Source of the DNA: Heterodontus francisci
Lineage: Eukaryota
Reading direction: 5' to 3'
DNA: 64,000 nucleotides
NCBI RefSeq assembly: GCF_036365525.1
Contig: NC_090410.1
Location: 5,208,001 to 5,272,000 of the forward strand
In this document: piece after piece, positions 1 to 64,000 of the stretch
How the letters are laid out: each line of letters starts with the position of its first letter
How positions within the stretch are numbered: position 1 is the stretch's first letter
Notes under the pieces: model-generated
Told to the model about the DNA's origin: nothing
Databases searched by the model: none
What the model saw: only the letters and a program-made list of their open reading frames with translations
Made by a program: the position numbers and the translations under genes

Positions 1-431
1 AGGAATTAGTCTTCCACTGAATACCTAGTGGAGTTTAAACTTCAGGGCAAACACACAGACGTATGTTTGAAGCAAAATCCTATGTCTGGTGCTGTTACCA
101 AACAGCAATCCAATAATTGTCTCTTTTCCCATCATATCTGTTACTATTCATAGTGATACAGCACAGGAGGCCACCATTCGGCCCATCAAGCCTGTGCTGG
201 CTCTTTGAAAGAGCTATCCAATTAGCCCCATTCCCCTGCTCTTTCTCCATAGTCCTAAATGTTTAGCTTTTTAAGTATTTATCCAATTCCCCTTTTGAAA
301 GTTACTATTGAACCTGCTTCCAGCACCCTTTCAGGCAGCGCGTTCCAGATCACAACAATTCACTGTGTAAAATAAGATGCCTCTTCTCCCCCTGGTTATT
401 TGCATTTTTGGATACAGAAACTCTTGCTTAC

Positions 432-640
432 ACTGCCGAGTTACCCTTCTCAGTGAAGACACGCAGAAGGAATTCTCCCTCTCCATTGGGGTAAGCAGTT
501 GATGGAATGATGACATAGTGGCCGGGCGGAAGGCTGCCTCGCATCATGATCTGGGAGCGGTTCTCGTGCTGTTTTGTGGAGAGCACAGGTGTTGCTTTCT
601 GCAAATCCTCGTAGGTCAAGTAAGCTTTGGTAGGGTCCCC
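432..640 (-). CDS. Calpain exon 11 (C-terminal part of CBSW domain)
   Basis: tctttcacag acceptor, GT|gtaagc donor, 209 nt; GDPTKAYL...LPPGHYVIIPSTAYPNGEGEFLLRVFTEK. Confidence 0.93.
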
Positions 641-759
641 CTGTGAAAGAGAAGAGATGTGGGGTGGGGGGAGAGGGGGGGGGGGGGGGGGATGTAGTTA
701 TTGATTCAGAGAGAGGGGTGATGGCGGAAGAGCACTGGGACCACACAGTGCGATCTTAC

Positions 760-923
760 CTTAAAGATGTCAAGCCCCACACACAGCAAGTTGATTCCCA
801 TTTGCCACCTGTGTTTCTGCATCAAGACCACGAGGAACGTGCAGGTCACCTCGGGGTCATCAGGATCATCGTCTTCTTCAAACAGAGTGAGCTTAAACTG
901 TGGGTTCATCCAGTAGTACTTGT
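760..923 (-). CDS. Calpain exon 10 (CBSW domain, acidic loop)
   Basis: ctttcag acceptor, AAG|gtaaga donor; YWMNPQFKLTLFEEDDDPDDPEVTCTFLVVLMQK. Confidence 0.94.
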
Positions 924-1824
924 CTGAAAGGAGATCAAAAAGAATCACCCAGAGACGTACTGCACCACTCGGCATCTGATTCAGGCCTGGCCATCGAGTG
1001 CTCGACACAGAAACAGCTCCCATCCTTCATGGCACAATACCCACACACTAACTCAAGGGCAAGCCGTCGGACATTGGGATTAGGAGCCATTATGATGCTC
1101 CATTCTCGGTGCTGCGAGTCACTAACAATGGACATGCATTGTAAAATCAGCCATTCAAAAGAGTATTATCAAACAAAATTTGACACTGAGCCACATAAGG
1201 AGATAGTAGGACAGGTGACCAAAAGCTTGGTCATAGAGGTCGGTTTTAATGAGTATTTTAAACGGAGGAGAGAAAGAGAGCGCGAGAGAGTGAGAGATGC
1301 AGAGAGGCTTCGAAAGGGAATTCCAGAACTTCGGTCCTAGACAGCTGTAGACATAGCTGCCAAAATTGGGAATCCGCAAGAGGCCAGAATTGGAGGAGCG
1401 CAGAGATCTTGAAGGATTGTAGGGCTGGAGGAAGTTACAGAGTAAAGAGGCTGTGGAGGCGTTTCCTGACCAGTGTAGGTCAGCACACACAGGGATGTTG
1501 GGGGAATGGAACACAAGAGTTTGGATATGGGCAGCAGAATTTTGGGTGAGTTCAAGTTTGCAGAGGGTACAAGTTGGGAATCTGTGCACACATAGGTGAA
1601 AACAGGGTTAACTTGGCTGTGAAGCCCCTCACAGTCAAACATCCTGGTGACATTCATTCAACGTACAAAGAGCAGCACCTTGGACAATATATAGGAGGGA
1701 GCTGCTGGCATCCATACAACTGGAGCCGAGAATTAGTTAGGGTTAATGAGGGGAGGCAGAAGACTGGTAACGGGGTGTGGAAAGTAGGAAGGGAAGTGTT
1801 TGCTGAAGCTCAGTTGTGTCCTAC

Positions 1825-1991
1825 CTTTGTAAGCTAAGCTGCCTCCGGCTGAGAACCCCCGAACCCAACGGCCCTCATACATCATCTGTACCCAGGGCTT
1901 CAGCTTCCCATCCGGATTGGACAGCTGATCCAGGCTCAGGTGGCAAATTTCCACATTGACAAAATTTTTCTTGAAGTCCTGAATGGACATC
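1825..1991 (-). CDS. Calpain exon 9
   Basis: ttaattag acceptor, G|gtagga donor; MSIQDFKKNFVNVEICHL...EGRWVRGFSAGGS. Confidence 0.94.
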
Positions 1992-2741
1992 CTAATTAAA
2001 GCAAACATGGAAAATAATCAGATTAATGAGTGGCAGGGTAGGAACAACAGATCATATCCACTCTCAGTCATTAATTATGCCATCAGCTGTGGCTCAGTGG
2101 GTAACTCTCTGGCCTCAGAGTCAGAAAGTTATGGGTTCACGTCCCACTCGAGGCCATAATCCAGACTGACACCTCCCAGGGGAGTACTGAGTGAATGCTG
2201 CACTGTCAGAGGTGCCGTCCTTCAACAACAACTTGTATTATCACACCTTTAACACAATTAAATAACCCAAGACATTTCACAGGAGTGTTACAAAGCAAAA
2301 TTAGACATTGAGCCATAAAAGGTGACATTAGGACAGATGACCAAAAGCTTGGTCAGAGAGGTAGGTTGTAAGGAGCATCTTAAAAAGGGGAGGGGTTTAG
2401 GGAAGGAATTCTAAAGAAACCTTCAGGCAGCTGAAGGCACGGCCACCAACAGTGAGACGTTAAACCCAAGAACCCCTTCTGCCCCCTCACCCTAACCCGA
2501 ATCTAATGGGGGAAAAGAGACAGGCACGATGAGGCTGTGGAGGGATTTGAAGATAAAGCTGAGATCTAATGTTCAATGTGTTGCAGGACTGGGCGGCAGC
2601 GTAGGTCAGTGAGTCGTGCAGGGCCTGAGCCAGACAACTTCACTGTAGCACAACGAAGAGCAGGGGGGGTGAAAGAGAAGAAAGAGAAGTGGAGGAGGGA
2701 GGCTGTTGCTAGAAAATGTACAATCAATCAATGTCACTTAC

Positions 2742-2813
2742 CAAAACTCTCCATCTTCCAAGTGCGCAAACTGCGGAAGGTTTTTGTCAGTGACTTGGCT
2801 CCACTCTGCAGAC
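2742..2813 (-). CDS. Calpain exon 8
   Basis: tgtgcag acceptor, TG|gtaagt donor; SAEWSQV...LEDGEFW. Confidence 0.93.
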
Positions 2814-3173
2814 CTGCACATAAAGATTGCTGTAATGTAACATCACACTGTTCAAAGATATAACCCTGAGCACAATGGCAATGAAGCCAGGCTGACAACA
2901 CAGGGCACATAGTCAGTATGGAACACTCCAGAATGCCAGGAACGGTCCTGTCCAGCGACCTAGTCTAGGGAGAGTAGCAGCAGTTGGAGAGAGTGAGACA
3001 AGGGCACATTCTGCACAATCCCCAAGACTGACTGTCCTTCCAACAAGAGTCATCAACTTCAAGCTCAAATGTTTTAAGTAATGCTTCTTGCAATCTTCCT
3101 TGTATTTTGTACACATCCACTTGTGTTTATACAGCATTTTTAACATGGTAAGATGTAGTCATTTGGTAGTATA

Positions 3174-4185
3174 GAACTTGAGTATTGCTGAAAACAGACA
3201 TTTTGTCAAAGCTTTTCGTCTTGCATTCATCAGGACAATCTGCAAAAATACCAAGGTAAGGGAAAGCAAGAAAGAGTGCTGATTGGTGGGCAAGTGGACT
3301 CTGACTGGTAGAGGCATGGTCATGGAGAATGCACCAGTTTATGGTGACTGACAGTTAACTGCCAAGCTTTGTTTGAAATTTAAATCAGGCAGTTTAACTC
3401 TGATCAGTCGAGGCATTGCCCTGGGCAATGATCCTGCGAATGGTTGTCAATTATTTTGTTTAGCTGAAACAGCAATGTGTACACACGTTCTTTCTGTCTG
3501 CAAAGAACAGGGCCCTGTGTGTTAATATATGTAGCTTCCAGTACGTGCAAATGTGCCACACTGCAAGCCCGACTGACAAGTTAAATTGGTTGTCAGTGTA
3601 ATTCTAAGCATACTGTGGATTATTTAGCAAACGTAGTCTTATCGAGGAATCACATCTAATGTTGGACACTGTGTTTTGAGTTTTGCAAGCACGGGATGGT
3701 TGGGTACGGTCTCTACCTTGCCCGTTGTGAACAGAGATAGGGGCACTCTGATATGATCGGCCAGTCTTTGGGATGTTCGGTCTATATACCTAGCATCACA
3801 CTGGCATTGAAATTCATATCCCATTACTCATTTGTGTGATAGACAATGTCTTTTTTGGCTCGACGGCAGCATCCAATTAATGGCAAACACCACACGTGTT
3901 GCGCCTGCATAGTAGCAGCACGAAACAGCTGGCTTCACCTGTTTGGGATACAATAATTTGAGGTGGACTGGGCACTATTTGTGCAATATTTAGCGAGAAA
4001 TGATCTGATCAGGGTAGCCATGGTCACACAGGATGGCTTTGATTCGCCCTATTTCAGCATCAAGCTTGCACAGTGAGCAAGTGGCTCAGGCCCTATTTAT
4101 GAGATTGCCGATAAATTTGTTGCTTTCCCTTACATTGATATCCTTGCGATTTGTCCTGATGACTTCAAGACAAAAAGCTTCAACA
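3174..4185 (-). mobile_element. Penelope-like retroelement fragment (decayed GIY-YIG endonuclease) with inverted terminal copy
   Basis: ORF 3639-3824 YEFQCQCDARYIDRTSQRLADHI resembles a PLE GIY-YIG domain. The terminal segment at about 3174-3255 recurs inverted at about 4140-4185. Confidence 0.75.
3203..3238 (-). ncRNA. Minimal type-I hammerhead ribozyme motif in Penelope terminus
   Basis: TTGTC-CTGATGA-ATGCAAGAC-GAAA-AGCT-TT-GACAA: stem I TTGTC/GACAA, core boxes CUGAUGA and GAAA, palindromic AAGCTT stem III. Confidence 0.7.
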
Positions 4186-5555
4186 CTACTCACAGTAAAA
4201 TGTCCCAAGACACTTCATAGTAGCATAACCAAGGCAAATAATTTATCACTGAGCCACAGAAGGAGATAGAGTAAGTGTTCTAAAGCCTGGTAAAAGATGT
4301 AGGTTTTAAGGAGCGCCTTAAAGGAGGCAAGAGGGGGAGCGAGGCAAAGAGGATTCTGCAGCTTAGGGTCCAAACAGCTGAAGACACGACCATCAATAGT
4401 GGAGCGATTAAACTGTACAAGAGGTCAGAATTGGAGGAGGGCAGAGATCTTATAGGGTTGGCAGAAATCACAGATAGGGAGGGGGTGAGACAATGTTCTC
4501 AACAGTAACAAGACTTCTACAAAGGATGCGGATCTCAGTGGGTGAACTCCCTCAAGTCAAGCAGCCCTTAGACACGTCGCACTGATTCATTATCGAGCAG
4601 GACTGATACGCAGCTGGTGGCAGATAGGAGTTAAACCTCCCAGACTGGATGATCTGTTGACACATTTAAAAGAGGCACAATTCAATTTGAAGATTAACAA
4701 ACTAAAAACTTTTAACACCTTCACAAATTGAAATCTGCCCAGAATTAATTGAATAGCAGAGAAAGAAAACAAAACTGTACATCTGAAATAGAGAACAGAA
4801 AATCCCAAGGATACACAGCAGGTCTGGCAGCATCCGATGAATCTTTCAGTTAGAGACCTTTCCCAGTTCTTTATCCCTAATTATATGTGTGAACAAGTCA
4901 AGGGAGGAGAATAACCGGTAGAGTGATATGCGAGTAACTGAAGGTAACTCCATTTCCCAGGGAGACTACCTCCCTGTAGGGAAATGTGAATCCTCTCTTG
5001 ATAATGCCTCCCCCACCTCCTCCGTTAATGCAGACACGATGTAGAAATAATATAGTCTGCCACTCCAATGAAGTACTGACGGAGTGCTGCACTGCCAGAG
5101 GTGCTGTCCTTCTAATGAGATGTTTAAATCGACGCCCCGTAAGATGCTTCAGGTTGACATTAAAAGCACTACGTGAAGAGAGCAGGAATTGTTCCCAGTG
5201 TCTGGAACAACATTCTGTCTTGCACTAAAAATAGATTAACTGCTATTTATTTCATTGTTCTTTGTGGGATCTTGCTGTGTACAATGACTGCTGAATTCAT
5301 CTACGTAACAGTGACTACACTCCAAAGCAGTTCATGTGAAGTGTTTTAGGGAGTTTCTGAGCTGTATGCAAATATGGCTTTGTGTCCTACACTGCTACAC
5401 TAAAGCCAAAAGTCCAACCCAAACATGCGATGCTTAGATCACTCAGAGAACCCAGTCTTGCATTAGACATGGTAATCACCATCCAGCTGTGGAAGATCAA
5501 AGCACACACCCAAACTGGCTCCACAAAACGGTTTCTCTCAAAGTCCTGGACTTAC

Positions 5556-5641
5556 CCATCACTCCAAGCCCCATTCCACTCCACTCTTCCCCATGGATTG
5601 CGAACTCGCACCAACTCCACTCTGCTGGTCTTGAGCTGAAC
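5556..5641 (-). CDS. Calpain exon 7 (catalytic Asn)
   Basis: gtgcag acceptor, GG|gtaagt donor, 86 nt; [21 protein letters not shown]. Confidence 0.96.
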
Positions 5642-6892
5642 CTGCACAACCAGCAAAAGAGAAGCAATTAACGAGTCGGGAAACTCCTAATGATCCCAAC
5701 CTGCAGCAGGTGAATTACTGATAATCGGCAGTGACCTCAAAGTGGGAACTGATTGTCGAATAAGAACGGAGTGTAGTGATTAAAAAAAAAGACATTTCCA
5801 TTTTAGGAAAGATGCCAAGGTGTTGGAGATGGCCATGGAAGAAATTTACCAGAATGGTACCAGGGATTAAGGACTTTTTCAGTTATATGGAGACTGGAGA
5901 AGCTGGTGCTGTTGTCCTTCAAGCAGAGGTGGTTAATGAAAGAGTTAATAGAGCATTCACAATTTTGAATGGAGTAAATAAGGAGAAACTGCTTCCACTG
6001 ACTGAGGGTTCGGTAACCAGAAGACAGAGATTTGAGATCATTGGCATATGAGCCAATAAGGAGATTTTTTTTCTTTTAAATGCAGCAAATGATGATGATT
6101 TCGAATGTACTGCCTGACAGGGCAGTGGAAACTGATTCACTGGTAACTTTCTACAGAGAACTGGAAAAATAACATTGAAGGGGAGAAAATTGCAAGGCTA
6201 TGGTGAGTGGAACTTTGTGGATTGGTGAGAAACAGCTGGCATAGGCACAACAGGGCAAATAGGATTCTATGATACCAAGCCTGTCCTGCTGGCTCAGTAG
6301 CCAATTTGAGCACAGCAAGATCCCACAAGCAATGTGACATTGAACAGAAAATCTGTTTCAGTGATGTTGGTTGAAGGATAGATATTGGCCAGGGAGAACT
6401 CCCCTGCTCTTCTTCGAAATAGTGGCCGTGGGATCTTTCATGTCCACCTGAGTGAGCAGACGGTTTCGGATTAATATCTCATCTGAAAAACAATGGATGT
6501 TGGATACGGGAGGCAGGGGCATCCCCTATAAGAAAGAAATCAGCGTTATGGAGGGAGTGTGGGAGGGGGGAGAAAAATCAGGAAGATGCGGAATTCAGTT
6601 CTTCACGGCACTGCAGCTTGACACATTGACATGACCACTGCAGCCGAAGGTTCAAAGTTCACCGCTGCTGTGTTCTGGGTCATGACTGACCTGCCACGAG
6701 GAGGAAACAAACAACAAGAGGGGAGAAATTGTTAGAGGGAGAGTTATTCCAACCCATTTCCAGGGGCAGGGAGGTAACCCGTTCATTCCTTCAGCCACAA
6801 GCATGTCCTCCAGAGAAAGTGCAAGGATTCACAACTTATCAAAAACAAGTGAATTTGGGAAGGATTCAGTTCACATTACAGGAACAGCTCAC

Positions 6893-6964
6893 CTGGTCCA
6901 CACCAGTCACTGAATACGCATGCCAAGTTACAATGCCTTGTTCATTTACTACTCCCATTGGACC
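6893..6964 (-). CDS. Calpain exon 6 (catalytic His)
   Basis: gtgcag acceptor, CAG|gtgagc donor; GPMGVVNEQGIVTWHAYSVTGVDQ. Confidence 0.94.
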
Positions 6965-7166
6965 CTGCACAGACAATATGAAGGAGATTGAATAGCACAG
7001 GCTAGGTTATGAAACCTTTACTAAATTCTTGTTCTCAGTTATTCATCATAGTAACCTTGCCATTAAAGGGTAACTGGTATCTCCAAATTCCTAGACATTA
7101 TAAAGAGCCACACCTCCTGGTCTTTCATTTGCCCCTTGTCACTGTGTTTTATGTTTAACTGAAACA

Positions 7167-8023
7167 CTGACAGATCTACCCCGCTCCATCTCACCGCTAC
7201 GCCGACAGAGCTACCCCATTCCCTCACCGCCTAACCGACAGAGCTACCCCATTCCCTCACTGCTACGCCGATAGAGCTACCCCATTCCCTCTCACTAACC
7301 GACATAGCTACCCCATTCCCACACCGACAGGGCTACCCCATTCCCACACCGACACACCGACAGGGCTACCCCATTCCCTCACCGCCACACCGACAAAGCT
7401 ACCCCATTCCCTCACCGCCACACCGACAGAGCTACCCCATTCCCTCACCGCCACACCGACAGAGCTACCCCATTCCCTCACCGCCACACCGACAGAGCTA
7501 CCCCATTCCCTCACCGCCACACCGACAGAGCTACCCCATTCCCTCACCGCCACACCGACAGAGCTACCCCATTCCCTCACCGCCACACCGACAGAGCTAC
7601 CCCATTCCCTCACCGCCACACCGACAGAGCTACCCCATTCCCTCACCGCCACACCGACAGAGCTACCCCATTCCCTCACCGCCACACCGACAGAGCTACC
7701 CCATTCCCTCACCGCCACACCGACAGAGCTACCCCATTCCCTCACCGCCACACCGACAGAGCTACCCCATTCCCTCACCGCCACACCGACAGAGCTACCC
7801 CATTCCCTCACCGCCACACCGACAGAGCTACCCCATTCCCTCACCGCCACACCGACAGAGCTACCCCATTCCCTCACCGCCACACCGACAGAGCTACCCC
7901 ATTCCCTCACCGCCACACCGACAGAGCTACCCCATTCCCTCACCGCCACACCGACAGAGCTACCCCATTCCCTCACCGCCACACCGACAGAGCCACCCCA
8001 TTCCCTCTCATTGTTACACTGAC
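7167..8023. repeat. 33-bp minisatellite in calpain intron 5
   Basis: Unit CCGACAGAGCTACCCCATTCCCTCACCGCCACA, roughly 25 copies, near-identical in the centre and decayed at the edges. Confidence 0.97.
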
Positions 8024-8499
8024 AGGTATCTCACAATCCCTTTCAATGAAACACTCATAGATCCTAAGCCTCTCACAGTAACATTCACAAAGCATTTTTA
8101 ATGTACAAAACATCACAAAGGTGTTTTACAGTGAAATAATCCAAACAAACGGACACCGAGCTAAAGGAGGAGCGACCAAAAGGAGGTGTTAGAAGGAGAA
8201 TGAGGTGGAGCAGTTTAGGGAGTGTGGGGCCTACGCAGCTGAACGCACCGCCCCTCATGGCTGGGATAACAGGAGTGGGGAAGAGGAATGAAAAGTTCCA
8301 GAGAGTGGAGGAGATTTGAACAAAAAATTGCATTTATATAGTGCCCTTATAATGTGAAAGTAAACATCTCAAGCTGCTTCACAGATGTTGAATTAAGATT
8401 AGAGGTGTTGTGGGACTCTGAGCCAACGTAGGTCAGAGAGAACACGGGTGAACGGTGCTCTCATTTCTTCAACCCCACTTGATATTGGTAACCCATTAC

Positions 8500-8668
8500 C
8501 GGCTTAGCACAGCAGACGATCGAGTTTTTCTGCAGGAGCTTTCGCAGAAATTTCCAAAGATCCTTTGGCATCTCATTGATCTGAAACGATTCAGGGGCTC
8601 CCCCGGTGAGATCAACCATTGCTTCTAATGGGTAACCAAGGTACAGAGACATATAGCAGCCCTTCAGC
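8500..8668 (-). CDS. Calpain exon 5
   Basis: cctcag acceptor, CCG|gtaatg donor, 169 nt; LKGCYMSLYLGYPLEAMVDLTGGAPE. Confidence 0.94.
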
Positions 8669-9624
8669 CTGAGGAATAACAAAACCAGAAAAAGAAATGG
8701 CTCATTAAACAAAGTCATCTTATAACATACACCAAGTCCAGAGTACTGGGAGGTTTCTTCCCCTCTGACTTTGTTCCCTTATCTCAAGTCCTTTCCCCAG
8801 TTTTCCTGAAGGTGCTGACTCTTCCTGAGGCACAGAAGCAGAGATGCCAGCTACCTTGTGCCACCTTGTTCACACAGCATTCTTCCCCTCTTAGCCTTCA
8901 GGCACTCCCTTATTACTGCACTGGGAGTGTCAACTCCAAATCTTTGGAGGGTAACGTGCACCCACAATCTTCTCACTCGGAGGTGAAAATGCTACCCAGT
9001 GAGCCACAGGTGAGCTAAATTAACTCAAAGACCAAGAACTGAACTTGTTGCCTCCTAGGTTTGTGTGGCTCAGTTACTCTTTAAGAACGTAAGAAATAGG
9101 AGCTGCAGTAGACCATTCGGCCCTTCGAGCCTGCTCCACCATTCAATAAGATCATGGCCAATCTTCTACCCCAACTCCACCTTCCTGCACTGTTCCCATA
9201 TCCCTTGTTCCCTTAGTACCCAAAAAGCTATTGATCTCAGCCTTGAATACACACAACTAACTGAGCATCCACAGCCCTCTGGGGTACAGAGTTACAAAGT
9301 TTCACAACCCTCTGAGCAAAGAAATTTCTCCTCATCTCAGTTTTAAATGGCCGACCCCTAATTCAGACACTGACACTCTCAGGCTAGACTCTCCAGCCAG
9401 GTGAATCAGCCTCTCAGTATCTACCCTGTCAAGCCCCTTTCAATGGGATCACCTAACCTCTAAGGAATATAAGCCTAGTCTACTACTGACTGGCATCTCC
9501 TCGAAAGTCAATCCCCTCATCCTAGGAATAAACCCATTGTGCCAACAGTACAGCTGCCCTCCATTTGGGTGCAGTATCGCCCAGTCCCAGTGTAGGCATC
9601 ACACAATTCTCAGAACACACTTAC

Positions 9625-9758
9625 TTAGCATAGGCTTTCTCCAGGAGAGGGCTCCAGAACTCATTGTTGTCTTTGGAGTAAAGGAATTGCAACTTTTTGT
9701 TGTTGGTGGGCAGCCGATCATCCACCACTACCTCGATCCACTGCCCATATTGCCAGAA
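9625..9758 (-). CDS. Calpain exon 4
   Basis: ttcccaag acceptor, AA|gtaagt donor, 134 nt; [18 protein letters not shown]...[14 protein letters not shown]. Confidence 0.96.
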
Positions 9759-10004
9759 CTTGGGAAATGACAAGACGGACAAAACATTAGTAACATTAAC
9801 AACTGACCTGATTCTCTCTTACAGGAGTTGGTGGCACTGCCCTGGAGCAGGGCTTGAACCCTCAACCTTCTGCCTCAGAGGCAAGATTGCCACCCTTTGA
9901 GCCTAGGCTGAGATATAGCACCCAACACTTGTTTGTGCAAGAGAACATTGGCAATTAACACTGGCACATCAGAGACAGTGGACAGATAAACAATCGAGAC
10001 TTAC

Positions 10005-10123
10005 CTTAAAGCGGAATCTCCCCGTGTAACCTTCTCCAAATCCCTGGTCAGGGGGTAAAACCTGTTTCATCACATGCTTATTGAGACTGAGACAGGCAAC
10101 GACAGACAGGAACCAGCAGTCAG
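10005..10123 (-). CDS. Calpain exon 3 (catalytic Cys codon at 10116-10118)
   Basis: ttgttag acceptor, AAG|gtaagt donor, 119 nt; (A)DCWFLSVVACLSLN...VLPPDQGFGEGYTGRFRFK. Confidence 0.96.
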
Positions 10124-11397
10124 CTAACAACAAGGACAGGCATGTGTTAACAACTGGAGAAAGAAGAGGGGCTTTATACAGACCGCAGACAGAGAAACTA
10201 CAGGTGGCCTGAATGCTGCTTGTGGCTCAGTGAGTAAATGCATCACCTGGTGTGGCACTGAGTCATACCAACCAGAAAGGTTTGACCCTCGTTCTGTGTG
10301 AAGTTAACCAGTGCAGCAGCCTCAGTGCCAGCCACAATCAGCCTCAGTACCACAATGCTGCCAGGGCCCCGCGATTCTCTGCTGCAGTATGACTCTACAA
10401 TGTTTATTGTTCAATTCATTCCCGGGATGTGGGCATCACCGGCAAGGCTGGCATTTAAGCCCATCTCTACTTGCCCTGAGGAGGTGGTGGAGGAACTGCT
10501 TGTTGCTGCTTGGTACAATTGATTGTGGCTCTCTAGGTCACTTCAGAAAGCAGTTAAGAATCAACCACGTTGGGGTAGAACTAGATTCATATATAGGTTG
10601 GGATCTAGGCAAGGACGGCGGGTTTCCTTCCCTACAGGACGCTAGTGAACCAGTTGGTTTTTTTATGAAAATCCAACAGCTTTGAGGTCACTTTTTAAAA
10701 TTATAGTTCTATGGGTTCTGGAGAAGAAGAAGAAGAAATGGGGGAAGGGAGGGAAGGAAAGAGGTGTAAGATTGGCTTGTTAACTTACATGTGAGTTTAT
10801 AGAGTAAAGAAAATGGTAAATCTGGTTGCAAGTTCCTCATCATTTCTTTCTCTACTCATTTAGGGAAGCAACCCAAGTCTAGGACCCTGTCCTCACCAGA
10901 CTTTTATCCCTCTCCAACCTTTTTTGAATCTTGAAGGCATCACTCACCAGCACTTCTCCAAAGTAGCTATTATTAGCGAGCTGTCTTCAGGCTATTTGAC
11001 TGCAGACAACCTCGCAGTTGAACCCAATGCTGCCTGTGCAAACACACTGTCCAGCAAGGGTCACTAGATATCAATCAGGAGTAAGGAACCACGTCTGATT
11101 TCCCTGTAGTTATCCAGGACGTTGTGGAAACTTGTAAAATCCCTAACCAGTGCCCTGACTGCAGTCAGCTAGCCTCGGCACAGATGGAAGCTCAGAATCA
11201 AGCCTTCCCAGTCCATAGTTGCCAGAAGGTTTGGAAAGAGATGCTCATAATCAACCCCATCCTCCCTTTGGGGTATGATCCCGTTATCCACTTTACAGTT
11301 TTCCCAGGGCTCGTTTTCCAAAAACTCTCGCTCTCTCTACAGTGTAACCCCACATGAGGAAATGTATTTAATTTTAACCCAGGTCATTGATTCTCAC

Positions 11398-11467
11398 CCA
11401 AGGATCCCTGGCAGATGTCTGTTCTGGTGGTTCCGTCAACAATGAACTGAGGATTGGCACAAATTTC
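11398..11467 (-). CDS. Calpain exon 2
   Basis: tttcaacag acceptor, G|gtgaga donor, 70 nt; [23 protein letters not shown]. Confidence 0.96.
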
Positions 11468-12392
11468 CTGTTGAAAGTAAATCAGCATAAAATAGTTAGA
11501 GGCAACTTATAGCGGTTTTAATTAAGAATCTCGAAACACTCATTGAAAGGAGGCCACTCACATAGACTGTAAGCTATGATCTCAAACTCAGCTTTTCAAG
11601 ACAACATTTTAACCTTCCCGACTGAAAGAATGGTTTGTTTCTGGTGTCATAATGTGCTGCATTTTACTTCTGAACACAGAGCTGAATAAATTAAAAATTA
11701 ATGAGCACCTTTCATGTTCTGAGGGTAAGTGGATCTCCATCCTTTACAACATTCTGCTAATCCAACTGCCCCCCCCCCACCACCCACCCCACCTGTCCAG
11801 TCCTGGAAAACATCCCGTATACTCCATGCTATCTGATACCCTTCCCCCTCAACCATACCCAGCTACCTACGCCCCAGTGATGGAGAGCCTTGGGAAGCAT
11901 AGGTTCAAAGTCACATGCTCCTCCCAAGCACGCTACACTTACCACATGTCATATCTCAAACTACTCATGTGCTGCCTCCATTGCATAGAGCAGATGTGTT
12001 TGTGCAAACGATCTTCTTGCTAACGGTGACACCCCAAAAATACAGCTCATGCTAATAAATTTTAATAAATTTTTCATAAAACTGTTGTGATGTGATGCAG
12101 TCCTTTGGTGCCAAAAAACAGCTTGGCCACATGTGTTAGGGCTGCCAGCTCTGGTTGGAATATTCCTGGAGGTTTCATCACATGACCTCTTGCCTCCAAC
12201 TGGCCCCATTGATCACTCAACAGGTTAGTATTTGTGATGCACTGCTTTCCCACAATCTAGAAACAGAGTCTTTATTGTCTGATTGGATGACCCTTAACTC
12301 TCAGTCAAACAGCATTTTTACCGCATCTCCAATATTTTTATAACTAGTCATTTGGTCATCCAGAACTTGAGTATTGCTGAAAATAGAGATAT

Positions 12393-12428
12393 TTGTCAAA
12401 GCTTTCCATCTTGCACTCATCAGGACAA
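12393..12428 (-). ncRNA. Minimal hammerhead motif (Penelope terminus, copy on minus strand)
   Basis: TTGTC-CTGATGA-GTGCAAGATG-GAAA-GCT-TT-GACAA. Confidence 0.6.
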
Positions 12429-12484
12429 TTCGCAAGAATACCGATGTGAGAGAAAGCAACAAATTTATACTGTATTCTTGCAAA

Positions 12485-12520
12485 TTGTCCTGATGAGTGC
12501 AAGATGGAAAGCTTCAACAA
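12485..12520 (+). ncRNA. Minimal hammerhead motif (Penelope terminus, copy on plus strand)
   Basis: TTGTC-CTGATGA-GTGCAAGATG-GAAA-GCT-TC-AACAA; inverted partner of 12393-12428. Confidence 0.6.
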
Positions 12521-13507
12521 ATGTCTCTGCTTTCAGCAATATTTTCATGACTAATAAGTGAAAGTGTTATGATTTTTTTTTGAAACAGCCCAATGATTTT
12601 CCTCCAGGAATGCTCATTGCAGTCCCTTGGAAAGTAACCATCAATTCCTGGAGACTCCAGGTCAATCCTGGAGGCTTGGCAACCCTAATGTGCAAGGGAG
12701 TTTGTATCAGCAGCTTAGCTTTGAAGGACATCTTCACAGTGCAGCCATTGATCAGAAAGGCAGCAGCCACTATCAATTTATTGATGATAAAAGCCAGGGT
12801 GAGAGAGAGAAAAAAAATCAATGGTCATAGAAAAACAGAGTCTCCAAAGCTTGAATCAGTGGGTGCAACTGGAACCAACTGGTATTAATGAATTTCTACA
12901 TCTAAAATCAGCTCTAACCAGGACAAAGACAATTCATCTCAACATTTGCGAAGAACAATGGTTATTATGGGAGCAATGGTACGATAAGTATGGTACCCAA
13001 AATTCCCAGTTTGCTCCAGTAAAATACCTGCGTGGATGTCAGATGTGACGGATTGGGGTCAGGTCTCATTAGGCTCAGTACCAGCGGGCCTGGGTGAAGA
13101 AATTCAGCCACTAGGCAGCGATTCCTGCTAGAGGCGCACATGTGCATCAGTGTGGAATATTCCCTAATGCATCAACTCAACTTACACCCACCTCCAGTGT
13201 CAGACTTGCAACTATCAATGTTTCACTCCAAATCTATGGAGCTCAAAATTCTCTCTCCAGAACATTGCTTTTTACAGTTTGAGCGAGCACAATGTAAAAA
13301 TTTTACTCATTCAACATTAACTCTTATCAACTCATAACTCTACAGATCAAAGAGTTGGTTGATTTGCCTTGCCCAAACTGACAATCCATTTATTACAGCG
13401 AATATAAAGTTATAATTTAAAAGGAATTAGATCTGGCAGCAGCTCCCCAGCTATTCATTGATTAGTCTCACCTCCCCAGTGCATAGTCCCTTAAGGCTTG
13501 GTCTTAC

Positions 13508-13753
13508 CTGTGGCCTCATCCATCCTGTGATGGCAATGTTTAACTGTGAAGCCCCTCTTGGGCCATGGATAGAGGAGTTAGTGGCAGGGAACTGCAGGTC
13601 TTCAAACAGGGCGGGTGGCCCAGGGACCGACTTGTTCACCCCTGCTGCAGCGGTTCCGGGACTGGGGTAGAGGACGGCGTTTCTCCGTAGCACCCAACTG
13701 CTGTTGTAGAAGCCGGGATTGTGAACCCCTCCGCTCCAAGGAATCGGGTACAT
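13508..13753 (-). CDS. Calpain exon 1 (probable start codon)
   Basis: gcaccATG Kozak context, CAG|gtaaga donor; ...LFEDLQFPATNSSI...WMRPQ is the typical calpain PC1 entry. The exact start is less certain. Confidence 0.85.
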
Positions 13754-16700
13754 GGTGCAAACAAAAATCCCCGGAGCGGGGCAGAGGGAAGGTGGTGGAG
13801 TGGACTGGGGTGGGGTGGGGTGCGGGCGGGGAACACTCCAAGTTGATCTACAATTCCGCCAGTGGCTTATCAGCTGCTCTTGGCCAGTTTGTTATACAGG
13901 AACAGCATGAAATCGAGTCCGAGATACAGCAACACACATCCTGGTAAAGGCGGAGCAATTTTAGTCCAAGAAAATGATTGGTGCTGGGCAAAGACCAATT
14001 TATGCTGGGAATCAATTGGCGAAGTACCACGCCAATAATTGCGATCTATCAAGTAGGCGGGCTGCATGACTCAGATCATACAGTCTTAGAATGATGCAGC
14101 ACAGGAGGAGGCCATTCAGTCCATCGTGCCTATACTGAGGCTTGGAAAGAGCTAACCAATTAAACCGACTTCACATCCCTCCCCCAGCACTTCCACCATC
14201 TCCCTGGACATTTTTCCTTTTCGAGTATTTATCCAATTCTTCTTTTGAAATTTACTATAAAATCTGCTTCCACCTTTCAGGCAATTCATTGCAATATTAA
14301 CAACTTGCTCTCCTCCCTCATGCCACCTCTTGTTCTTTTGCCAGTTATCTTAAATCTGTGTCCAACCTTCATATATCGACATGGCCACCGGCCTGAATCC
14401 ACTATTAGAACGGGTTTTGAGGAGGTGGCTCTCCAGACTGATTGTATTGAGTTCTGTTTTCCAACTTTGGTAAAAAATTATTTTCTGTTCAGGTTTCTGA
14501 TATTATTCCCCTCCCTTCGAATTCTTTGTCATGGGAACATGGCAATTCAAGCCCCACAAGCCTGTTGTGATTCAATGAGATCCTGGCTGATCTACAACCT
14601 AACCCCATATCTCCCCTTTGCCCCATATTCCTTAGTACCTTTGGTGAACAAAAATCTATCAATCTCAGATTTAAAATTAACAATTGATCCAGCATCGATT
14701 ACCATTTGTAGAAGAGCTCCAAACTTCTATCACCCTTTGTGTGTAGAATTGTTTCTTAATTTCACTCTAAAAGGTCTGCCTCTAATTTTAGACTATGCTC
14801 CCTGGTCCTAGACTCACCAACCGGAAATAGTTTCTATCGACACTACCTGTTCCCCTAATATCTTGAAAACCAATCAAATCATCCCTCAATCTTCTAAATT
14901 CCATTGTGAAATCACGGTTTGTGTAATATTGTCCTTTAGATGATTGTTCTTGTTTGGCAGGTTTCATTAGTGTCAATCACTTCGATGAGCAAATTGGCTG
15001 CTGCGTTTGTAAATGTAACAGTGACTACCCATAGAGTCATTACAGCATAGGAGGCCACTCAACCTATCTCATTGACTAGGAAGCTAACTCATTCCAACAC
15101 CTCATTGACAGGCAGACTCAATATTCACCACTTTCTCAGTTTTTTTCCATATTTGCTCTGCAGGGCTTGTGGGACATCCTGAGGATGTGAAAGTTGCTAC
15201 ATAAATGTAATTTCTCTGGTCTCTCATATAAAATCATTGTGAGCCGAGACAAAAGCGGGAAGATATTTCTGCTATTAGGCATTAGGGCTATGCCCACACT
15301 CTCACAATGTTTTCACCCACACACCTTGCAGCAGAAGGACACAGAACTCTGTTTAATTTGTCTCCTCCAATGCAGAGTTGTGGCGACACCTGCAACTGTT
15401 GCTGGTGTTTCCATGCTCCTGAAACACGATATCCCATCCGAAACAAGTTGTTCTTTCTCCATAGCTCAAAGCAGATTCCTCATACATCAGAATATTTTCT
15501 ACTCACTCTCAATTACATTAAATCCCTCATTCACACAGACAATTCTACCAAAATCTGTCATCTCTCTTAGAAGCACTGATGGTCTTTCCCTGTATTTCCT
15601 ATTTCAATTTCCAACCTCTGTGCTTTTTTTTCCTTCCATCTACATTTTTGGGCTACCTCATTCTGATTGGAGTTTTCCATGCACCGGGGCCAATTGTGTT
15701 TCAGTGCTCAATCGGCTTTATTAATTTATGCCAACACAGCTCCATCACCATCTATCACATACTGAACATTCTGTTGTAGCAAGTCTGATTTACAGGAGCA
15801 GACACACAGTGCACCTTTTATAACAATAATTAAGGATCACATGGCACTATCTGAAGAGCTCCTTCAGTGTATAGTCCATCTGGCAGATGAATAAAGATCC
15901 TTGAGCTCCAAAGGTCTGGAAATCCTGGTTTTGGGCTCTGACTTAGGGCGTACTGTACATAAGTTGCCTTTCATTGCTGCTTGCCACTAATTTTGAGGTT
16001 TTCCCTTGACTTCTACCCCCTTTTATCGTAGATGGAGAGGTGGACTGTTACCAGTTTGTCAGCCACTGCTGCTTGGGAGATGAGGAGACAGTCTAATTTC
16101 AATAAGTTCTGACCAATGTGATATGCCACCTTTCTGAACACTTTTGTATAACTGTAGGAACAAGAATTATAAATGAATGAGCTCCTGAGTGCTTTAGTGA
16201 GTCAGCCTCTAGGTACTTTCCAATGAACTCTGCTGAGGAAGCATTCAGAGACAACACAGGCTATTGTTGCAATTGTCCCCTGTTAGATATCCCTCCAACA
16301 TTCACCAACCAGATACACAGGAAGAATGTGCTACCCATTTACTGCAATCAGAACACGCAGAAGGGAATGAGGGGAAATAACTTTATTTCAGTGATGTTGA
16401 AACTATGGTCTGCAATCTGTGTTCCACAAACCAAAGGGAGTTCAGTTTGAGTTTGTCTTTCTTACTCGTTTCTCCTATTTGAATTTTGAATGCACGGAGG
16501 CTTGGAAAGGGCTGGTGTTCACACTATTGTCTCATTGATGGATGATTCATAAATCAGAATAACAAAGCTGGTTCTTAGTAGCAGCTTGAGAGAGATGCAA
16601 ATTATTGGGAATATGGTTTTAACTAGTTATGTGAATGGCTCCATGTGTAGCACATTCACCTCAAAGACAGAAGCTCATGGGTTCAAGCCCCATTCCAGAG

Positions 16701-16817
16701 ACTTGAGCTTATAATCTAGGCTGACATTCCAGTGCTGCACTGTTGGAGATACTGCTTTTCTATCAAATATTAAACAAAGGTCCTATCTGCCCTATCAAGT
16801 GGATGTAAAAGATCCTG

Positions 16818-17870
16818 TAGAACCAGGAAGCATTGTGAACATTGAGGAGGATAATGTAGAACTTCAAAAGGACATAGACAAGCTGGTGGAATGGGTGGAC
16901 AAGTGGCAGATAAAGTTCAATGTAGAGAAATGCGAAGTGATTCATTTTGGTAGGTAGCACATAGAGAGACAATATCAAATAGAGTACAATTCTAAAGGGG
17001 GTGCAGGAACAGAGGGACCTGCGTGTATATGTGCTTAAGTCATTGAAGGTGGCAGGACAGATTGAGAGAGTGGTTAATAAAGCATAAAGTATCCTAGGTT
17101 TTATTAATAGTGGTATAGAGTACAAGAATAAGGAAGTTATGTTGAACTCATATAAGACATTAGCTGGCATATTCCGTCCAGTTCTGGGCACCGCACTTCA
17201 GGAAAATTGTGAAGGCATTGGACAGAGTACAGAAAAGATTCACGAGAATAGTTCCAGGGATGGGGTGGCACAGTGACGCAGTGGTTAGCACCGCAGCCTC
17301 ACAGCTCCAGGGACCCGGGTTCAATTCTAGGTACTGCCTGTGCGGAGTTTGCAAGTTCTCCCTGTGACTGCGTGGGTTTTCGCCGGATGCTCCAGTTTCC
17401 TCCCACCGCCAAAGACTTGCAGGTGATAGGTAAATTGGCCATTGTAAATTGCCCCTAGTGTAGGTAGGTGGTAGGGAATATGGGATTACTGTAGGGTTAG
17501 TATAAATGGGTGGTTCTGGTCGGCCTGTTTCAGTGCTGTATCTCTAAATAAAATAAATGATACTTCAGTTATAAAGATAGATTGGAGAAATTGGATCTGT
17601 TTTCCTTGAAGAGAAGGCGGAGAGGAGATTTGATAGAGGTATGCAAAATCATGAGGGGTCTGGACAGAGTGGATAGGGAGAAACTATTCCCACTTGTGAA
17701 AGAGGCACAGATTTAAAGTAATTGGCAAAAGAAGCAAAAGCATATGGTTAAGGTTTGGAATGCATTGCCTGAGTGTGGTGGAAGCAGGTTCAATCGAGGC
17801 ATTTAAAAGGGAATTAGATGGTTATCTGAAAAAGAAGAACGTGCAGTGTTACAGGGAGAAGGAAAGGGCA
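16818..17870 (+). mobile_element. 5'-truncated decayed CR1 LINE, interrupted by a SINE
   Basis: RT C-terminal remnants (WQIKFNVEKCEVIHFG, VQKRFTRIVPG) similar to other CR1 copies in the window. Confidence 0.85.
17263..17557 (+). mobile_element. tRNA-derived V-SINE (HE1-like)
   Basis: A/B boxes (CAGTGGTTAG, GGTTCAATTCT), V-domain GGAGTTTGCAAGTTCTCCCTGTG, CR1-like tail with TAAA repeats. Confidence 0.85.
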
Positions 17871-18301
17871 AGTAAACGTCAGTGACTCATACGACTGCAT
17901 TTCAGCAACACTTGCATTTATACAGTGCTTTTAACATAGTAAGACATCCCAAGGTGCTTCATAGCAGCAGAATCAGACACTGAGCCGTGTAATGAGATAT
18001 TAGGACAGGTGACAAAAAGCTTGGCCAAAGAGGTAGGTTTTAAGGAACTTCACAAAAAAGGAGAGAGGGGCTTAGGGAGGGGAAACCAGAGCTTAGGGCC
18101 TAGGCAGCTGAAGGCACAGCCGTCAATGTTGGAGTGACTAAAACAAACAATACACAAGGAGTGCTTCAAAGAACATTTCAGGACATGAGAAAAAGTCAGC
18201 CATTTCAGTCAAGTGAAAGGAAGGTGTCTGCTCCTGTGCTCCAAATTGCTTCTTTGCTCATCAAATGAATATGAGCATCCAATGCAAGTAATTTCAATAA
18301 T

Positions 18302-18307
18302 TTTATT
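18302..18307 (-). promoter_or_regulatory. EIF3K polyadenylation signal AATAAA
   Basis: AATAAA on the minus strand about 70 nt after the stop codon. Confidence 0.6.
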
Positions 18308-18378
18308 GACAAGAATTATGGGAAGAGCATTTTGGTCAGAAAACAAAATAATGGCTGGGAGTTTGTAATAGCGGAAGC

Positions 18379-18410
18379 TCACTGGGATGATGCCATGATG
18401 CTAGCCACAC
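18379..18410 (-). CDS. EIF3K: EIF3K exon 8 (stop)
   Basis: atttccag acceptor; (S)VASIMASSQ-TGA. Confidence 0.96.
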
Positions 18411-19026
18411 CTGGAAATGAAAAAAAAACACATCAGCGCCACATTCTCAATTTGAATTTGAAAATGCACACTTTATAAGAATATCGCCGTTCTTTACTCA
18501 AATTTAACTGTGCATTTCTAAAAAGAAAACTCCACAGTATGACATCCAGGACTGTCAGAAATATTCCACAAATCTGTTTGATCAGCACAGTAATTATTAG
18601 TGATCTTAGCCAGACCAGTATAGTGCCTTTAACATAACAAAACATCCAAAGGCACCTCACGGGACAGTTATCAGATAAAAACTGACTAGTTGCATTGTTC
18701 CTGGGCTGGAGCGGGGAAATCGGTCCTGTTTCCTGCTCCCAGTTGTAATTAAGTGACCACTCCCATCTCTCAACTCAGTGAGAACCCGGGTACGTGACTA
18801 TCAGCTGAGGATATGATCAGTTTGAGCTGTGTGATGCTTCCCACGACCCAATAGGCTGCTGGTGCTCACATCTGTGCAACAGGCAGACGGAGGAGGTGTC
18901 AGTAGGACCCTAGTGAGTCACCGCCACCAGAATAGGGAGTCAGATCTCTTATTAACACAAGAAACACAGTCACAGTCTAACCGTGCCATCCCAAGGGTGA
19001 GGAACTCGTCGATATGTAAAACTCAC

Positions 19027-19152
19027 TGTCAAAATCTATCTTTTCCACAATGTTTTTCGGTTTGATACTTTCTTCTTGGTTGCAGATGAAGATTTTTTCT
19101 GGTTCAGACTCAGTCCAGCCGTATTTACTCATCCAAACTTGCAACTGCATAT
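19027..19152 (-). CDS. EIF3K: EIF3K exon 7
   Basis: gttccag acceptor, A|gtgagt donor; MQLQVWMSKYGW...QEESIKPKNIVEKIDFD. Confidence 0.97.
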
Positions 19153-20621
19153 CTGGAACATAAATGCTTTCACACATTAGTGAGACATTAGCAGATCATT
19201 TATCTTTCAAAAATAAAACAAGCCCTGAAGACAGAGTCTATTCATCCAATCTCAGGGATTGTGACCAGGTGTAGAATGACAAAGCGCCACCAATGAGTTG
19301 TGGGTTCACAGTCTAGATCCGCCTCTGGATCCCACCATGACCTTATATGGCGGGGCTGAATGAAGGTCAGATACTGTTACCGGGAAGAGGGAGATCCACT
19401 TCTGAGCATTCCCCTATGTGTCTACTGACTAGTTTCAGAATAGCACTATAAGCATTTCCAATCCTGATTGCGATGCAGAGTGTGAAGAATATTGTGTTCA
19501 GCATCAAGATCCCAACCTCACCACATAATGGAATACTTAAGAAAAAATTATTTTCAGGATGTGGCATCGCTTCAGCAGTTATTTTGCATCCCCTCGCCAC
19601 CCGGAGAAAGTTTAATACTACTGAATGACTTCTAACGGTGGTTAAGGGTCAACCATTGGTGTGGGACTGGAGTCACGTTTAGACCAGACTGGGTAAGGAT
19701 GGCAGGTTTCCTTCCCTAAAGGACATTAGTGAATCAGTTAGGGTTTTGTCGACAATCTGACAGCTTTATGGTCACTCTTACTGAAAACATCTTTTCAAAA
19801 CTGAATTTAAATTCTCATACTGCCCTAGTGGGATAGAATTTTCCATTAAGTTTGACAAAGATGTAGTTCAATCGAAACGAGGTTCTTAAATCTAAACAAG
19901 GGCAATTATGAAGGTATGAGGAGCAAGATGGCTGTGTTGGATTGGAAAGATACATTAAAAGGTTTGATGGTAAATAGGCAATGGCTAGTATTTAAAATAT
20001 TAATGCATGGTTTTCAAAAAACATCCATTCCTTTAATGCAAAAGAACCCAATAGGAAAAGCGAGTCATCCGTGCCTAACAAAGGAAGTTAAAGATAGTAT
20101 TAGATCAAAGGGGGAGGCTTATAAAGTTACCAAAAAAAAAGGTTGTAAGCCGGAGGATTGGGAGAATTTTAAAATCCAGCAAAGGAGGACCAAGAAATTG
20201 ATAAAGAAAGAGAGAATAGAATATGAATGCAAACTAGCAAGAAATATAAATACGGATTGGAAAAGCTTCTATAGGTATGTAAAAAGGAAAAACATTTAGC
20301 AAAAAGACAAATGTGGGTCCATTACAGACAGAGATAGGAGAATTTATAATGGGAAATAGAGAAATGACAGTGAAGCTAAATAATTACTTTGTGTTTGTCT
20401 TCATGGAGGAAGATATAGGAAGTCTCCCTGAAATAATTGAGATCCAAGGGTCTAGCGAGAATGAGGAACTGAAAGAAATGAGGATTAGTAAAAAACTGGT
20501 TTTGGAGAAATTAATGGGACTGGAAGTTGACAAATGCCTGGGACCCGATAATCTTCACCCTAGAGTGTTGGAAGAGATAGCTGCAGAGATAGTGGATTGG
20601 TGATCATCTTTCAAAATTCTA

Positions 20622-23600
20622 GTGTAAAATTAGTGCAAAAGGCTTAAAGGGGGCAGAATTCTTAAAATGCATACAGCAGAGCTTTTTGAGCCAGTATGTA
20701 GAAAGTCCTACAAGGAAAGGGGCAGTACTGGACCTAATCCTAGGGAATGAAGCCGGACAAGTGGTAGAAGTCTCAGTGGGGAAGCATTTCGGGGATAGTG
20801 ACCATAACTCTAAGATTTAAGGTAGTTATGGAAAAGGACAAAGATGGACCAGAAATGAAGGTAGTGAATTGGGGGAAGGCCGATTTCAATATGATAAAAC
20901 GGGATCTGGCCAAAGTGGATTGGGAGCAGCTACTTGTAGGAAAGTCTACATCAGACCAGTGGGAGTCATTCAAAGAAGAAATAGTGAGAGTTCAGGGCCA
21001 ACATGTACCCGTTAAGGTGAAGGGTAGGACCATCAAGTCCAGGGAACCCTGGATATCAAGGGATATAGAGGATTGGATCAGGAAAAAAAAAGGAGGCTTA
21101 TGGCCGATTCAGAGCGCTGAAAACAGCGGAGGCACTAGAGGAGTATAGAAAGTATAGGGGGTACTTCAAAAAGTAATTAGGAGAACAAAGAGGGGACATG
21201 AAAAAACACCGGCAGGCAAGATAAAGGAAAATCCTAAAGCGTTTTATAAGTATATTAAGGGCAAGAGGATAACTAGGGAAAGGGTAGGGCCCATTCGGGA
21301 CCAAAGTGGCAATCTGTGTGCAGAGCTGGAGGACATAGGTGAGGTTTTAAATTATTTTTCATCTGTATTCATTATGGAGAAGAATGATGTAGATGTAGAG
21401 ATCAGTGAGGGGGATTATGATATACTTGAACATATTAGCATTGAAAGGGAGGAAGTATTAGCTGTTTTAGCGGGCTTAAAAGTGGATATGCTGGGGATGT
21501 TGGCCGCCTTGAGGACTTCTGCATTGGAGATACGGTGCTGCCACCAGAAGTCCTCGAGGCAGCCAACACCCCCAGCATATACACCCTACTGAGCCAGCGA
21601 CGCTTGAGATAGCTTGGCCATGTGAGCCGCATGGAAGATGGCAGGATCCCCAAGGATGCATTGTACAGCGAACTCATCACTGGCATCAGATCCACCAGCC
21701 GTCCAAGTCTCCGCTTTAAAGACGTCTGCAAATGCAACATGAAGTCCTGTAACATTGAAAACAAGTCGTGGGAGTCAGTTGCCAGTGATCGCCAGAGCTG
21801 GTGGACAGCCATAAAGGCGGGGCTAAAGAGTGGCAACTTGAAGAGACTTAGCAGTTGGCAGGAAAAAAGACAGAAGTGCAAGGAGAGAGAGCCAACTGTG
21901 TAACAGCTCCAACAACCAATTTTATCTGCAGCACCTGTGGAAGAGTCTGTCACTCTAGAATTGGCCTTTATAGCCACTCCAGGCGCTGCTCCACAAACCA
22001 CTGACCACCTCTAGGCGCTTACCCATTGTCTCTCGAGACAAGGAGGCCAAAGAAGAAAAGTGGATAAATCCCCAGGCCCAGATGAGATGTATCCCAGGCT
22101 GTTATGTGAGGCAAGGGAGGAGATTGCAGGGGCTCTGACACAAATTTTCAAATCCTGTCTGGCCACAGGAGAGGTACCAGAGGATTGGAGGACAGCGAAT
22201 GTGGTACCATTATTCAAGAAGGGTAGCAGGGATAAACCAGGTAATTACAGGCCGGTGAGTCTAACATCAGTGGTAGGGAAACTATTGGAAAAAATTCTGA
22301 GGGACAGGATTAATCTCCACTTGGAGAGGCAGGGATTAATCAGGGATAGTCAGCATGACTTTGTCAAGGGGAGATCATGTCTAACTAACTTGATTGAATT
22401 TTTCGAGGCAGTGACTAGATGTGTCGATGAGGGTAAAGCAGTTGATGTAGTCTACATGGACTTCGGTAAGACTTTTGATAAGGTCCCGTATGGGAGAGTG
22501 GTTAAGAAGGTAAGCGCCCATGGGATCCAGGGCAATTTGACAAATTGGATCCAAAATTGGCTAATGGCAGGAGGCAGAGGGTGATGGTCGAGGGTTGTTT
22601 TTGCCAGTGGAAGCCTGTGACCAGTGGTGTACCGCAGGGATTGGTGCTGGGACCCTTGTTGTTTGTAGTGTACATTAATGATTTTAATGTGAATATAGGA
22701 GGTATGATCAGTAAGTTCGCAGATGACACGAAAATTGGTGTCGTAAATAGTGAGGAGGAAAGCCTTAGATTACAGGACGATATAGATGGGCTGGTAAGAT
22801 GGGTGGAGCAGTGGCAAATGGAATTTAATCCTGAGAAGTGTGAGGTGATGCATTTTGGAAGGACTAACAAGGCAAGGGAATATACAATGGATGGTAGGAC
22901 CCTAGGAAGTACAGAGGGTCAGAAGGACCTTGGTGTCTTGTCCATAGATCACTGAAGGCAGCAACACAGGTAGGATAAGGTGGTTAGGAAGGCATATGGG
23001 ATACTTGCCTTTATTAGCTGAGGCACAGAATATAAGAGCAGGGAGGTTTTGATGGAGCTGTATAAAATGCTAGTTAGGCCACAGCTGGAGTACTGTGTAC
23101 AGTTCTGGTCACCACATTATAGGATGGATGTGATTGCCCTGGAGAGGATGCAGAGGAGATTCACCAGGATGTTGCCTGGGCTGGAGCATTTCAGCTATGA
23201 AGAGAGACTGAAAAGGCTAGGGTTGTTTTCCTTAGAGCAGAAAAGGCTGAGGGGGGACATGATTGAGGCATACAAAATTATGAGGGGTAATGATAGGTTA
23301 GATAGGAAGAAACTTTTTCCCTTAGCGGAGGGGTCAATAACCAGGGGGCATAGATTTATGGTAAGGGGCAGGTGGTTTAGAGGGGATTTTAGGAAAAGTT
23401 TTTTCAGAGGGTGGTTGGAATCTGGAACACACTGCCTGAAGAGGTGGTAGAGGCAGGAACCCTCACAACATTTAAGAAGTATTTAGATGAGCACTTGAAA
23501 TGCCATAGCATACAAGGCTCTGGGCCAAGTGCTGGGAAATGGGATTAGACTAGTTAGGTGCTTGATGGCTGGCACAGACACAATGGGCCAAATGGCCTGT

Positions 23601-23628
23601 TTCTGTGCTGTATAACTCTATGACTCTA
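20622..23628 (+). mobile_element. Inner CR1 LINE of a different subfamily (APE C-terminus to 3' tail)
   Basis: ORF pieces 20798, 22060, 22545 (FADDTK) and 23049; ends in a TATAACTCTATGACTCTA tail. Confidence 0.9.
21489..22055 (+). mobile_element. 5'-truncated RTE-clade LINE with inverted 5' segment, 11-bp TSD
   Basis: RMEDGRIPKDALYSEL remnant, same family as 36378-38512; TSD AAAAGTGGATA at 21478-21488 and 22056-22066. Confidence 0.92.
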
Positions 23629-26343
23629 TAAATTCTGCAATGGATTGGAAATTTGCAAACGTAACCCCACTGTTTAAGAAAGGAGGGAGAGAGAAAATAG
23701 GGAACTACAGACCTGTTCGGCTGATGTTGGTAGTAGGGAAAATACTAGAATCTATTATAAAGAATGTGATTACTGAACACTTAGAAAATAATGGTCTGAT
23801 TGGGCAGAGTCAACATGGATTTATGAAGGGGAAATCATGTTTGACAAACTTGTTGGAGTTTTTTGAGGATGTTACTAGCAGAGTGGATAAGGGGGAACCA
23901 GTGGATGTGTGGTGTATTTGGACTTTTAGAAGGCTTTTGATAAAGTCCCGCATTACTAAGCAAAATTAAAGCGCATGGAATTGGGGGTAATATACCATCA
24001 TGGATTGAGGATTGGGTAACAGGCAGAAAACAGAAGGTAGGAATAAATGGGTCATTCTCAGGTTAGCAGGCTGTGACCAGTGAGGTACCGCAAGGATCAG
24101 TGCTTGTCGCCAGCTGTTCACAATCTATGTCAATGATTTGGATATGGGGACGAATTGTAGTATTTCCAAGTTTGTGGATGACACAAAACTTGGTGGGAAC
24201 GCGACTTCTGAGGAGGATGCAAAGAGGCTTCATGGGAATTTGGACAGGCTGAGTGAGTAGGCAAGAACATGGCAGATGGAATATAATGTGGATAAGTGTG
24301 AGGTTATCCACTTTGGTAGGGGGAACGGAGGTGCAGAGTATTTCTTAAATGGTGAACGATTGGAAAGTGTTGATGTCCAAAGGGACATGGGAGTCCTTGT
24401 TCATAAGTCACTAAAAACTAGCATGCAGGTGCAGCAAGCAATTCGGAAGGCAAACAGCATGTCAGCCTTTATCGCAAGAGGATTTGAGTACAGAAACAAA
24501 GAAGTCTTGCTTCAATTGTACAGAGCATTGGTGAGGCTGCACCTGGAATATTGTGTGCACTTCTGGTTGCCTTGCCTGAGGAAGGATATACTTGTCATAG
24601 AGGAAGTGCAGTTGAGGTTCACCAGACTGATTCCTGGGATGGAAGGACTGTCCTATGAGGAGAGATTGAGGAGACTGGACCTGTGTTCTCTGGAGTTCAG
24701 AAGACTGAGAGGCGATCTCATAGAAACTTACAAAATTCTTAAAGGGATAGACAAGGTAGATGCAGAAAGGATGTTTCCACTGGCTGTGGGGTCTAGAACC
24801 AGGGGACACAATCTCAGAATAAAGGGCAAACCATTTAGGATTGAGATGAGGAGGAACTTCTTCACTCAGAGGGTGGTGAATCTTTGGAATTCTCTGCCCT
24901 AGAGGGTGGTGGAAGCTCAGTCACTGTGTAAGTTCAAAACAGAGATCGATAGATTTCCGGTTGCTAATGACATCAAGGGATATGGGGATAGTACAGGAAT
25001 ATGCCATTGAGGCAGACGATCAGCCATGATCTAGAATGGCGGAGCAGCCTCGAGGGGCTGAAGGGCCTACTCCTGCTCCGATGTTCCTAAACTCTGGATT
25101 GTCAGTCCAGCATCATAACCACCATGCTACCATACCCTGTGATACTATAAGCTGACAATCAGTGGACTCAAGGACTGAAAAAGCAGTCTATCCGTTACAA
25201 ACAGACTGGTACATTAAACTGTCTCAGTCTTACTTAGAGTACTAGCAGTTTGATATCTTGCATTTTCAGCAACATTTTTACAGGGAGTCTGTTTGGTGAA
25301 GCACAGAGGTTTAGAGAAAATGGTGTTACACACTCGACAAGTTTCTGCAAGTCGGTCTGAATTCACTTTTTGTTTTGAGTGTGGAGCTTGAGCAGTTTAC
25401 CATGTGGTAAAGATGAGGACAGGAAAGAGTAACATCACATTTAACTGCAAGTTGATGGTTTATTTATGCATGCATAAATGCCCAAATTATTGGCATGGAC
25501 GGTTCTACATGTTGCAATAGGATATCCTCAATGGATCAACAGGAACTTACTGTACCATGGCTTTTTAAAGGGGAACCCAAACACAAATTTTAACTGAGAT
25601 CAGGTTTCAAAATTTGGTCTCAAGAGTGAAGAGTTTAATTGCCTCCTATTTCAGCTGGAAAATCAACTGTTTTCTTTCTCTTTCTTTCCTCCTGAAGATG
25701 CTAATTCATCCTGAAGTATCCCCACAGCCATCCCTGGAGTACAAATCCAGTTACTTTCCAGCGGCTCACCCAAGCTGTCACTCTTCACATGCAAGTGTGG
25801 GCTGGACATTCAATCGACAACAAATAACATTGCGCGGAAATCAACAAAGCAGCTCTGCACAGAAATGACAAAAGGATCAGCTGTAAATCATGGGAGACAG
25901 TTAGGAGAGGTGACTGAAGGTTAGGGTGAAAAGGTGAGTTTGGAGAAGATTTTTAAAGGAAAATAGGGGAGCAGTGGTTTAACAAGAGGGGGTTCAAGTG
26001 GTCCAGCCCACTCCAGGGTACAGTGAAATCCAATCGAGGAAAGATGGAACCAAACCAGGGCCATTCTAATTTATATGCCTTAGTTCCGTGCTACCTTTAC
26101 CAACTGATTCAAGCGGCAGTTCATAATTTTTGTACTGCATTAAGAAACGTGGGGAAAGGCCACGGGCATTTTGATTTGAACACTAAGTGAGCAGTGAAGA
26201 TGAAGCATGTTTCTGACTGCATTCACAATATGTTACGTTTACATTTTAAAATTAAATTTAGTTTTATAATTGCCCCTCAGTGCAAACCAGCCCCACGGAC
26301 CAGTCCAGGGCGGTTCCACCTCACCGTCGGCATTAACCCTTAC

Positions 26344-26421
26344 CTGTCAGATCTCCCAACATTTCAGCCAGCAGCCATTTCTCAATCGTTTGATAAGTGA
26401 TTCCAACGACGTGACAGATAA
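26344..26421 (-). CDS. EIF3K: EIF3K exon 6
   Basis: ttcccacag acceptor, G|gtaagg donor; FICHVVGITYQTIEKWLLAEMLGDLT. Confidence 0.97.
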
Positions 26422-28361
26422 CTGTGGGAAGAATTCACAGATAGAATAGTTTGAAAATCCCATACACGCAGCTGATTCTACGTCAGACACCTGGTCTTGT
26501 CTATACAGAAAGTAACTAAAGGTCCTGCTGGAAATTCCCACCAAACAAAAATATCTGTTTTATGCAAAACCCATCATATGCAGCATTACAACAAACAGCA
26601 TCTAATTCTCCCACTCAAAGCTGCAACTTTCTTTTTAAGATCCCCACAAATGGCACCAACAAGTCCCCACACAGCCAAGATACCTGATCTTCAGGTAGGA
26701 AGCTTGCACTGGGCTACAGTCCTTCCATTTTAGTGTCTTGAGTACAGCCACGCAAGACCAATATCCCAGGGGAGAGGAGTAAAAAAAAAAAATGCAGGTG
26801 AAAGGGGGATTACTCCCCCATCACCAACACCCCACCCTCAACAACCCAATCTCAGGATGTGGGTGATTCTTGCCTATCTCTAGTTGCTCAGAAGGTGGTG
26901 GTGGGCCAATGATCTGAACCACCGAGTGATTGTTTTTAGAATTGGGTTGCTTGCTAGGCCCCTTCAGATGGCATTGAGTCAATCACATAGAGTGGGACAG
27001 GAGTCACCTGTAAACCAGGAGCCGATGTGGGTGGCAGGTTTCACTTTCATGAATGTGAATTAGTTGGGTATTGATAGCAAACTTTTCAAGGGATATGGAG
27101 ACAGTGCAGGAAGGCGGAGTTGAGGTAGATGATCAGAATGGTGGAGCAGGCTCAAAGGACCGAATGGCCTACTCCGATTTCTCATGTTCTTAATCTGGCA
27201 GATTATATGGTCATATTGTACCCTCCCGCTATCAGTACATAAATTACTAGATTTAATTAATTATTGGCATTTGAACTCATAGCTTCTGTTTTGCTAATCC
27301 AGTACGATAACCACTGTTACTGCACAATGTTTTACAAATGCAAACACAGCTTCACTGATTCCTAAATCTGCTCAGTCCCAAATACTGTATAATCAGCTCA
27401 TTGCACATTTACAGAATATATCCGAGGATTGGTTATTTATAGCTTGTTCATTTCCCTCAACCTATTCAGATTCCTGGGCCAACCACAGTGTATTCTAGAC
27501 GTATGCTTTATGATTTAGTTCCACCTGAGGTAACAAAAGAAACAAATCTAGATAAAGAATATGACAGGAACCTTGTCTCTGCACTGACTCCTCTAGCAGG
27601 AGGGTGAGAAGGTGACAGATGAATGTTTTGCCACACGTTAAATAAGCAGGAACCCAGGGACATCACTTAGAATGAGGATCAAGCCACTGAAAGAGAGTCA
27701 TGCTATTAATGCATCAAACTACATTGGACTCAAAATACACACATGAAGATTCTTTCTACATTGGAACAGTGACTATACTTCAAAAATACTTCAGCAGCTG
27801 CAAAGCACTTTAGGATGTCCTGAGATTGTGAAAAGCACAAAAGAAATGCAAGTCTTCCTTTTTTCTGACAGATGGCAACAGATTGCACCTTTTCAATGAA
27901 GACTTTATAAAGATGCCCTTTAGTAGGGAATTATTCTCCAAAGAATATCTATATTACATCTATACATTAAAATCTTGTGCAATTGTGCATTTCCTCTCCA
28001 CAAACTTTATTTCCTGTTGGTAATGCTTTTTAAATTTAACATATAACCTGGAAAATGACTGCATTATCAGTTATAATGGGGAACTCCCCTCATAAACAGG
28101 TCCCCGTGACTATAATTGCAGGTGCTGTGAATCACCTTGAGACATTTTACTGTTAAAGGTGCTATAGAAATGCAACTAGTTGCTACTCCCACTAGGTGGC
28201 GATGTTGCCCCCTCCTGGCACATTGAGCAATGCCACAGGAGATCTACTAGTTTTAAACCCACACTCTGTCACTACCTGCCAGATATATTTCACTATTGCA
28301 CGGTTCCCTTCCCCAATCACAGGAAAATCGAAGCAGCTTTCTGATCATGACCTGTACTTAC

Positions 28362-28428
28362 ATTTTCGCACTGAATCTTCAAAGCTTGTTATTCCATCAA
28401 TCAGCTCAGAGTTTTCTTCCAAGTTGCG
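28362..28428 (-). CDS. EIF3K: EIF3K exon 5
   Basis: tgtccag acceptor, T|gtaagt donor; RNLEENSELIDGITSFEDSVRK. Confidence 0.96.
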
Positions 28429-28751
28429 CTGGACAGGGAAGTACATTGAAATGAAATAGCTGCACAACCAAGACTGTAACTTGTGTTTCACAGCAGAGTG
28501 CAGTGAACTATCCTGCCACCACTTTTTATTGGCTGCTTAATCTCCAGAAACCCACTGTTACAATCAGTCAGGTAGTATGTGTTTCACTAGGGGAGGAGGG
28601 TTTGATATAGAAATTATATTGTATGATATACACTGAACATCTCCTTCCCTCCTCTCAAAGCACAATGAAAGCCACATAAAAACCCAGGCTAACTGATAGA
28701 CAAGGACTTTAGCAGAAATATGGTAAAGGGACAAACAAAGTCAGCCAATTA

Positions 28752-28905
28752 TAATAAAAGCAAAATACTGCAGATGCTGGAATCTGAAATGCGAACAGAA
28801 AGTGCTGGAAATACTCAGCAGGTCTGGCAGCATCTGTGTAGAGAGAAACAGAGTTAACGTTTCAAGAACTGATGAAGGGTCACAGACCTGAAATGTTAAC
28901 GCTTT
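28752..28905. mobile_element. Penelope-like terminal repeat pair (second family) with hammerhead-like core
   Basis: Reverse complement of the 43150-43335 repeat, followed by CTGATGA-AGGGTCACAGACCT-GAAA-TGTTAAC. Confidence 0.6.
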
Positions 28906-29351
28906 CTATTCTCATTCCAGCCAATTGTAATCTGTCAGGGGGAGTGTTGATGTGTCACACCACCCTGTTCCCTTGTCATCTACCACTAGCACTTTATAGT
29001 CAGTCACTAGACAACTTGATAATGGCACAAGGTGACTGCTCTATAATCTTCCTTCCATCTGCAAGAAATCATTCAGCCTTCTCACAGCATGTAAGGATGG
29101 CATCAGAAGATTAGCATGTAGAGGAATCTGCAGTTGCAAAGCCCCTTGCTGTCATTCCAGGGAGCAGTGCACTGAAGCATTGCAATGCTGCAGCATTGTA
29201 CCCATGCAGGAGACCAAGTTGAACAGAATGCAACATCAACGTTGCATGTTAACTCACACAGATCCAAGGAATTCTGGTGTCTTGTACTCAATAAGATACA
29301 TTTATTTGGGAGCCTCCAACATGACAACATAGCCTGAGGCACTTTACTCAC

Positions 29352-29426
29352 CCAGAAATCCTGGAAGTGGCAGGTCTCCAGCAGGTCACCTAGATTCAGG
29401 ATCTGTTGGATCGGCCGCTCCTCCTG
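29352..29426 (-). CDS. EIF3K: EIF3K exon 4
   Basis: atacag acceptor, TGG|gtgagt donor, 75 nt; QEERPIQQILNLGDLLETCHFQDFW. Confidence 0.96.
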
Positions 29427-31352
29427 CTGTATCCGCTCCATTAAAGAAGATTAGTTTCAATATTTTCAGCAGAGCTCTGTGCCATGCTTAAGAAGTGAAG
29501 ATTACTATTAAAACACACAATCCCAACCACTTACACTGTTCAAGCTTACTGTAGGCAGCCCCCTACATCAGACAAATGGAGCTAACCATTTGACAGTACC
29601 ACAAGAGTCAGTTGCACAGGAACTGCTTATACGACATTAATTGCGCTGACTTTATCAGGCAATTCTTCACATATTAACCCCATTCAATGTTTAACACACG
29701 ATGTTCAGAGGACCCCAGGAAGCGTCAGAGCTGCCGTGTCTCTCCTAGGACACACACCTTGCTGGCAGACTGCCTTCTCTAGGTCAGTACAGAAACCAAG
29801 TGGGAGCTGCATCCAACACCACTCAGTATTTTTGTGATCAGTAGAGACCACAAGGGTCACAGGAGAAGATGGACTTTATCACTCACCTCTTACAGCGAGT
29901 AAATTGCATTAACACCAATATGCCCACTATATAAACAGTGGAGACTTTATCTCAAAACATAACATACCATCGGTGACAGCATGGGGCAGAATGAAAAGAG
30001 CAGTGAGGAAGGGTGGTATGAAGGTCACACAGGGCTTCAGTAACTCTAAGCAGTATAAGAATCGGAATCAATGCAACTTCTCATAAGTGGGTAAATACAG
30101 TATCTGATGTACGAAACTGTACAGACACCAGGTTCCATGTAAAGTGACTTAAAACCAGACAGCATCAGAGACTCTATGATTGGTATCTTCAAACCTGGGA
30201 TAAAGAACAAAAATCAATCAGGGGGTCTGCACTGGGATCCGACCAAGCAATCGCTGCATCTATGGACGAGAGGTGACAGCAGGATCAGGATCGAAATGTG
30301 ATGCTCCAACAGTGGAACAGTTGGGAACACTCACGCCCATGTACGCTCCCCACCCCCCCACCCCCACAATTAAAGAGCGGCTACTATCATGAGGGCTGTC
30401 AAACCATAATCCAGTGGAAGTTAAGAGATTTCAAGAGGAAGCGATTTTCTTTTATTACGAAAGACAAAGCCTTGAAGGTGGGAAGCAGATTTCATGCGTC
30501 TCAGTTTTCTCTTATGGCTGTTATTCTACTCAACTAACTTGGTGTATTCATGCTCAGTGTGATCACAGTCTCATTACCATCCCCCCCACTTCAAATCCTA
30601 CTCCTCATTTGAGAACAGTAGCACATGCATTATGGGCTTAAAAAAAAAGCCCTGCATTTATATAGCAGCTTTCACAAACTCAGGACATCCAAAAAGGCTT
30701 TACAGCCAGTAAAGTACTTTTTTAAAGTGTAGTTTCTGTTGTAATGTAAGAAATATGGCAGATGCTTGTGCACAACAAGCTCCCACAAACAGCAATGTGA
30801 TAATGACTAGATAATCTGTATGTTGATTGAAGGAAAAATATTGACTAGAACACTGGGGAAACATCCCTGCTCTTCTTTGAAATAGCATCATGGGATCTTT
30901 CATGTTCATTTGACAGGGCAGACGGGACCTTGGTTTAACGTCAAAACACAGCATTTCTGACAGTGCAGCACTCCTCCAGTACTGCACTGGAGCATCAGCC
31001 TAGAATTTTTTTTTAAAAACCTTCAAGAACGAGGCTTGAATCCACAAAATTCTGACTCAAGAGGTGAGAGTGCTACCAACTGAGCCACAGTTAAGGGTGA
31101 AGATGAGCAAAATCAAGAGATAGCAGCAGTATGGTGGCAGCAAACTTGCGTCTTAAAAGTCAAAGGGAAGCCTGGAGGAGTGCTACATTTTTGAAGTGAC
31201 AGGGAAATAATCCATGAAAGATCTGGCCATTCCCTCAGCTGGGAGATGAAAACCTGAGTGCACCAAATATATTAGTTGTATAACTTTGTTGATGAAAATC
31301 AGATACTGGCAACCTCATGCTGAAGCAGCAGTAGCCTCTCCAGTAAGGATAC
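29427..31352 (-). other. EIF3K: U12-type (minor spliceosome) GT-AG intron, EIF3K intron 3
   Basis: 5' site GTATCCTTA; branch-like TTCTTTAAT about 14 nt before the AG; no polypyrimidine tract. Confidence 0.88.
30651..31090 (-). mobile_element. tRNA-derived SINE, DeuSINE/SacSINE1-like (full-length copy)
   Basis: tRNA-like head (TGGCTCAGTTGG, GATTCAAGCC) and L2-like tail. Partial copies near 2085, 5050, 6290, 16655, 33200, 53130 and 54860. Confidence 0.7.
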
Positions 31353-31473
31353 GTGTGTCTGGTCGATCATACATTTGCAGAGTGTGAAGTCTGTATGTGG
31401 CAGGTTTGTCAATGCTTTCAGCAAGATCTGTGCGGTTACGGTGGTCTGGAAGAAGGCAGGATTGAACTGATAC
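31353..31473 (-). CDS. EIF3K: EIF3K exon 3
   Basis: cttgtag acceptor, 121 nt; [40 protein letters not shown]. Confidence 0.98.
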
Positions 31474-31763
31474 CTACAAGGAAAGAGAGGTGGAATGGAT
31501 CATTGCGACAGCTATTTTTGCAAACTGTGTTTTAAATTTGAGGGAACTCCATTTCTTCTCATTTCCTTTTAGTTTGTCTCCCTGCATCATGACTCATCAT
31601 TGATTGAGAAGCAGAGCATCCAGATTGCTCTTAGCTCTTGGCCAACGCTGCAACCTAAACAGCTAGTAGCAGGAGATGAGCTGTCTAAAAATTGCAACCT
31701 CAGAGTGGGTATGTGATCAGGGAGGTGAAGGGCTTTGATAGAGTAAATAAGGAGAAACTGCTT

Positions 31764-32088
31764 ATTTATTTAGAGATACAGCACTGAAACAGGCCCTTCG
31801 GCCCACCGAGTCTGTGCCGGCCATCAACCACCTATGTATACTAATCCTACACTAATCCCATATTCCTACCACATCCCCACCTTCCCTATATTCCCCTACC
31901 ACCTACCTACACTCGGGGCAATTTATAATGGCCAATTTACCTATCAACCTGCAAGTCTTTGGCTGTGGGAGGAAACCGGAGCACCCGGCGAAAACCCACG
32001 CGGTCACAGGGAGAACTTGCAAACTCCGCACAGGCAGTACCCAGAACCGAACCCGGGTCGCTGGAGCTGTGAGGCTGCGGTGCTAACC
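31764..32088 (-). mobile_element. V-SINE (HE1-like), slightly 5'-truncated, inside a CR1 remnant
   Basis: Same family as 17263 and 40428; flanked by ACTGCTT at 31757-31763 and 32089-32095. Confidence 0.88.
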
Positions 32089-32723
32089 ACTGCTTCGACT
32101 GGAAGGAGGGTCAGTAACCAGAGGACACAGATTTAAAGGTAATTGGCAAAAGCATCAGAGGGGAGATGAGGAGAATATTTGACACAGTGAGCACATTCAC
32201 AAGATGCGTGTAACTGTAAAATCCCAAAATATAAAATAACGAGGAACAGAGACAAGCCTGAAGACTTATGAACCGAAGTGTTAATATGGGGCCTCATGGG
32301 GTGAGTTGAGAAGGAAAAGTGACCTCTGCACAAAAAGTGGATTTTTAAAAATTGCACCAATAAAGACAGCTCCTGATGGTTTATCTGCCAAGCACTACCG
32401 AGAATAGAACTGTCACACCAGGCCAGGAAGACCCCAGCTTCTATCTCAGGTGTTTGTACAGTCAGCTAGTTTCAGGCAGGAGAGCTACAATTCATCCCTG
32501 CAACCATGGGTTAGGCAGAAGATAATCAGCCAGTGTTGGGCTTGGTCCCCATAACTGAATACCTTGCTAGAATAAATTCATACATGAATAATGTGAGGTA
32601 CTGGAGTGTGACTAGAGCCCTGGAACTGGGAACTGCACTCCAATGATGGAGCAATACAGGATAGGAGAAAACTGGAAAAAGAACAAGATATTCAGACTTC
32701 TCAAAGTTAAATTAAATACGTAC

Positions 32724-32822
32724 AGTTTAAGAACAGCCAGATTGGCTTCCAGATCATACGCATTCTCCCTGGCCTGTGTCTCCACGTACCGTTCCAACGT
32801 GGAAAGATTCTCAGGGTTATAC
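32724..32822 (-). CDS. EIF3K: EIF3K exon 2
   Basis: tcccacag acceptor, CT|gtacgt donor, 99 nt; [33 protein letters not shown]. Confidence 0.98.
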
Positions 32823-33468
32823 CTGTGGGAGAAGAGGACACAGAATTGGAGCTATCATACTCGAATGATGATCCAGAGGCCTGCATTAATAATCCAGAGA
32901 ACGGGCCTTAAATCCCACTGTGGCAGTTTGAGAATTTGAATTCACTTTAAATAATCTGGACATAAAAATCGGGATTCAGTAAAAGTGAGGTATGCAGCTG
33001 TTGGATTGTCATAAAAACCCAACTGGTTCCTTCAGGGAAGGAAACCTGCTGTTCTTAAACAGTCCAAACCATGGTAGACCCTTCAATATCCTCAGTTCTA
33101 TCAATACGACTCATCCCCACCTTCTCAGGATCTAGGGATGAGCAATAAATACCCGTCTTGCCAGCGACACCCAAAAACAGCAATGAGAAAATGAGCAGAT
33201 AATCTGTCTGTAGTGATGTTGATTGAGGGATTTGCCAGGATACCGAGGAGAACTCCCCTCTTTTCTTTCAATAGTGCCGTGAGATCTTTCACACGCTCCT
33301 AAACAGGCAGACTCGGCCTCTGTTTAATGTCCCATCTGCAGCAATCCCTTAGTACTGCACTGAAGTGTCAACCCATAGTGGGTTTGAAAGCACAACACTT
33401 CAATCATCAATTCTCCAATTACTGGTGCCCCAGACACTACTGCCCTTGTCGGCCCCTGTTGCTATGGT

Positions 33469-33672
33469 CCAGGGCTGTTACTCCCCGGGCCCCGGTTGCC
33501 AGGGCTGTTACTCCCCGGGCCCCGGTTGCCAGGGCTGTTACTCCCCGGGCCCCGGTTGCCAGGGCTGTTACTCCCCGGGCCCCGGTTGCCAGGGCTGTTA
33601 CTCCCCGGGCCCCGGTTGCCAGGGCTGTTACTCCCCGGGCCCCGGTTGCCAGGGCTGTTACTCCCCGGGCCC
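33469..33672. repeat. 30-bp GC-rich minisatellite at the start of EIF3K intron 1
   Basis: Unit CCAGGGCTGTTACTCCCCGGGCCCCGGTTG, about 6.8 perfect copies. Confidence 0.97.
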
Positions 33673-33679
33673 CCCTCAC

Positions 33680-33738
33680 CGGTCGATGCCTTTCAGCAGC
33701 TTCCCCACATTCGCTCTCATCTGTTCGATGGCGCTCAT
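33680..33738 (-). CDS. EIF3K: EIF3K exon 1 (start)
   Basis: gcagccATG, CG|gtgagg donor; MSAIEQMRANVGKLLKGID. Confidence 0.97.
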
Positions 33739-33779
33739 GGCTGCACTCGGACCCTCCCGCTTCACTGTCGGCGCTTTCT

Positions 33780-34085
33780 CGGTAACGGAGTCTTCGGACC
33801 TGAAAAAAACTGAGAAGGCCTCAACACACGCGGCTCGGGCACACTGGAGGTCAAAGGGAAAAGCAGTTAGCGAGCATGCGCAACCCCGGCCGGATCGCCG
33901 GTATCAGCGCGTGCGCTTTCCTGCTCATTGTGTTCCTATGCATGAGAATGGTGTCTCTTGTTGGGCATGCGCAATCCGCTGAACAGTTGGAGGACGCGTA
34001 ACAGCCAACCATTGAAGCTGTGATGATCTCCAATCACTTCCTGTCACATTTTTCTTTTTGTACTGAGCTTCGCAATCGCCGGACT
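33780..34085 (-). promoter_or_regulatory. EIF3K CpG-rich housekeeping promoter
   Basis: NRF1-like GCATGCGCA at 33874 and 33965, GCGCGTGCGC at 33907, CCAAT near 34030, ETS-like CACTTCCTGT near 34035; elevated CpG. Confidence 0.7.
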
Positions 34086-35879
34086 GATCTTGGTTTTGTT
34101 TTGTGCAAACTTTGAAGCTAAAATATAAAGTGAAAAGTAATTGGCTGAGACCATGCATATATTAACATAATTAGACATCTGCTGCATAAATGCAAACTTA
34201 AACTGATCAAAAAGACAGAGTTTATGGTCCTTTCGATAAGTTTTGGTATTTTGTACTCTGTGGTTGAATTGCGTTACAATTCAGAACTCAAATATATACA
34301 TACATAAATCTTACATAGATCACTATCATAGTAATAGCTATCAGTATTTCGGAATTTAAATACCGTTAGTTACATGCCTTGCTAATGTGTTGTATGAAAG
34401 GAGAGAAGGTTAGCACTCCCCTTGATAAGGATGGAAGAGGTCCTAGTGGCCTTACAACACACAAATGGTTAAGGCATTGCCATCTACTTAGTGGCATCTA
34501 ACCATGTTTTTCTTTCAGGGCGTGATCCCTTTTTTCCCTGTGGTTTTTCTCTGCTCATGCATCTATGGGATTGGTATTAAACCTATTACCGATATGGAAG
34601 AGATCCGTGAAACTAGTCTGGGATAAACCTCCTTCAAACTTTTCACTCCCATTCACCTCAGTCTCCTGTTACTCCACAACAACACAGTTCAGCAATGGTA
34701 ACTCAGCACCCAGTCTGGTGATGCCCCCACAGTGATAGTCTTGATTGATATGCTAAGTAAGTTTTTTTTTAATCAATCTTTTAATTTTTACACCATCCAT
34801 TCCTCCCCCATTCCCCCCCCCCCCCCCCCACCACAACCCCACCAATATACATTTCTCATTTCAGAACAACATTGCCAGTTGGACTAGTGGGTTGTTTCCA
34901 TGTCCAAAACATGGTCGTAGCTAAACTGTAGCCTCAGCAACAGAACATCATGTTTCCATGCCCAGCATCAGAAAACATCAAGATGGTGCCCATAGTGAGG
35001 ATGCAATAATAAGCCTTTTTTTTTTAGCATTCTATCTTTTCATCCATTACCACTCCCTTCTGCTTTTCATCATAACTTTTGTCGTTTAATCACTCCTGCC
35101 CTCCACCCTATCACAGATCTTCCCTTTGTTCTTTTCCTACACCCGGTCCTTTTCCCTAGCTCTGTACATTAATGAAAGGTCATTGACACCAAAACGTTAA
35201 CTCTGTTTCTTTCTCCATAGATGCTGCCTGGCTTGCTGAGTGTTTTCAGCATTTTCATGTTTTCACCTGAAGTTCAATCCCTGATCTCAACCTGTTTGGT
35301 TCAATGGTCTGTGTTAGTGAAGTTTACATCAGCCAGGGTTCCTGCTTTTGATCCCCAATGACAGCAGCTGGAAGATCTGTGGATTTTGAACGAGGACAGA
35401 ATTGAAGTCAAATGCGATTCAAAGAAGCATGAAGCACTCGAGTGTCTTAGCTCACAAATGAAGGACGATAACTTGGGCCAAGCGGCAGGAGGCTGGTATT
35501 ATAACCCAACAGGTCACACTATCTGAAGGACAAAAACCTGGGAGAAATAAGGAAACCTTCTTGTCAGAATGAAAATAACAATTGAGTGATCAGCAATTTA
35601 ACTTGCAATAATTGACAATCATTAACATTCACTGCAGAGCTCTCCGTCCATTTCCAGCTTAGAGTGTCCCAACAGTTTGCATGCTCCCTGATAATCACTG
35701 TATCAAAATAATGACCCAATATCAATGAACCTCTCTATCTATTCCATAGTATCCATTACATGTTGTTATCTTAAGTAGCAAAGAAATCTACAAACCTTAT
35801 TTCCCATTGCTATAGATTTTGGTCACTTTTCTGTCATTTACCGTTATAAATTGTCGTATCAATATATTTCATTTAATTT

Positions 35880-36243
35880 TGTTATGTCAATTGTCATGCT
35901 ATGGTTTCAGGCTTCATATATACATTCTGTTACAGTTAGATAGTGAATTATTCCATATTTACAGTCTTGTAGTTAATGAATTATCCAATTTTTAATCTGT
36001 TACAGTTCCATAATGAATTAGTCCATATTTACAGTTTATTAGTCAGATAATCAATTATTCCAGATTTAGTCTGTTACAGTTAATGAATTATTCCATATTT
36101 ACAGTCTTATAGTTAAGAATTAATAAATTTTTAATCTGTTACAGTTAGTAATCAATTAGTCAATTTTTATAGTTTATTATAGTCAGAAATCAATGATTAC
36201 ATAGACATTGTCTGTTACAGTTAATTAATTATTTTGTATTTAC
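35880..36243. repeat. Degenerate AT-rich tandem repeat
   Basis: Recurring blocks AATGAATTATTCCATATTTACAGT and AATCTGTTACAGTT, with about 35-bp subunits alternating at about 70-75 bp. Confidence 0.75.
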
Positions 36244-36377
36244 AACAACAACTTGCATTTACATTGCACCTTCAAAGAACAAAGAACAGTACAGCACAGG
36301 AACAGGCCATTCGGCCCTCCAAGCCTGCGCCGATCTTGATGCCTGCCTAAACTAACACCTTCTGCACTTCCGGGGCC

Positions 36378-38512
36378 CTTCTTCTTTGGCCTCCTTGTCT
36401 CGTGAGACAATGGGTAAGAGCCTGGAGGTGGTCAGTGGTGTGTGGAGCAGCGCCTGGAGTGGCTATAAAGGCCAATTCTAGAGTGACAGACTCTTCCACA
36501 GGTGCTGCAGAAAAATTTGTTTGTCGGGGCTGTTACACAGTTGGCTCTCCCCTTGCGCCTCTGTCTTTTTTCCTGCCAACTGCTAAGTCTCTTCGACTCG
36601 CCACACTTTAGCCCCGCCTTTATGGCTGCCCGCCAGCTCTGGTGAACGCTGGCAACTGACTCCCACGACTTGTGATCAATGTCACAGGCCTTCATGTCGC
36701 GTTTGCAGACATCTTTAAAGCAGAGACATGGACGGCCGGTGGGTCTGATACCAGTGGCGAGCTCGCTGTACAATGTGTCCTTGGGGATCCTGCCATCTTC
36801 CATGCGGCTCACATGGCCAAGCCATCTCAAGCGCCGCTGACTCAGTAGTGTGTATAAGCTGGGGATGTTGGCCGCCTCGAGGACTTCTGTGTTGGAGATA
36901 CGGTCCTGCCACCTGATGCCAAGTATTCTCCGGAGGCAGCGAAGATGGAATGAATTGAGACGCCGCTCTTGGCTGACATACGTTGTCCAGGCCTCGCTGC
37001 CGTAGAGCAAGGTACTGAGGACACAGGCTTGATACACTCGGACTTTTGTGTTCCGTGTCAGTGCGCCATTTTCCCACACTCTCTTGGCCAGTCTGGACAT
37101 AGCAGTAGAAGCCTTTCCCATGCGCTTGTTGATTTCTGCATCTAGAGACAGGTTACTGATGATAGTTGAGCCTAGGTAGGTGAACTCTTGAACCACTTCC
37201 AGAGCGTGGTCGCCAATATTGATGGATGGAGCATTTCTGACGTCCTGCCCCATGATGTTTGTTTTCTTGAGGCTGATGGTTAGGCCAAATTCATTGCAGG
37301 CAGCCGCAAACCTGTCGATGAGACTCTGCAGACACTCTTCAGTGTGAGATGTTAAAGCAGCATCGTCGAGTTCCCTGATGAGGACTTTCCGTACTTTGGA
37401 CTTCGCTCTTAGACGGGCAAGGTTGAACAACCTGCCCCCTGATCTTGTGTGGAGGAAAATTCCTTCTTCAGAGGACTTGAACGCATGTGAAAGCAGCAGG
37501 AGAAGAAAATCCCAAAAAGATTAGGTGCGAGAACACAGCCCTGTTTCACGCCACTTAGGATAGAAAAGGGCTCTGATGAGGTGCCGCCATGTTGAATTGT
37601 GCCTTTCATATTGTCATGGAATGAGGTGATGATACTTAGTAACTTTGGTGGGCATCCAATCTTTTCTAGTAGTCTGAAGAGACCACGTCTGCTGACGAGG
37701 TCAAAGGCTTTGGTGAGATCAATGAAAGCAATGTAGAGGGGCATCTGTTGTTCGCGGCATTTCTCCTGTATCTGACAAAGAGAGAACAGCATGTCAACGG
37801 TCGATCTCTCTGCACGAAAGCCACACTGTGCCTCAGGGTAGACGCGCTCGGCCAGCTTCTGGAGCCTGTTCAGAGCGACTCGAGCAAAGACTTTCCCCAC
37901 TATGCTGAGCAGGGAGATTCCACGGTAGTTGTTGCAGTCACCGCGGTCACCTTTGTTTTTATAGAGGGTGATGATATTGGCATCGCGCATGTCCTGAGGT
38001 ACTGCTCCCTCGTCCCAGCACAGGCATAGCAGTTCATGTAGTGCTGAGAGTATAGCAGGCTTGGCACTCTTGATTATTTCAGGGGTAATGCTGTCCTTCC
38101 CAGGGGCTTTTCCGCTGGCTAGAGAATCAATGGCATCACTGAGTTCCAATTTTGTTGGCTGTCTGTCCAGCTCAACCATGACTGGTAGAGGCTGGGCTGC
38201 ATTGAGGGCAGTCTCAGTGACAGCATTCTCCCTGGAGTACAGTTCTAGGTAGTGCTCAACCCAGCAGTCCATTTGTTTGCGTTTGTCAGTGATTGTGTCC
38301 CCTGATTTAGATTTGAGGGGGGCGATCTTCTTGATGGTTGGCCCAAGGGCTCTCTTAATGCCATCATACATTCCTCTGATGTTTCCGGTGTCTGAGGCCA
38401 GCTGAATATGACTGCATAGGTGTTGCCAGTAGTCGTTTGCGCAGCGCCTGGCTGTTGTTTGTGCAGTGCTTCTGGCTGCTTTAAGAGCTACGGATGTTAA
38501 CTCGCTGGGGGC
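36378..38512 (-). mobile_element. 5'-truncated RTE-clade LINE (RT plus C-terminal CCHC-like motif), inactivated
   Basis: ORFs 37409-38371 and 36432-37430 (FIDLTKAFD, GVKQGCVLAP, CSTCGRVCHSRIGLYSH); one frameshift and loss of the FA residues before DD; GAA-type tail. Confidence 0.92.
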
Positions 38513-41500
38513 TATTCATATATTTGTCAAGATGTCTCTTAAACGTCGCTATCGTATCTGCTTCCACCACCTCCTCTGGCAGCAAGTTCCAGGCACTCAC
38601 CACCCTCTGTGTAAAGAACTTGCCTCGCACATCCCCTCTAAACTTTGCCCCTCGCACCTTATACCTATGTCCCCTAGTAACTGACTCTTCCACCCTGGGA
38701 AAAAGCTTCTGACTATCCACTCTGTCCATGCCGCTCATAACTTTGTAAACCTCTATCATGTCGCCCCTCCACCTCCGTCGTTCCAGTGAAAACAATCCGA
38801 GTTTTTCCAACCTCTCCTTATAGCTAATGCCCTCCAGACCAGGCAACATCCTGGTAAACCTCCTCTGTACCCTCTCCAAAGCCTCCACATCCTTCTGGTA
38901 GTGTGGCAACCAGAATTGCACGCAATATTCTAAGTGGGGTCTAAATAAGGTTCTGTACAGCTGCAACATGACTTGCCAATTTTTATACTCTATGCCCTGA
39001 CCGATGAAGGCAAGCATGCTGTATGCCTTCTTGACCACCTTATCCACCTGCGTTGCCACTTTCAGTGACCTTTGGACCTGTCCGCCCAGATCTCTCTGCC
39101 TGTCAATACTCCTAAGGGTTCTGCCATTTACTGTATACCTCCCACCTGCATTAGACCTTCCAAAATGCATTACCTCACATTTGTCTGGATTAAACTCCAT
39201 CTGCCATTTCTCCGCCCAAGTCTCCAACCGATCTATATCCTGCTGTATCCTCTGACAATCCTCATCATTATCCGCAACTCCACCAACCTTTGTGTTGTCC
39301 GCAAACTTACTAATCAGACCAGCTACATTTTCCTCCAAATCATTTATATATACTACAAACAGCAAAGTTCCCAGCACTGATCCCTGCGGAACACCACTAG
39401 TCACATCCCTCCATTCAGAAAAACACCCATCCACTGTTACCCTCTGTCTTCTGTGACTGAGCCAGTTCTGTATCCATCTTGCCAGCTCACCTCTGATCCT
39501 GTGTGATTTCACCTTTTGCACCAGTCTGCCATGCGGGACCTTGTCAAAGTCTTTACTAAAATCCATATAGACAACATCCACCGCCCTTCCCTCATCAATC
39601 ATCTTCGTCACTTCTTCAAAAAACTCAATCAAATTAGTAAGACACGACCTCCCCTTCACAAAACCATGCTGTCTCTTGCTAATAAGTTCGTTTGTTTCCA
39701 AATGGGAGTAAATCCTGTCCCGAAGAATCCTCTCTAATAGTTTCCCGACCACTGACGTAAGGCTCACCGGCCTATAATTTCCTGGATTAAACAAAGGAAC
39801 AACATTGGCTATTCTCCAGTCCTCTGGGACTTCACCTGTAGCCAATGAGGATGCAAAGATTTCTGTCAAGGCCCCAGCAATTTCTTCCCTTGCCTCCCTC
39901 AGTATTCTAGGGTAGATCCCATCAGGCCCTGGGGACTTATCTACCTTAATGCTTTGCAAGACACCCAACACCTCCTCCTTTTTGATAATGAGATGACTGA
40001 GACTATCTGCACTCCCTTCCCTTGGCTCATCATCCACCAAGTCCTTCTCCTTAGTGAATACTGATGCAAAGTACTCATTTAGCACCTCACCCATTTCCTC
40101 TGGCTCCATGCATAGATTCCCATCTCTGTCCTTGAGTGGGCCAACCCTTTCCCTGGTTACTCTCTTGCTCTTTATATATATATAAAAAGCCTTGGGATTT
40201 TCCTTAATCCTGTTTGCCAATGACTTTTCATGACCCCTTTTAGCCCTCCTAACTCCTTGCTTAAGTTCCTTCCTACTGTCTTTATATTCCTCAAGTGCTT
40301 CATCTGTTCCTAGCCTTCCAGCCCTTACAAATGCTTCCTTTTTCTTTTTGACTAGGCTCACAATATCCCGTGTTATCCAAGCTTCCCGAAACGTGCCAAA
40401 CTTGTCTTTCTTCCTCACAGGAACATGTTTAGTTTAGTTTAGAGATACAGCACTGAAACAGGCCCTTCGGCCCACCGAGTCTGTGCCGACCATCAACCAC
40501 CCATTTATACTAATCCTACACTAAGCCCATATTCCTACCACATCCCCACCTGTCCCTATATATTTCCCTACCACCTACCTATACTAGGGGCGATTTATAA
40601 TGGCCAATTAACCTATCAACCTGCAAGTCTTTGGCATGTGGGAGGAAACCGGAGCACCCAGAGGAAACCCACGCAGACACAGGGAGAACTTGCAAACTCC
40701 ACACAGGCAGTACCCAGAATCGAACCCGGGTCCCTGGAGCTGTGAGGCTGCGGTGCTAACCACTGCGCCACTGTGCCGCCAACATGCTGCTCCTGGATTC
40801 TAATCAGCTGACGTTTGAAAGACTCCCACATGTCAGATGTTGATTTACCCTCAAACAGCCGCCCCCAATCTAAATTCTTCAGTTCCTGCCGAATATTGTT
40901 ATAATTAGCCTTCCCCCAATTTAGCACCTTCACCCGAGGATTACTCTTATCCTTATCCACAAGTACCTTAAAACTTATGGAATTATGGTCACTGCTCCCG
41001 AAATGCTCCCCCACTGAAACTTCGACCACCTGGCCGGGCTCATTCCCCAATACCAGGTCCAGAATGGCCCCATCCCTAGTTGGACTATCTACATACTGTT
41101 TCAAGAAGCCCTCCTGGATGCTCCTCACAAATTCTGCCCCATCCAAGCCCCTAGCACTAAGTGAGTCCCAGTCAATATTGGGGAAGTTAAAATCACCCAC
41201 CACTACAACCCTGTTACCTTTACATCTTTCCAAAATCTGTCTACATATCTGCTCCTCTACCTCCCGCTGGCTGTTGGGAGGCCTGTAGTAAACCCCCAAC
41301 ATCGTGACTGCACCCTTCCTATTCCTGAGCTCCACCCATATTGCCTCGCTGCATGACCCCTCCGAGGTGTCCTCCTGCAGTACAGCTGTGATATTCTCCT
41401 TAACCAGTAATGCAACTCCCCCACCCCTTTTACATCCCCCTCTATCCCGCCTGAAGCTTCTAAAGCCTGGAACATTTAGCTGCCAATCCTGCCCTTCCCT

Positions 41501-41746
41501 CAACCAAGTCTCTGTAATAGCAACAACATCATATTTCCAAGTACTAATCCAAGCTCTAAGTTCATCTGCCTTACCTGTTATACTTCTCGCATTGAAACAA
41601 ATGCACTTCAGACCACCAGTCCCGCTGTGCTCAGCAACATCTCCCTGCCTGCTCTTCCTCTTAGTCCTACTGGCCTTATTTACTATGTCCTCCTCATTTA
41701 CTTCACTAGCTGTCCTACTGCTCTGGTTCCCACCCCCCTGCCACAC
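38512..41746 (-). pseudogene. CR1 ORF2 (APE endonuclease + reverse transcriptase), interrupted
   Basis: In frame after removing the SINE and one TSD copy (QEQHV|PVRKKDK). RT motif reads FADNT instead of FADDT, there is a 6-aa deletion (VVPLF|NPGNY), and the C-terminus is cut by the RTE. Confidence 0.9.
40428..40780 (-). mobile_element. Full-length V-SINE (HE1-like) with 6-bp TSD
   Basis: A box TGGCGCAGTGG, B box GGTTCGATTCT, V-domain, TAAAC tail; AACATG at 40422-40427 and 40781-40786. Confidence 0.92.
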
Positions 41747-42489
41747 TAGTTTAAACCCTCCCGAGTGACACTAGCAAACCTTGCAGCCAGGATATTAGTG
41801 CCCTTCCAGTTTAGATGCAACCCATCCTTCTTGTACAGGTCCCATCTGTCCCTGAAGACAGCCCAATGGTTCAGATATCTGAAACCCTCCCTTCTACACC
41901 AGTTGCTCAGCCACGTGTTTTGCTGCACTATCTTCCTATTTCTAGCCTCACTGGCACGTGGCACAGGGAGTAATCCCGAGATTACAACCCTAGAGGTCCT
42001 GTTTTTTAACTTACTACCTAACTCCCTAAACTCCCCCTGCAGGACCTCATCACTCTTCCTGCCTATGTCGTTGGTACCGATGTGTACCACAACCTCTGGC
42101 TGTTCACCCTCCCCCTTCAGAATGCCCCCTGTCCATTCAGAGACATCCTTGACCCTGGCACCAGGGAGGCAACATCCCATCCTGGAGTCTCTTTCACGTC
42201 CACAGAAGCGCCTATCTGTGCCCCTGACTATAGAGTCCCCTATAACTACTGCTCTTCTGCGCTTTGTCCCTCCCTGCTGAACAACAGTGCCAGCCGTGGT
42301 GCCACTGCTCTGGCTGCTGCTGTTTTCCCCTGATAGGCCATCCTCCCCAACAGTATCCAAAACGGTATACTTGTTAGAGAGGGGGATAGCCACAGGGGAT
42401 TCCCGCACTGACTGCCTGCCCCTTCTAGCGGTCACCCATCTATCTGTCTGTACCTTGGGTGTAACCACTTTTTCAGTTTTTTTTCCCAC
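41746..42489 (-). CDS. CR1 ORF1 C-terminal part, SGNH/GDSL esterase domain
   Basis: VIGDSIVR, CLPGAR, VHIGTND and DGLHLN blocks; the N-terminal zinc-finger/coiled-coil region appears deleted. Confidence 0.88.
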   Translation of the reverse strand: MGKKTEKVVTPKVQTDRWVTARRGRQSVRESPVAIPLSNKYTVLDTVGEDGLSGENSSSQSSGTTAGTVVQQGGTKRRRAVVIGDSIVRGTDRRFCGRERDSRMGCCLPGARVKDVSEWTGGILKGEGEQPEVVVHIGTNDIGRKSDEVLQGEFRELGSKLKNRTSRVVISGLLPVPRASEARNRKIVQQNTWLSNWCRREGFRYLNHWAVFRDRWDLYKKDGLHLNWKGTNILAARFASVTREGLN

Positions 42490-42679
42490 CCGAGGTAACT
42501 TACCGCTCTGGAACTCCTCCCTCTGAGTCTGTTCCGAGAATCTCCGAGGTTAACTCCGCCCTCCGAGTCTGCTCCGAGAATCTCCGAGGTTAACTCCGCC
42601 CTCCGAGTCTGCTCCGAGAATCCCCGAGGTAAGTTTTTTTATATACTCACCGCTCCGGAACTCCGCCCTCCGAGTCTGC
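42490..42679. repeat. About 40-bp tandem repeats in CR1 5' UTR
   Basis: Repeated AACTCCGCCCTCCGAGTCTGCTCCGAGAATCTCCGAGGTT. Confidence 0.85.
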
Positions 42680-43146
42680 TCAATATAGTAAAACATCACA
42701 TGATGCTTCACAAGATCATTATCAGACAAAATGTGACACCGAGCCACATAAGGAGACTTTAGGACAGATGACTAAAAGGTTGGTCAAAAAGGAAAGTTTT
42801 GAGGATCGTTTTAAAGGAAGAGAGAGAGAGAGAGGCAGAGAGGTTTAGGGAGGGAATTCCAGAGCTTGGGGTCAAGACAACCAATAGCACGGTCACCAAT
42901 GTCCGGACAGTGGAAATTGAGGTGGCACAAGATGCCGGAATGGATGGAACCAAACGTTCTCGGAGGGTTGTAGGGACAGAGATAGGGAGGGGTGAGGCCA
43001 TGAAGAGATTTGATTTTGAGGTCGGTGAGCACAGGGGTGATGGGTGAATGAAATTTGGTGCCAGTCACGAGATAAGTGACAGAACTTTAGATGAACTGAA
43101 CTTTACAGAAGGTAGAAGATGGAAGGCTGATGAAGACAGTATTGGA

Positions 43147-43674
43147 CAGCCCCACCCCCACCTCACTTGCTTATAACCTGTGACTTTTCTAATATTTGTC
43201 AGTTCCGAAGAAGGGTCACTGACCCGAAACGTTAACTCTGCTTCTCTTTCCACAGATGCTGCCTGACCTGCTGAGTGGTTCCAGCATTTCTTGTTTTTAT
43301 TTCAGATTTCCAGCATCCGCAGTATTTTGCTTTTATTTCAGTGTTTAATTCACTGCCACTTCTCTTCCAGGAATGCCTACCTTGAAGAAGTTCTGCTCTT
43401 CTCTCCGACGGGATTTTCGTTTGTCTCTTTTACCTTGTTCACCTTCATTGCTTTCTATTTCCCTCCTGGTGTTTGATATCTCTTGCCCCACCCCCACCTC
43501 ACTTGTTTATAATCTGTGACTTTTCTAATATTTGTCAGTTCCGAAGAAGGGTCACTGACCCGAAACGTTAACTCTGCTTCTCTTTCCACAGATGCTGCCA
43601 GACCTGCTGAGTGATTCCAGCATTTCTTCTTTTTAATTCAGATTTCCAGCATCCGCAGTATTTTGCTTTTATTA
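43147..43674 (+). mobile_element. Penelope-like insertion with two direct pseudo-LTRs, 7-bp TSD
   Basis: Direct repeats at about 43150-43335 and 43488-43672, each with CCGAAGA-AGGGTCACTGACCC-GAAA-CGTT; TATTGGA at 43140-43146 and 43675-43681. Confidence 0.72.
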
Positions 43675-44617
43675 TATTGGAATAGTGGAGTCTGGAGGTA
43701 ACAAAAGAATGGATGAGCATGTCAGCAGCATATGTGCTGAGACAGGTGCAGAGATAAGTGATATTTTGAATGTGGATGTAGGCTGTCTTGGTGATGGAGT
43801 GGATTTGGGGTTGTGAGCTCAGCTCAGGGTCAAATAGGACACTGAGGTTGTGAACAGTGTGGTTCAGTCTCAGACATTGGTCAAAGAGATGGATGGAACT
43901 GGTAGCTGGTGAACAGGGTTTGTGGCAGGGACCAAAAACAATGGCTTCAGTCTTCCTAATATTCCGTTGGAGGAAATTTCTGCTCATCCAATGTCAGACA
44001 AGCAGCATGACAAATCAAATACAGTGGAGGGGTCGAGAGAGGCTATGGTGAGGTAAAACTACATGTCATCAGTGTATGTGTGGAACCTGACTTTGTGTTT
44101 TCAGATGATAACTTTGAGGGGCAGCATGTAGATGAGAAATATGTTGGGGCCAAGGAGGGATTCTTTGGGGATTACAGAGGTAATGGGGCTGTGAGCAGGA
44201 AGAGAAACCGTTGCTAGGGATGTTGTAGCCACGATTGGATAGTTAAGATGGAACCATGCGAAGGCAGTCCCATCGAGCTGGACAATGAAGAAAAGGCATT
44301 GAAGGAGTGTGCAGTCTATTGCTTCAAAGGCTGCAGTCAGGTTGAGGAGAATGAGGAGAGATAGTGCACCATGGCCACAGTCACATAGGATGTGACTTTG
44401 ATTAGGGTTGTTTCAGTGCTGCTGCAGGGGCAGAATTCTGATCTGTGGGGTTCAAACATGGAGTTAGGGAAAAGATGAGCACAGATTTTGGAGGTGACCA
44501 CAATTCAAAGACTTTGGAGAGGAAAAGGAGGTAGGAAATGGGTGATTTTTTTTTAAAGGACTGAGGGGTCTAGGGTGTAATTTTTGAGGACTTAGACAGC
44601 AGTTTTGAAGGGCAACA

Positions 44618-46500
44618 TTCATAAATAGTAAAAGGGTGGTAAAAGGAGGAGTGGGGCCAATTAGGGACCATAAGGGGGAATTACACATGGAGGCAGGGGA
44701 ACTAGCTGAGGTATTAAATGAATACTTTGCATCTGTCTTTACCAAGGAAGAAGATGCAACCCAGGCCACGGTGAACGAGGAGGTAATTATTACACTAGAA
44801 GGATTTAAAATGTTTAAGGAGGAGATATTAGATAGGCTGCTGTACTTAAAGTTGATAAAGCACCAGGACCAGATGAGATGCATCCAAGGATACTGAGGGA
44901 AGTGAGAGTGGAAATTGCAGAGGCACTGGTCATAATTTTCCAGTCTTCCTTAGACTCAGGGTGGTGCTAGAGGATTGGAGAATTGCAAATGATACACCCT
45001 CGTTCAAAAAAGGATGTAAAAATAAGCCCAGCAACTACAGGACAGTCAGTTTAACTTCGCTGGTGGGGAAACTTCAAAACAATAATTTGGGACAAAATAA
45101 TTAGTCACATGGACAAATGTGGGTTAATTAAGGAAAGCCAGCATGGATTTGTTAAGGGAAAGTCATGTCTAATGAATTTGCTGGAGTTTTTTGAAGGGGT
45201 AACAGAGAGTTGATGAGGACAATGCTATTGATGTGGTGTACATGGACTTTCAAAAGGCATTTGATACAGTGCCACATAATAGAGCAAAGTTGAATTGAAT
45301 AAAAGGGATGGTAGCAACATGGATATAAAATTGGCTGAGTGACTGGAAACAGAGAGTAGTGGTTAATGGATGTTTTTCAGGCTGGAGGAAGGTTTGTAGT
45401 GGAGTTCCCCAGGGGTCAGTGTTGGGATCCTTGCTCTTCCTGATATATATTAATGAATTAGACCTTGGTAAACAGGGCACAATTTCAAAATTTGCAGTTG
45501 ATACAAAACTTGGAAGCATTATGAACTGTGAAGAGGAAAGAGTAGAACTTCAAAAGGACATAGACAAGCTTGTGGAATGAGTGGACAAGTGGCAAATGAA
45601 GTTCAATGCAGAGAAATGTGAAGTGATACATTTTGGTAGGAAGAACATGGAGGGACAATATAAAATAAAGGGTACAATTCCAAAATGGGTGCAGGAGCAG
45701 AGGACCTGGGTGTATATGTGAATAAGTCATTGAAGGTGGCAGGACAGGTTGAGAACGCACTTAATAAAGCATACAGTATCCTAGACTTTATTAATAGGGG
45801 CATAGAAAAGAAAGAATGTGCAGGATTAAGGGGAGAAGGTGGGGAAGGTGGGGGAACGGCAATGCAGACACGATGGGCCAAATGGTCTCCTTCTGTGCTG
45901 TAATAATTCTTGATTCTGTGATAGTAAGTATGTTGAACTTGTATAAGACACTAGTTTGGCCTCAGCTGGAGTATTGCGTCCAGTTTTGGGTGCTGCATTT
46001 AAGGAAATATGTGAAGGCATTGGAGAGAGTGCAGAAAAGTTTCACGAGAATGGTTCCAGGGATGAGGAACTTCATTTACAAAGGTAGATTGGAGAAGTTG
46101 GGACTGTTTTCCTTGGAGAAGAGAAGGCTGAGAGGAGATTTGATAGAGGTATTCAAAATCATGAGAAGTCTGGAGAGACTAGATAGAGAGAAACTATTTC
46201 CACTTGTGAAAGGATCGAGAACAAGAGAGCACAGATTTAAGGTAACTGGCAAAAAAAGCAATGGTGACATGTAGGAAAACTTTTTCACACAGCGAGTGGT
46301 TAGGATCTGGAATGCACTGCCTGAGTGTGTGGTGGAGGCAGGTTCAATCGAGGCATTCAAGATAGTTACCTGAAAAGGAAGAATGTGCAGGATTAAGGGG
46401 AGAAGGCGGGGGAATGGCAAATAAGTGAATTGCTCACTCGGAGAGCTGGTGCAGACACGATGGGCTAAATGGTCTCCTTCTGTGCTGTAACAATTCTGTG
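44618..46500 (+). mobile_element. 5'-truncated decayed CR1 LINE
   Basis: Frameshifted RT remnants (GVPQGSVLG, LEYCVQFW) and CR1 3' tail. Confidence 0.9.
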
Positions 46501-46777
46501 ATAGTAACTGGCACTGCAGGTACTCAATAATATATAAAAAAATGCAAATCCAAGGCACCAAATTTAATATTCAATGGATGTGGATGTATAGATTTATGAT
46601 TCTGGGAACATGCTTTTGGAGGGATGATTTAAGGGATTATGTTAAAATTGCACCAGGAAAACATTAGTTTCTAAACAATCTGAAGATATATGTTTATTTT
46701 CAAAGATTGTGTGCTAAACCTATCAGATTTTGCTTCGGTTTGGGAATGCAGTTATTTGACATTTGTCCTCTTTGCAG

Positions 46778-46966
46778 TCAGTACCACCTGAATGAAAGTG
46801 TTTTCTGGAATATCTCGCCTCCAGTGCAGAACTGATCAATTGGAGTCCTGAGGCCAGAAGGAGTTGATGTGACGCAGGCGCTGACGGAACAGCCACATCT
46901 TGAGGGGCTGCTGAAAGCAACACATCGGAACAGGAGCAGACAGACAAGAGGAGCTGTAGCACTCTG
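46778..46966 (+). other. Candidate 5' non-coding exon / promoter region of CLIP3
   Basis: Unique sequence with raised CpG (to about 47430), bounded by tcctctttgcag and CTG|gtaggc. CLIP3's first coding exon has an acceptor, so an upstream exon is required. Confidence 0.3.
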
Positions 46967-49900
46967 GTAGGCTTGCAATTTCATATGAAATTCGTTTGTG
47001 TTTCTAATTGTAGCAACCTGTCCGCAGTGCAACATTGATGAAATTGCAACAAATAACAAGAATGTTACACCCGCTGCTGGTGCCTTCCTCGGGATTCTAA
47101 AGGGCGCTGGTTCCAGTGAAATCGACAGTAATTTGATAAGTAACGCAGTCGCTCCCTTGAATTGTGACTTTTCCTTCCAGCTTGGCGAAAAGACGGAATC
47201 TAAACGAGCAGCATTTCATGCTCCATGCCCAGGGATGTGGGCTGTCATGTTTTTCCGCGGTGTCTTGTACTATTTCAGTGACGCAGATTGCAATCAATGC
47301 AAGGCTGCTGCTGTTTCTCATTCTCCATTGTTTAGCCTCCTCGGCTGAATCAGAGGCAGATGAAAACAACAAAAAAAAACATGGCAAAACAAAGCGCAAA
47401 ACTGATCAATAATGCATGTTGGATTATACTGACATCGTACGTTTTTCCTAAGGGTGTTTCTATTCATTGACGCTCATCTAAGATGGACTTTTAATCTATA
47501 ATATTTTTATATTGTGAGGACATTTAGTCTTCCAAAACCTATTACTGATAAATTAGAATGATCTTTTTAAAACGAGGCATTTCATATATTTGTGTATCTA
47601 GGTAGGTGTTTTCTAGACTCAAGACTCTGGACTGAAATTGATTCTGTGTTGTGTAGATGGGCTGATTATGCAGATTGATTGTACAACATTTACAGAAAGA
47701 TTTCCCCCCCCCCCCCCCCCCCCAACCACAAGTTAAATACATGCTGAAAAATTTAGTATTCCCCAGAAAATTACACTCACTATTCAACTAATCAGGGTTA
47801 CGTTTCAATTTTTTTAATATATAGTTTGTAAATATTTGGAAGATGAAGTCTCTAATCAAATGTATTGTACAGTCAGTGTATGGTAGACTGTAATATCTTA
47901 GAATATAATAAATAGTTTTAAATGTAGGTGAATTGAGCTGAACGTTTTGTGTTGTCAATATAATATGCAACAGATAGAAACATTTAAAGGACCCCACCCC
48001 CACTGCACCGCAGTAAAACCAAATGGGTTCTAATGCTTTTCTTTTCAATTGAATTCTTTTGAAATGTTCATGCATTTGTGTAGCATCGCTGTGTGTTACT
48101 GTCCATTGGGGTAGTCTATTTTGAGCAAGTCATCAAAAGGCCCTAGAATTGAAAGGGTTAAATCTATTCTCCTTGAAATTGGTCGAGCTTTACCATACTG
48201 TGCTCCCAGTAAAGGTTAAACGTGAATGCTCTTTCTCAAGCTTCCAAAATGATTGCAGCACACACGCTGCATATATTTAAAATAATAGTGAAGCTTTTTA
48301 ATCTTTGTGGGGGGAGATTACTCCCCTTCTTACTCCTCTCCCTTCTCCTCCATCCCCCTTCTACCCTTCCCCCCACTTCTCCCTCCCTGCTTTTCCTCCT
48401 CCTACACCTACAAAATTGAAGCCCTGGCATTACCCTCAGCTCCGATTGGCCAACTCAGCACCGAGTGTCAATGCACTTGTCAATTACTTCCACCTCCCAT
48501 CCCAATTTTCAATGTAAATTTCACCCCTCCAGTGCCACACTGCATTCCCAGGCTCAGAGAACCTGGATGATGATTTCTGAATGTCATTGGCAGCTAGCAG
48601 GGTCATTGAATTTCTAGTTTTCTCTCCCTGACTGCCCCAACCCTTTTGGGGAAATGCATCAATCTGCACTTGGCACTCTTATCAGGGTACTTGCTGCGAT
48701 CAGGAACATGCCATATGGAGAATAACAGGTGTCAACCCACCTTCCTCCTGTGAATCCTTGGCACAGAACCAGCTCAGAAACTATTAATATTACCAGGCCT
48801 CCCATGGCAACTGACACTAAGTCACTTGATGTCCTGATCTGTAATGACAGGAGTATTATATCCTGTAATGATGCTAAGGTAGAATGTATCATTCTGTCAC
48901 TAAGGTGGAAGGTATTATTCTGCTGCTACTATGGAGCAGTGTCGAAGGTGGCCAGTTCCTTTTAAGGCCTTAAAGTTTTGATTGGAAGTAAACACAGCCT
49001 GAGGTCCATCACAGTTCAATTACCCCTTTGGTGTTGAGGTGGTGGGGTGGGGGGGGGGGGTTTGCAGATAATGTTGTTCTTGTAAACCTCTGATTCTAGG
49101 TCAGGAGAAACACAGCATAAAGTGACTGGCTTTTTAAAAGCATGTTTTAATGGTTAGTTTGAAAGTCTGATGTGCCCTTTTTATAGCTGATTATTGACAG
49201 TGAAGAATGTACATTAAATACTGTGAAATTGCTGTTGATTGAAGAGTTGGAAAGTAAATTCTGTACAATTTTCAAATCGCATTATCTATAGTGGTTAAGA
49301 ATATTCTTGCAGCATTTGCATTAAGAAAGGGATTCAGTTTCATTTATACAGCCTTTTATACAAACATACGAATTAGCAGGAGGAGGCCATTCGGCCCCTC
49401 GAACCTGCTCCATCATTTGATAAGATCATGGCTGATCTGACTATGGCCTCAACTGTACTTTCCTGTCTACCTGCTATATCCTTTGACTCCCTCGTCAATC
49501 AAGAATCTATTTAACTCAGCCTGAAAAATATTCAATGACCCTGTCTCCACCGCTCTCTGGGAAAGAGAATTCCACAGTCTAACAATCCTCTGAGAAAAAT
49601 TTCTCCTCATCTCCATCTTTAATGGGAGACTCCTTATTTTTAAACTGTGTTCCCTAGTTCTAGTCTCTCCCATTAGGGGAAACATCCCATACAGAGTAGG
49701 AAGATCTCAGGTTCAATCTGTGCTCCATTCCATGTTAGTTGCCACACAAGATCCGCAGGTGGTCTCCAGGGGTGTGGGGAGGGGATGGGCTGTGATCTAG
49801 AGAGAGGAATATTGATAGGAATTCTTGTTCCTGATCACTATCCGGTGCACTGTCATGTAAAGATTGTGTGTGGAGAGATTAATTAATAACAGTTGTTGAT

Positions 49901-51039
49901 GCCCCCCTGAATTTGAATAGACACAAAATTCACTGTTCAAGCCTTCGTGGTTCAGCCTGTAACTGTATCTCAGCATGAATGGATGCCTTCAGGAGAGGAT
50001 ATGAGAAACAGGAAGATGGGATGTCAAAATTGTAAACTCATTTCGAGAGTAACTTTAATAAAATGGAGAGTTTTTAAAAAAACAATTGGATATATTTTCT
50101 GTTGACAAATGTCATTGAGTTGGTGAAACGTTTTTATTCCCAGTCTGTAAACCAAGGAATTCCAGACCAGGTACGATAAGAGTTTGCAGTATTCAGTAAA
50201 GCTCCCTCTAATTTAACCAACTTTAGCCCCCACCTCAGTGGACTGCTTCTTAACTGTACCCATCCTCCTTACAGCCTCTCTGAGTGACATTCCCAACTTA
50301 AGGCTGGTTTCGGGACTGATCATGCTTCTGGCAACAAGACAGTGCTGTGTTACAACCAAGACATCTACCAGAAGCATGGTCAGAATATGTGCCAGTCAGA
50401 GCAAGGGGTAGACGAGCCCTGCTTAGAGATGGGAAAAGCACCAGGAGATATGGGGTCACTTCATGTATACTGACCGCTGGGAGACTTGCCCTAGCACCAC
50501 ACACAACCCTACAGGGACCTGTACCCTTAGCTTTCACCCTTACTAATGCCCTCTACATCACGACCAAATTGGACTTCTCCAACCCATCACCAAGCACCCC
50601 TCGCCCTAATATATAATAGAACAATGCAACTATATATTGCTCGTGTCTCTCCGCATGTGAGAGAAAATAGTCTAAATCAAGCCATAGTCATGAGATAGCA
50701 CGTAACCTTAAATACAATGAAATAAAGGGTAGTTTTGCATCACGTATTTGAGTCCATGGTTACTGAAGCTGCCGGAGATTTCACTCAGAACTCCGCACTT
50801 GGCAGAGAGAGGGGCAGAAACACACGCACAAAGACACTCTCTGGTCGGGCTGGCCTCAGTCCCAGATCGAAGAAGATAAAGGATGACATTCTAACGGTCT
50901 GTGTCACTCAGTCCTTTGGCAGTGTGTGTTCTAATTGCCCTTGTGATGATGTTGAGAATTGGAAATGAAATGTAGATGAGATGATCTTTGAGTCCTGGAC
51001 TTTGGCTTTCAGTAGAAATCGGGTCATTTCGCATGAATG

Positions 51040-51645
51040 GTAGATAAGCTGGTCAAGAAGGCATTCAAGATACTTTCCTTTATTGGCTGACACAGAGTAA
51101 AAGAGCAGGGTGGTTAGGCTCGAACTGTACAAAACAGAGCCCAGAGCTAGAGTACTGCATGCAATACGGGAAGGATGTGATTGCACTAGAGAGGATACAG
51201 AGGAGATTTACAAGGAAGTTGCCAGGAATGGGGAATTTTAGCTATGAAGAAAAAATGAATGGGTTGGGGTTGTTTGGAACAGATGAGGCTGAGGGGAAAT
51301 TTAATTGAGGTGTATAAAATTATGAGAGGCCTGGATAGAGTGGATAGGAAGAACCTATTTCCCTTAGCAGAGAGATCAATAACCAGAGGGCACAGATTTA
51401 AAGTAATTGGTGGAAGGATTAGAGGAAATTTGAGGAGAAAGTTTTTCACCCAGAGGGTGGTGGGGATCTGGAATTCACTACCTGAAAGGGTGGTAGAGGC
51501 AGAAACCCTCACCACGTTTAAAAATTATTTGGCTACGGACCAAGAGCTGGAAAGTGGGATTAGGCGGAATAGCTCTTTGTTGGCCAACACAGACATGATG
51601 GGCCAAATGGTCACCTTCTGTGTCGTACGTTTTCTATGGTTCTGT
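51040..51645 (+). mobile_element. CR1 3' fragment
   Basis: ORF 51259 RLRGNLIEVYKIMRG...FFTQRVVGIWNSLP. Similar fragments lie near 150, 5790, 9085, 14085, 49365, 56680 and 63080. Confidence 0.85.
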
Positions 51646-51691
51646 GTTGAGAGGATTGAATGGGATGTGATCCTCTTTCGCCACACATATC

Positions 51692-52193
51692 GGGCTGGAT
51701 TTTAAGAGCCCACCAATATCGGCTCATTTAAATAGCCGGGGTGTCCCACACCTCAATCTCATGGAGGGGGAGGGGCTGTCCGTCGCCAGCAATGGCGTCA
51801 GCTGCCTGTGCGCAGGTGCTGGCACCATTTTTAAAGGGCAGCCATCCCTGCTGGCATATTTAAATTTGTAAAGATAGACCCCCCAAAATTTATCAGATAA
51901 ATTTATAACGTCCCTCTCCCAACCCTCCAATAACAAATACATTAAATATTTGCCCTTCCACCCCCAAAACTTACCTTTTAAATTTGACCTCCCGACTGCC
52001 CCCAGACTGCACAAAGTTTAAAGTTTACCCCTTTCCCACCACCCCCTACACCATTACATTTATTTGACCTCGTTCCGCACCAGCCCCCCACACCCCGGCA
52101 CTGTAAATCTTAACTCCTCTCTCCCCCACCGCACCCCCCCCCCCCCCACCCCGCCATAGCGCCCGACGTTGTGGGCTTGGTAAAATCCAGCCC
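51692..52193. mobile_element. MITE with 13-bp TIRs and 3-bp TSD (PIF/Harbinger-like)
   Basis: GGGCTGGATTTTA...TAAAATCCAGCCC flanked on both sides by ATC. Confidence 0.8.
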
Positions 52194-55100
52194 ATCTTTT
52201 TTTTGGTGTGTGTGTGTTACTGCCCCTGACCATCTGAATCTTAGAAATGACTCACATTCCCAGCTCCTCGCCCTCCCAAACTCTTCACCCAGATGTTACC
52301 GGTATTCAATATTGCTTTCCATTCAGCGCTAAAAATAATCCACCAGTCCATCCAATTTAATTGGCAGGTTCCTAGCTCAAATACAGACCAGGTGACCAAC
52401 TCTCTCTGACCTCTAACCTCCAACTTGTCTTTCTGTCATATTTCCCAGATTTCTGTTATTTTGCTGAAGCTTTCCTCCTTTCTCACTCTCTCGCTCTTCC
52501 TCAATTGTAAATATACCTTTAGTTTTCCTGTGATGCTTAAATGAAGAGTTATTACACCTTCGCCTACTCTAATTAATTCTTTGTTGAGCTGTCAGAGCTA
52601 CAGAATCTTTATCTCCCTCAGTCCCACCGAACTGAAGTGTTTAAACCCACGCACACATTCCCTAATCACCACTTCCTGATTTACCCCCTCCCTTTTAATT
52701 CAGGCGCTCAGTGTCAAACAGTTGGATTTCACCCGTCTCCTAGGTTTCCCAATTTAAGGAACAAACAAAATCTAAATCCTGGGAGGAGTCGGAGTTTTTT
52801 TGACCTCTGACCTTAATTTCTAATAGCTGTGGCAGAGGCAGTAATGATGAATTACAGGATGGAACCCAGTTCTCGGTAATTGACTGGTTCCTAATGTTAT
52901 CCAGCGGCAGAATGTTCTTTATACATTTGGCTAATAACCTGTCAAAATGGCCTTGTGTCAGAAATCACTCCCATTAATTGGCTGGCTGATTAACATTTTA
53001 ATTGATTTCTTTTATACAATTAGTAATGGTGGGGGGGAAACTAGAAAGATGTTTCCCCAGAAACAGATTGGAAGATTTGTCTTCATTGAGTCTCAGAAGC
53101 AATGAACCATTTTGAAGTGTTGTGTTAGCAAATGCAGCTGCCATTTTTGCACAGTCAGATCCCACAAAAAAACAGTGATGAGGTGAATGCCAGGTTAATC
53201 TGTTTCAGGTGGGGCTGTTTGAGGGAGGAATATTGCCCAGGACATCGTGGAGAACTCCCCGTTCTCCTTCGAAGAACACTTTGGAGCCCTGTCCACGAGC
53301 AGGTTAACATCTCCTAATGAGAGAATGCACTGATGAAGCAATAACACTCGTATGTTTTTCAACTCCGAAGGAAGAATGCTACCAACTATCTGCCAGCAAG
53401 GAGATATTTTAAAAGGGTTAATGATTGCGATAAAATTTGTAAAGACAGAAATTTGAAGCTGCTTTTATATTGATTTATGACCATTGGTTTGCTGCATTTA
53501 GAGAGCAGGTGACGTTAAAAGGGCTCAAACACATTTGTCCTTCTGTAGGTTTTGACACCTGCCACTGGTCTAACTGTGATCTAGGGCTCTTGGTGGTGCA
53601 AACATGGGAGGGATGACTGACAGGAAAGGACCCAGTGAGCCCCTCTGACCTGTTCCGTGTACAGTTGAGTTTCTCATGCATCACAATATATAAACCCCAC
53701 TTCCCGACCTCAACACAGAAGTTATGTGATCTCCCAGGCAAACCAAAAAACCATTAAAAAACCCAGGCCAATTATAGGGTGAAAAACCCAGCAAATTTAG
53801 GTGGTCTTAGAAGGACAGGTTAGACTTGGCTGTGATGCCTCCCATGGTTGACTGTCCAGATCACGCATGAGTAATGGTCACTTGGCTGAAGTACAAGAGA
53901 ATGAGTGGGACCGTACCCCACCAAGGGGAGCAGGAAGGGATGGCAAAACAAAATTATTGTGAAGCACATGAGATGTGGGGAGGCAAAATAATAGTCTTAT
54001 CACTTTTTCATCCCATATGCTCACTGTTTTTCTGGATTGGGCCAGTCCAAAATCTAAATGGTGCTCATGAGACCCAAAGTTTAATCCTAGTTTTAATTAT
54101 TGTCCCAGTCAGGGTCATCAAAATGACGAATATTCAGTACTCAGGAGTTCAGATACCTCCAAACTGACAGCTATGTCATGGGCCAGTTCGATACTTTGCT
54201 GTAGTGAGTATTTTGGAATCTGTTGCAGTTCCTCTTTGGGACAGACAGTAGAAGCGATTGTGGAGGTTTATGCTCTTGAGTTTAATGGCAAGTGGTTCTG
54301 GATATCTTAGGTTGTTGAGATGTGATTTGTTGACTAATTGGATAGCTCTTTCAAAGAGCTGGCATAGTAACGATGGGCCAAATGGCCACCTTCTGTACTG
54401 TATAGTTCTATAAGTGCAGTTTACTGATGTGTCCTCCACGAGGTGCTTGTACTGACTCATGTCACAATTTTTCCCTTCCACAAGTTTTCTGACTCCAGCC
54501 CCTCAGCACTGGGCTTTTCAGCACAGTTTGAAGGCTGCATTTGTCTGTAGTTGGGACTGTTGTCACACCTTAGTTGTCTGACATATTTCGTGCTATTCCC
54601 CAGGGGCCGACCCTGACTATTTTCCTCTTTTAATTCCTCCCTCGCCCCTAACACACAATTGACCACTGCCACACAGTGGCTTCAACTCCATAGTCTGAAA
54701 ATTCAGCAGTGTTCAAACAAGTGACTTATGGGCTGAGTTTGACCCCACTCACGATTGTGACAGAAAGCTACTGGTCGGAAATCCACAGGTACTAGAACGT
54801 AGACAGCCCCAAGATTTGTTTGAGGGTCAATGCAGAGTTAAAAGTAATTTTTCTCTTTCAGATGAGACAGTGAACTGAGGCCTGCCTGTTCTGTCAAATG
54901 GATTGAAAAGATCCCATGGCCTTATTTTGAAGAACAGCAGGGAGTTATCTCCAGTGTCCTGGGCCAATAGTAATCCCTCGATTAAAATCACAAAAGCAGA
55001 TTATCTGTTCATCACATTGCTGTTTATGGGATCTTGCTGTGTCCAAATTGGCTACCGCGTTTACTACATTGCAACAGTGACTATAATTCAAAAATAGTTG

Positions 55101-55475
55101 ATTGGCTGTGGAACGCTTTGGGACATCCCAAACACGACAGAAATCCTTCAGCTCCAACAATATGGATTTAACTCCACTACGGTTTGGAATGTTCTCTGTA
55201 TACTAAAGGCATGATAAGAAATACAACTTGTTAACCCACCCTCAATGGATGATCCTTTAACTGTATCAGTCATCATAGCTTCCTCCCTGTGTGAGATTCC
55301 CCATGTCGTGCCAGTTAGTAGCTTGGACAGGTCACCAGGAACTAGACTAAAATGCTAGGGATCTTTAAGCCTCGATTTTCTGCCAGCACTATTTTAATGC
55401 TGCTAGTGACCTAGGTTACACCAGCCGCGAGAGGAGACTTTCAGTCCATCAGTGTACAGTCCATCAGTGTACAGT

Positions 55476-56010
55476 ATTAGTCTCCTTATTTAAAGAAGGA
55501 TGTAAATGTGTTGGAAACCGTTCACAGAAGGTTTACTAAACTAATACCTGGAATCTGATGAGGAAAGATTGGACAGGCTAGGCTTGTATCTGCTGGAGTT
55601 TAGAAGAGTAAGAGGCGACTTGATTGAAACATATAAGATCCTGAGGGGTCTTGACAGGGTGGATGTGGAAAGGATGTTTCCCCTTGTGGGAGAATCTAGA
55701 ACTAGGGGTCACTGTTTAAAAATAAGGGGTTGGTCATTTAAGACCGAGATGAGGAGAAATTTCTTCTCTCAGAGGGTCATGAGTCTTTGGAATTCTCTTC
55801 CTCAAAAGGTTGTGGAAGCAGAGTCTTTGAATATTTCTAAGGCAGAGGTAGATAAATTCTTGATAAGCAAGGGGGTGGAAGGTTATTGGGAGTAGACGGA
55901 AATGTGGAGTTAGGTTACAATCAGATCAGCCATGATCTTGTTGAATGATAGAGCAAGTTTCAGGGGCCGAGTGGCCTACTCCTGCTCCTAATTTGTATGT
56001 TCGTATGTCG
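55476..56010 (+). mobile_element. CR1 3' fragment
   Basis: ORF 55569 GDLIETYKILRGLDRVD...NFFSQRVMSLWNSLP, ending in a TATGTTCG tail. Confidence 0.88.
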
Positions 56011-58291
56011 GTTTGTGTTGGAATCAAACCCAGGACCCTAACGTTTCCTGCATTACAATAGTGACTGCACTTCACAAAGTACTTAATTGGCTGTAAACGT
56101 ACCTTTATATAGCGCCTTTAATGTAGTAAAATCTCCCAAGGTGCTTCACAGGAGCGATTTTATCAGACAAAATTTGACACTGAAACACGTAAGGAGATAT
56201 TAGGGCAGGTGACCAAAAGCTTGGACAAAGGAGTAGGTTTTCAGGTGCTCCTCAAAGGAGGAAGGAGAAGTAGAGGGAGGGACAGGTTTAGGGAGGGAAT
56301 TCCAGAGCTTGGGGCCCAGGCCGCTGAAGGCACGGCCACCAATTAAAATTGGGGATGTACACAAGGCCAGAATTTGAGGAGCTTTGGAACATCCTGAGGT
56401 CGTGAAAGATACTGTATTAATACAGTAAAGGACCATCAGTGTACAGTCGGCTGCTCCACCTTCCTCTCCCAGCTGATTGTTTAATTCTAAAACCCTATTT
56501 ACAAAGCAAACAATGTTCAGATTGGTGAGAAATGTGCTGGGTTTCTGGTTTTTTAATGATCTTTATAGTTTACTCTTTAATCTGGCTGGTCTCCCACATT
56601 CAACCCTCTGTAAACTTGAGAACATCCTAAACTCTGCTGCCCATGTCTTAACTTGCACCAAGTCCCGTTCACCGAGGAACATAGAACTTAGGAGCAGGAG
56701 TAGGCCATTCGGCCCCTCGAGCCTGCTCTGCCATTTGATAAGATCAAAGCTGATCTGGTTGTGGTCTCAACTGCACTTTCCTATGTGTCCCTCATAACCC
56801 TTGACTCTCTTGTCTATCAAAACATATCTAGCTCAGCCTTGAATAAATTCAATGACCCAGCCTCCATTGTTCTCCGAGGAAGAGAATTCCACAGACTAAT
56901 GACCCCCGAGAGAAAAAAATTTCTCTTCATCTCCACCTTAAAGGAGAGACCTCTTATTCTTAAACTGTCCTAGTCTCCCTGCAAAGCGGAACCATCCTCA
57001 CGATCACCTATAACCCCTGTGTTCGCTGATCTGCATTGGATCCCAGTCAAGCAGTGTCTTGATTTCAAAATTTTCATCCTTGTTTTCAAATCCCTCATAG
57101 CCTCCGCCGTCCCTATCTCTATAATCTCTTCCAGCCCCACAATCCTCCAAGATATCTACGTTCCTCTAATTCTGGCATCTTGTGCAGCTCTGAATTTAAT
57201 CACTGTGCCATTGGTGGCTGCACCTTCAGTTCCGAGTTCTGAAATTCTCTCCCTAAACCTCTCCGCCTTGCTTTCCTCCTTTAAGACACTCCTTATACTT
57301 GCCTCTTTGACCAATCTATTGGTCATCTGACCTAATATCTCCTTATGTGGCTCGGTGTCATATTTTGTTTTATAATGCTCCTGTGAAGCACCTTGGGATG
57401 TTTTATTATGTTAAAGGCGCTATATAAATATGTTTTATTAAAAAAAAATGTCTGGCCTGCACTAAACCGGAAACACAGTCGTTCGTTTGGCTGGGAAAGC
57501 CCCAGATTGGATAGGGGCCTGTATCCTGGCAGAGTGCTGGAATATATTAGGACAGGGGTCTGCAAACTGCGGCTCTCTGAGGACTAACGAGCGCCTCCTT
57601 ACCTTGATCGATCGAACCCATTTTGATGATTAAACGGCTTGTTTTGTTCTTTTAAACTTTTATTGACATGGTGTTTGTGAGAAAGTATCACTCAATGAAC
57701 AACATTTTTGTAAAACGCTTTAAAATGTTGTTGAAATGTGTCTCCATCTTTTTTTATTATTATTGGCATTTGAGTAACAGCATTGTGACTCTTAAGATCT
57801 TGTATTTTTTATTCGCTTGGGGGATGTAGATGTTGCTGTTTATTGTCTATCCCTGATTGCTCTTGACAAGGTTGCTGTGTCAAAGCCCAGTCTATTACAG
57901 TGAATCCCACTGAAAGTCAATGAATTAACCCCTTCCCTGACAAACCTGATCATCTAAAAGCCCTCTGACCTGGTAATGACTTGACATTCTGTTTGTGTCT
58001 ATGTGTTTCCATCAGTCTTGGGCAAGGTCACATTTAGTCACCCCGAATTGTGCAGATTGTCCAGCCACTTCACAGGACTTTGAGTCATCGAAGGAGTGTG
58101 GGACTGGAGTCATATGTGAGCCAGACTGGGTAAGGATGGCAGGTTCCCTTCACGGAAGAACATTAATGCATCAGTTGGGTATTTACAAAAACTTGCGTGA
58201 CATTTTTTTTCTAGTGCCTACCCACAGCCTACTAGATTTATTGAATATAATTCCGCAGTCTGGAGAACTCTGGATGTCTGGGTTGTTAATG

Positions 58292-58677
58292 TGGGTTGCT
58301 AACCCTCCAGGATTGTCTTGAAGTCTCCAGAAACGGTAGATTGATCTCCAATGCACTGCTCCAAGCAACACCCGAGGGGGTAAAATCATTCGGATATTAA
58401 AATAAAAAGTGTCCTTTTTAAACTTTCTGTAAACTCTTTTGCTTATGAGCAATGAAAAAAATATTAGCAATGGGGCTGGGGGAGAAAGGACTGTTTGAGA
58501 AATTATCCAATCGGTTAGAAATGTGTCTGCTCACTTCTCAATTGGCTGAGAGAAGGCGGAGCACTGTGAGGATGGGCCTGTCGGGTGACCAATGGCGGGG
58601 GGGTAGGTGGCAGTTGGCAATGGGAAGTCATGTGATGAAACCTCCAGGAATACATCCAACCAGAGTTGGCAACCCTA
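58292..58677. mobile_element. MITE, same family as 12137-12687
   Basis: TGGGTTGCTAAC...GTTGGCAACCCTA termini and shared internal sequence. Confidence 0.7.
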
Positions 58678-59108
58678 GCAGTGATTCCATTACCATAATG
58701 AATGGTCCTTCATGTCTTCAGCACAATCCCCATCCGACAGACTACACTGGATTTCCACACAGGCCGAGGAATCAAAACTTGGATTTTTTCTCACACTAGA
58801 CAACGCGTTTCATTTCAAAACAAAAAAAGGCAGTTATGTATACACTGATGTGACTTATTGGCCAGTTTTTATGATATTTTAAAGGGTTGGTGTGCTCCTA
58901 TTTATGAAACCTAAGAACCATGTCATTTTCCTCATTGCGACACTTGTTATAAGGGACATTATGCCTCATCGCATCTTGTGTTTGCAACTAAACCCCAAAA
59001 AAAGTTGCCAGACTGCAAAGGTAGTGCCCATTTAATGAATTCTCCTTGGATTATTGGCAATAAATTTTACGCTTGCATCATCTGAATGTTTTTCAGAAAC
59101 AACTGAAA

Positions 59109-59262
59109 ATGACAAAAGAAAATGTGACGGATGTTGCTTCGGAGGAGGAGCACCAAGACTCCCTGGATCACCAGCTGGCAGAATTCCAGAGCCCAGTGCT
59201 GGAGAGACGCAAGAAGCCTATCGTTCATCCCTCTGCTCCAGCACCGCTTCCCAAGGATTATG
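59109..59262 (+). CDS. CLIP3: CAP-Gly domain-containing linker protein 3, first coding exon (exon begins at 59097)
   Basis: tttttcag acceptor, G|gtaatt donor; MTKENV...ERRKKPIVHPSAPAPLPKDY matches the recalled CLIP3 N-terminus. Confidence 0.92.
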
Positions 59263-60710
59263 GTAATTGTTTTGAACTGTAATTGGTGTTCTCGATCTTG
59301 AGCTTTCAGTCCGACATCCGTCCCCATCACCCAGGTCACTGATCTCCATCTCAGCAACATTGCCTACCCCCATCTCTAACGTGCCCAATCTGTCGCTGCT
59401 AACACTCATATAAATACCCCACTCACTTCTCTTGGTGGCCTCTCATTGTCCCAGTCAACACAGGAAATTTACAAAATATTCACAGCACAGAAACGGGCCG
59501 TTCAGCCCGACAGGTCCTTGCCACTGTTTATGCTCCGCACGATCCTGCTCCCACCCTACTTCAGCTAATCTCTTCAGCATATCCTTTCACTTAAGAGATA
59601 GGCCCAAGGCCTGTGGCAGTGGCAGGATGGAACTGCCAACTGGGAAATATGAGGATGATGTTAGGTGGTTTTCCCGCCGCACTTTGCAGAACTATCTACT
59701 CTCCATTCTAAAAATCTTTGGTCTGCCACAAACCCGTGACCATCAAGTTTAGGGTGAGCCACAACTTCCTCCAGTTGAACCCTGGAAGGGCCTTCAACTC
59801 TGGCCAGTTTACTCCAGAAACCATTTCCCGGCCTGTTCATTTAGGCTGTAAAGGCTGTTGCCCAGCCCCTGATCCTGAACTAAATTCCAAATGTGCTCTC
59901 CTATCCTTTCCTATTCCTGCTCACTCACATCTCCACAACCCACAATAGTGATATTCATATCCATGTTTTTGTCACTCCCAGACTATGGGGAGAACTTTTG
60001 TCCCCACTTGGGAGTGAGAATGGAGGTGGATGGGCACATAGGCTTGCACCACCAGCTGGTGCAGTGGTTTGCTGGCACCATCCCGCCCCTGAGCCATTTT
60101 CCCAGATGCAGGATCAGGGATCAGAGTGTCCTGCCTGTAAGTGGCAGGTTATCAATTAAGGTAAATTAGTGACCAATTAAGGTCAATTATTAGAGGCCAA
60201 CTGGAATTTTCCCCAAGGCCCTGGTGGCATCGGGAGTAGGCCAACTGCCTGGAGGCAGCCTCTCAGTGGCAGACGAGGGTGGAGGAGCCAGCACCCCAGG
60301 TAGGTTTTGAGACTGTCTCCCACCTGTCTGACCACAGGCTGCCCTGTGGAGAGGTTTCCCCTTCCACAACAATGGCCCAGCCGCTGTGGCTGTTTTTCTC
60401 CCTTACCTGCAATAGCCTCCAATGTCCCTCCAGCTTTGCGAGCCCGCCCAAAGTCCTTAATTGGACGGCGAGCACAACATCTGGCCACTAATTGGCCAAC
60501 TCAAGGAATATCACTGCCGGGTGACTGTTCCCCACACAGTGCGGGGTTGGGAACCCCATTTGACCCATCACCATGGGCCTCAGCTGACGTTATAACTGGG
60601 ATCTAGGTCCCAAAGGTGGCCCTGGATCTCTGGGTGCTAGACTGTGTGAGACGACAGGTTAGCAGAATGCAGTAATTGAGTGAAATAATCTTCTCTGCTG
60701 TTCTCTGCAG

Positions 60711-60850
60711 CCTTCACGTTCTTTGACCCGAATGACCCAGCTTGCCAGGAAATCCTGTTTGACCCCCAGACGACAATCCCAGAACTCTTTGCCATCATAA
60801 GGCAGTGGGTACCCCAGGTGCAGCACAAGATCGACACCATTGGAAGTGAG
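60711..60850 (+). CDS. CLIP3: CLIP3 second coding exon
   Basis: ttctctgcag acceptor, GAG|gtgagt donor; AFTFFDPNDPACQEILFDPQTTIPELFAIIRQWVPQVQHKIDTIGSE. Confidence 0.96.
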
Positions 60851-63800
60851 GTGAGTCAATGTGAATGGTATTCTGGGAGCTTCCTTTATTTGAATCACAC
60901 ACAAAATTGGAAACAAAGGAAAGTTTATTTTACTTTGGAAGTTTTAAAAACAAAAGACTTTAAACTTGGTGACAATAATGACGGAAATACCTTGACTTTA
61001 AAAGCCAAGATTGCTGTACGATTTCACGTGATGCGGTGATCAAAATTCTAGAATTGTTTAATTTTGATTAAACAGATTTAAAATTGATAATTTCTCAAGT
61101 AACTCACATAATTTGCTCCAGGCAGCACAATTAATTCAATTTAATTTGGGGTCAACAGTGTCATGAGTCAAATACCTCAAGCCCAGTTCTTCTGTTAAAA
61201 TTAGGGAAGACAGGTATTTTAACAATTAACACTTTCTTAATGCCTCAATATCTGGAAAAGAATAATTAAACTGCGTGATGAAGCCAGGAGCCTCCCAGTA
61301 ATCAACCTGCTCTTCACAGTGTAGGTCAAGCAGCTCCTGTTTGACCTGATGAGCACTAGGCCTTGCCTTTTTGGTGGACTGTTTCTCACACATAAATGTG
61401 CGTTGAAATGCCAACTGCTGCGTTGGTGTGAGGACGGCTGTTTCATACTGATGCTGCAGTTATCATATAAATGGACCTGCGGCCAATGATGTCCTGAAGT
61501 GAAGTGAGACTCCCCACAGGAGGTTACCTCTCCAATTTGCTTCCAATCCAACTTGAGCCTTTGCCCCTATTTACAAGTTTAGCGTTGATGAAAATGTTTA
61601 GCATTGGTGTTGACTTTGCACCAATAGTGAACTTGCTGAGGGTGGATACATTGGCCTATTTCTGTGCTGTGAATCCATTCAACCCAACTGGCCTGCATTG
61701 GTATTAATGCTTCAGATGAACCTCCACCCATGCTACTTCATCTAAACCTACAAGTAATTCGGGACATCCTGAAGCCATGCACCCCAATTTGGTTGCCTAT
61801 TAAGCCTATCATCCTGGATACAGCCCCATCTGTGGAAGCTTTGTCTTGTGAGATACAATTATTTTTCATGGTGATAATCCAGTGCTCAGCAGGGCCAAGA
61901 GGCTGATCCCCGGGGATGAGAGAACTGAGTAATTACAGGAGAAACAGCCCAGGGAAATCTATAAAATCGTATATGATCTAGAAAATTTATATGGCACAGG
62001 CACGATGGGCTGAATGGCCTCCTTTTGTGCTGTACTACCGAATGATTCTGTGTCAGGAAGTTATCTTTTGCACAGTAATTAGCTCATGAAACGGACTTCA
62101 GGGAGCAGAGAGTTACTGAAATGATTTTGGAAATCTCTGAATACTGTGTTGTGTGACAGGGAGTAGGGTTTGTATTAGCTGGATGAGCTGAAGTGGGGGG
62201 AATGGCTTTCCTCAACTGTACCTGTCTAGTGATGGTATTGGATGTGACGAAGCAATGCTAGATTGGTGTTTCAGTGACCTGGTGATGTGAGATTCTGATC
62301 TCTTGTAGTACAGACCACTGATCTGAAACCAGCACACTGTCTAGATTTATGAGACACTGCTGTCTCCGATGATGCATTACCACTTGGTTAGAGTGCTGCT
62401 ACCTGCTGCAACACGAAGACTTCAACCAGCGGGACAGATCTGAAGCAGTAATTCAAGGGCATTGAGAGAGCCACACCCCAGGTTCAGCTTTCTGTCTGAT
62501 ACTGGATAACCTATAGGTTGGATCATATTATGCAGACTGGCGTGTATTCCACGCAGGATAACATGGAGAGTGTTACTGAGCTATCCCAAGATTCATCCGC
62601 CTCTATTGACAGAAGCCTTTTTCAAAGCCTATCTTTATTACTAAGCTTTCAGTCACGACTTCTAACCCTCCCACTGTGGCCTGACATCTATTCCTATATC
62701 TACCTTATTATTTTCTCCCTGTCCAGGAAGTGCCTTGGGATGCTTTTTCCTATGTTAAAGGGGCTATATAAATGAAACTATTGTTGTTCAATGGTATGTT
62801 TGATGCTTGTACATTCCCTGATCCAACCACATTGCTGCAGTGGTACAATCTGTGGGTGCCAGAATCTGGTGATGGAGTCAGTCGTCCTCTTTGGAGACTC
62901 GCCATATGTAATGAGCAAGCCTACAGATGCTAATCTATCGCTCGATCACCCAAATGTACTGAAACATTCATCTGTAGCCCTGCAAGAGTCAGTAACTCAC
63001 CAGGCCCATGAGTGTTAGATGCAGATGCATTGAGTGAGCTTTGGATCTTAGGGAGGATAAATTAGCCTGGGAGGGAGGGCAGTACGGATTTACCAGAATG
63101 ATACATGGACCCCAAATGATAAATTACAAGGAGAGATGACACAAACTAGGGTTGTATTCCCTGGAACTTAGACGGTTAAGGGTTGATTTGCTGGAAGTTT
63201 TCAAGATATTAAGGAGAACAGATAGGGTAGATCGAGAAGAACTATTTCTGCGGTGGGGAAGTCTAGGACTAGGGAACAGTTTAAAAATTAGAGCCAGACC
63301 TATCATGAGTGAAATTAGGAACCACTTCTACACACAAAGTGTGGTAGAAGTTTGCAACTTTCTTCCACAAAGGGAATTGATGCTAGATCAATTGTTTAAA
63401 ATTGAGACTGATAGATATTTTTTAACCAAAGATATAAAGGGATATCGGGCAAAGATACATATATAGAGTTAGGTCGCAGATAACCATGTTCTTATTGAAT
63501 GACGGAACAGACTTGAGGGGCTGAAAGGCCTCCTCCTGTTCCGATGCATCTGACCTGGGATTGGGAAGTGGAGAGGGGGCTTTACTCTGTCTAATTTAGA
63601 TCAGATCTAGAACTGTTTGGTCCTGAAGTGCATTCTCAGAGTTAGTAGGCAACGCAGAGATAATACCAACATTTATAGCTAAGTGGTTGATGGGAAAAGT
63701 GATTATGGGAACAGGAACAAGCACTTGGGATTACGATACTGTTCGTGTGGAGGATAATCACTGGTATGAACTGGTTTGGCTGAGTGGCCTGTTTCTGTGC

Positions 63801-64000
63801 TGTAATTAATTACTATGTAAAATGGGAGAGAGAGGACAAACAGAGTTCACTGCCAATTTGCACTAAATTTATAATTTGCTTCAGTGAGGTTGCATGGATA
63901 GCTGAAATGGGAAGTCAGAATTGGAGCGTTGTCTTCTGAGGTCAGGAGTTAGGACAAGTTGGGGGAAGATTTCTTCTGTTATTGGTGGAAGCAGATACGA

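Follow-up and report, generated by a model that had tools for sequence, protein, structure and literature searches.

It is an open question how LINEs translate the second open reading frame (ORF2) of a bicistronic RNA (PMC3708506). The case considered here is the junction between the two ORFs of a CR1 copy on the minus strand of the 64,000-nucleotide stretch of Heterodontus francisci DNA analyzed here (hereafter, the window). Among retrotransposons, the CR1 group dominates in most vertebrates (PMC13343379). In a preliminary description, this junction was proposed to be a site of -1 ribosomal frameshifting from which an ORF1-ORF2 (esterase-APE-RT) fusion protein would arise. The sequence tests applied to that proposal were mostly favorable, and we consider it likely that CR1 elements make such a fusion by programmed -1 frameshifting at U_UUA_AAC. 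Ribosomes with UUA in the P site and AAC in the A site would slip to UUU and AAA, and the minority that shifted back by one base would produce, at low frequency, an esterase-linker-endonuclease-RT fusion whose junction peptide should read E-G-L-N-L-V-W-Q-G. The majority would terminate at the ORF1 stop and release ORF1p, so that a high ratio of ORF1p to RT would be set by the shift, as in Gag/Gag-Pol.

The element has an esterase-type ORF1 and an ORF2 with both APE and RT domains, which is the domain content of a canonical CR1 LINE (Table 1). Esterase ORF1s are known in CR1 and L2, and chondrichthyan L2 is without ORF1 (PMC13343379, section 15). The closest named relatives of the window ORF1 are those of sharks and rays, and the CR1 label rests on domain content and on the named hosts of these relatives. 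The copy itself is dead. Its ORF1 start is gone together with the Cys-rich N-terminal part found in full-length relatives (translation compared with the alignment), its ORF2 is split by a SINE-like insertion that renders the copy non-functional, and its 3' end is absent, as likeness to other CR1 copies stops near 38514, ahead of any 3' UTR, where another LINE starts. It holds the only ORF1/ORF2 junction in the 64-kb window.

Table 1. Features of the CR1 copy and of its ORF1-ORF2 junction (positions in the window)
Feature	Positions	Strand	Evidence or remark
Three tandem 40-bp repeats 5' of ORF1	42512..42630	-	Probably left over from the 5' region of the element
ORF1 remnant, SGNH/GDSL esterase	41746..42549	-	Pfam Lipase_GDSL_2, E 1e-13; profile match to ZfL2-1 ORF1 esterase 4C1B, E 8e-43
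Upstream in-phase heptamer G GGT TTA	41752..41758	-	Lineage-specific, not conserved
Slippery heptamer T TTA AAC, likely -1 shift site	41749..41755	-	Conserved
ORF1 stop TAG directly 3' of the heptamer	41746..41748	-	TAA at 17-81% of depth in four runs
G-rich tract	41729..41742	-	GG at +7 and G-run from +11; equal spacing in L001
51-codon linker without ATG, open only in the ORF2 frame	41597..41749	-	Stop counts and shuffles
APE endonuclease domain of ORF2	40985..41596	-	Pfam Exo_endo_phos, E 1e-19
SINE-like insertion splitting ORF2, 353 bp	40428..40780	-	6-bp duplication CATGTT at the flanks; AAACT repeats at the end
Reverse transcriptase domain of ORF2	39141..39785	-	Pfam RVT_1, E 1e-31

On the minus strand, ORF1 ends with GAG (41760-41758), GGT (41757-41755), TTA (41754-41752), AAC (41751-41749) and TAG (41748-41746), exactly as first described. 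Both G GGT TTA and T TTA AAC are in phase with these codons. The ORF2 frame is -1 relative to that of ORF1, with CTA beginning at 41749. A TAG at 41773-41771 closes it upstream, so that the frame is open from 15 nt ahead of the heptamer and overlaps ORF1 by 22 nt. Between the junction and the first APE motif, the 51 codons of the linker contain no stop in the ORF2 frame vs. 5 and 8 in the other two frames, and 2.2% of 5000 shuffles left the linker open. Of the 384 codons of this ORF, the first to read ATG in frame is number 157, within the APE domain. The openness of the -1 frame and the lack of an AUG ahead of the endonuclease, both pointed out previously, are therefore borne out, while the absence of ATG from one linker is not significant by itself, as 42% of the shuffles were also without ATG. 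The density of canonical heptamers in the window is 0.0044 per position (0.00014 for TTTAAAC itself), so that one of them would fall by chance in any of the seven in-phase sites of the overlap in ~3% of cases, and ORF1 has four further in-phase canonical heptamers besides the two at its end. For these reasons, the single copy is weak, suggestive evidence, and it is conservation across relatives that exceeds chance. The heptamer, its phase, the -1 frame of ORF2, the open linker and the missing ATG are conserved across lineages, as detailed below.

At the protein level, we collected 237 ORF1 relatives, 110 by sequence and 127 more by profile. After 78 without a recognizable DGLHL-type motif were dropped, the 159 that were kept yielded 147 distinct tails, and removal of 9 outside the range of 15-45 aa left 138. 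Eighty-one of these tails end with Leu-Asn-stop, 9 with Gly-Asn-stop, 3 with Lys-Asn-stop and 45 otherwise, including 8 that carry Lys-Asn at one fixed internal place. Translation of U_UUA_AAC, G_GGA_AAC and A_AAA_AAC would yield Leu-Asn, Gly-Asn and Lys-Asn; Leu, Gly and Lys have little chemistry in common, yet all have XXA codons (TTA, GGA and AAA). Leu, Gly or Lys precedes the terminal Asn in 93 of the 99 tails ending with Asn, compared to 18% of the Asn residues in protein bodies. Ahead of Leu-Asn stands any of 13 kinds of residue of diverse chemistry; residues that have no T-ending codon account for 1 of 81 at this place vs. 87 of 405 over the next five positions upstream (Fisher p 8e-7, a value that overstates independence because the tails are related). 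Gln precedes Gly-Asn in 8 of 9 tails, which makes CAG GGA AAC possible. Named carriers of Leu-Asn include sharks, rays, coelacanth, sturgeon, frogs, turtles, a monitor lizard and a swallow, so the signal extends well beyond the single CR1 lineage to which it had been ascribed. Three shark/ray-like CR1 proteins (P0015, P0069 and P0158) stand under bacterial species names in public databases and are probably host contamination.

In an esterase tree built with FastTree from the 138 rows, with the terminal residues left out, the group that contains the window copy and the named vertebrate proteins has Leu-Asn in 66 of 72 rows, although the support of its node is only 0.05. Its sister group comprises 14 Leu-Asn, 9 Gly-Asn, 3 Lys-Asn, 8 internal Lys-Asn and 21 other rows. 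As the Gly-Asn and Lys-Asn forms lie within one subclade, they stand for few events, and in these lineages, sampled as proteins, the codons and phase would be those named above.

It might be argued that the ORF1 protein needs a Leu-Asn C-terminus and that the heptamer is its by-product. Among the 72 tails of 26 aa, Leu and Asn are indeed conserved at 93 and 96%, which equals the level of the catalytic motif. A need for these residues does not account, however, for the replacement of Leu by Gly or Lys, for the movement of Leu-Asn with the stop across tail lengths of 22-39 aa, or for a preceding residue that is otherwise so free and yet shuns those without T-ending codons. The joint choice of codons has a probability of ~1% per lineage by the element's own codon usage. 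Furthermore, Leu-Asn falls past the last helix of the predicted structure, at low confidence (termini often score low), and the crystallized ZfL2-1 esterase aligns only up to profile position 304 of 308, with Leu-Asn beyond it. We regard this explanation as highly improbable.

DNA-level evidence came directly from the window, from one distant locus and from contigs of four organisms. The distant locus, L001, is a CR1 with 45% identity over the esterase and a tail nearly identical to that of a sturgeon protein. Its junction reads CAT TTA AAC TAG AAA GGA AGG GGG G and is like that of the window in heptamer, stop and spacing of the G residues. As in the window, an X_XXY_YYZ heptamer is phased with the upstream ORF and the downstream ORF is open in -1; the first Met of the ORF2 frame falls past the first APE motif. 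L001 has no G_GGU_UUA heptamer, and Gly stands before Leu-Asn in just 26 of the 81 tails. Thus, of the two overlapping heptamers noted at the outset, both are correctly phased in the window and U_UUA_AAC is the one that is conserved. TTTAAAC-stop and the -1 phase, whose conservation had been put forward as a check, are kept in the DNA of L001 and implied by the proteins from sharks to birds.

The contigs of the four organisms were aligned to 41640-41860 at 80% likeness, and such an alignment is best where reads match, which favors apparent invariance. Among the 40 of 70 variant rows listed, there were no substitutions at 41747-41763 or 41725-41743, and the rows listed contained no indels at the junction. 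Depth peaked over 41736-41759 in three of the four runs; in run X17 it reached ~400,000 at the junction vs. at most 6,500 over the catalytic motif, and run X6 had no peak at the junction. This suggests that diverged families share the junction stretch better than the catalytic motif, although depth is not equal to copy number. TAA replaces TAG as the stop at 17, 18, 24, and 81% of depth, and variation is also seen two bases past the stop. Nucleotide conservation at the junction goes beyond what the amino acids need, and the heptamer site is real and conserved far beyond this dead copy. Further scans of metagenomes returned 0 loci and then 40 loci, among them 1 CR1 junction and 6 L2-like ones; a genome scan gave 25 loci with weak matches, nearly all in records titled bacterial; and no related junctions were found by viral scans or by plasmid and phage searches.

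The conserved island reaches past the heptamer for ~40 nt, including the G-run, which would also be expected if the junction were a nucleic-acid motif with another job, such as protein binding, packaging, splicing or transcript slippage, and if ORF2 were made otherwise. That no classical stimulator was found (see below) points the same way. The constraint is, however, in the codon phase of ORF1 and moves with the stop; the TAG/TAA variation of the stop would break an AG splice acceptor; and the homopolymer runs are just 3 nt long, which is short for polymerase slippage. A separate nucleic-acid function is therefore very unlikely.

Under the rival model of termination-reinitiation, ribosomes would stop at the end of ORF1 and restart, either at a codon overlapping that stop (UAAUG, the SART1 arrangement; GUG in this copy) or without need of an AUG, in the manner of mammalian L1, and ORF2p would be a separate protein. 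Eight predicted proteins, which include ray, turtle and bird ones, run through the junction and read F-K-L in the ORF2 frame (P0001, P0067, P0069, P0195, P0198, P0214, P0267, and P0378). The residue that follows is D, D, I, E, T, K, G or M in these proteins, E in L001 and V in the window; the corresponding codons all begin with a purine, as a TAR stop demands, and Gly is the fourth residue after the Leu of F-K-L in 10 of 10 reads. Among these ten lineages, the codon that overlaps the ORF1 stop encodes Met in one and D, E, K, G or T in seven, which argues against reinitiation at that codon. The window has UAGUG and L001 UAGAA at the place of a SART1-type AUG. The Met lineage is a ray subfamily (P0378, P0135, and P0379) that reads F-K-L-M and has a UAAUG stop-start behind an intact heptamer. 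Elsewhere, the first APE motif could be located in 58 of 120 ORF2 relatives, where the called start lies 1 to 199 residues ahead of it, and no start position is common across these families. Several other families carry a Met in the linker and could reinitiate; an AUG is not available to the window copy or to L001. The question of whether ORF2 has an AUG of its own, raised earlier as a check, is thus answered in two parts: the lineages have no start codon in common, and in a single ray subfamily the stop is overlapped by an AUG.

Several observations nevertheless fit reinitiation. The ORF1 stop overlaps the first ORF2-frame codon, which is ATG in the ray subfamily and GTG in the window copy, and in run X17 an overlapping ATG accounts for at least ~40% of depth, as estimated from marginal shares. 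UGGGA, a calicivirus-type reinitiation motif, occurs 96 nt (window) and 81 nt (L001) upstream, but it simply codes for Trp-Asp, at codons that differ between the two. SART1 uses UAAUG (PMC3708506), and any sense codon is tolerated in place of the AUG of L1 ORF2 (as cited in PMC1965478). Reinitiation would leave unexplained the codon-level constraint on the heptamer and the switch among Leu, Gly and Lys. We consider it unlikely as the general mechanism; it is the main rival to frameshifting because no stable 3' stimulator was found and because one ray subfamily has UAAUG. In that subfamily (window equivalent of the start, 41744-41746), reinitiation could operate alongside frameshifting.

The stimulator is the weakest step of the frameshift reading. 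No 3' stimulatory structure was found 5-9 nt downstream of the heptamer: z values for 3' folds were +0.75, -0.35, and +1.51, and from -0.8 to +1.5 vs. shuffles in a second analysis, with pseudoknots and protein-dependent stimulators outside the model, and there was no Rfam match. A stem enclosing the slip site, suspected by eye, folded no better than shuffles (z 0.01 in the window and +2.16 in L001), and the best distal partner of the G tract, at -25.7 kcal/mol and ~1090 nt downstream, was beaten by 1 of 25 control 21-mers and is left out of account. The G-rich tract, GGCAGGGGGGTGGG, which had been highlighted in the preliminary description, is present from 7 nt past the heptamer and its position is conserved in L001; as a stimulator it is a candidate only. 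ViennaRNA predicted a two-tier G-quadruplex 6 nt past the heptamer in the window and none in L001. Three-tier quadruplexes cause up to ~7% shifting at a spacing of 6-8 nt, and those with fewer tiers cause less (PMC3919603); with two tiers at most in the window and none predicted in L001, a G-quadruplex is unsupported as a general stimulator. With neither a stable 3' hairpin nor a pseudoknot stem turning up, we favor as candidates the stop next to the heptamer and the G-run, whose position is conserved, although the latter could also be just a Gly linker.

A heptamer with a 0-frame stop directly after it is found in Rous sarcoma virus and luteoviruses. Like retroviral/LTR gag-pol and coronavirus 1a/1b, the CR1 junction has an in-phase X_XXY_YYZ with a polymerase ORF downstream in -1, and U_UUA_AAC is the site of IBV (PMC5009743). 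It differs from them in that the element is of the non-LTR type and has no protease, and in that neither a hairpin nor a pseudoknot stem was detected 5-9 nt past the heptamer. The preliminary description noted that LINE ORF2 translation is usually attributed to reinitiation and that gag-pol-type -1 shifts are typical of retroviruses and LTR elements. The former has precedents in SART1 and L1, and Dictyostelium TRE5-A and TRE3-A, which are APE-type non-LTR elements, are listed in a figure legend of a review as needing a -1 frameshift for ORF2 translation (PMC5911963). These elements belong to another host kingdom and have another type of ORF1, whereas CR1 has an esterase ORF1 and a heptamer abutting its stop. 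SART1 and mammalian L1 share with CR1 the -1 geometry in which the ORF1 stop overlaps the first ORF2-frame codon, and one ray CR1 subfamily even has UAAUG; in CR1, by contrast, there is no conserved AUG, a slippery heptamer is conserved before the stop, and the predicted product is a fusion instead of a separate ORF2p. Virus-like translational recoding is also represented in CR1-group elements by the 2A/StopGo of APE-type non-LTR elements (PMC3708506), which acts in frame within one ORF, whereas the CR1 junction changes frame between ORF1 and ORF2.

We found no report of frameshifting in CR1 in the open full-text literature searched; the original CR1 descriptions of 1997-2003 and the Repbase entries may mention the overlap. 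"CR1" is absent from the first 300,000 of the 449,034 characters of the Atkins review, and a term search plus section 15 of a 2026 survey of CR1-group elements in vertebrates (PMC13343379) gave no "frameshift". Term searches gave nothing relevant in PMC3905857, PMC4120745, PMC4255032, PMC4176376, PMC5006619, bioRxiv 788562 and PMC11835228 (first 300,000 characters). The junction is probably a programmed -1 frameshift site; the mechanism is known, and the searched literature holds no report of it in these elements.

Six L2-type esterase-ORF1 loci were found (L002:2608, L003:1794, L004:1322, L005:1134, L006:531, and L035:398), of which L002 and L035 are near-identical. In each, a long downstream ORF follows in frame behind a single TGA, which is TGA-C in 5 of the 6. 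The length of the open stretch ranges from 99 to 1031 codons; the first Met comes at 41 to 139, and its place is not fixed. The ORF of L035 has APE and RT, with its first Met inside the APE. To judge from these sequences, this looks like stop-codon readthrough in a sister clade, which would likewise give an ORF1-ORF2 fusion. A broader proposal is that LINEs with an esterase ORF1 make an ORF1-RT fusion by recoding overall, through UGA readthrough in L2 and, in CR1, through a -1 shift that has been retained from a time before sharks and tetrapods diverged. Related lineages would have exchanged U_UUA_AAC, G_GGA_AAC and A_AAA_AAC for one another, and an unstructured stimulator (stop plus G-run) would drive the CR1 shift instead of a pseudoknot. 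We advance this proposal tentatively and hold its chances to be somewhat short of even.

If frameshifting at U_UUA_AAC is true, the CR1 reverse transcriptase would be produced as an extension of the ORF1 esterase, in a low and fixed proportion like that of Gag-Pol. It would account for gene callers beginning CR1 ORF2 at scattered methionines and would change the annotation of the ORF2 N-terminus. The junction is a short sequence that is directly testable in a reporter, and if shifting proved efficient without 3' structure, the stimulator itself would be new.

Other features of the window concern its LINE and SINE-like content. The LINE that abuts the 3' end of the CR1 copy extends over 36432-38515 (minus) with its RT domain in two frames, and it looks RTE-like. 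The SINE-like insert has related copies at 17264-17478 and 31765-32093 of the window, and ARAGORN detected no tRNA gene in it (40428-40780, minus). Near 39900 (minus), the window ORF2 has a short in-frame deletion just ahead of the RT domain, compared to P0004. Older 5'-truncated CR1-like ORF2 fragments, mostly on the plus strand and none with ORF1, lie at 16811-25000, 44618-46361, 51031-51570, 55469-55868, and 63050-63421.
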